Assembly: GCA_964589765.1 (NCBI GenBank) | Contig: CAZPUM010000002.1 | Span: 4,147-30,834, forward strand | Origin: an uncultured Methanosarcinales archaeon | Lineage (GTDB): Archaea; Nanobdellota; Nanobdellia; Woesearchaeales; UBA525 | Direction of reading: 5' to 3' | DNA length: 26,688 nucleotides | Shown: positions 1-26,688 of the stretch, piece by piece | Layout of the letters: every line of letters begins with the position of its first letter | How positions within the stretch are numbered: position 1 is the first letter of the stretch | Notes under the pieces: generated by a model | What the model saw: only the letters and a program-made list of their open reading frames with translations | What the model was told of the DNA's origin: nothing | Database searches by the model: none | Position numbers and translations under genes: made by a program

Positions 1-210
1 TGTACAGGCCATAGGTACTATGGTGTCCCTCACACTCTCAAGTTTGCCTATTGTTTTTGACAATTGAAGACTGGCTCTGCATTCCTGTTCAGTAAATTCC
101 TCTTCCAAAGCAGGGCCTAATATCATCAGGTAAAGTGCAATCATAACAATCGCCAGAGAACCTAGTACTACAACGACCAGAACACCCATTATTTCTGCTC
201 TCTTATTCAT
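1..210 (-). CDS. Class III signal peptide (archaeal type IV pilin-like) protein; N-terminal 70 aa only, runs off the window start
   Basis: My own translation from ATG at 210-208 gives MNKRAEIMGVLVVVVLGSLAIVMIALYLMILGPALEEEFTEQECRASLQLSKTIGKLESVRDTIVPMACT, open to position 1. It has a short basic N-terminus followed by a hydrophobic helix, like its upstream paralogs. The motif TIVPMAC parallels TTVPLCG and TLPEFSC in the neighbours. Its ATG overlaps the TGA of the upstream micro-ORF (ATGA). Confidence 0.55.
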   Translation of the reverse strand, partial: MNKRAEIMGVLVVVVLGSLAIVMIALYLMILGPALEEEFTEQECRASLQLSKTIGKLESVRDTIVPMACT

Positions 211-326
211 GGGAACAACTGTTTTAGCACGATGTATACTATGTAGCCTAGAATAAATATGCCTAACAACAAAAGTATCAGTGTAAGGCTTTTGTTACCC
301 ATCACTTGTGCTTCTCCTTTCCTCAT
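207..326 (-). CDS. 39-aa micro membrane protein with a prepilin-like N-terminus (not in the supplied ORF track)
   Basis: My own translation gives MRKGEAQVMGNKSLTLILLLLGIFILGYIVYIVLKQLFP. A GAGGT Shine-Dalgarno lies 6 nt upstream (rc of 327-340 reads aagaggtaaatt then ATG). The stop TGA overlaps the next ATG (ATGA at 207-210). Confidence 0.4.
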   Translation of the reverse strand: MRKGEAQVMGNKSLTLILLLLGIFILGYIVYIVLKQLFP

Positions 327-356
327 AATTTACCTCTTGTTTGAATCTTGATAAAC

Positions 357-836
357 CTAACGGCAGACACTCAACCGGAAATAACCAGTTCCTCTGCCTC
401 CTGATAGTATAATCTCACTGCGTAAAGCTGAGCTCAACTGTACTGTTGGCGTACTGCTGTTACATCCCACAGTCACATTAACATCCCTGCCTTCCAGACT
501 CAGGTTGTAATACAGACCTTGTTTTGTTAGGGTCTGCTCGCCTATATCTGAAAAAACACTTTGAAGAGCATCGCAGGGGTCAAGTGGACATATGTAATAA
601 TCATCTTCCAAACATGCTCTTGCCACTCTTTCAACTGACGCACCGCACAAGGGAACTGTGGTCTCTTTCAGCGCAGTCATGAAAGCGCTCGCTTGCTGAG
701 TCGCCGCCGCTTGACGGGTATACTCCCCAGTTCCACCTGATGATATAGCATTAAAACGCACAAACAAGACTATTCCCAACACCAAGATTACAACCACAAA
801 CACAAGACCTATCATCTCAATCTGTGCTTTTCTCAT
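357..836 (-). CDS. Class III signal peptide (archaeal pilin-like) protein, 159 aa
   Basis: The N-terminus is MRKAQIEMIGLVFVVVILVLGIVLF: basic residues, A-Q, then a hydrophobic helix. This closely resembles KG-QIAMELG-type archaeal prepilins. ATG at 836 overlaps the TGA of the upstream gene (833-836). The mature part contains 6 Cys. Confidence 0.75.
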   Translation of the reverse strand: MRKAQIEMIGLVFVVVILVLGIVLFVRFNAISSGGTGEYTRQAAATQQASAFMTALKETTVPLCGASVERVARACLEDDYYICPLDPCDALQSVFSDIGEQTLTKQGLYYNLSLEGRDVNVTVGCNSSTPTVQLSSALRSEIILSGGRGTGYFRLSVCR

Positions 837-1312
837 CCAGCTTCCCTCACAATAGTTAGTACTCCAAACCCTCTTGTATCTTCAACAGGGTCATGAACGG
901 TGAAGTATGTTCTCATTATCTGGTACCTTTCCGAGTTTAGTCTTGAGTTCAACACCAGTTTCTGATTTGCTCCTGAAAAATCAACAATCTCAAGTGTTAT
1001 GTTTGAGAAACCCAGTATTGGGGTGTACTGCAGGGCCAGTCTCTCATCCGCCATCATCGATTGGAAAACCTTTGCTTTTTCCAAATCTATACAGTAAGTC
1101 CCTCTGGTTTCAGAAAGAGCACAGGAAAACTCTGGTAGTGTGGTAATTCTCTGCAGAAGTGCTAACGCTTCTCTACTTTCGTATGCCGCTGCAGAGTCTT
1201 TTGCATCAGATTCTACAAACCCTATCCAGAACAACATACCTATCCCTGCGATAATCGCTAAAAATATGATTATCAGAATCGGCTCCAGAGTTTGTAGTTG
1301 GCCTTTCCTCAT
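833..1312 (-). CDS. Class III signal peptide (archaeal pilin-like) protein, 159 aa from ATG 1312
   Basis: The N-terminus is MRKGQLQTLEPILIIIFLAIIAGIGMLFWIGF. The track start at 1327 is a TTG. The ATG at 1312 forms an ATGA overlap with the stop of the upstream gene (1309-1312). Confidence 0.75.
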   Translation of the reverse strand: MRKGQLQTLEPILIIIFLAIIAGIGMLFWIGFVESDAKDSAAAYESREALALLQRITTLPEFSCALSETRGTYCIDLEKAKVFQSMMADERLALQYTPILGFSNITLEIVDFSGANQKLVLNSRLNSERYQIMRTYFTVHDPVEDTRGFGVLTIVREAG

Positions 1313-2340
1313 GCTATCACCGGGCAACTGCTGTCCAGCAGAGTTAACTGCTGTCTAACCAGCAGATTTGAGTTTGAAAACAAGGATGTCATGTAATCCT
1401 CAACATTTGTGGCTGAATGTGCAGGCACAAATATGCTGTCCAAAGCCACATTATATGCGTCTCTACAGTAAAGTGGAAGTCCTGGTTGAGCTTTTATGTA
1501 ACTTCCTCTCTGCTCGTAAATCTGTGTCAGTGTTCTCATTCTGAAACCGAAAGCTTCCCTGCCACAAACATAGTTTTCTGGTGTCCCTGTTACAACCGCC
1601 CCTGCTCCGAGATAATCTGTGAAGTATTTCTCCTGCTTTGTCTGAACCAATACTTCTCCATCCCTTTCATAAAAAGTTACAATACCCACATCTGCTGTTT
1701 GTGGTTCCAACCTTACACCCAGTACTCTTTCTGGAGCATCAGGTATGGCTCTGTTGGCCAAGTTGACCTCTGAACCAACATGAGCTATCACTAATGTATC
1801 TGCACTCTTTGGAACTCGCAATCTTTCAGGGTCATTGAGGTTCAGACTGGATATTATTTTGACATTCTGAGTCTGGGGAAGATGTTTTTTAACATCCTGA
1901 ATGTTACCTTGTGAATCCTGAACCAGAAGATAATAAGTGTTTGAATCCAAAGCGTAAAGAACGCTTCCAATAGGGATTGGTGATTCTGTTTCAGCACCCA
2001 ACAATACCTCCTGTGTTCTGACTGTTGTCATACCAGAAATTTCCGGCGGTAAAAACACAGGAGTTCTATCAATTGAGTTGGATGCCCTGTCCGTTCTTAG
2101 CGTCAAAGTTCCCCCCGGACAGGTCACAAGACTTGGCTGTAGCGAAAGATTGGCAGTTGTATCCCCTTGGAAAACAAGGGATTGTAAACGGCTTGTTGCT
2201 GCAGCAGTACCAAGGGCTTCAACTCTTGTTGTTCCATCCTCAGTACAGCCCTTGATTAAGAAAAAGAACATTATCAGAAAGGCCAGACTTGCCATTAATA
2301 CAAATATATAATTCATTGACAGGCCTACCTGTCCTTTCAT
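1309..2340 (-). CDS. Class III signal peptide protein with a large (about 310 aa) extracellular domain, 343 aa from ATG 2340
   Basis: The N-terminus is MKGQVGLSMNYIFVLMASLAFLIMFFFLIKG. The track start at 2415 is a GTG lying 76 nt inside the upstream gene. The ATG at 2340 gives an ATGA overlap with the upstream stop (2337-2340). Confidence 0.75.
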   Translation of the reverse strand: MKGQVGLSMNYIFVLMASLAFLIMFFFLIKGCTEDGTTRVEALGTAAATSRLQSLVFQGDTTANLSLQPSLVTCPGGTLTLRTDRASNSIDRTPVFLPPEISGMTTVRTQEVLLGAETESPIPIGSVLYALDSNTYYLLVQDSQGNIQDVKKHLPQTQNVKIISSLNLNDPERLRVPKSADTLVIAHVGSEVNLANRAIPDAPERVLGVRLEPQTADVGIVTFYERDGEVLVQTKQEKYFTDYLGAGAVVTGTPENYVCGREAFGFRMRTLTQIYEQRGSYIKAQPGLPLYCRDAYNVALDSIFVPAHSATNVEDYMTSLFSNSNLLVRQQLTLLDSSCPVIA

Positions 2341-2879
2341 GAAGCACCTAGCAGTATTGTCCGACCGAACCCTTCTGTTGAGAACATAAAACTGCCAGTA
2401 GAAACATTTAGACACAACACATTTTCAGCAGGGTCCTCTTCTGGCTTTGACAAAATTATTCTTTGGTCGTAACTTCCAAAAATATCATCTTCGGAAATAA
2501 GGAAAACATTTTCTTCAACACCTTGACTTAGTGAAACTTTGATTGAAGGATTGTCTACAACAGGCACAATAGAATCAGGAAAAGCGACGTTTGCCTTGAC
2601 CATTCTGTTGTCAGCTATACACAATTGCTTTGCATCACAGGGAGATGTTATATCCACAAAGTTTCTGCTTCCAAAGACTGCGTTGGAATCCAAAGCTCTT
2701 TTGAAACTGTTTTTGAACTCTACAAGTTCGGCTTCACAGGAAGATTCACTAAACGAGCCTATCAGTTTTCCTCCAATCCATACTGTGGCTATTATAACTA
2801 TCATGGCAAAAAGAAATGTAAAAGCGTGACCTGTCTGACCCTTAGAGTTTTTCAAGTTCGTCAAACACATCCTCCTCAT
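2337..2879 (-). CDS. Class III signal peptide (pilin-like) protein, about 175-180 aa; start ambiguous (ATG 2879, ATG 2870 or TTG 2855)
   Basis: The N-terminus reads ...MCLTNLKNSKGQTGHAFTFLFAMIVIIATVWIGGKLIG (K-G-Q then a hydrophobic helix). A GGAGGA motif lies at 2870-2875. All three candidate starts overlap the 3' end of the 1289-aa gene by 14-38 nt. The part of the track ORF upstream of 2879 is a frame-shadow of the low-complexity tail. Confidence 0.65.
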   Translation of the reverse strand: MRRMCLTNLKNSKGQTGHAFTFLFAMIVIIATVWIGGKLIGSFSESSCEAELVEFKNSFKRALDSNAVFGSRNFVDITSPCDAKQLCIADNRMVKANVAFPDSIVPVVDNPSIKVSLSQGVEENVFLISEDDIFGSYDQRIILSKPEEDPAENVLCLNVSTGSFMFSTEGFGRTILLGAS

Positions 2880-5800
2880 CCTGTTTTTTCTGCGATTTTG
2901 GTTGCGGTTTTGGTTGCGGTTTCTTTTGGGGTTCTTGTTTCTTCCCAATCTTAGCCAAGTCAACATACCCATCTTCAGATTTTGGCTTGGGGGTACTTTC
3001 TGGTTTTTTTACTTCCGACTTTACAGTTCCTTGCGGAATTTGGGGCTTGACATCCTGTTTTTCCGCAGGCTTTGTCTCTCCAAATTTATTGAACAACTCT
3101 TTTCTTTCATTTTCCTTTTCAGCCTCTCTCTGTTTTCGGGCCTTTTCAGCTGCTTCAGCTCTAGCTTTCTGTTCCTCAGCCAGTTTCTTTCGCTCTTCGG
3201 GAGACATGGGTTTCTGTTGTGGTATTCCTCTTTGAGGAGCAGTTGCTTGTGTTGAGGCTTTCGTTGCCTCTTCTGCTTTCTTCTGCTCGTTTAGAGTCCA
3301 AAGCCAGTATCCTGCGCCACCCATAACTAGAATTCCAAGAATGATTAATATCAGAGCTAACCAATCAACACCTTTTTCAGATACAGGAACGCATTCTCCT
3401 GAGACACACTCTTCATCAAGAAGACAATCCTCATCCTCAGTACACAGATCAATAGGGGGGATAACTCCTCCTATAGGAACACATTTTCCTGCGGAACTAC
3501 ATTCATAACCCTTATCGCAGTCTATGTTGAACATACACCCATCAGGCCTAGGCATACAATACCCTCCTATACATTCATCATCAAGGTTGGGGCACTCAGA
3601 TGCATCAAGGCAAGTAGTCTTAGAGGCCAGTGTGCAGAAGTTTGTATCAATATCACAGTTCGAGTCACACTTCAGGCTCCCGCCTGTGAATGAAAAGTCT
3701 GCGCAAGTCAGCCCGAGCACTTGGGAGCCATCACAAGACTCATTTACATTAACAATAGCGTCCCCACAGGTACCGTTTGTTGGGCCTATACACCCCGATG
3801 TGTCGAGTAAACAACCTGATTTACAGCCAAGGGTTCCGCCCGTAAATCCTAAGTCTGTACAACTTAGACCTGCAAGGTTGGTTCCGTCACAGGATTCGCC
3901 AACGTCCACAGCGCCGTTACCACAGGCGGCAGGTACCACAATAGGTACGCAAACACCCCCGACACACACTTTGGGGGTACATTGTAAATCACTTACACAG
4001 GATACGCAAGGAGGGCATGTTCCTCCACAATCAGTTGCGTTCTCACCCGCATCAAGAATCCCATTTGTACAGTGATCGGGTGCTGCAGTACATGCGGGGT
4101 CCAGAATATCTTTCACACTCAAAGACTTGACTTTTGGTGTTCCCGCAACTCCTGCTGCACTGATGGGTGTGAAAGTTGCGGTGTACAAACCAGGGGTTAA
4201 CCCTGTTGTTGGAATCTCAATGAAAGGTGCTGATGTATTTGCTTCAAAGGTCACACCTGCAGTACCATCAAGTTGAATCTGAACAACGGGCGAACCCAGA
4301 GAGCCAGACACATTGTAAGTGTATTTTACATCGGTTCCCACACAGGCAACCGAAACTCCGTTTAACCCCGTAAGTTCAGGAACACTTCTGTCAACTATAA
4401 AACTGAACTTTTTGATTGCCTGGTCTGATGCGGCCAGACAAGAAACCCAGTACTCATGAGTACCTTCACCAAGATTTCCTAGTATCTCTGAGAAAACACC
4501 GGCTGTTTCTGAACCAAATGATTTGTAAGGTCCTGTAGCACCAATGTCTGAGAACTCACAACTCGTTACAGGTTTGTTAGGTTTTATTGAGAATGTGATT
4601 GCTGTATCTGATGTTGCAGGTTCTGGACTTATCATTTCGATATCAAAAGGCATTCCAAAGTTTATTAGAATCGAAAAGTCCGTTGCATTAGCAAGGTTTG
4701 CTAAGTTTCTACACACAATTTCATAATCAACATCATGAGGATTATCATTTGTGTCAGACCTAAAATCTAAAAGTGTTGTGTGCTCGGTTTTGTAGGAGTC
4801 CTGACTATCAGGATTGTCAGAAGAATCAAACTTATTTCCGCCGTATGTACAATATGTTCTGTCATCTGTTGTTACAGTGAGCGTGACAATCGCGTTTGCC
4901 CTGCTTACAACTGTTTCAGGTACGGCGGTCACACCCATCTTTGGACTGGTATCATCTACACAGAAGTAGAATGTCTTGAAGTGTTCTCTTAAGTTAGTTT
5001 CACGACACATAATTTCTACATCGGCATCGAAGAAACTGAATGTGTCCGTGTGTTTTCTGTTGTCTGTTGTAGAAAGTATCTCTCTTTCCTCCCATTCCGC
5101 ACCAGTGTCTGTCGAGTACCTACAATTTGCATCTCTTGTTGATAGTAACTCGGCAGGGTATGGGCTAGATAACCCGCAACCCAACGGAGGTTGTACCAGC
5201 TGAATAAATGGGGGAAGGCCACATTCGCCATCCTCGCCAGGCCTTAACTCTACCGACTGTGTCGATGACGAACCATCATTCCCCGCATCATCCGTAGCAT
5301 AAACAGACCATGTTGCGGGGTTGGTTACAGCAGTCGACCCCAAATCCAGTTCAACAAACTGCCTTGGTCCTCCAGGAGTGAACCCTTTGAACAGTTCACC
5401 AGTTGAATCTCTCACTGAATAATTGTAATAGTCAATTGGCTCAGAAGAAACATTGAAAGACGCTCTAATTTTATTGAAACATACTGCAGGACTTGCGTTA
5501 AGTGTTGGAGCTGGCGGGGCAATACTATCTATTGTAACCACATAAGTTCGCGTTCTGTTCTTTGCCCCTGTACAGTTCAATTCGAAACTATTCTCTCCTT
5601 CAACAAGGAAAGGTTTTGCGTACCCTTTCTTCCAAGTATTGGGAATGCTTGTATGAACACTCATCAGTTCTCCATTAGAACGACACTCCTCACCCGCATA
5701 GGTTGGTTGTACCACCAGGTCAAAAGATGACAGCGTTGTTATTTCGTCAGGTTGTAAAACCTGTATATCACTGAACTCACCAAAATTAACTGTGACAGGT

Positions 5801-6711
5801 ACTGTTGTGGAAGAAGATAACCCTGCCAGATTTTCACATTCGACAGTAAATTCAAACTGGTGCCTGTTATTATCATTGATAGTGTTGAAGTATTTCAATT
5901 CCTCGTGATATGTTTTGAATGTTGACGCAATTACAGGGTCCTCATCTGGAAAATACTCTCCATCAAGTGTACAAGTTGCGTTCTCATCTGTTGTGACTTT
6001 AAACACGGTCCACTTGTACCTGGGGTCTGTGACATTTTCTGGTGTGGCTTGAACAGTTATTTCTGGAGGTGTGTTATCCCAACCAACAAAAAACTTCGCA
6101 GGAGTCTCTTCAACACCATCCTTACACATGATGAAAAAATCCCCTCTCAGATTTTGAGAAGGGGCTGTGTGCGTAGTTGTTGGTGTTGAACCAGAACTGG
6201 TTCCCTGCATCACATCCCACGTGGTGAAATACCACTGCCATTTACACACGGCCTCTTTTTCTGTAGTCCAAACAATATCATAAGGAGCCGTGTCAGACCA
6301 ACCGTTTTCTGGCTCAATAAGAGTGATATCCATACCTTCAATTGTGAATTCAACGGTGTCAACCTGGTCAGGGTGTGTTGGCAGTCCAGAACGGTCAGCA
6401 GCTATCAAAGTAAGCTGGTATGTACTGGGCAAAAGAGGTTTTTTATCACTCCAAAACATATGGCTCTTGGAATAGACCGCAGGAGGGCCTAATCCAGGGC
6501 TCGCTATCAAATCGTAAGTATCAAGAGCATTAACATCTCTAATAGAATAATCCGTTATCAAAACCTCTTCGGTGTAATTCACAATTATTTTCGGGTCCCA
6601 TATATGTGTGCCTTGGTCAATCGTAACTATTACCGCACTGACTGAAGGAGTTATGGCAAGAGCTATAATCAATAACACGAACCAATTCTTCGTAAATCTC
6701 ACCTCTCTCAC
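2842..6711 (-). CDS. Giant modular surface protein, 1289 aa. Order: signal peptide, two ~370-aa super-repeats of beta-sandwich-like modules, a Cys-rich stalk, one TM helix, and a 150-aa K/E/P/Q-rich cytoplasmic tail
   Basis: It has a GTG start at 6711 (GTGA overlap with the upstream stop). The signal peptide is MREVRFTKNWFVLLIIALAITPSVSA. Internal repeats cover aa 125-497 versus 498-866. The Cys-rich region aa 873-1107 contains 33 Cys and two CGNG/CGD...ESCDG repeats. The TM helix is WLALILIILGILVMGGAGYWLW (aa 1117-1138). The tail includes EEQKARAEAAEKARKQREAEKENERK...KPQPKPQPKSQKK. There are many N-x-S/T sequons. Confidence 0.9.
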   Translation of the reverse strand: MREVRFTKNWFVLLIIALAITPSVSAVIVTIDQGTHIWDPKIIVNYTEEVLITDYSIRDVNALDTYDLIASPGLGPPAVYSKSHMFWSDKKPLLPSTYQLTLIAADRSGLPTHPDQVDTVEFTIEGMDITLIEPENGWSDTAPYDIVWTTEKEAVCKWQWYFTTWDVMQGTSSGSTPTTTHTAPSQNLRGDFFIMCKDGVEETPAKFFVGWDNTPPEITVQATPENVTDPRYKWTVFKVTTDENATCTLDGEYFPDEDPVIASTFKTYHEELKYFNTINDNNRHQFEFTVECENLAGLSSSTTVPVTVNFGEFSDIQVLQPDEITTLSSFDLVVQPTYAGEECRSNGELMSVHTSIPNTWKKGYAKPFLVEGENSFELNCTGAKNRTRTYVVTIDSIAPPAPTLNASPAVCFNKIRASFNVSSEPIDYYNYSVRDSTGELFKGFTPGGPRQFVELDLGSTAVTNPATWSVYATDDAGNDGSSSTQSVELRPGEDGECGLPPFIQLVQPPLGCGLSSPYPAELLSTRDANCRYSTDTGAEWEEREILSTTDNRKHTDTFSFFDADVEIMCRETNLREHFKTFYFCVDDTSPKMGVTAVPETVVSRANAIVTLTVTTDDRTYCTYGGNKFDSSDNPDSQDSYKTEHTTLLDFRSDTNDNPHDVDYEIVCRNLANLANATDFSILINFGMPFDIEMISPEPATSDTAITFSIKPNKPVTSCEFSDIGATGPYKSFGSETAGVFSEILGNLGEGTHEYWVSCLAASDQAIKKFSFIVDRSVPELTGLNGVSVACVGTDVKYTYNVSGSLGSPVVQIQLDGTAGVTFEANTSAPFIEIPTTGLTPGLYTATFTPISAAGVAGTPKVKSLSVKDILDPACTAAPDHCTNGILDAGENATDCGGTCPPCVSCVSDLQCTPKVCVGGVCVPIVVPAACGNGAVDVGESCDGTNLAGLSCTDLGFTGGTLGCKSGCLLDTSGCIGPTNGTCGDAIVNVNESCDGSQVLGLTCADFSFTGGSLKCDSNCDIDTNFCTLASKTTCLDASECPNLDDECIGGYCMPRPDGCMFNIDCDKGYECSSAGKCVPIGGVIPPIDLCTEDEDCLLDEECVSGECVPVSEKGVDWLALILIILGILVMGGAGYWLWTLNEQKKAEEATKASTQATAPQRGIPQQKPMSPEERKKLAEEQKARAEAAEKARKQREAEKENERKELFNKFGETKPAEKQDVKPQIPQGTVKSEVKKPESTPKPKSEDGYVDLAKIGKKQEPQKKPQPKPQPKSQKKQDEEDVFDELEKL
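3634..3924 (-). repeat. Two tandem ~45-aa cysteine-rich repeats (CGNG/CGD-x-ESCDG type, resembling the Myxococcus-type cysteine-rich repeat)
   Basis: CGNGAVDVGESCDGTNLAGLSCTDLGFTGGTLGCKSGCLLDTSGC (aa 930-974) matches CGDAIVNVNESCDGSQVLGLTCADFSFTGGSLKCDSNCDIDTNFC (aa 982-1026). A related copy, CGNGILGLTEQCEPG...SCDELGF, occurs in the 1192-aa protein. Confidence 0.7.
4114..6339 (-). repeat. Intragenic protein-level tandem duplication: two four-module super-repeats (aa 125-497 = nt 5221..6339; aa 498-866 = nt 4114..5220)
   Basis: Module-by-module matches seen by eye. ITLIEPENG...AVCKW...FFIMCKD...DNTPPEI matches IQLVQPPLG...ANCRY...VEIMCRE...DDTSPKM. VTTDENATCT...FEFTVECENLAGL...VTVNF matches VTTDDRTYCT...YEIVCRNLANL...ILINF. 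The divergence is at protein level; there is no near-identical DNA. Confidence 0.75.
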
Positions 6712-8939
6712 TTCTCTTCAAGCCTTGCTTCCAGTATGGCGGCTCTGCCATAGTCCTGAATAACAATCTGTGTTGGATACGAAGTGACAACTTCTGCGTT
6801 CTCACTTGCGTCAATTGAATAGTAATACATCGTATAAACTCCCTCTTCGGGCAAATCAACGGAGGATAATCTTGATTGAGGTTCACAAGCGCCCGAATCT
6901 GAAAAACAGACTCGTGTATCAATCATTCCTATTGGACTCGCATCATCATAAACGGCATATGGGAAACTCCTTACTTCTGTCCTTCCATAAACTGGAGGTT
7001 CAAGCAGAAAGAACTCTGTTTCTGGAGGCACATTATCTCTGACACAGTAAGGATTATTTTCGTGAAAATAACCATTCTCTATACAGTCATCTTCATCACG
7101 GGTCTGTTTTTCGTCGGCATCTTTTACACACCTGGTTTTACCTGATACCCAACTACATGTTTGTAGACCTAAAGAGTCAGAACTTGGGGTTAACAGCGCG
7201 TTGGAACCAGAACGTTCATCTCCTGACCATGAAATATCAAAGACAGCATCCGTTCCACCAGTACAGGCATCTTGAGTGTCATAGTACCTACAGGCCATAT
7301 CACTGGAGTGTAAGCAACCATACGAACGTGCCAGACCATTTTTTTCTCCATCATAATAGCATTCTGGACTTATCGCTGAACAGACGTTGGAATTACAGAA
7401 CCCTATGACATCCTCGCACGAGTCACAACTTGGTCTTTCCTGTCCAAGACAGACGCCTTTCCCGAGTTCCGGAACAACATCCTGCCAATCGCAAACATCG
7501 TCTATCGCACAAGGGTTATCTGAACACGAACCGTAACTCTGATAGTCAGCGCAGGAGGTTATCGCAGCACAACTACTGAACGTAGTGAAAGTCATCGGCC
7601 TTCCTCCGAAGGCCTGGTCTGCGAAACACTGGTAAGTTTCATCCCCACATAATAAAGTCAAATCACCTACAACAATGCTCAAGTCAGAGTCAGCAAAAAG
7701 CCCAAGAAGACCGTTACACTGTTCGCACTCTGGTTGAGGAATACACTGGGCAAACCCGTTTATTGTTGAACAAATTGTATTAGTGCCTGAAGAATCGACG
7801 TCACAAACATTATCTGCTGAAAGCTGGTTCTCTTCGTCACACTCAACAACTGCGTTTTCACCTTCAAACTCACCACACCATTTTATGGGCGAACCTGCCG
7901 GGCGGTTCATACACTCATCTACACCTGTTGTGACACAGGCACCTGAATCGGTGTTTGAACTCTCTGTTATAGTTCCGTCGCCAAACCTTGCTCTAACAAC
8001 ATAACAATAAGTTGTTTCTGGTTGTAAACCTGAGTCCTCAATAACATAAGATGTCGATGGTTGAATCGGGTTGCAGTTGTTAAAGTCCGCATCACATCTC
8101 AGAGGTTCGTACTGTATGAAATCTCCGCACACATCATCAAAAGACACGGTTAAAACAACGGTGTCCGAACCCACGACAGGCTCCACAGACTCAACGTCAG
8201 GCTCCTCTTGAACACAGGAACCAAGTTCGCAGTTTAAGTTTATGTTTATGCCTGTTTTGTGATTGTCAACAACCACAACTGAAGACATGCCTGGCTGGCA
8301 TGCGGGATGAATTGCGAATACGCGGGTGGACATGCCAGGAACCTCTTCAAGTCTGTACTGCCCTGCAGAATCTGTAAAATCGCTAATGGCTCCTTGAGGA
8401 ATTGGTATGAAAACCTCCACATTCTCAAGAGGATGAACCCCTGTCCCGTTTTGTATGGTTCCCGAGACTGTATATGTATCATCCCCTCCCCCTCCTGCAG
8501 GGCTACCTGAGCACACCTCAACGCAGGAAGACGCAGCTGGAGGCTGTCCTTCCCAAGAGTAATCCTGTCCTTGGGCTATTTTTACTTGACAAGCGTTTTC
8601 TGTAATCTCAATAAGAGCAGGGTCTACATTGATTTGCCCACTATTTACAACAGAAGAACCAGCACAACAACATCCTATTGCACATTGTGTTAGAGGACTA
8701 CATGTTGATAGAGTTCCTGCCCCTTCAATTATCCCGCTTTGGGATGAACACGCGCTCTGGAAGGAGGGTTCTGACCCGAAAGCATCACCGTTAAAACAAT
8801 CTCCATAAGGTGGAACACAACAGCCCCACGTCTCCGCGTACGCGTTCGAAGACATTGTTACAGCTAGCACGATAACAACAACCAGTGCTACAATCCACCT
8901 CACCACAGACGATTTTCTCGTCTTTAAGTTTATAAACAT
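6708..8939 (-). CDS. Cysteine-rich secreted protein, 743 aa from ATG 8939 (752 aa if TTG 8966)
   Basis: The signal peptide is MFINLKTRKSSVVRWIVALVVVIVLAVTMSSNAYA-ETWGCC. I count about 50 Cys by hand. It has a CarboxypepD_reg-like segment (YTVSGTIQNGTGVHPLENVEVFIP...DSAGQYRLEEVP) and an FN3-like segment (LQPETTYCYVVRARF). The C-terminal module EGVYTMYYYSIDASENAE resembles the Ig-like domains with G-x-H-x-v-x-Y-y-S-x-D-x-A-G-N-x-E. There is no C-terminal TM helix. Confidence 0.85.
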   Translation of the reverse strand: MFINLKTRKSSVVRWIVALVVVIVLAVTMSSNAYAETWGCCVPPYGDCFNGDAFGSEPSFQSACSSQSGIIEGAGTLSTCSPLTQCAIGCCCAGSSVVNSGQINVDPALIEITENACQVKIAQGQDYSWEGQPPAASSCVEVCSGSPAGGGGDDTYTVSGTIQNGTGVHPLENVEVFIPIPQGAISDFTDSAGQYRLEEVPGMSTRVFAIHPACQPGMSSVVVVDNHKTGININLNCELGSCVQEEPDVESVEPVVGSDTVVLTVSFDDVCGDFIQYEPLRCDADFNNCNPIQPSTSYVIEDSGLQPETTYCYVVRARFGDGTITESSNTDSGACVTTGVDECMNRPAGSPIKWCGEFEGENAVVECDEENQLSADNVCDVDSSGTNTICSTINGFAQCIPQPECEQCNGLLGLFADSDLSIVVGDLTLLCGDETYQCFADQAFGGRPMTFTTFSSCAAITSCADYQSYGSCSDNPCAIDDVCDWQDVVPELGKGVCLGQERPSCDSCEDVIGFCNSNVCSAISPECYYDGEKNGLARSYGCLHSSDMACRYYDTQDACTGGTDAVFDISWSGDERSGSNALLTPSSDSLGLQTCSWVSGKTRCVKDADEKQTRDEDDCIENGYFHENNPYCVRDNVPPETEFFLLEPPVYGRTEVRSFPYAVYDDASPIGMIDTRVCFSDSGACEPQSRLSSVDLPEEGVYTMYYYSIDASENAEVVTSYPTQIVIQDYGRAAILEARLEEK

Positions 8940-8947
8940 TCCGTCTG

Positions 8948-10246
8948 TTACGACGAGACGGGGCAACCTAGCACAACTTTAGAATCCATCCAACCATCTG
9001 TGTCACTCACAGTCATGTTCAAATCCACGCCACAAACCGCGCCAGAGATATCATGACACCAATTGATAGAGACTGGATAACCATCGGGGTCTATGCCCTC
9101 TAAAACCCCGTCAGATAAAAGTTCTGTTGCAGAATGACTCTGCAGATAGGCACAGGAAAGATCAGAAAGAATCACAACGGGCTCTCTGTGCTCCATAAGA
9201 AACGAGAATGTATAGGATACTCCATCAAGTTCAGATTTAGAGTCTATTATTGTTACCATTGTTGCTGTTTCGCCGTTCTGTTGAATTGGCGGAGAAAGAG
9301 TTGTTTGAGCGACTGAATCAACCTCACTGGTCTGAACAGTAAACCCTGGTTTCCAGGAAGGAACTTCCCTGTAATCCTCAGAAATATCAAAAGCGATATC
9401 TCGGGATTCTCTTAAAGCCAAATCTCTAGCGTACTGCGCTATTTGCATGTATCTGAAATCGTAAGTTCTTCTGACCTCTTGTAAGTTAGTCTCTGCCTGC
9501 CCCACAATTGTTAATGGATAATAAACGCTGACAATCACATTGTTGAATGTGTATGCTATCTCTGCGGTTGGCTCTCCTACCTCAGTAACATCCACTCCAA
9601 GAGCCTCAGAGAATCTGGCAGGATTTGCACAGGCCTGAACTCTGTTAGCTATAATTGGCATAAGCATATTTTGTGTTGACTCTGTGTTAGGAACACTTGG
9701 TGGGCTACCCGGAAAACTCCTACACTCCCTAGTACTTCCTGGCCTGTTTGGGCCTTGTTTGTCACAGATTGGCGCAAAATTCACGTCACCAAAATATCCG
9801 GGCTGCCAAGATACCATTTTATTGCCCGTATCTGCCTGAATCAGGGTGTTTTCAACAGTAAAATCCTCATGAGGATAATCAGGCAGTTCATTTCTGTACG
9901 GTCTAAGTCCTGCTGAGCCAGGGATATCTCTGTTACGCGTCAAACCGTACAGCATCAACCGGGTTGTCGGACCTGACCCCACAATAGCTCTTGGATATGC
10001 GGGGTCATCAACATGCAGTCCTCCGGACTGTCCGAGCTTCTTGAACTCATCTATCACAACAGTGTCTATACAACTGCCAAGGACTGCACTCAGTTCGGCA
10101 GCGTTTGCACCCTCAATTATCTGTTGTCCCTGTTCGTACTCTTGCTGGACTCTCTGCTCAGTATCTAGCACCAGGAAAAATATCGCGACTATGAATAAAA
10201 TTACGAGACCCACTGCAACAAAAATTGTGACCTGCCCACCTCTCAT
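8948..10246 (-). CDS. Class III signal peptide protein with a large (~400 aa) extracellular domain; first gene of the operon, 432 aa from ATG 10246
   Basis: The N-terminus is MRGGQVTIFVAVGLVILFIVAIFFLVL. ATG 10246 lies 26-27 nt from the centre of the TATA box at 10268-10276. The upstream ATG at 10264 is only about 8 nt from that centre. Confidence 0.8.
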   Translation of the reverse strand: MRGGQVTIFVAVGLVILFIVAIFFLVLDTEQRVQQEYEQGQQIIEGANAAELSAVLGSCIDTVVIDEFKKLGQSGGLHVDDPAYPRAIVGSGPTTRLMLYGLTRNRDIPGSAGLRPYRNELPDYPHEDFTVENTLIQADTGNKMVSWQPGYFGDVNFAPICDKQGPNRPGSTRECRSFPGSPPSVPNTESTQNMLMPIIANRVQACANPARFSEALGVDVTEVGEPTAEIAYTFNNVIVSVYYPLTIVGQAETNLQEVRRTYDFRYMQIAQYARDLALRESRDIAFDISEDYREVPSWKPGFTVQTSEVDSVAQTTLSPPIQQNGETATMVTIIDSKSELDGVSYTFSFLMEHREPVVILSDLSCAYLQSHSATELLSDGVLEGIDPDGYPVSINWCHDISGAVCGVDLNMTVSDTDGWMDSKVVLGCPVSS

Positions 10247-10267
10247 ACTATCGTCGAGTAACATAGA

Positions 10268-10276
10268 TATTTAAAG
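10268..10276. promoter_or_regulatory. Shared (bidirectional) TATA box TATTTAAAG between divergent leaderless genes
   Basis: The centre (~10272) is 26 nt from ATG 10246 (minus strand) and 26 nt from ATG 10298 (plus strand). The core TTTAAA is palindromic. Confidence 0.55.
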
Positions 10277-10297
10277 ATATCCTGCGATGTCACGTCG

Positions 10298-11158
10298 ATG
10301 AGAGAACCAATAGCCACTGGCAGTCATTATATGAAGGACAGTCAGATGCTTCGTGATGAGATTATCGGGGCATACAAGAGCCAAAGAGGCCCTGGCAGAC
10401 TAGGTGTCGAGGTAAAAAAAGATGTTAAGGGAGTTATCTCACCTAACAGCCCATACAGGCACTGTTCACAGTGTATGGCTTGGGCCTACAAAGCGATAGC
10501 GGAAAGCCCAGGGGCAGATGTTTACTTTCTGATAGGTAATAATCAGTACAGTTCTGAATCAGGAATGGGTACGGAGTACTTCATCACCCCTCTTGGCTTC
10601 GTTAGAACCGACGAAGAACTTGTCGAAACCATACGAAGGAAAGGAAACATCGGAGTTAATAATGAGATTCATGAACACAACAAAATTCTCGAGGTCCAAA
10701 TTCCATTCCTTCAACACGCTGTTGAAAACAAGGTTGATGATATTTGGATTGTTCCTATTCTGTTAAATCCCAGCGCCAATGTTGAGGCAATAGCCAAAGA
10801 CATTCTTGAAACTCTGTCAGAGTTAGAAAGAAATGCGATTTTCATTGTGAGCAGTAATTTCACACGACACGGTCCGCTTTTCCATTATGTTCCTTTCACA
10901 GACCATATCCAGCAACAAATAACACAGATTGACAAAATAGCTTTCGAAAAAATCAGACAACAAGATGCCGAGGGACTTGCCGAAGTTGCAAAAGACCAAC
11001 TGATGAACTTCGATGGACTAGAAGCTATGGAACTGTTACTTCGACTTCTCCCCGAGTGCGAAGTGTCGATAGCACAGTACTATACGTCAGGTGACATTCT
11101 AAGTGATTACAAAAACAGCGTTTCATACGCCGCAATAGTATTTGACCAGAAAAAATGA
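10298..11158 (+). CDS. Memo-like protein (AmmeMemoRadiSam system protein B family), 286 aa
   Basis: The N-terminus REPIATGSHYMKDSQMLRDEI matches the family's R-x-P-x-v-A-G-s-F-Y-p...L opening. GVISPNSPYRHCSQCMAWAYKAI corresponds to the PHAGY-x-YSG...AY block. SSNFTRHGPLFHY corresponds to SSD-x-SHYG. The C-terminus YYTSGDILSDYKNSVSYAAIVF corresponds to n-S-G-D...v-v-g-Y-a-s. Confidence 0.7.
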   Translation: MREPIATGSHYMKDSQMLRDEIIGAYKSQRGPGRLGVEVKKDVKGVISPNSPYRHCSQCMAWAYKAIAESPGADVYFLIGNNQYSSESGMGTEYFITPLGFVRTDEELVETIRRKGNIGVNNEIHEHNKILEVQIPFLQHAVENKVDDIWIVPILLNPSANVEAIAKDILETLSELERNAIFIVSSNFTRHGPLFHYVPFTDHIQQQITQIDKIAFEKIRQQDAEGLAEVAKDQLMNFDGLEAMELLLRLLPECEVSIAQYYTSGDILSDYKNSVSYAAIVFDQKK

Positions 11159-11193
11159 GTTTCCCGCCAGAAATAAACAGATATTGAATCAAC

Positions 11194-11201
11194 TTTAAAA
11201 G
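11194..11201 (+). promoter_or_regulatory. TATA box TTTAAAAG for the 215-aa gene
   Basis: The centre is 26.5 nt upstream of ATG 11224, the same geometry as the other first genes. Confidence 0.45.
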
Positions 11202-11223
11202 ATAAATTAGCATCCTCTACTTT

Positions 11224-11871
11224 ATGTGCGCTCTTGAAGAAAGGGTTAGTACGAACATTGTTCTTGTAAACAGACTTGTGCCGGACCTGAGCCCTGTTAT
11301 TGTGCCTTACGGTGATGAAAATTGTGTGGTTTTTCACAGTGATGGAGGTGTCATGTCTAGATACATAAACAATACAATCTCATCTACTGATTTAATCAAG
11401 GCGATTGAAAAATACAGTGGAAAAAAAGCCACTCCCGAGATTGTTTTAGAGACAATGCGTGACTGGGAAATCAAACACAACAAATGGACAGGACTTCTGA
11501 ACAGAATTAAGAGAGATTTCAGAGACAGAGGCGACCAAATTGTTATGTCGCTCAGAGAAGCAGCCATAAACTATGAGGAACACAGAAATCTCATGGACAT
11601 CTCAGAAGAAATTAGGGTGTATCCTTGGCGAGCAGTTGAACATCTGTGCTTTGCAATAAACTCGACGGGTAAACCCAACTACAACTTTAAACCTGAAAGT
11701 GTTAGATTAACCCCTGTTGACCCTTTAACAGGACAAGTTTACATGGGCGAAAGGGGCAGGGGTCACATAATTATGGGCGAATTCTCAGACCTCCTTGTGT
11801 ACGACGAGCATGGAGGTATGTACATTTACTTTAATTTGCCAGAAGAGCACTGGCTCAAAGAAACTTCTTGA
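11224..11871 (+). CDS. Hypothetical protein, 215 aa
   Basis: It is a long ORF with an ATG at TATA-consistent spacing. I recognise no motif. Its 3' end overlaps the convergent pseudouridine synthase gene by 17 nt. Confidence 0.55.
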   Translation: MCALEERVSTNIVLVNRLVPDLSPVIVPYGDENCVVFHSDGGVMSRYINNTISSTDLIKAIEKYSGKKATPEIVLETMRDWEIKHNKWTGLLNRIKRDFRDRGDQIVMSLREAAINYEEHRNLMDISEEIRVYPWRAVEHLCFAINSTGKPNYNFKPESVRLTPVDPLTGQVYMGERGRGHIIMGEFSDLLVYDEHGGMYIYFNLPEEHWLKETS

Positions 11872-12529
11872 CTTCTGATGGAACCAAGTGCCTGAATTTG
11901 CCCTGTTGAACATTCAGTTTCAAATCTCCTAACTGAACTCTCTTCAGCCCCCGCACCCAGTAACCCAGCTGTTTGAAAATTCGCTTTACTTCCTTATGCA
12001 TCCCTGTGTGTACTGTTATCTGAACATTTCTTCCGCCAAGAGGCTTAATTGTGGCTCGAATTTTTTTACCATCAAGTTCAACACCGTCCTTAACAGAACC
12101 CATGGATTCAAATTTCCTGTCTAAAATCACCTCGTAGGTTCTGGGAATCTCATACCTGGGGTGCATAACCTTGTTGGCGAAAACACCGTCGTTGGTCATC
12201 AGCAACAGTCCAGTTGTGTCTTTATCCAATCTACCCACGGGAAAAAGTCTTTGCTGAATAGGAATTAAGTCAACAACAGTTGTGTTTCCCCACTTATCAG
12301 AAACTGTTGCCACAACCCCTGCGGGTTTGTTCAACATAATATAGATCTTTTTGGCAAGTTTCAGTGGCTCGCCGTCGACCAAAACCTCATCTTCAGATAG
12401 GTCTGCGGTTTGGCCGATTTTTGCTTTTTTGCCATTATACAGAACTCTTCCATTCTCTATCAGCTCTTCAGCACGACGCCTACTACATATCCCCGCGTCT
12501 GCTATCAACTTCTGTATGCGGACTGCCAT
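11855..12529 (-). CDS. RsuA/RluB-family rRNA pseudouridine synthase with an N-terminal S4 domain, 224 aa
   Basis: The S4 domain is RIQKLIADAGICSRRRAEELIENGRVLYNG. It also has YIMLNKPAGVV and the family catalytic motif VGRLDKDTTGLLLMTNDG. Confidence 0.9.
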   Translation of the reverse strand: MAVRIQKLIADAGICSRRRAEELIENGRVLYNGKKAKIGQTADLSEDEVLVDGEPLKLAKKIYIMLNKPAGVVATVSDKWGNTTVVDLIPIQQRLFPVGRLDKDTTGLLLMTNDGVFANKVMHPRYEIPRTYEVILDRKFESMGSVKDGVELDGKKIRATIKPLGGRNVQITVHTGMHKEVKRIFKQLGYWVRGLKRVQLGDLKLNVQQGKFRHLVPSEVKKFL

Positions 12530-12546
12530 GAGTATGAGAAAAAGTC

Positions 12547-12557
12547 TTAATATTTAA
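12547..12557 (-). promoter_or_regulatory. TATA-like TTAAATATTAA (minus-strand reading) upstream of the pseudouridine synthase gene
   Basis: The centre is about 23-26 nt upstream of ATG 12529. It overlaps the TAA stop (12554-12556) of the 710-aa gene. Confidence 0.35.
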
Positions 12558-14686
12558 CACTGATTGAAAGACATTACAACAAGCTGTATTATCTTTCCGT
12601 TGTACTCAACAAGCCTGGTCTGAGTAATCAAATCTTCCGCACAGCTCTCAATCTCCAACTCAGTTTCCACCGTTTCAGCTAGAATCGGGTTCCCTGAACA
12701 ACACTCTACTTTGTGCGTCGAGTTTAGATTAAAAACAGTTCCCGCATCAGCATCGTCACAAATTCTTATGACTTCTAACTGGTGTTCCGGTCTGAAACCA
12801 TCAAGAGTACAACCATTCACACCAAGACATGTATCATAATTACAGACTCCATAAATACTACATGTTGGTGTGCACTCTTCAGGACTGAGCTCGAAATTCT
12901 GGACATATGGGTCTGTGGACTCTGTAAGAACAATGTTTTCGTGAGTTTGAGGCAGATACATTGAGTGGTCTGCTATTGCTGATATGCTTCCTACGTGGAT
13001 ATCATTAATTCTATATTGTCCGAACGTGTCTGATGAATCAGTTTTTCCAAAGAATAATTCACGTACGGTCGCAGATTGTATTGGCTGTCCTGTAACAATA
13101 TCTGTAACTCGCCCCTCCATTGAAACATAACAGTTTACACCAAGAGGGGCGTCCATGGTTGACAAGTCAGAGTAAGACTGTGAAAGATTAATGTTACATT
13201 CAGGTCTGTACGCGCCATCAGCAGGAGTTGGACAAGTGAACCTCTGAACGGTTCCTGACCACTCTCTTTTTGTACAGTCTATACCGTTCAGTTCAGCTGA
13301 CAAACTTCTCACGTTGCCAACATTAGCATCACAAAGTATATCCACTTCCGGATTGATTAAGCTACATTTGTTTGTCGTGACAGTGCTGATACCCTGAATA
13401 TCCACCTTACATTCACTGTCACCTTTTGTATTACCTGAAACACCATCATAATCGATTTCTAAATCACAGTCATTGTCTATAGCATCAGTACAGATTTCGG
13501 CAACGCCAGGGTTGATATTAGGGTCTGTGTCATCACAATCAGTTCTAGGCACAGGACATAGTGTTGGAGAACCTATTGCGGAATAACCGTCCCCGTCCTG
13601 GTCACATGGCACGCACTGGTCCACTATACAAACCTCACTTGGAGGACAGTTCCTGTCAACATAAGGGTCTCTACAACCCGATGACCAGTGGCAGTATCCA
13701 CCAGTATAATCTCTAACTCTTGTGTCTGTTAGACAGTAATCATCGGAAGTTGAACAAGATACCGCAGAACCAGGTTCACAGTTGCCTACGCCATCGCAGG
13801 CATCGGGAGAAGTACACAGGTTATTGTCTGTACAGTACGACCCCGACGGAGAGTAACCCGTCCATATCTCTGTACACCTCAGCTCCCAAGGGTCGTCATC
13901 CATAACACAGTTCTGAGCATCCATATTTCCTGTTCCACTGTATCCTTTCCCCTCCTCATCATAACAACCCGCGCCCACATTACACTGTGGCTGTCTGTCC
14001 ACACAAAGAATTTCTTCATACAGGCTGTCAGTTATCGATGCAATACCTATCACATAGTAAATATCACAGTTAAGCTGGTCTGAATCACACCCGCAGTTAC
14101 CTAATTGACATGATTGTCTGTGATACTCTAGGCAGATGTGAGGATTATAAGACGTTTCACCGGGGCTCCCAAAATTATCCATGCTCCACTTATTTGCACA
14201 ACCCCCGCAGTTTTCCTCGTCATCCAGATAATCCCATAGTTTGTCAGTAACCTCGCCATCACAACACTCATATCTTGATTGGTCAGTTATTGTATTGCCA
14301 CAACTCCCGCAATTATCAGAATCGTAGAAGATGTCAGTACATACTCCCCCGCAACAGTCTTCCCAGTTTTCACAATTATTGCCTGCAGAACCACAGTTGT
14401 TTCTGTCTGTTTGGAAGTCTGTACATCCATTGAGACCACAGTCAGGCCTATCTGAACTCCATCCACAACAAACTCCGGTTCCTCCAGTGTCGCAGTAAGG
14501 TCTCGCATCATTAACTGATGTACACGAATCTGATGTACAGGTAAGTCCTATACACTGCGCTACACCATAATCTCCATCTGTTTTTCCATCACAAAAGTTT
14601 GGCCAGTCGGAACACACAGGGGGTTCGCTGAAAGCGGTCACTACAGGAATCACCAAAAGCACTGCTAAAAAGAGCACCCACCTCAT
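12554..14686 (-). CDS. Cysteine-rich secreted protein, 710 aa
   Basis: The signal peptide is MRWVLFLAVLLVIPVVTAFS. I count about 64 Cys by hand (~9%). It has Stig1-like NCGSCGN/NCGGC motifs and a MopE-type motif, CDQDGDGYSAIG...DCDDTDPNINPGVAEICTDAIDNDCD (nt 13445..13606). It also has a CarboxypepD_reg-like segment, MEGRVTDIVTGQPIQSATV...DTFGQYRINDIHVG (nt 12917..13126). Confidence 0.85.
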   Translation of the reverse strand: MRWVLFLAVLLVIPVVTAFSEPPVCSDWPNFCDGKTDGDYGVAQCIGLTCTSDSCTSVNDARPYCDTGGTGVCCGWSSDRPDCGLNGCTDFQTDRNNCGSAGNNCENWEDCCGGVCTDIFYDSDNCGSCGNTITDQSRYECCDGEVTDKLWDYLDDEENCGGCANKWSMDNFGSPGETSYNPHICLEYHRQSCQLGNCGCDSDQLNCDIYYVIGIASITDSLYEEILCVDRQPQCNVGAGCYDEEGKGYSGTGNMDAQNCVMDDDPWELRCTEIWTGYSPSGSYCTDNNLCTSPDACDGVGNCEPGSAVSCSTSDDYCLTDTRVRDYTGGYCHWSSGCRDPYVDRNCPPSEVCIVDQCVPCDQDGDGYSAIGSPTLCPVPRTDCDDTDPNINPGVAEICTDAIDNDCDLEIDYDGVSGNTKGDSECKVDIQGISTVTTNKCSLINPEVDILCDANVGNVRSLSAELNGIDCTKREWSGTVQRFTCPTPADGAYRPECNINLSQSYSDLSTMDAPLGVNCYVSMEGRVTDIVTGQPIQSATVRELFFGKTDSSDTFGQYRINDIHVGSISAIADHSMYLPQTHENIVLTESTDPYVQNFELSPEECTPTCSIYGVCNYDTCLGVNGCTLDGFRPEHQLEVIRICDDADAGTVFNLNSTHKVECCSGNPILAETVETELEIESCAEDLITQTRLVEYNGKIIQLVVMSFNQC

Positions 14687-14708
14687 ACGATTAACTTGCC
14701 CGCCGTGA

Positions 14709-14716
14709 TTTATATA
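14709..14716. promoter_or_regulatory. Shared (bidirectional) TATA box TTTATATA between divergent leaderless genes
   Basis: The centre (14712.5) is 26.5 nt from ATG 14686 (minus strand) and 25.5 nt from ATG 14738 (plus strand). Confidence 0.55.
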
Positions 14717-14737
14717 CTTGCTGTTCTCTCCAAGAAC

Positions 14738-15292
14738 ATGTTTGATTTAGTGGTTCCAAACAACAACGAAAACCAGTTGGTTTTGATGGCTAAAAAACTC
14801 GGAATTAAAGAGTTACTTCTTATGTACAACCTAAGCGACCCTATGCTTAAACAAAGATACTCAGAGGCAAAAAAACTTGCTGATGAAAAAATTAACGTTG
14901 AACTTGCCATATTTGTGAATAGTCAACAAGAGGTTATCAAGGCCAAATCACTGACAAAACACATAGTGGGAAGGGAGAGACTGTATGAAGATAAACGGGT
15001 TAAATATCTGATAGACTTTGAATCATCCAGAAAACCTGATTTCATCCACCATAGACGAGGAGGATTAACCCAGGTTCATGTAAAGACTGCTGTAAGAACT
15101 GGAAAAACAATCCTAGTCAATGCCAATCCTTTAATCACCAACAAACTTCACCAATCCGTACTATTAGGACGATTTCAACAGAACTCTGCTCTTTTCAAAA
15201 AGTACGGTGCGGACGTGAAAGTTGTTTCCGGAGCTACAAGATCTCTCGACATGCGCGCTCCAAAAGACCTTGATAACCTTCTCAAACTTTGA
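14738..15292 (+). CDS. rnp3: RNase P protein component 3 (Rpp30/p30 family), 184 aa from ATG 14738
   Basis: The N-terminus MFDLVVP...LVLMAKKLGIKELLL and the C-terminus KKYGADVKVVSGATRSLDMRAPKDLDNL match the Rpp30 pattern (compare human RPP30 KGKNVIISSAAERPLEIRGPYDVANL). The track start at 14696 is a TTG. ATG 14738 fits the TATA spacing. Confidence 0.65.
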   Translation: MFDLVVPNNNENQLVLMAKKLGIKELLLMYNLSDPMLKQRYSEAKKLADEKINVELAIFVNSQQEVIKAKSLTKHIVGRERLYEDKRVKYLIDFESSRKPDFIHHRRGGLTQVHVKTAVRTGKTILVNANPLITNKLHQSVLLGRFQQNSALFKKYGADVKVVSGATRSLDMRAPKDLDNLLKL

Positions 15293-16157
15293 GTTTCTCT
15301 AGAAACTGACATGACTTACAGAATCCCGAAGCACATGGCTCCCCGCAACCCTTACAAGGTTCTAATTCTGTTTCAACTGCGGGGGGGAATTTGTCCTTCG
15401 TTCTGAGAAATGCGTCAAGCAAAGCGCGTCTAAACCCTGGATGTGACTGTTCGTAGTTGTTCAGAGCATCCCTGACTGTGTCGCGGTAGCTACCGCGGAC
15501 ATTTGGGCATTCCGTGAACTTGCCGACAAGGTTGTGAAGGAATGCGTATGTCATTACTTCTTTCTCTGTGCAAAAATATAGGGGTTTAACCCGTTTGGTG
15601 AATCCTTTTGCACCGTAGCCTGAAACAGGCCCACTCCTTGGAATTACGTCTGTGTGACCTTTCAAAAGGTTCATCAGGAATGCCTGAGCCTCATCATCCA
15701 TGTTATGCCCTGTCGCTATCACATCAAAATCTTTTGAGGCCTCGTTGAGCAAGTGTCGTCTAAAAGCTCCGCAGACATCGCAAGGCCTGAAGTCTTTCTT
15801 TTTCAAAATGTTATCGAGTGTGTCTCCGGCAAACTCTTCGTAAGACTTTATGATTAAGGGAATATCATGTTCATTACAGACCTTCTTCAAATCTGCCAAA
15901 GAGAACTCTCTGTAACCCGCGATTCCTTCGTTAATAACGACCGCTGTGACTTTTTTGTACCATTTGTTCAGAAGAGTCAAAAGGGTAAGGCTGTCTTTTC
16001 CTCCAGAGGCAGCCACAAGAATATTATCTTCTGGGTTAATCATTCCAAATCTTTCTATTGTATCTCTTACTCTTGATTCAAACTCTTTTATGAAGTGCTC
16101 TTTACAGCGCGGTGGCTGGTTAATTATGGCATCATTATCACAGAGATGACACTTCAT
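15282..16157 (-). CDS. ttuA: TtuA/Ncs6-family PP-loop tRNA 2-thiolation enzyme, 291 aa
   Basis: It has an N-terminal Zn finger (CHLC...CKEH) and the PP-loop VAASGGKDS. The Fe-S ligand candidates are PCDVCG and ECP. It also has GHNMDDEAQ and a C-terminal Zn finger CKGCGEPCASGFCKSC. A GGGGG SD-like run lies 5-9 nt upstream of the ATG. Its 3' end overlaps the convergent rnp3 gene by 11 nt. Confidence 0.85.
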   Translation of the reverse strand: MKCHLCDNDAIINQPPRCKEHFIKEFESRVRDTIERFGMINPEDNILVAASGGKDSLTLLTLLNKWYKKVTAVVINEGIAGYREFSLADLKKVCNEHDIPLIIKSYEEFAGDTLDNILKKKDFRPCDVCGAFRRHLLNEASKDFDVIATGHNMDDEAQAFLMNLLKGHTDVIPRSGPVSGYGAKGFTKRVKPLYFCTEKEVMTYAFLHNLVGKFTECPNVRGSYRDTVRDALNNYEQSHPGFRRALLDAFLRTKDKFPPAVETELEPCKGCGEPCASGFCKSCQFLEKLKV

Positions 16158-16194
16158 ACTGCCCCCGGATTTACCTCGCTCTTAAGAGTGTTTC

Positions 16195-19100
16195 CTAAGG
16201 CATCTGATAAAGCGGTTGTTCATCAGGTAAGATAAAATCAACACAGTTCGAGTACTCACAAAGGTTGTTGTTACAACTCATGATGCAGTTACCTACAAAG
16301 GGACAGTCAGACACTGTCTGACAGTAACCTGCCCCTGTAGAAGGCTCAGCAGGCATGTAAGTCAAGCCGTAAGTCTTGATTGCGGCACAGTGTAACTTCT
16401 GTCCTGAGTAAATCCATGCAGGGGCTCTACACCGGACACCTTCCTCGTTACAGATAGGCATCCTTTGCGCGCAAGCCTCATCATTGTTAGGATTGGGGTC
16501 AGGAACATTCGGGAAAACCCTAATATCAATCATAACAGGAACCTCGTACTCGCCCGGAGCATATTCTATCGTAACAGGCTTCTTACAAATATTGTATCCT
16601 TCCTGTCTTGTTAGAACAGTATATCCTGCAGGACAACTTCCTGCAGATGCAGTCAGGTCAATAAATGTAAGCTCCTCCGTTCCTGAGAGGTAGCTGACAA
16701 TAGATTCGTCCTCGCAATAAATACATCTCCCTCCATCACAAGAGGTGGAGTAGAGTGTTTGAGGATTGATGAATTGCGGACTGGAAAGCTCTGAACATGT
16801 ATTTGCGCCAGGATTTCCTGTCCAAATGCCTTGTGCGTTGTGCGTTATGGATGTCAAGTTGCCCTCGATGAGGTTTAGTCCGCCATCAACCCATTGCGCT
16901 ATAAGTTCAAACCCGCTTGCTTCTACAACAGAGAAGTCTAGACAGGTTACCGTTCCATCAACTTTCGCACAGTATTCGGAACCAAATCTGCCCGCGTCTC
17001 CTGAAACAGCACCTGATATTGTATCGTTATCGTGTGCGAACAGCACGGTTGTTTCTCCTGTGTTCAGCATCTTGACAGCATAGTAAGGAGGCATGTTCTC
17101 GTTAGGGTTCAAGCCTTTTCCAACAGGCGTCTCCTCTGAAAGTATGGAACTATCTGTTCCTAAATCTGCAAAGGTTCCCAACCAAGTTACGACACCTGTG
17201 GAAGACCTGATGAATGTCATAGGAACAACAGGCGTTCTGTCACCAACCATTGCTTTCAGGGTTTCAAACTCGGCTGATGATGAGACTGTGTTATTTAGAG
17301 CCGTCCTTTGTTCATCGGTCAGACCAAATATTTCAGAAGGTATTGGTTGTGTCACGTCGTCCCAAACGACGTCACCATCCTCTGGAGGGAATCCTGCAAC
17401 TGTAAGGGCGTTACCAATAGGTGTTAATTGCCTTCCAGGCCCAAACACATCTCCTATATCATAAGAGGTTGTTTTTCCTAATGCCAAAGATAGCAAAAGG
17501 TGTGTGCCCTGACTTGGTAGGGAATCGGAACGGGTCTTAGCGCCAGCAGACGCTACTGTGTATCCCTCGTAATAATCATCATTTGGAATCCCTGTGTATG
17601 GGTTTTCTGGAATTATCACTTCAAACTCTGTAATCTCGCTGTCGACTCCAGATAATGCTGCTATGGCCCAGTATGCCTGTAGCCACTCTTCAGCAGCTTG
17701 TTGTATGTCTGTATGTCCTCTTGTCTTTGACTCAGCAAGTACTGACATTACGCTTGCAACAACTGAAGGGGAATATACAGGGCTCATAATATCAGTTCCC
17801 ATAAAGTTACCTTCCCCTTTCTGAGCGTTAAAGTAATCTATCCACCACTGAACATAATCCTCTCCTTCTTGAAGGTATACTGCTGCTCCGCAGATTACCG
17901 GAATGTTCTGTCGTGAGGATGCTAAAACAGAGGCTCCTGACGAACCCATAACACCTTCCGCATCCATAAGAGCTGATGAAGACAAGGAGTTTCCTTGTAA
18001 GACATCCCATAGGTATCCGTTACATTTACAGTAGTATTCGCCCGCGCATCCATAAACATCTGGTAGAGGTGGGGGAGGGGTCCAGTCGTCGAGACAGAGA
18101 CCTTCTTGGTATCCGCAGTCTGTTAAATCGTAAGTACACTCGTTTGCGTCGCCCACCGCGAGACAGTCCGCGCTGTCTTCACTGAGAAAGCCCAACTCAT
18201 CACAGGACTTAGGTTCACTGACACCCGGTTCACATTGCTCTGTGAGACCAAGAATTCCGTTACCACAAGTGTCACCAGCAATTACAGAGCCTGAACCTGC
18301 ACCTATGGTTACTCCTGATGTGAGCTGTCTCCAGAGCATCCAGTCCTTTGTATTTTGTCTATTCAGTTCGAGCATCATTACCTGTCCTTGGTCACTCAGA
18401 GTGTATATGTTGTCATCATCCTCTGGAACAAGCGAAGAAAAATCTGTTTTGAATTGGTTGAACGCCAGCACGGCATTATCTCCGTACCAGGTTGCCGTGA
18501 TTGTTTTATCCCCTTCCTTGGCCAAAAATGCGTGGTGGAACTTCTGCAAAGGAAGAGTTGTTCCAGGGTCTATAAGCCCTCCAACTTGGCCTGATGGTGG
18601 AAGACCGAAAAGACCTCTAAAGAAATCAACAACAGATTCGAGAACCGTTGTTTCAAGTCCATCTATGGGGTTCTGACTTACAAGTATGAAAGCGGCCTGA
18701 GATGCATCTATTGGGTCTAAATAACCGTATGTGTTGAAACCCGGAATCGGTTCTCCGTCCGAACCTTCATTACAGTCTGCAAACTCTGTTTCCAGAGAAT
18801 TTAGTATGTTTCCGCAAGCATCAGGTCTGATTTCTGATGGGTCTATCTGAGCCGCAAACAAATCTGATTGGAATGTTGAAAAGGTCGATTGAAAAAATGT
18901 TTGCGTTGTTCCCGCCGTCCCAAAAATAATCTCGTCGTCATACCTTAGTACACAGTAAGGTTGGGAAGCATCCCCTGGAAAGATTGGTAAGACCTCTGAA
19001 GCAGGACCGCAGTCAAGCGAGTAATCATCTCCCTGAGGGAGCTGTGCCATGTTTGCGGCCAGAAAAGCAAGTCTTCCTTCAGGAGTGCCCAACTCTCCAC

Positions 19101-19773
19101 CTAGGGGGTTTGAACCTGTACTTGCCTGGACATCTACGCTAATATCTGAATAAACCCAACCTGCTGGCACGGGCTCGAGGTCTGAAAAAAACATAACCAT
19201 GAACCCTTCTTTTGTTTGGTCAAGAGTATACTCATTTTCTGGGTTGCTGTTGAGGTCATTTTCAATGTTGACTACATTGTTTTCATCTGAATCATATATA
19301 TCTAGTATGGATCTTGCAGGGTTTGTCTGCATAGAGACTCTTACAAAGTATGTTTCACCTTCCTCGGGCTCGAAATCTGCTGAAACAAGATTATCTGCTA
19401 TACCTCTGGCTACAAATCTTTGTTTCATGGTATATTTGTTGTCAATGCTTCCTCCTGCTATGTTCATATGAGAACAAAGATTTCTAAGGCTAAACCCTCC
19501 AAAAGGTCCCTCTCCATCAGTTTCTCCTACTGTCATATTGAAAGATAGATTGACGACACCATGTCCTGCGATATCTGAGGGGGTAGCAAGATACAAAGCG
19601 GATTCTGTTTCTCCAACTTCCCAAGGACCCTCATAGAAAATCAGGTTTCCTGGTTCGCCGTTACTGTCAGGAAAAAGCGTTCCAGCAGGAGGTTCCTGTT
19701 GAGTGTTTTCGGCGAACGCTGCCACTGATAAAACCAGGAATGCTATAAGAAAGTAAACGCCACCTCTCATCAT
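16195..19773 (-). CDS. Giant secreted cysteine-containing protein of unknown function, 1192 aa
   Basis: The signal peptide is MMRGGVYFLIAFLVLSVAAFA. It has a central CGNG-type Cys repeat (CGNGILGLTEQCEPGVSEPKSCDELGF...) and a Cys-rich C-terminus (CQTVSDCPFVGNCIMSCNNNLCEYSNC). There is no C-terminal TM helix and I recognise no enzymatic motif. Confidence 0.85.
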   Translation of the reverse strand: MMRGGVYFLIAFLVLSVAAFAENTQQEPPAGTLFPDSNGEPGNLIFYEGPWEVGETESALYLATPSDIAGHGVVNLSFNMTVGETDGEGPFGGFSLRNLCSHMNIAGGSIDNKYTMKQRFVARGIADNLVSADFEPEEGETYFVRVSMQTNPARSILDIYDSDENNVVNIENDLNSNPENEYTLDQTKEGFMVMFFSDLEPVPAGWVYSDISVDVQASTGSNPLGGELGTPEGRLAFLAANMAQLPQGDDYSLDCGPASEVLPIFPGDASQPYCVLRYDDEIIFGTAGTTQTFFQSTFSTFQSDLFAAQIDPSEIRPDACGNILNSLETEFADCNEGSDGEPIPGFNTYGYLDPIDASQAAFILVSQNPIDGLETTVLESVVDFFRGLFGLPPSGQVGGLIDPGTTLPLQKFHHAFLAKEGDKTITATWYGDNAVLAFNQFKTDFSSLVPEDDDNIYTLSDQGQVMMLELNRQNTKDWMLWRQLTSGVTIGAGSGSVIAGDTCGNGILGLTEQCEPGVSEPKSCDELGFLSEDSADCLAVGDANECTYDLTDCGYQEGLCLDDWTPPPPLPDVYGCAGEYYCKCNGYLWDVLQGNSLSSSALMDAEGVMGSSGASVLASSRQNIPVICGAAVYLQEGEDYVQWWIDYFNAQKGEGNFMGTDIMSPVYSPSVVASVMSVLAESKTRGHTDIQQAAEEWLQAYWAIAALSGVDSEITEFEVIIPENPYTGIPNDDYYEGYTVASAGAKTRSDSLPSQGTHLLLSLALGKTTSYDIGDVFGPGRQLTPIGNALTVAGFPPEDGDVVWDDVTQPIPSEIFGLTDEQRTALNNTVSSSAEFETLKAMVGDRTPVVPMTFIRSSTGVVTWLGTFADLGTDSSILSEETPVGKGLNPNENMPPYYAVKMLNTGETTVLFAHDNDTISGAVSGDAGRFGSEYCAKVDGTVTCLDFSVVEASGFELIAQWVDGGLNLIEGNLTSITHNAQGIWTGNPGANTCSELSSPQFINPQTLYSTSCDGGRCIYCEDESIVSYLSGTEELTFIDLTASAGSCPAGYTVLTRQEGYNICKKPVTIEYAPGEYEVPVMIDIRVFPNVPDPNPNNDEACAQRMPICNEEGVRCRAPAWIYSGQKLHCAAIKTYGLTYMPAEPSTGAGYCQTVSDCPFVGNCIMSCNNNLCEYSNCVDFILPDEQPLYQMP

Positions 19774-19796
19774 ATCTGTTTTCTCGAGCGGAGACG

Positions 19797-19806
19797 TTTA
19801 AATATA
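19797..19806 (-). promoter_or_regulatory. TATA box (TTTAAATATA) for the 1192-aa gene
   Basis: Its proximal edge is 24 nt and its centre about 27 nt upstream of ATG 19773, so the geometry is leaderless. Confidence 0.5.
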
Positions 19807-19932
19807 TTTCTAGGTGGGCGACCTAATACTGCCGATTGCTTTAGTTTCACCAATTTATGGAAAAAAGCTACATACACTATATAGCAAATTCATAAAACTA
19901 TATATCCTTTAGACTCGATAAAGAGGTGAGGT

Positions 19933-22623
19933 ATGAAAAGATTCTCTACTGCTACTGCACTTTGTAGTCTTGTTCTTGCTAGCACAATCCCATTAACAAA
20001 TAACAATACAGCATATGCGGTAGAACCAACAAACATTGTTCAAGAAAAATCTCAAGAACCCCCTATTGAACCAACAGACCCCGTAACGCCTACAACAGGT
20101 GAACTGACACCAGAGCAACTTGACGAGTATCTTGAAGCGCTTGAAAAGAGTCAAACCCAAGGGTCAAATGATGAGAACACCCCGAAAACATTCGCAGGCG
20201 AAGTCACTGTTGAAGGAAACATCGAAAAAACCAACGAACAAACCTTGCTTGACGCACGAAAGAACTCCGCTATCGTGAGCGACTCAATATCCTCTGAAGA
20301 AATAAGCAAAAGCCCAGACTCCAATGCCGCAGACACAGTCCAGAGACTGACAGGCATCACCATTCTTGGAGATAAATATGTGTTTGTCAGAGGTTTGGGA
20401 GAACGGTACAGTGGAAGCACCATCAATGGTTCAATCCTGCCCAGCACTGAGACTGAACGTCGCGTTGTACCCCTTAATCTTTTTCCATCAAAACTCCTCG
20501 AGAGAATAGACATTATCAAAACATATACTCCGGATATGCAGGGGGATTTTGGTAGTGGCATAGTACAGATGAAAACCAAAAATTTTCCAAAAGAAACCTT
20601 ATTCTCAATCGGACTGGGTACTGGCATAAACAGCTCAGCAACAGGCCAGGACTTTAGAACATATGCGGGCGGACTTGATATACTAGGCAGAGGAGGACAG
20701 AAACTTCCCTCAGGCATCCCTACAGAATATATCTCAAGAAGAACAGCCCTCAATCCCGTAGGGTACACTCCCGAGGAAATACAGGCTTTTGGGAGGCTCA
20801 TGGTTGGAGACTGGACAGGAACTGAGACTAGTGCACAACCCAACACTAATTTTTCTCTTACATACGGAGATACAATCGGCAGACTCGGTCTGATTTTCTC
20901 AGCCACTTCAACCAGTGGATACGAATCGATTGATGAAGAGTTGCGCTTCTTCAGTCTAGACTCAAACACGCTTGTTCCTCGAAATAATTATGAACTTGTT
21001 ACTGATAAAGAAAACGCCCAATTAGCAGGAATCACAAGTATCTCCTTTAAACTTAACGACGACCACACTCTATCATTCGATTCTTTTTACACCAAGAACT
21101 CCTCAACAGAGAACAGAGTACAGGAAGGGCTCAGTACAAATAGTGGAGGATTCATTAAAGATTATCGAGTAATGTTCAAGGATGAGCAAGTCCTCTCAAC
21201 AAAACTTTCTGGTAAACACAACTTTTCGTGGCCTGGAATTGCAAGTCTTCTGGAGTGGCATGGCTCAAAAGCGACAGCAACCAATAATTCTGATTTAAGA
21301 GAAAACCTTTACAGCATGGGTGCTCAAGGGGTATATTCTCTTATGACTGGTTCTCCTGAAACAGGAAAGATGGAATTCTATGACCTTGAAGACAACACGC
21401 AAGAGTTAGGTATTGATTACACTGTTTTTTTCTCGCTACCGAAAAACGCATATGGTTCAATAAAAGCAGGGCACCTACACATGAATCGTGAGCGTGGTTT
21501 TGAAGCTAGACGATTGCGCTTTGTTGTTCAAAACCAGACTCTGTTTGATCTCACTCAAATGCCAGAACAACTTTTCACCCCTGAAAATATCAGGCCAGGA
21601 GGTTTCGAGCTACGTGAAACAACAGGAGTAAATGACGCGTACGACGCCACACACACCGTAACTGCAAGTTATCTGATGGCAGATATAAACATGAACAAGT
21701 GGCGTGTAGTGGGTGGGGCTCGCATGGAAGATTCAAACCAAAACGTGGTTACATATAACCCGTTCAACACAGAGACAGGAGTTATATCAAGCGAACAAAG
21801 CACCGATGTCCTGCCATCACTAAACATTATTTACCGGTACTCACCTAACACAAACTTCAGGGTTGCGTATTCAAGGTCCGTTAACCGACCTGAGTTTAGG
21901 GAATTGAGTCCCTTCACTTTTGTTGAAGTCACTGGAGGAAGATCCATTGCTGGTAATCCTGATTTAAAACAAGCCACTATTGACGCCTATGACCTTCGAT
22001 GGGAAACTTTTCCTAGCCAAGGTTCAGTAATCGCTACAAGCGCATTCTATAAAACAATCCAAACCCCTATTGAGCGCATTATACAGCCAACAACCGAGCT
22101 CCGCACATCATTCGTGAATGCTGACCAAGCAACACTTATGGGTGGGGAGATAGAATTAAGACACTCGTTGGATGTTTTGGGACGTGTTTTTAAGAACTGG
22201 TCTGTAAATGCAAATTACACATACACAACATCAGAAGTGAGTATTGGCGACCAACAGTATTCAGTAACTACAACGTCAAACCGTCCTCTTATGGGACAGT
22301 CTGACCATGTGGGAAATATCTCACTTCAATATTTTAATCCTAGATGGGGATTTATGAGTCGGGCACTAATCACACATGTTGGTGAGCGCATAACAGATGT
22401 CGGTTCTTTCGGGCTTCCTGATATCAAAGAGAGCCCTTATACAACATTTGATATTGTTATTTCACAGGACCTGGCCAAGATAGCAAAAGGTCTTTCTATG
22501 AAGATTGCTGGTCACAACTTACTCGATACCGAACGAATTTTTACGCAGGGCAACGAAATACAGCGAATTTACAGTCCTGGACGCGCGTTTAGTATAGGAC
22601 TTAGCTATACGCCCCCGTGGTAA
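19933..22623 (+). CDS. TonB-dependent outer-membrane receptor (bacterial type), 896 aa
   Basis: The Sec signal peptide is MKRFSTATALCSLVLASTIPLTNNNTAYA. The plug domain (about nt 20230..20577) reads DTVQRLTGITILGDKYVFVRGLGERYSGSTINGSILPSTETERRVVPLNLFPSKLLERIDIIKTYTPDMQGDFGSGIVQMKTKNFP. A long beta-barrel region follows, ending in the aromatic terminus ...GRAFSIGLSYTPPW. A strong SD, GAGGTGA, lies 5 nt upstream of the ATG. Confidence 0.85.
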   Translation: MKRFSTATALCSLVLASTIPLTNNNTAYAVEPTNIVQEKSQEPPIEPTDPVTPTTGELTPEQLDEYLEALEKSQTQGSNDENTPKTFAGEVTVEGNIEKTNEQTLLDARKNSAIVSDSISSEEISKSPDSNAADTVQRLTGITILGDKYVFVRGLGERYSGSTINGSILPSTETERRVVPLNLFPSKLLERIDIIKTYTPDMQGDFGSGIVQMKTKNFPKETLFSIGLGTGINSSATGQDFRTYAGGLDILGRGGQKLPSGIPTEYISRRTALNPVGYTPEEIQAFGRLMVGDWTGTETSAQPNTNFSLTYGDTIGRLGLIFSATSTSGYESIDEELRFFSLDSNTLVPRNNYELVTDKENAQLAGITSISFKLNDDHTLSFDSFYTKNSSTENRVQEGLSTNSGGFIKDYRVMFKDEQVLSTKLSGKHNFSWPGIASLLEWHGSKATATNNSDLRENLYSMGAQGVYSLMTGSPETGKMEFYDLEDNTQELGIDYTVFFSLPKNAYGSIKAGHLHMNRERGFEARRLRFVVQNQTLFDLTQMPEQLFTPENIRPGGFELRETTGVNDAYDATHTVTASYLMADINMNKWRVVGGARMEDSNQNVVTYNPFNTETGVISSEQSTDVLPSLNIIYRYSPNTNFRVAYSRSVNRPEFRELSPFTFVEVTGGRSIAGNPDLKQATIDAYDLRWETFPSQGSVIATSAFYKTIQTPIERIIQPTTELRTSFVNADQATLMGGEIELRHSLDVLGRVFKNWSVNANYTYTTSEVSIGDQQYSVTTTSNRPLMGQSDHVGNISLQYFNPRWGFMSRALITHVGERITDVGSFGLPDIKESPYTTFDIVISQDLAKIAKGLSMKIAGHNLLDTERIFTQGNEIQRIYSPGRAFSIGLSYTPPW

Positions 22624-22665
22624 TAATCCAATCAACTATTTGACCTCATATTTTTCAAGGAAAGT

Positions 22666-22686
22666 TCAAAAACTTGTTTTTGATTT
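22666..22686. terminator. A/U-rich hairpin plus T-run between convergent genes
   Basis: TCAAAAAC-TT-GTTTTTGA (22666-22683) is a perfect 8-nt inverted repeat followed by TTT. T5 also occurs at 22651-22655. Confidence 0.3.
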
Positions 22687-22733
22687 GGGACAGAGCAAAT
22701 CGTTTAGACTAAATGCGGGGCACATAAGACCCA

Positions 22734-22928
22734 TCATCCACCACTTATCACACTTAGAAGTTCTACTTTTTCAGCCCCTTCAACAGAATCATCTTCTGTT
22801 ATCAGAGTTCCATCACGAACTACGAGAACTGTTTCTAGGTTTATTTCCAGGTCGTTCAAAAGCTCTTTGGCTGTGCCTGTGAACTCTTTGTTCAATGTTT
22901 TGCCAGTTTTTTCTATAAAAACTTCCAT
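22734..22928 (-). CDS. ThiS/MoaD/SAMP-type ubiquitin-like sulfur carrier with a C-terminal Gly-Gly, 64 aa from ATG 22928
   Basis: The protein is MEVFIEKTGKTLNKEFTGTAKELLNDLEINLETVLVVRDGTLITEDDSVEGAEKVELLSVISGG followed by a stop. Its beta-grasp length and ...SGG terminus fit the family. The track start at 22940 is a TTG. Confidence 0.7.
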   Translation of the reverse strand: MEVFIEKTGKTLNKEFTGTAKELLNDLEINLETVLVVRDGTLITEDDSVEGAEKVELLSVISGG

Positions 22929-22954
22929 AGTTGTGACCAAATTGATGAGACACG

Positions 22955-22962
22955 TTTATAAA
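22955..22962. promoter_or_regulatory. Palindromic TATA box TTTATAAA, possibly bidirectional
   Basis: The centre (22958.5) is 30.5 nt from ATG 22928 (minus strand) and 26.5 nt from an ATG at 22985 (plus strand). That ATG heads the leader containing the 23048-23120 hairpin. Confidence 0.45.
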
Positions 22963-23047
22963 TGCTTATCTGAAATGTAAGGCCATGCAGAGCAAGACAA
23001 CTTGGCATTATACCATGTTTGATCTTGCTTGCACGCTGTTCTCAATT

Positions 23048-23120
23048 AAGAACGTACGCGTGCTGTCTGCCTAAGAACACCGAAAAATCGGTGGGAAGGG
23101 CAGGACAGCAGTAAGTTCTT
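23048..23120 (+). other. 73-nt nested imperfect hairpin (25 bp): candidate structured leader or small RNA
   Basis: The pairings are 23048-53/23115-120 (AAGAAC/GTTCTT), 23055-57/23111-113, 23062-67/23104-109 (GCTGTC/GACAGC), 23068-71/23099-102 (TGCC/GGCA) and 23078-83/23088-93 (CACCGA/TCGGTG, loop AAAA). It ends 27 nt before ATG 23147. Confidence 0.4.
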
Positions 23121-23146
23121 GACCTTTCCTACCAGGAGCTAGGGAA

Positions 23147-23479
23147 ATGAGATGTGTGGAATGTGAAGAAACAATCACCAACCCCATCTGTCCTGCCTGC
23201 TTACAAGTTGGCGTGGAGCAGTGGTTGCGTGAGGAACACCGAGAAGCGCTCGTGCCTGAGTTGCATGAGCTTACCAGAAGAGTGTTCTGGAACGATGGAG
23301 AGACGTTTTGCATTAAGTGTAATAATCTGATGTCCACGTGTGCTTATTGCTATACAAAGGCGGTGTTTGATCTCATTAGGCACGAGCCTGACTTGTTACA
23401 ACGTTACTTGGTCTATTTCAACTACGATTTAGGCCATATGGGGTGGGAGCAGGAGGCTGTCGCCCTTATAGATACATAG
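23147..23479 (+). CDS. Small zinc-ribbon-like protein, 110 aa
   Basis: The Cys pairs are CVEC...CPAC near the N-terminus and CIKC...CAYC mid-protein. I cannot assign a family. Confidence 0.6.
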   Translation: MRCVECEETITNPICPACLQVGVEQWLREEHREALVPELHELTRRVFWNDGETFCIKCNNLMSTCAYCYTKAVFDLIRHEPDLLQRYLVYFNYDLGHMGWEQEAVALIDT

Positions 23480-23491
23480 GGAGGTATCAAA

Positions 23492-23629
23492 ATGCAAGAA
23501 CTACTACAAGAAAAACAGGAGTCGAAACCAGAGTATTTAGACTGGATGTCCAGTCTTCAATCCAAGGTCAAACAGCTTGACCGAGAGGAAAGAATGGAGC
23601 AAAGAATGAGGGGTTTCGAAGTGACTTAA
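23492..23629 (+). CDS. 45-aa charged or coiled micro-protein (not in the supplied ORF track)
   Basis: My own translation gives MQELLQEKQESKPEYLDWMSSLQSKVKQLDREERMEQRMRGFEVT. A GGGAGGT SD lies 7 nt upstream and the ORF starts 13 nt after the stop of the previous gene. A T-rich terminator follows. Confidence 0.4.
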   Translation: MQELLQEKQESKPEYLDWMSSLQSKVKQLDREERMEQRMRGFEVT

Positions 23630-23630
23630 A

Positions 23631-23668
23631 CTTTCTTTCTTTATTGTTATTTTTTTTATTTTCCTTAT
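23631..23668 (+). terminator. Oligo-T archaeal terminator tract
   Basis: The tract reads CTTTCTTTCTTTATTGTTATTTTTTTTATTTTCC, including a T8 run at 23650-23657, directly after the 45-aa ORF. Confidence 0.5.
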
Positions 23669-23711
23669 TGAAACCAATTCTTGTTTTGTTACTAATAGAC
23701 GAGAGTGACAG

Positions 23712-23765
23712 TTTATAATAGAAATGTGCCAAAACTTTATAATGTTTATAAATACCTTTATAAAT
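23712..23765 (+). promoter_or_regulatory. Cluster of four TTTATAA(T/A) TATA-box motifs upstream of tbp
   Basis: The boxes are TTTATAATA 23712-23720, TTTATAAT 23736-23743, TTTATAAAT 23745-23753 and TTTATAAAT 23757-23765. The last box predicts a transcription start near 23787 and a ~20-nt leader carrying GGGGGT (23796-23801). Confidence 0.55.
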
Positions 23766-23806
23766 GAAGGGGCACTCCGAAAGGCAAGAAAGTTTGGGGG
23801 TAACGC

Positions 23807-24382
23807 ATGACTGCAACCAAAAATAAAACAAGTAATAGTGGGGTTGACGAGACCGATATCAGGATTGTCAATATCGTAGTTTCAACAAGTTTGGAGCACG
23901 ACATTCCACTGGAAAAGATGGCTGCTGTTCTACCGAACACAGAATACAACCCGGAGCAGTTCCCAGGCCTGGTTATCAGGATCAAGGAACCACACACGTC
24001 AGCTCTGATTTTCAGTTCTGGCAAGGTTGTATGCACAGGAGCAGACACGCTGGAAAAGGTCGACAGGAGCATCGAGAAGATTATCGAGGCTTTAAAGAAG
24101 ATTAACATCGATATCAAAATCCAGCCAAAGATTACAGTTCAGAACGTAGTTGCCTCAGGCAGCATCGGAATGGACCTAAATCTAAACAAGCTAGCAATGA
24201 AACTGGACAACACAGAGTACGAACCCGAGCAGTTCCCAGGTTTGGTATACAAGCTAATGGAAGCAAAGGCAACATTCCTGCTGTTCAGCAACGGTAAGAT
24301 TGTCTGTACTGGTACCAAGAGTAGAGAACAGGTAATGGAAGCTGTAAACAAGCTTGTTGAAGTCCTAAAAGGCGTAATGTAA
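23807..24382 (+). CDS. tbp: TATA-box binding protein, 191 aa
   Basis: It has two canonical TBP repeats. The first is IVNIVVSTSLEHDIPLEKMAAVLPNTEYNPEQFPGLVIRIKEPHTSALIFSSGKVVCTGA. The second is VQNVVASGSIGMDLNLNKLAMKLDNTEYEPEQFPGLVYKLMEAKATFLLFSNGKIVCTGT. Confidence 0.95.
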   Translation: MTATKNKTSNSGVDETDIRIVNIVVSTSLEHDIPLEKMAAVLPNTEYNPEQFPGLVIRIKEPHTSALIFSSGKVVCTGADTLEKVDRSIEKIIEALKKINIDIKIQPKITVQNVVASGSIGMDLNLNKLAMKLDNTEYEPEQFPGLVYKLMEAKATFLLFSNGKIVCTGTKSREQVMEAVNKLVEVLKGVM

Positions 24383-24383
24383 T

Positions 24384-24400
24384 CTTTTTCTTTTTTCTTC
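24384..24400 (+). terminator. Oligo-T tract after tbp (T5 and T6 runs)
   Basis: CTTTTTCTTTTTTCTTC lies immediately after the TAA stop at 24380-24382. It may be leaky, because the next gene starts at 24423 with no TATA box in between. Confidence 0.4.
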
Positions 24401-24422
24401 CTGGGTGGTGTGGAGCTAGAGA

Positions 24423-25223
24423 ATGCTATGGGCAACCCATCCACGACAGCCATTTGATGACAGAGGGATTACACTTCTTGGTAAAATCGACAAAAGCTAC
24501 CACAACGTCTTTGAAGCGGATATGAACGGCAAAAAAGTTGTCGTCAAACTGTTCGATGTATATGAAAGGTTCAACAGAGAATCATGTTCATTAATAGGCC
24601 TGAAAAATATCTGTAAAACGCCTGAGTTCATAGACAGTTTTCAGTACTCATCTAAAATAAGGGCCATGAGCAAAAAAATGGCTGTAGTGATGAGTTTTAT
24701 TCCAGGTGTTAAAGTTAGAGATATTGCACCAAGAAGCATGGTCGATGGCGTTGTCAGCGCCACCAAAGAATTCGAAAAAATGCATCGAGCAGGATATGTA
24801 CATAGTGATGCAGCGCTCAGAAATGTAATATACAACGGCACAGATTCCACACTTATAGATTTTGAATACACCGCCAAAGAGGGAGAAAAGTTCAACTGGG
24901 AAAAAAACTCTCTGAGCGTTAGCATAATCCCGCCTGAGTCGAGAGAAATTGGAATGATTTATCGCACACAGGATATTGATGTTTTTGCCCTCGGATTCAG
25001 TTTCCAACAATCGATGAGAAAAAGACTGAATTACATAATTCTCAATAACCCGCCCCGCACAGCAGGGCCTGTAATAGCTCTGCTAAAACATAACGGGGAG
25101 CTTAAGGAAAGACTAGGACAACCACAAGAAAGACCTCAAACCATGATAGAATTAAGAGAAATGGTAGAAACCTATTACCACCCAATCCAAAGACTGGAGG
25201 AAGCATATGAGCATTCTGCTTGA
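24423..25223 (+). CDS. Minimal eukaryotic-like protein kinase, paralog 1, 266 aa
   Basis: Its ePK subdomains are beta3 Lys (VVVKLF), alphaC Glu (FNRES), catalytic loop YVHSDAALRNVIY, LIDFE (DFG-equivalent), IIPPE (APE-equivalent), DVFALG (subdomain IX) and RPQTMIELREMVE (subdomain XI). Confidence 0.75.
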   Translation: MLWATHPRQPFDDRGITLLGKIDKSYHNVFEADMNGKKVVVKLFDVYERFNRESCSLIGLKNICKTPEFIDSFQYSSKIRAMSKKMAVVMSFIPGVKVRDIAPRSMVDGVVSATKEFEKMHRAGYVHSDAALRNVIYNGTDSTLIDFEYTAKEGEKFNWEKNSLSVSIIPPESREIGMIYRTQDIDVFALGFSFQQSMRKRLNYIILNNPPRTAGPVIALLKHNGELKERLGQPQERPQTMIELREMVETYYHPIQRLEEAYEHSA

Positions 25224-25923
25224 CGCTTTTCTTGATAGGGAGATATACCCTGACGGCTGTATTGACCTGGGAATAAACAATTGTACCTACAAATTCACGC
25301 CGGTGATTGTCAAGGCGTTCTGTTATGAAAGACCCTTCAGGAACGAAATTAGGGGATTACAAAAAATGAATGATACAGAAGTAAGCCCTAAAGTGTACAG
25401 TTCATTTGAGATTGAGACTGGTTTGAAACCATTTGGCTGGCTGGGTTTTGTTGTAATGGAAAAAGTTGAGGGAACATCCCTATTATTTCAAGAGAGATTA
25501 AAAGTCATTCAAGGAGCTATAGATGCCACAATTTGTTTGGAAACACTACATGAAAAAGGATTGGTTCACGGAGATGCCGCCCTAAGAAATATCATGTACT
25601 CAAACCGTACAAAAATTATTGACTTTGAATATTGTGAAGAAAACGGATACAAATGGGATTGGAGAGCACAAGGAATTAACGACCATTTGATTCCACCCGA
25701 AAATCAAACTGGTTCTGTTACTATGAACCCTGCACTTGACGTATACGCTCTGGGACGGTCCATTTCACAACTACTGGCCACTTATGATACCGTCATGTGT
25801 CCATCAGACCATCTAAACCGATTTTCAAGAAGAATCCTTGGTCTGGACCCCCGCCCCATAACAATGCCTGAGCTGAGAGCAGAACTACTGGAACTCAGAA
25901 AGGGGTATGTGTATGAGCAGTGA
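25207..25923 (+). CDS. Minimal eukaryotic-like protein kinase, paralog 2, 238 aa
   Basis: Its motifs are VIVKAF, FRNEIRGL, LVHGDAALRNIMY, IIDFE, LIPPE, DVYALG and RPITMPELRAELLEL. It overlaps paralog 1 by 17 nt, and its start context is TATGAGCA. Confidence 0.75.
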   Translation: MSILLDAFLDREIYPDGCIDLGINNCTYKFTPVIVKAFCYERPFRNEIRGLQKMNDTEVSPKVYSSFEIETGLKPFGWLGFVVMEKVEGTSLLFQERLKVIQGAIDATICLETLHEKGLVHGDAALRNIMYSNRTKIIDFEYCEENGYKWDWRAQGINDHLIPPENQTGSVTMNPALDVYALGRSISQLLATYDTVMCPSDHLNRFSRRILGLDPRPITMPELRAELLELRKGYVYEQ

Positions 25924-26665
25924 ACTGTTAGAAAAAGAGCTGAAAAGAAAAGGCATATCTTTGGAACCTGATCAATTAGGATTTTTCTATGACACCATCT
26001 TATATGGCAAATACAATAGTATGCCTTGCGTAATCAAATTTTTCGCAGAACCTATGGAGTTTCATAGAGAAAAAACCGCTCTAAAAGAGCTTAAAGGGGT
26101 TGCAAATGTTCCTGAACTGTACTTTACCGGAGCAGTCTCGAAAGCGGTTGCAGAGTTCCACTCCACAGAATATGTGGTTATGGAGAGGGTCAACGCAAAA
26201 GAGGTCATAGATATTCCAGTAGAAAGCAGAATACCCTCCATTATTCAAGCAACATATGAATTTGAAAAAATACATTCTGCAGGGTTTGTTCATACTGATG
26301 CAGCAGTCAGAAATGTTTTGTACAACGGAACACCCACAATTATTGACTTTGAATTCACGGACAGGATTGGAGTACCTATCGATTGGACGGGAGAAGGTCT
26401 GGACCCTGAACTATTCCCTCCGGAAAGTTCATCAACCGTGCCGAGGACTCCTGAAGTAGACACTTATGCGTTGGGAAACAACCTGATATTCCTTTATCTT
26501 GATTGGTTTTCCATGAATAACAAACCTAATTGGCGTTTCGGAACTCCTGATAACTACAAGACCCCGCTATTAGATTTCAGAAAAATGATGCACACACCTG
26601 ACAGACCAAAAACGATGATTGAGTTAAGAGAAACGCTGGAAGACTTAGAACACAGAATTTCTTAA
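25913..26665 (+). CDS. Minimal eukaryotic-like protein kinase, paralog 3, 250 aa from ATG 25913 (252 aa if ATG 25907)
   Basis: Its motifs are CVIKFF, FHREKTALKEL, FVHTDAAVRNVLY, IIDFE, LFPPE, DTYALG and RPKTMIELRETLEDL. ATG 25913 has the same TATGAGCA context as the paralog 2 start, and overlaps paralog 2 by 11 nt. Confidence 0.75.
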   Translation: MSSELLEKELKRKGISLEPDQLGFFYDTILYGKYNSMPCVIKFFAEPMEFHREKTALKELKGVANVPELYFTGAVSKAVAEFHSTEYVVMERVNAKEVIDIPVESRIPSIIQATYEFEKIHSAGFVHTDAAVRNVLYNGTPTIIDFEFTDRIGVPIDWTGEGLDPELFPPESSSTVPRTPEVDTYALGNNLIFLYLDWFSMNNKPNWRFGTPDNYKTPLLDFRKMMHTPDRPKTMIELRETLEDLEHRIS

Positions 26666-26688
26666 ACAGAACGCCTAAGACCCCTTTT

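Follow-up and report, generated by a model that had tools for sequence, protein, structure and literature searches.

A candidate pilin-like surface apparatus encoded by a conserved operon of Woesearchaeota-type DPANN archaea

Gene content and layout of the locus

The window analyzed here is a 26.7-kb stretch of archaeal DNA whose positions 1-10246 are filled by nine consecutive minus-strand genes (W1 to W9; Table 1), most of which overlap their neighbors by 4 nt (W2/W3, W4/W5, W5/W6, W6/W7 and W8/W9). These genes form a single, translationally coupled operon. The TATA-box-like element TTTAAATA is a putative promoter from which the operon would be transcribed as a leaderless mRNA, and a Memo gene with its start at 10298 diverges from the operon. 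A scan for sigma-70 promoters and terminators gave matches at the level of shuffled sequence, the model being uninformative for an archaeon, and we found no tRNA and no Rfam family in the window.

The window edge truncates the operon; relatives carry about ten further genes. In one relative (locus L007), the operon runs on to ~20 genes, 17-18 of which encode the same pilin-like N-terminus, including helix-only peptides of 31-35 residues and a protein with a peptidoglycan-amidase domain (Amidase_2; W19 of L007). A sequence-only reading of this DNA had described a nine-gene operon; it is indeed one operon, but rather than being an accessory module of their own, its nine genes make up the 5' half of a cluster of ~20 genes with a wide distribution among DPANN.

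Table 1 Features of the operon in the window. Arrows mark the predicted cleavage site of the signal
Feature	Position	Strand	Length (aa)	N-terminus	Remarks
TATA-box-like element	10268..10275	-			~22 nt upstream of the W1 ATG; recognized by sequence reading
W1	8948..10246	-	432	MRGG↓QVTIFVAVG	First gene of the cluster; large globular domain
W2	6708..8939	-	743	Sec-type signal ending ...SNAYA↓ETWGCC	Length from ATG; alternatively 752 aa from TTG at 8966; 50 Cys
W3	2842..6711	-	1289	Sec-type signal ending ...PSVSA↓V	50 Cys
W4	2337..2879	-	180	..NSKG↓QTGHAFTFLF	Orthologs read [KR][GA]↓Q[IM][QP]Q/E..F; start overlaps the W3 end by ~30-38 nt, so exact start uncertain
W5	1309..2340	-	343	MKG↓QVGLSMNYIF	Conserved C-terminal ...CPVIA
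W6	833..1312	-	159	MRKG↓QLQTLEPIL	Paralog of W7
W7	357..836	-	159	MRKA↓QIEMIGLVF	Five invariant Cys
W8	207..326	-	39	MRKG↓E...	Helix-only micro-protein
W9	1..210, partial	-	70 (N-terminal part)	MNKRA↓EIMGV..	Pilin-like protein of ~300 aa, cut by the window edge

The two giant proteins are both rich in cysteine. W2, which is predicted to be secreted, contains a CarboxypepD_reg-like Ig domain, and its orthologs (698-2529 aa) invariably come next after W1. W3 combines Cys-rich repeats with an internal tandem duplication of a ~300-aa Ig-like module (residues 129-422 versus 503-802, E = 6e-25), followed by a C-terminal TM helix at ~1112-1140 and a K/E-rich tail that is predicted to be cytoplasmic; DUF7107 and Dickkopf_N Cys-rich repeats are found in its orthologs. 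The sole tandem repeat in positions 1-10400 of the DNA is a 12-nt repeat within this tail. Sequence and profile searches of the PDB with W2 and W3 returned no significant match. The likeness of this arrangement to PilY1-type modules, pointed out earlier, holds for position only. As in the type IVa minor-pilin/PilY1 tip complex and in GspH-I-J-K of the T2SS, several small pilin-like proteins adjoin large non-pilin surface proteins, and the proposed priming or tip role would be analogous. However, no PilY1 signature (beta-propeller or vWA) was detected in W2, W3 or their orthologs, in which we found only CarboxypepD_reg, Ig-like and Cys-rich (DUF7107/Dickkopf_N) domains; W3 is anchored in the membrane at its C terminus; and the cluster has 3-4 times more pilin-like genes.

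For the subunits, AF2 models of W1 and W6 could be built on 4-6 sequences with pLDDT of 68-74. The W6 model (4 sequences only, pLDDT 73.5) consists of a 54-residue helix (residues 4-57), a short alpha-beta region and a four-stranded antiparallel sheet (104-157), a predicted helix-plus-sheet arrangement that shows a pilin-like topology. W1 (pLDDT 68) is modeled with helices at 3-42 and 47-73, then beta strands. W7 has a conserved C-terminal Cys pair, one invariant Cys being its penultimate residue, and its top profile match in the PDB was the pilin PilA5 of T. thermophilus, albeit a weak one (E = 0.46). Positional counterparts of W8 (32-42 aa) occur in five other loci (L005, L007, L009, L010 and L016); at ~31-35 mature residues, peptides of this type are to our knowledge shorter than any known pilin. 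The truncated W9 has an ortholog (E = 1e-8). A Cys motif reported earlier as shared by several paralogs (TLPEFSC, TTVPLCG, TIVPMAC) is genuine and also kept in orthologs, but true paralogy by hhalign is confined to W6 with W7 (86%) and W9 with W10 (98%).

A pilin-like N-terminal motif

Seven of the nine operon proteins in the window begin with a basic leader of 3-11 residues, a G or A, a Q or E, and then a hydrophobic helix of ~20 residues. Across all six frames of the window, a regular expression for this motif ([KR]x0-1[GA][QE], then a hydrophobic 18-mer) matched exactly seven sites, 7/7 inside the operon, whereas 200 shuffled windows gave 0.055 matches on average and never more than 1. The motif is kept in far-diverged orthologs, with [KR][GA]↓Q conserved in those of W1, W4-W7 and W10 at more than ten loci of 36-61% GC. 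The seven prepilin-like N-termini proposed from the sequence are thus upheld, and chance ORFs are rejected both by the shuffled-window control and by the existence of orthologs. The features expected of TFF pilins (a basic leader, G/A/S at -1 and an N-terminal helix of ~20 residues) were present in all seven window proteins, in 17-18 L007 proteins and in orthologs from more than ten loci.

The first gene belongs to a large family (2863 clusters at 50% identity) for which there is no Pfam model and whose start is nearly invariant, reading [KR][GAS]↓Q-x-T-x-F-x3-G. We scanned 126 representatives, of which 120 match this signature and were counted: position -1 is G in 66%, A in 25% and S in 8%, position -2 is R or K in 83%, the Q at +1 is invariant, and the signature extends to T at +3, F at +5 and G at +9, with a median leader of 6 aa. 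Members with Ig/PKD or Cys-rich extensions occur in the family, and a Pfam search of nine long homologs gave zero domains. That homologs of ~1000 aa might be W1-W2 fusions was considered and dropped, BLAST of their C-terminal extensions against W2 having shown no similarity.

In the window, the +1 residue is E in W8 and W9 and Q in W1 and W4-W7, the latter as for EppA-type processing, and most members carry polar residues at +2 to +5. The FlaFind hexamer of Szabo et al. 2007 reportedly reads [KRDE][GA][ALIFQMVED][ILMVTAS]x3 ahead of a TM helix. Compared by eye with this pattern, all seven window N-termini break it at -2 or at +3/+4 (polar or Gly) and so fall outside the strict hexamer; W1 orthologs with RGQVT[LM] would satisfy it. 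EppA substrates are described as having a leader of 5-13 aa that ends in Gly, with Gln at +1 (PMC3875500), and the N-terminal specificity of the W1 family agrees with this description. The Glu at +5 associated with EppA/Epd is not conserved in the window proteins, with Glu at +3 in W7, at +6 in W6 and absent in W1, W4 and W5.

Sec export followed by SPase I cleavage was rejected for the seven proteins, whose hydrophobic stretch has no AxA site, unlike that of W2 and W3. Because those two proteins carry clearly different, Sec-type signals, the pilin-like N-terminus is no generic trait of the organism's secreted proteins. The same observation bears on a bindosome-like assembly, in which class III signals would tether solute-binding proteins for uptake, as in Sulfolobus. 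Class III-like signals on the large non-pilin ectodomains of W1, W5 and W9 recall the Bas proteins, where such signals also sit on non-pilin surface proteins. However, the two largest proteins of the cluster are Sec substrates, its ectodomains are Cys-rich or Ig-like and resemble adhesins, and neither substrate-binding (sugar-binding) protein domains nor an ABC transporter nor BasEF-like or other Bas genes were found in the window or its relatives. The analogy to the bindosome, drawn in the sequence-only reading, therefore fails, and we regard such an assembly as very improbable.

Conservation of the cluster and the search for assembly genes

Conserved synteny had been set out beforehand as a check on the interpretation, and we found gene order to be strongly kept even between evolutionarily very distant archaeal genomes of 36-61% GC, remaining constant at loci with differing upstream neighbors (L011, L014, L017 and L018). 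The surroundings of the cluster are housekeeping genes (Memo, pseudouridine synthase and ribosomal genes). A scan of a genome contig collection found two relatives, and a scan of a viral contig collection gave no match. The organism can be assigned to DPANN: genes for TBP and RNase P p30 lie in the window, and its relatives bear the label Candidatus Woesearchaeota.

Searching the 26.7-kb window confirmed the earlier observation that it lacks a TFF ATPase, a platform protein and a prepilin peptidase, and none of the three turned up in ~20 kb of orthologous operon sequence (L007) or in the flanks of eight other loci (among them L001, L004, L011, L014, L016, L017 and L018). Known pilin families of Pfam and NCBIfam (Class_IIIsignal/DUF361, Pilin_N, Arch_flagellin, N_methyl and TadE) matched no window or L007 protein at E<=0.1, and ComGE and TadE-like matches were at noise level. 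Foldseek of the W1 and W6 models against the PDB returned no pilin at E<1e-3, the best weak matches of W6 being ribosomal protein S3 and Cache/PAS-type sensor domains. With regard to the 'lollipop' fold of TFF pilins, in which an alpha-1 helix of ~50 residues packs on an antiparallel beta-sheet, the picture is mixed: the helix-plus-sheet of W6 is pilin-like in the model, but no known pilin is matched significantly. Profile and sequence searches of the PDB with W6, W7 and the pooled N-termini likewise gave nothing significant; in the last of these, 4/8 matches were archaellins, whose own signal peptides fell in register with the profile. The literature on DPANN is contradictory: one preprint reports T4P components to be missing in DPANN genomes (10.1101/2020.05.14.094862), whereas according to other papers Nanoarchaeota and some DPANN possess them.

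These absences speak for a membrane-tethered envelope or host-contact complex without a filament, which we see as a less likely but serious alternative. The pilin-like N-termini would then be uncleaved type II signal-anchors; ~17 anchored ectodomain proteins would join W2 and W3 in a fixed layer or contact patch on the cell surface; and [KR][GA]Q would stem from membrane-insertion or packing constraints or from recognition by a non-prepilin protease. Consistent with this, TFF core genes are absent from every locus examined, pilins have no significant homology or fold match to the cluster proteins, the Cache/PAS sensor ectodomains among the weak W6 matches likewise have a sheet and a long helix in addition to a TM helix, the preprint cited above describes DPANN without T4P components, and a housekeeping neighborhood would suit a core envelope feature. 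However, if the N-termini were plain anchors, this would not account for the small residue at -1 and the Gln at +1, which hardly vary in many paralog families and in more than 100 divergent W1 representatives, nor for leaders of just 3-4 residues, nor for conserved helix-only genes of 32-42 aa, and the register shared with archaellins in the pooled N-terminal profile argues, weakly, in the same direction.

A T2SS-like pseudopilus would use the same subunits not for an adhesive pilus but as a short secretion piston spanning a periplasm or pseudoperiplasm, exporting or positioning W2 and W3 along with enzymes like the relative's amidase. Many subunits are indeed of 'minor-pilin-like' type, and no major pilin stands out as abundant; the large partners W2 and W3 bear Sec signals, and T2SS substrates are first exported via Sec or Tat; and an Amidase_2 enzyme is encoded within the L007 operon. 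That amidase itself has a pilin-like N-terminus, however, and therefore looks like a subunit rather than a cargo. Neither a secretin nor other T2SS core components were found, archaea are not known to possess a T2SS, and every unproven step of the filament interpretation applies here too. We consider this explanation improbable.

A proposed filament and its relation to known systems

Taken together, positions 1-10275 of the window are, in our moderately confident judgment, the promoter-proximal half of a ~20-gene operon by which a DPANN archaeon of Woesearchaeota type encodes a pilin-like surface apparatus, a divergent one belonging to the TFF superfamily. The module is probably a divergent, Epd/Tad-like type-IV-filament one, for which cleavage and filament formation are predicted, and what it builds is most likely a pilus-like apparatus, previously undescribed, for the cell surface or for contact with a host. 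In the mechanism we propose, a prepilin (class III) peptidase encoded elsewhere would cut between G/A and Q, like EppA acting on Methanococcus Epd pilins with their Gln at +1, and the released hydrophobic helices would bundle into a short pilus or pseudopilus. Helix-only W8-type peptides and small W6/W7-type subunits may form its core, which the large 'modular' subunits W1, W5 and W9/W10, and likewise the downstream 623-aa protein and the Amidase_2 protein of the relatives, would decorate or cap. W2 and the membrane-anchored stalk protein W3 could serve as adhesive or structural partners at the cell surface. The likely role would be attachment to a partner cell, possibly with local degradation of the partner's wall.

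Among characterized systems, the Epd pili of Methanococcus maripaludis (archaeal TFF system 1, clade 1) share a short leader whose last residue is Gly, followed by Gln at +1 (PMC3875500). They also share many pilin-like genes, with sizes from helix-only to 200-300 aa, in a multi-gene operon with an adhesin-like partner; for archaeal clade 1 T4P, loci that hold at least five minor pilins plus an adhesin have been described (PMC4858521). Methanogens and some DPANN are reported to have major pilins of the helix-only Epd/Tad kind as well as multi-pilin 'system 1' loci (preprint 10.64898/2026.04.22.720090). In contrast, the cluster described here has no DUF361/Class_IIIsignal HMM match and no conserved Glu at +5; EppA, the ATPase and the two-gene platform are absent in or near the examined loci; it is far richer in pilin-like genes (17-18) and has two giant Sec-dependent Cys-rich proteins embedded in it; and MMP1685 is about twice as large as its smallest subunits.

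Bacterial Tad/Flp systems offer a second comparison. TadE, TadF and TadG share an N-terminus of the form G↓x-polar-x-hydrophobic, TadG-like proteins are large and start directly with a pilin-like helix, the Tad major pilin consists of a helix alone, and the Pfam Tad model (TadE/G-like, PF13400) matched 4/69 W1-family members, all below the Pfam threshold. However, the cluster has no Flp motif, TadV, TadA, TadB and TadC are not nearby, and its host is archaeal. The fusion of a pilin N-terminal module to large functional modules is known from the modular pilins PilB and PilC of Streptococcus sanguinis (PMC8179133, PMC9934059) and is paralleled here by W1-family members with Ig/PKD or Cys-rich extensions and by W19 of L007 with its Amidase_2 domain. 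There is no homology between the two, and the pilin moiety is a prediction here, whereas the S. sanguinis pilins sit in a complete T4P locus.

A bolder extension, which we offer only as a speculative possibility, is that the cluster encodes a DPANN-wide, undescribed cell-surface organelle derived from type IV filaments. Such a 'mega-pilin' machine would comprise ~17 class III-type subunits, among them micro-pilins of 31-35 residues and enzyme-bearing modular pilins (peptidoglycan amidase), together with a membrane-anchored Cys-rich stalk. Kept in fixed order and inherited with housekeeping genes, it might act as the host-contact or penetration device of Woesearchaeota-type episymbionts; the core machinery assembling it might have its genes elsewhere or be of a kind that is not recognized.

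Little is understood of the ways in which DPANN archaea attach to their hosts and exploit them, and the literature is split on whether these archaea possess type IV filament systems at all. A large syntenic cluster with no family annotation provides a concrete and widespread candidate for a contact apparatus. If the interpretation is true, we would expect mature N-termini at the Gln, co-occurrence of an A24-type peptidase and filaments in cryo-ET. Confirmation would widen what is known of how pilins vary in number, size and modularity, and would add protein families that escape the models now used to detect TFF systems.

Operon layout and the N-terminal signature

ORF listing and translation confirmed nine consecutive minus-strand genes (W1 to W9, numbered from the first) running from position 10246 to the window edge. 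Five of their junctions have a 4-nt overlap, and the remaining gaps are at most 30 nt except at W3/W4, where the W4 start overlaps the W3 end by about 30-38 nt; because this most likely start lies within the W3 tail, the W4 start codon is uncertain. The nine genes form one operon. The 51 bp that separate W1 from a divergently oriented Memo-family gene (AmmeMemoRadiSam system protein B type) contain a TATA-like TTTAAATA ~22 nt before the W1 ATG, and the first cistron is probably leaderless. The source organism is an archaeon, with genes for TBP and RNase P p30 in the window; the relatives are labeled Candidatus Woesearchaeota.

Coordinates of the operon genes, their segments and other features
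Feature	Locus	Coordinates	Strand	Length or remark
W1	window	8948-10246	-	432 aa
W2	window	6708-8939	-	743 aa with ATG start; 752 aa with upstream TTG
W3	window	2842-6711	-	1289 aa
W3 cytoplasmic tail	window	2842-2922	-	K/E/P/Q-rich
Tandem repeat in W3 tail	window	2891-2922		12-nt unit
W4	window	2337-~2879	-	
W5	window	1309-2340	-	343 aa
W5 extreme C-terminus	window	1309-1326	-	CPVIA
W6	window	833-1312	-	159 aa
W7	window	357-836	-	159 aa
W8	window	207-326	-	39 aa
W9	window	1-210	-	partial, cut by window edge
Memo-family gene	window	10298-11158	+	
Secreted Cys-rich protein	window	12554-14686	-	710 aa
Secreted Cys-rich protein	window	16195-19773	-	1192 aa
TonB-dependent receptor ORF	window	19933-22623	+	896 aa
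Three tandem paralogous ORFs	window	24423-26665	+	about 240-266 aa
Amidase_2 fusion	L007	19391-20479	+	last readable operon gene
Four extra genes before W1	L018	3970-9480	+	

The prepilin-like N-terminus that the sequence-only reading assigned to seven of the nine proteins proved real. These seven share a basic leader of 3-11 residues, then G or A, then Q (W1, W4-W7) or E (W8, W9) and a hydrophobic helix. A regular expression for this signature, run on all six reading frames of the 26.7-kb window, found seven sites, all inside the operon, compared to a mean of 0.055 in shuffled windows. The W1 profile, used in an exhaustive HMMER search, retrieved 2863 clusters (defined at 50% identity) at E ≤ 1e-3 and 721 at E ≤ 1e-10. 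The signature was seen in 120 of 126 representatives scanned from 150 listed matches; among these 120, position -1 is G (66%), A (25%) or S (8%), position -2 is R/K in 83%, the leader has a median length of 6 aa, and +1 Q, +3 T, +5 F and +9 G are near-invariant. Many family members reach ~1000 aa, extended with Cys-rich or Ig/PKD parts, and no Pfam domain was found in their W1 portion.

Conservation and extent of the cluster

Gene order, on whose conservation in relatives the earlier interpretation depended, was found to be kept across genomes of 36-61% GC: orthologous loci retain W1-W2-W3-W4-W5-W6-W7-(tiny W8)-W9-W10 at 24-47% identity, W10 being the next gene after W9. The window truncates the operon, since its partial W9 aligns with the N-terminal part of a ~300-aa ortholog (E = 1e-8); the nine genes described initially are all present, but the operon is much larger. 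In L007, one of the relatives, the cluster continues for at least 20 kb, and 17-18 of its genes begin with the prepilin-like type of N-terminus; they include a tandem pair of 44-47-aa micro-proteins and a 623-aa protein. Its last readable gene joins a pilin-like N-terminus (RRG, then DMFMLGLDVLFLIAII after the putative cleavage site) to an Amidase_2 domain (E = 1.9e-9), an N-acetylmuramoyl-L-alanine (peptidoglycan) amidase domain; the protein had no match in a collection of 5.8 billion proteins. In profile-profile comparison, W6 and W7 (86%) and W9 and W10 (98%) are paralogs, and the other families have only the N-terminal helix in common.

W5 orthologs in L005 and L007 conserve CPVIA at the extreme C-terminus, with a possible role as disulfide partner or as a signal for sorting or processing; the L016 ortholog ends in GCPRLY instead. 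Upstream of W1, a Memo-family gene adjoins the cluster in either orientation in five loci (the window, L001, L004, L015 and L016) and is absent in L011, L014, L017 and L018, where the upstream genes are unrelated; the adjacency may reflect regional synteny alone and not a link in function. L004 and L017 belong to the assemblies GCA_018221245.1 and GCA_043822105.1, respectively. In L018, a distant relative, four additional co-directional genes precede W1; one encodes a Cys-rich protein of 1137 aa, the other three are paralogs with a common N-terminal anchor followed by a (A/Q)VDK..(A/P)WH motif, and a radical-SAM/HxsD pair lies upstream.

Cysteine-rich proteins and neighboring genes

W2 and W3 each have 50 cysteines and, unlike the seven pilin-like proteins, a classical Sec signal peptide with an AxA-type site. 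In W3, a ~300-aa Ig-like module duplicated in tandem (E = 6e-25) precedes Cys-rich repeats (DUF7107 and Dickkopf_N in its orthologs), and the protein ends in a transmembrane helix and a K/E-rich tail. Outside the operon the window encodes two more secreted Cys-rich giants: one (710 aa) has Stig1, MopE and CarboxypepD_reg domains, and the other (1192 aa) has no Pfam match; neither showed similarity to W2 or W3 by BLAST, and the corresponding place in relatives is held by a giant protein with a HINT domain.

Between the 1192-aa protein and TBP, both archaeal genes, is an ORF with complete TonB-dependent outer-membrane receptor architecture and a Sec signal (Plug, 7.6e-10; TonB_dep_Rec_b-barrel, 1.2e-34; OMP_b-brl_3, 1.6e-26), in a host that is a monoderm archaeon. 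The AT skew shifts there and GC is unchanged; the ORF has no close relative in the PDB and was not found in the relatives' syntenic loci. It was either acquired horizontally from a Gram-negative bacterium or placed there by local misassembly. Directly downstream of TBP, three tandem paralogs gave protein-kinase, APH and RIO-like matches, all sub-threshold.

A candidate pilin-like apparatus

Prepilin peptidases need specificity at -2, -1 and +1, as seen here. The operon signature agrees at these positions with the EppA substrates of M. maripaludis, which have a 5-13-aa leader ending in Gly and Gln at +1 (PMC3875500). The operon's own Sec substrates do not resemble it. Pfam Tad (TadE/G-like) gave a weak, non-significant match to four of 69 W1 homologs, the top match of a W7 profile search was T. 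thermophilus PilA5 (E = 0.46, not significant), and four of eight PDB matches to a pooled N-terminal profile were archaellins (E = 0.47-3.9, not significant), in register at the archaellins' own signal peptides; these three weak matches point toward a class III signal. W7 has a conserved Cys pair, one Cys adjoining the C-terminus. The AF2 models were built on 4-6 sequences; in that of W6 (pLDDT 73.5), an N-terminal helix of 54 residues is followed by a short alpha-beta region and then an antiparallel sheet of four strands. Foldseek found no pilin for either model, W6 or W1. Curated pilin HMMs matched none of the proteins searched, Glu at +5 is not fixed in the operon N-termini, and none of the seven window N-termini matched the strict FlaFind hexamer. 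The main rival is a complex of ectodomain proteins anchored by their N-termini and forming no filament, which we regard as possible but rather unlikely.

No ATPase, platform protein or prepilin peptidase was found in the window or any locus read, which is not decisive because in M. maripaludis and Haloferax pilin genes frequently lie apart from the core genes (PMC3875500). The literature on type IV pili (T4P) and type IV filaments (TFF) in DPANN is split, with a preprint describing T4P components as missing (10.1101/2020.05.14.094862) and other papers reporting T4P for Nanoarchaeota and, for some DPANN, TFF 'system 1' (10.64898/2026.04.22.720090).

We lean slightly toward a pilin-like apparatus, the most likely mechanism. 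A prepilin peptidase encoded elsewhere would remove the leader, and the hydrophobic helices would come together as a short pilus or pseudopilus, with the small subunits W6, W7 and W8 as its core and the large modular subunits W1, W5, W9/W10 and those downstream as decoration; W2 and the anchored stalk W3 would be Cys-rich partners, adhesive or structural. The cluster is most like the archaeal Epd/'system 1' and bacterial Tad systems in its Gln at +1, its subunits that consist of the helix alone and its large TadG-like pseudopilins; it also resembles tip modules of minor pilins plus adhesin. Homology-based tests did not place it in a known system, and it differs from these in how many pilin-like genes it has, in its micro-subunits (about 31-35 residues when mature), in the Sec-dependent giant proteins embedded within it and, in the loci read, in its separation from any core machinery. 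A literature search found no paper describing it. The amidase-bearing subunit of L007 suggests contact with a peptidoglycan-walled partner, and the fusion gives a hint of attack on, or binding to, bacterial cell wall by the apparatus. Specialists in DPANN and archaeal cell surfaces should find this candidate apparatus of real interest.

Follow-up and report, generated by a model that had tools for sequence, protein, structure and literature searches.

This locus raises the question of what kind of enzymes are encoded by three small paralogous genes, here K1, K2 and K3, that directly follow the gene for the TATA-binding protein (tbp) of a woesearchaeal archaeon, and what their placement beside tbp might mean. 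Examination of the window, i.e. the whole 26,688-nucleotide stretch of DNA that was analysed, bears out the layout given in the first-pass annotation, which had described three tandem overlapping paralogs of 266, 238 and 250 amino acids, with overlaps of 17 and 11 nucleotides and a repeated TATGAGCA start context, arrayed directly downstream of tbp (Table 1). All three open reading frames are intact; the overlaps occupy positions 25207-25223 (K1/K2) and 25913-25923 (K2/K3), and 40 nucleotides separate the end of tbp, the conserved upstream anchor of the locus, from the start of K1. An alternative ATG for K3 at 25907 would give a protein of 252 residues; the public protein record has 250. The GC and GC3 of the kinase genes are those of the host genome. 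No tRNA or Rfam RNA was found in the window, and the kinase neighbourhood showed no phosphatase partner, FHA domain or further signalling gene, a point against the overall reading proposed below.

Table 1. Features of the tbp-kinase locus (positions count from the first nucleotide of the window)
Feature	Position	Strand	Remarks
SAMP2-like protein gene	22734-22940	-	on the other flank of tbp from the kinases
Four TATA-like boxes (TTTATAAT x2, TTTATAAA x2)	23712-23764	+	upstream of tbp; putative promoter
tbp, TATA-binding protein gene	23807-24382	+	191 aa; Pfam TBP E=2.3e-61, NCBIfam TBP models
Oligo-T tract T5-C-T6	24385-24396	+	directly past the tbp stop; candidate termination/attenuation signal
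Shine-Dalgarno-like GGAG of K1	24412-24415	+	precedes the K1 start
K1 kinase gene	24423-25223	+	266 aa
K1 β3 Lys42	24537-24548	+
K1 VHSDAALRN	24798-24824	+
K1 IDFEY	24855-24869	+
K1 PPE	24930-24938	+
K1 DVFALG	24978-24995	+
K1 RPQTMIELR	25131-25157	+
K1/K2 junction	25196-25213	+	GGAGG 25196-25200, TATGAGCA 25206-25213; inside the K1 3' end
K2 kinase gene	25207-25923	+	238 aa; 17-nt overlap with K1
K2 VHGDAALRN	25564-25590	+
K2 IDFEY	25618-25632	+
K2 PPE	25693-25701	+
K2 DVYALG	25738-25755	+
K2 RPITMPELR	25852-25878	+
K2/K3 junction	25901-25919	+	AGGGG 25901-25905, TATGAGCA 25912-25919; inside the K2 3' end
K3 kinase gene	25913-26665	+	250 aa; 11-nt overlap with K2
K3 VHTDAAVRN	26288-26314	+
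K3 IDFEF	26342-26356	+
K3 PPE	26417-26425	+
K3 DTYALG	26459-26476	+
K3 RPKTMIELR	26603-26629	+

A multiple sequence alignment of the three proteins, whose pairwise identity is 31-35%, reveals an invariant β3 Lys, αC Glu, VH-x-DAA-x-RN, IDFE, PPE, D-x-[YF]-ALG (with the αF Asp) and RP-x-TM-x-ELR (with the subdomain XI Arg), and a segment from DFE to PPE, the activation segment, of exactly 27 residues in each copy. The shared motifs proposed earlier (β3 Lys, αC Glu, catalytic Asp and Asn, DFE, PPE, subdomains IX and XI) are thus all present, and so are the three catalytic loops without Lys at D+2 and the degenerate glycine-rich loop, in which GxGxxG is absent and at most one glycine is left in the β1-β2 region. 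K42 and E53 (K1 numbering) are also invariant in the three close relatives discussed below (P0011, P0040 and P0048). Within the catalytic loop the Asp is preceded by S, G or T (HSD, HGD, HTD), making these non-RD kinases, D+1 and D+2 are Ala, and Arg at D+4 is followed by Asn; further along, the Gly of DFG is replaced by Glu in all three and APE by PPE. The proteins, at 238-266 residues, contain no sensor, transmembrane or PASTA domains. Motif conservation at such a level of paralog identity, together with the profile matches and the K3 model described next, is far beyond chance.

Profile searches with K1-K3 recovered PknB, PAK4 and JNK in the PDB with E values down to 4.9e-8 (PknB), the matches extending through subdomain IX. 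All three proteins are extreme outliers and fall below the Pfam kinase cut-offs: Pkinase (PF00069, gathering threshold 31.7 bits) scores 28.3 with K2 and 26.7 with K3, PF07714 (threshold 23.1 bits) scores 18.2 and 14.4, respectively, and K1 matches neither. These sub-threshold Pkinase scores, the Gly to Glu change in DFG and the degenerate glycine-rich loop count against the overall reading proposed below. K3 was taken as the copy to be modelled; AlphaFold (AF2) run from the three paralogs alone gave a poor model (pLDDT 55), which was superseded by one built on a 52-sequence alignment (pLDDT 91.9, pTM 0.89). The best 50 Foldseek matches of this model in the PDB are protein kinases only, covered in both lobes, with TM-scores (query) of 0.48-0.67 over 222-296 aligned columns; they include PknG (5.7e-9), YabT, CK1, ABL2, Src, LCK, SYK and FGFR2, the best being the Ser/Thr kinases PknG, YabT and CK1. 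A viral structure library likewise returned protein kinases only. In the model, αF is followed by just two helices and the Arg of the RP motif lies between them, which implies that these are αH and αI and that αG is missing; at the αG position pLDDT drops under 50 in K3, and K2 has a deletion. As modelled, the GHI subdomain is present but reduced. An activation segment and the helical GHI subdomain with the αF Asp and the subdomain XI Arg set eukaryotic protein kinases (ePKs) apart from eukaryotic-like kinases (PMC3415842), and the model indicates that K1-K3 are eukaryotic-type (Hanks) protein kinases with the full two-lobed fold. The Pfam, AlphaFold and Foldseek analyses suggested by the first-pass annotation thus recover the ePK fold beneath sub-threshold Pfam scores, and agree with its description of kinase domains only; the C-lobe is that of a true ePK.

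The relatives of these proteins are few. Among 1.84 billion representative proteins 22 reached E<=1e-10 (best non-self match 7e-21) and three only, P0011, P0040 and P0048, are close relatives, the subfamily amounting to about six distinct sequences. A word-indexed search of a 90%-cluster protein database returned self matches only, a search of genome contigs and viral contigs with the kinase alignment found no related loci, and no kinase relatives were found in viral collections. P0011, a single-copy homolog (HGDLALRN, IIDFEF), is closest to K2 (35.8% identity); P0040 has the loop HRDIAARN and scores 31.4 with Pkinase, just under the threshold of 31.7, and 37.0 with PF07714, which it passes; P0048 passes Pkinase (35.3) and has the loop HCDIKEQH, with Lys at D+2 and His for Asn. 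This His is the only departure from the catalytic residues, whose conservation in orthologs the first-pass annotation had singled out as decisive, and which P0011 and P0040 keep. Kinase identity across the family is 21-36%, against 45-55% for neighbouring housekeeping genes, and copy number per locus is one or three; dN/dS on the P0040-type orthologs is uninformative about selection, as the sequences are essentially identical. Three other small kinases with a partly similar IDF[EDG]...PPE stretch (P0017, P0039 and P0042) are not tbp-linked and were left out of the subfamily; in P0017 the loop is the canonical HLDVKPDN, and the contigs that carry P0039 and P0042 have a GC content of 24-27%. As sampled by these searches, the K1-K3 subfamily is very small, fast-diverging and restricted to a narrow clade of Woesearchaeota (DPANN).

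The loci of the relatives answer the question whether similar genes stand next to tbp in related genomes: in other Woesearchaeota contigs the genes for P0011, P0040 and P0048 each come straight after tbp, and further samples of the P0040 species have the same tbp-kinase arrangement. Among 165 TBP loci, collected with TBP as the probe, 148 have mcm downstream in the same orientation, with a gap of less than 200 nucleotides in about 125; given this adjacency of tbp and mcm in about 125 of the 148, the kinases represent a rare, clade-restricted insertion between core genes. They are absent from about 160 other Woesearchaeota TBP loci, a patchy distribution of four locus types among about 170. Comparison of locus L005, which has a kinase, with L006, which does not, reveals a clean indel (786 versus 64 nucleotides), and a further close relative, L001, is also without it; a 333-residue protein encoded downstream of tbp in L001 was considered as a diverged kinase and ruled out (hhalign probability 0.1%). 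In other lineages the tbp-mcm interval holds a PIN toxin-antitoxin pair, GrpB or further unrelated accessory genes. Where a kinase occurs, it is the tbp-proximal gene in every case, even with other inserts present. This filling of the same interval by unrelated genes, and the dispensability of the kinase in L001 and L006, also weigh against the overall reading. A mobile-element origin was rejected, there being no repeats at the indel borders, no compositional deviation and no viral homologs. In the other kinase-bearing loci TBP is 87-96% identical to that of the window. The TBPs of L005 (with kinase) and L006 (without) look alike, sharing their N-terminus and being equally identical to the window TBP, which also counts against the overall reading. 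From these comparisons, the kinase genes appear to have been inserted between tbp and mcm, always immediately 3' of tbp, with the window, which ends at 26,688, showing the tbp side.

The TATA-like boxes upstream of tbp are the only recognisable putative promoter of archaeal type upstream of the tbp-kinase block, and none of the tbp-kinase spacers (40, 12, 88 and 55 nucleotides) contains a TATA box. Given its absence between tbp and K1, the tbp promoter most likely drives the kinase genes as well; in L003 and L004 TATA-like boxes precede tbp and the gene that follows the kinase. RNA polymerase reading through the oligo-T tract from the tbp promoter would set kinase levels below that of TBP. A similar tract lies 3' of tbp in L004, L005 and the kinase-less L006; occurring also without a kinase, it could instead end transcription and leave the kinases poorly expressed, which is another point against the overall reading. 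The overlapping stop and start codons together with the Shine-Dalgarno-like motifs are consistent with translational coupling, by which the kinases would be translated. A scan for sigma-70 promoters and terminators gave counts equal to the shuffled expectation, but this is a bacterial model and not meaningful for an archaeon.

Together, we consider it probable that K1-K3 are tandemly duplicated, translationally coupled, compact single-domain cytoplasmic Hanks-type kinases encoded in a clade-restricted insertion between tbp and mcm. With the phosphotransfer residues and structural anchors retained, all three are probably catalytically active, and as non-RD kinases they are probably independent of activation-loop phosphorylation. 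By analogy with tyrosine kinases, the Arg at D+4 would take the contact with the γ-phosphate and substrate that is usual for Lys at D+2, and the missing αG and degenerate glycine-rich loop suggest an atypical mode of substrate docking and of nucleotide clamping. As to substrates, gene position points to the flanking information-processing machinery, TBP or MCM, a speculative assignment that we regard as unlikely. The more specific proposal that the kinases are dedicated regulators of TBP (its turnover or promoter binding) or of MCM (a DDK/CDK-like licensing control), acting with tyrosine kinase-like chemistry, is improbable.

Several other explanations bear on the chemistry of these proteins. 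It is very improbable that K1-K3 belong with the small-molecule kinases (APH, choline-kinase or Kdo-kinase type) and do not phosphorylate proteins. IDFEY resembles a choline-kinase motif, the degenerate glycine-rich loop would fit, and Pfam APH (cut-off 23.2 bits) scores 25.0 with K2, 26.0 with P0011 and 29.2 with P0040; however, the K2 match spans 34 residues only (110-143, from the catalytic loop to DFE), and Choline_kinase (16 bits, cut-off 29) and Kdo (12-13, cut-off 21.3) fall short. RIO1 (17.7 and 12.1 bits, cut-off 22) and arch_bud32 (28-34, cut-off 125) also remain far below their cut-offs, in agreement with the earlier view that these are not RIO or Bud32 types. No APH, ChoK, RIO, Bud32 or Kdo kinase structure is among the best 50 Foldseek PDB matches, so that a best match to APH, choline or Kdo kinases with no ePK C-lobe, raised earlier as the main threat to a protein kinase assignment, was not what emerged; and the 27-residue activation segment ending in PPE, the αF Asp and the subdomain XI Arg are ePK features (PMC3415842). 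A distinctly unlikely reading is that K1-K3 are genuine tyrosine or dual-specificity Hanks-type archaeal kinases, the Arg at D+4 acting as in eukaryotic tyrosine kinases. The combination of a D+2 Ala with a D+4 Arg occurs in only about 5% of the kinase domains among the nearest matches, and the cases examined outside the family (P0060, P0083 and P0084) are eukaryotic and TK/TKL-like; P0011 has the related HGDLALRN and P0040 the exact tyrosine kinase consensus, with its PF07714 score above its Pkinase score, and many tyrosine kinases are among the best Foldseek matches. Tyrosine phosphorylation is moreover abundant in archaea, with most of the responsible kinases still to be identified (bioRxiv 10.1101/2024.01.14.552423). 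Sut1, which is reported to be an archaeal tyrosine kinase, is not Hanks-type and is unrelated to K1-K3. Against this stand the Lys at D+2 in P0048, the Ser/Thr kinases at the head of the structural matches, and the P+1 loop: the tyrosine kinase signature P-[IV]-[KR]-W-[TM]-A-P-E, carried by P0060, P0083 and P0084, is missing from K1 (SIIPPE), K2 (HLIPPE) and K3 (ELFPPE), none of which has Trp in position -3. Acceptor specificity, furthermore, is not fixed by the catalytic-loop motif alone. Since this signature is absent and PF07714 scores below Pkinase for K2 and K3, the 'tyrosine kinase-like catalytic loop' of the first-pass annotation is apt for Ala D+2, Arg D+4 and Asn, does not extend to the rest of the domain and does not mean tyrosine kinase membership; that annotation was right to leave the exact family open. 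By these comparisons the likeness is real and confined to the catalytic loop, and the profile matches to eukaryotic tyrosine kinases appear to reflect a common loop motif rather than closer kinship. Least probable of all is that these are decaying genes or non-catalytic pseudokinases from an old insertion: repeated loss in relatives, the degenerate glycine-rich loop, DFE for DFG and the lost Asn of P0048 would suit this, but the reading frames are intact, the catalytic and structural anchors are invariant at about 32% identity, the K3 model is of high confidence and the coupled start contexts are maintained.

The remaining alternative concerns the site rather than the enzymes, namely that K1-K3 are accessory 'conflict' kinases, in anti-virus defence or in the host/symbiont interaction of an episymbiotic archaeon, that landed in a permissive site where adjacency to tbp is functionally meaningless. 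We consider this on balance somewhat unlikely. The patchy distribution, the presence/absence polymorphism between close relatives, the variable copy number, the low kinase identity relative to the housekeeping neighbours and the other inserts in the interval all agree with it, as do weak PADLOC matches to PD-T4-6, MkoA and mad6 (14-44 bits). Yet across the PADLOC defence kinases (PD-T4-6, MkoA, mad6 and Stk2) K1-K3 score 12-29 bits and P0048 up to 44.5, about the level of generic kinase similarity and comparable to the Pfam Pkinase scores. Likewise, there are no defence partner genes in the window or related loci, no relatives in viral collections and no mobile-element scars at the indel, GC and GC3 are host-like, and the kinase is always tbp-proximal even beside other inserts.

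The Hanks-type fold itself is already known. As complete ePK domains go, K1-K3 are some of the most reduced, lacking the glycine-rich loop and αG, non-RD, and with DFE, PPE and Arg at D+4; AlphaFold confidently recognises the fold despite this reduction, which makes them a natural experiment on the minimal requirements of a protein kinase. They form an almost orphan subfamily in a few uncultured DPANN archaea, in whose tiny genomes a triplicated accessory kinase is unexpected, and they bear on the question which kinases are responsible for phosphotyrosine in archaea. The tbp-mcm position offers a testable hypothesis, namely that the initiation of transcription or replication in archaea is regulated by phosphorylation. 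If the reading that joins TBP or MCM with tyrosine kinase chemistry were true, K1-K3 would be the first kinases of the Hanks type, with tyrosine or dual specificity, linked to archaeal transcription or replication initiation; if the position is incidental, the locus is a clade-specific accessory kinase array.

Among known systems, a possible parallel is found in Haloferax volcanii, whose TBP2 is phosphorylated at Ser2 by an unidentified kinase, then SAMP2-modified and degraded (Fu et al. 2016, PMC4895103). In the window a SAMP2-like gene and the kinases flank tbp, and the window TBP starts M-T-A-T. However, H. volcanii belongs to a different phylum, the kinase homologs were found in one Woesearchaeota clade only, and the SAMP2 neighbour is missing in L003 and L005, whose TBPs start Met-Ala, so that the Ser/Thr2 site is not conserved among the kinase-bearing loci; we treat the parallel as a lead only. 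RIO and Bud32 are minimal atypical kinases universal in archaea, and K1-K3 resemble them in their small size, their single domain and their archaeal origin, and cross-match their profiles weakly. RIO and Bud32 are not known to have a full activation segment or the αF, αH and αI helices, whereas K1-K3 possess all of these. With the eukaryotic TK/TKL kinases (PF07714, HRDLAARN) K1-K3 share the D+2 Ala, the D+4 Arg with the Asn after it, and the RP-x-[TF]-M/F-x-EL of subdomain XI, and the homolog P0040, with its exact HRDIAARN, passes the PF07714 threshold; unlike them, K1-K3 have neither P-x-[KR]-W-[TM]-A-P-E nor an Arg before the catalytic Asp, and K2 and K3 score lower with PF07714 than with PF00069. 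From the Hanks-type Ser/Thr kinases (PknB, PknG, YabT; PF00069) they differ in falling below the PF00069 threshold, in the absence of Lys at D+2, in their non-RD, DFE and PPE motifs, in the degenerate glycine-rich loop and missing αG, and in consisting of 238-266 residues with no sensor, transmembrane or PASTA domain. It is nevertheless these kinases that provide the best matches of K1-K3, in profile (PknB, 4.9e-8) as in structure (PknG, YabT), and that share with them the two-lobed ePK fold together with the β3 Lys, the αC Glu, H-x-D...N, the Asp of DFx, an APE-like PPE, the αF Asp and the subdomain XI Arg.

All three open reading frames ascribed to the kinase array (K1, K2 and K3) by the first-pass annotation are present exactly at the sizes it gave, and its description of their junctions holds equally: overlaps of 17 nt (K1/K2) and 11 nt (K2/K3), the repeated start context TATGAGCA at both internal starts (25206-25213 and 25912-25919), and a position directly downstream of tbp, with 40 nt from the tbp stop to the K1 start. 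An alternative ATG at 25907 would extend K3 to 252 aa; in the public protein record it has 250 aa. Shine-Dalgarno-like motifs precede each start (K1, GGAG at 24412-24415; K2, GGAGG at 25196-25200; K3, AGGGG at 25901-25905), and the kinase genes agree with the remainder of the window in GC and GC3. The proteins are 31-35% identical pairwise, and the motifs previously listed as shared are indeed invariant among them, namely the beta3 Lys, the alphaC Glu, VH-x-DAA-x-RN, IDFE, PPE, D-x-[YF]-ALG and RP-x-TM-x-ELR. The activation segment, counted from DFE to PPE, is exactly 27 residues long in each, and the glycine-rich loop is degenerate, as had also been noted.

Coordinates of the kinase genes, their neighbors in the window and the related loci
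Locus	Feature	Position	Strand	Remarks
window	very large protein	2842-6711	-	1289 aa
window	very large protein	6708-8966	-	752 aa
window	very large protein	12554-14686	-	710 aa
window	very large protein	16195-19773	-	1192 aa
window	TonB-dependent receptor	19933-22623	+	896 aa; Plug and 22-strand-type beta-barrel domains, signal-peptide-like N-terminus
window	SAMP2/ThiS-type ubiquitin-like modifier gene	22734-22940	-	just upstream of tbp
window	Cys-rich zinc-ribbon protein	23147-23479	+	110 aa; just upstream of tbp
window	tbp (TATA-binding protein)	23807-24382	+	Pfam TBP E=2.3e-61, unambiguous
window	K1	24423-25223	+	ORF, 266 aa
window	K2	25207-25923	+	ORF, 238 aa
window	K3	25913-26665	+	ORF, 250 aa
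L003	TBP	2836-3390
L003	kinase	3478-4272
L004	TBP C-terminus	1-222		cut-off ORF; 70/73 identical to window TBP
L004	kinase	235-1083
L004	mcm	from 1176
L005	TBP	7349-7945
L005	kinase	8001-8756

Profile libraries place K1-K3 in the protein-kinase-like superfamily, mostly under curated thresholds. The Pkinase profile gives 28.3 bits for K2 and 26.7 bits for K3 (cut-off 31.7), the PK_Tyr_Ser-Thr profile gives 18.2 and 14.4 bits, respectively (cut-off 23.1), and the best match of K1 is DUF5898 (23.7 bits, cut-off 28.9). The sole match above threshold, APH on K2 (25.0 versus 23.2 bits), is limited to 34 residues surrounding the catalytic loop; every match to the RIO1, Kdo, ABC1 and choline kinase profiles is sub-threshold, and the NCBIfam matches to Bud32 and LanL-kinase are weak and far under cut-off. 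When compared with PDB sequences, a profile of the three paralogs recovers PknB (4.9e-8), PpkA, PAK4-6 and JNK, aligned from the N-lobe through subdomain IX. An AlphaFold model of K3 from a 52-sequence alignment of small single-domain matches attained a pLDDT of 91.9 and a pTM of 0.89, as against a pLDDT of 55 from the three paralogs alone. The 50 best PDB matches listed by Foldseek for this model are all protein kinases aligned over both lobes (including PknG, YabT, CK1, ABL2, Src, LCK, TYK2, SYK, FGFR2 and IRAK4), with no APH, choline-kinase, RIO or Kdo-kinase structure among them; the viral library returned generic protein kinases only. The exclusion of RIO and Bud32 types in the annotation agrees with these results, both profiles being below cut-off and RIO having no entry among those 50 matches. 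The outcome that the annotation had named as refuting its reading, a best match to APH, ChoK or Kdo families with no ePK (eukaryotic-type, Hanks) C-lobe, did not occur.

An activation segment and the GHI helical subdomain set ePKs apart from eukaryotic-like kinases (Taylor et al., PMC3415842). K1-K3 possess the former, together with the Asp of alphaF and the Arg of subdomain XI. Only two helices follow alphaF in the K3 model, and since the conserved Arg sits between them they correspond to alphaH and alphaI; at the position of alphaG, K3 residues 204-208 have a pLDDT below 50 and K2 carries a deletion, and we infer that alphaG is absent. Given the fold matches and these retained elements, the modeling indicates that K1-K3 are genuine but stripped-down kinases of the ePK fold. 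Their intact conserved catalytic apparatus and confidently predicted protein-kinase fold suggest three active cytoplasmic protein kinases.

With their unusual motif combination, K1-K3 are a new and nearly orphan variant within the Hanks-type family, and the cautious reading given in the annotation is borne out. A word-indexed search of 5.8 billion clusters returned only the query itself, and the family profile added just a fish PIM-2 kinase (E=1.6e-4) from the same clusters. HMMER, run exhaustively over 1.84 billion representatives, recovered just 1372 proteins at E<=1e-3, of which 22 reached E<=1e-10, with a top non-self match of 7e-21; most of the best-ranked are giant bacterial proteins that contain several kinases and have ordinary HxDLKPxN loops. 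Three small proteins (P0011, P0040 and P0048) share with K1-K3 an N-terminal 'L..L..KG' helix, the catalytic loop and the C-terminal RP motif, pairwise identities in this set being 21-36% (closest pair K2-P0011, 35.8%). Also high-ranking against the K1-K3 profile are apparently cyanobacterial tandem two-kinase proteins (P0013, P0014, P0016, P0018 and P0021), whose first domain has an unusual HRDAHPGN or HRDATSAN loop (Ala at D+1, the residue after the catalytic Asp, and no Lys at D+2), which we take to be reminiscent of the 'HADPHPGN' of ABC1/UbiB.

The gene content of the window is archaeal (TBP, RNase P p30, SAMP2, Memo), and TBP-based retrieval from species-representative genomes, with identities of 72-88%, assigns it to Woesearchaeota (DPANN, Nanoarchaeota). 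Many records named 'uncultured Methanosarcinales archaeon' (L006, L012, L020, L021 and others) carry TBPs 72-88% identical to that of the window in Woesearchaeota-like synteny, and the organism labels of these MAG records look unreliable. The check for similar genes beside tbp in related genomes, proposed with the annotation, located all three close kinase relatives directly 3' of tbp (loci L003, L004 and L005), and three more samples of the L005-type species have the order tbp-kinase-GrpB...mcm. Searched with the family HMM, 80 Woesearchaeota TBP loci from genomes and another 80 from metagenomes yielded no member. A single small clade of Woesearchaeota conserves this rare siting of the kinase between tbp and mcm. 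Of 165 TBP loci, 148 have mcm downstream of tbp on the same strand (gap below 200 nt in about 125), which marks the adjacency as ancestral and the kinase as an insertion; no description of a conserved tbp-mcm (transcription-replication) gene pair was found in the literature searched. Between L005 and kinase-less L006 the flanking DNA is about 86% identical, the two differing by a clean indel of 786 nt (with the kinase inside) versus 64 nt whose borders show no repeats. The kinase is also missing from L001, a locus whose neighboring genes resemble those of the window more than L005's do, so that at least two gains or losses are needed; we infer ancestral presence with repeated loss as the simplest reading.

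Four TATA-like boxes (TTTATAAT twice and TTTATAAA twice, 23712-23764) cluster within about 55 nt, 40-95 nt upstream of tbp, and could allow TBP to autoregulate its own synthesis. The tbp-kinase spacers of the four locus types (40, 12, 88 and 55 nt) contain no TATA-like box, and the gene after the kinase has its own in L003 and L004. Oligo-T tracts are archaeal termination signals, and one follows the tbp stop in the window (24385-24396), in L004 (~223-230), in L005 (~7955-7972) and in kinase-less L006 (~6565-6581). The tract probably terminates tbp transcription, and expression of the downstream kinase genes would then require read-through of it. Given the tract and the lack of a spacer TATA box, the most economical model is that transcription from the tbp promoter would partially read through into the kinase genes, and the overlapping stop and start codons would then couple translation of K1, K2 and K3.

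Gene position points to TBP or MCM as the kinase substrate, a reading we consider unlikely. For TBP there is a precedent in H. volcanii, where TBP2 is phosphorylated at Ser2 by an unidentified kinase, then sampylated by SAMP2 and degraded (PMC4895103); the window TBP begins M-T-A-T, and about 870 nt upstream of it the other strand carries the SAMP2-like gene, a neighborhood that may not be due to chance, TBP2 being a target of SAMP2 in Haloferax (PMC4895103). However, the TBPs of kinase-bearing L003 and L005 start Met-Ala, neither locus keeps the SAMP2 neighbor, and the TBP of kinase-less L006 resembles that of L005 in its N-terminus and equals it in identity to the window TBP. The functional reading of the adjacency is further weakened by unrelated accessory genes in the tbp-mcm interval of a few other lineages, namely a PIN toxin-antitoxin pair, GrpB, a 163-aa ORF of unassigned family, or a 333-aa protein with a peptidase. 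A fast-evolving accessory or conflict kinase occupying a permissive site is a possible, if doubtful, alternative: the kinases, at 21-36% identity, diverge faster than their surroundings, where housekeeping neighbors are 45-55% identical between these genomes (TBP, 87-96%). The kinase is always tbp-proximal within the interval, and the viral collections searched hold no relatives of it.

Elsewhere, the zinc-ribbon-tbp order is kept in L001, L005 and L006, and SAMP2 in L001 and L002. The TonB-dependent receptor, whose place in related loci is taken by TspO, has its nearest relatives in Acidobacteriota (Thermoanaerobaculia; 50-62% identity), which bear an N-terminal CarboxypepD_reg that it lacks. 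Its GC and GC3 match the window, and it most resembles an established transfer from bacteria to archaea rather than a chimeric assembly; such an outer-membrane barrel is puzzling in an organism without an outer membrane. Nearly half of the window is occupied by the four very large proteins, which diverge rapidly (27-37% identity to relatives). Pfam recognizes in them either nothing or just CarboxypepD_reg, MopE-like or STIG1-like Cys-rich modules; they are presumably episymbiont surface proteins.

The proposed tyrosine-kinase-like loop stands as far as the motif goes: Ala occupies D+2, and the Arg at D+4 precedes an Asn. At D+2 Ser/Thr kinases carry Lys, as do 143 of the 204 kinase domains in the 150 best matches of the exhaustive search; only 10 of these 204 combine Ala at D+2 with Arg at D+4. 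Two of the ten belong to the closest relatives, P0011 (HGDLALRN) and P0040 (HRDIAARN, the exact TK consensus; 37.0 bits, above the PF07714 threshold); of the others, P0060, P0083 and P0084 are eukaryotic TK/TKL-like proteins with a P-x-[KR]-W-[ML]-A-P-E P+1 loop. K1-K3 are non-RD kinases (HSD, HGD, HTD), which suggests that they do not depend on phosphorylation of the activation loop. Archaea have abundant tyrosine phosphorylation, and the first tyrosine kinase reported from them was Sut1, a protein not of the Hanks type (bioRxiv 10.1101/2024.01.14.552423). A tyrosine kinase of the Hanks type in archaea would matter if true, the support here being a single motif. The ordinary fold, hypothetical mechanism and tiny distribution of the family limit its significance, which would be much greater if TBP/MCM targeting or tyrosine specificity were demonstrated. 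The likeness to tyrosine kinases is real but ends at this one motif, and membership in that group is unsupported: in place of the TK/TKL P+1 signature K1 has SIIPPE, K2 HLIPPE and K3 ELFPPE, the Ser/Thr profile outscores PF07714 for K2 and K3, and Ser/Thr kinases provide the best structural matches.
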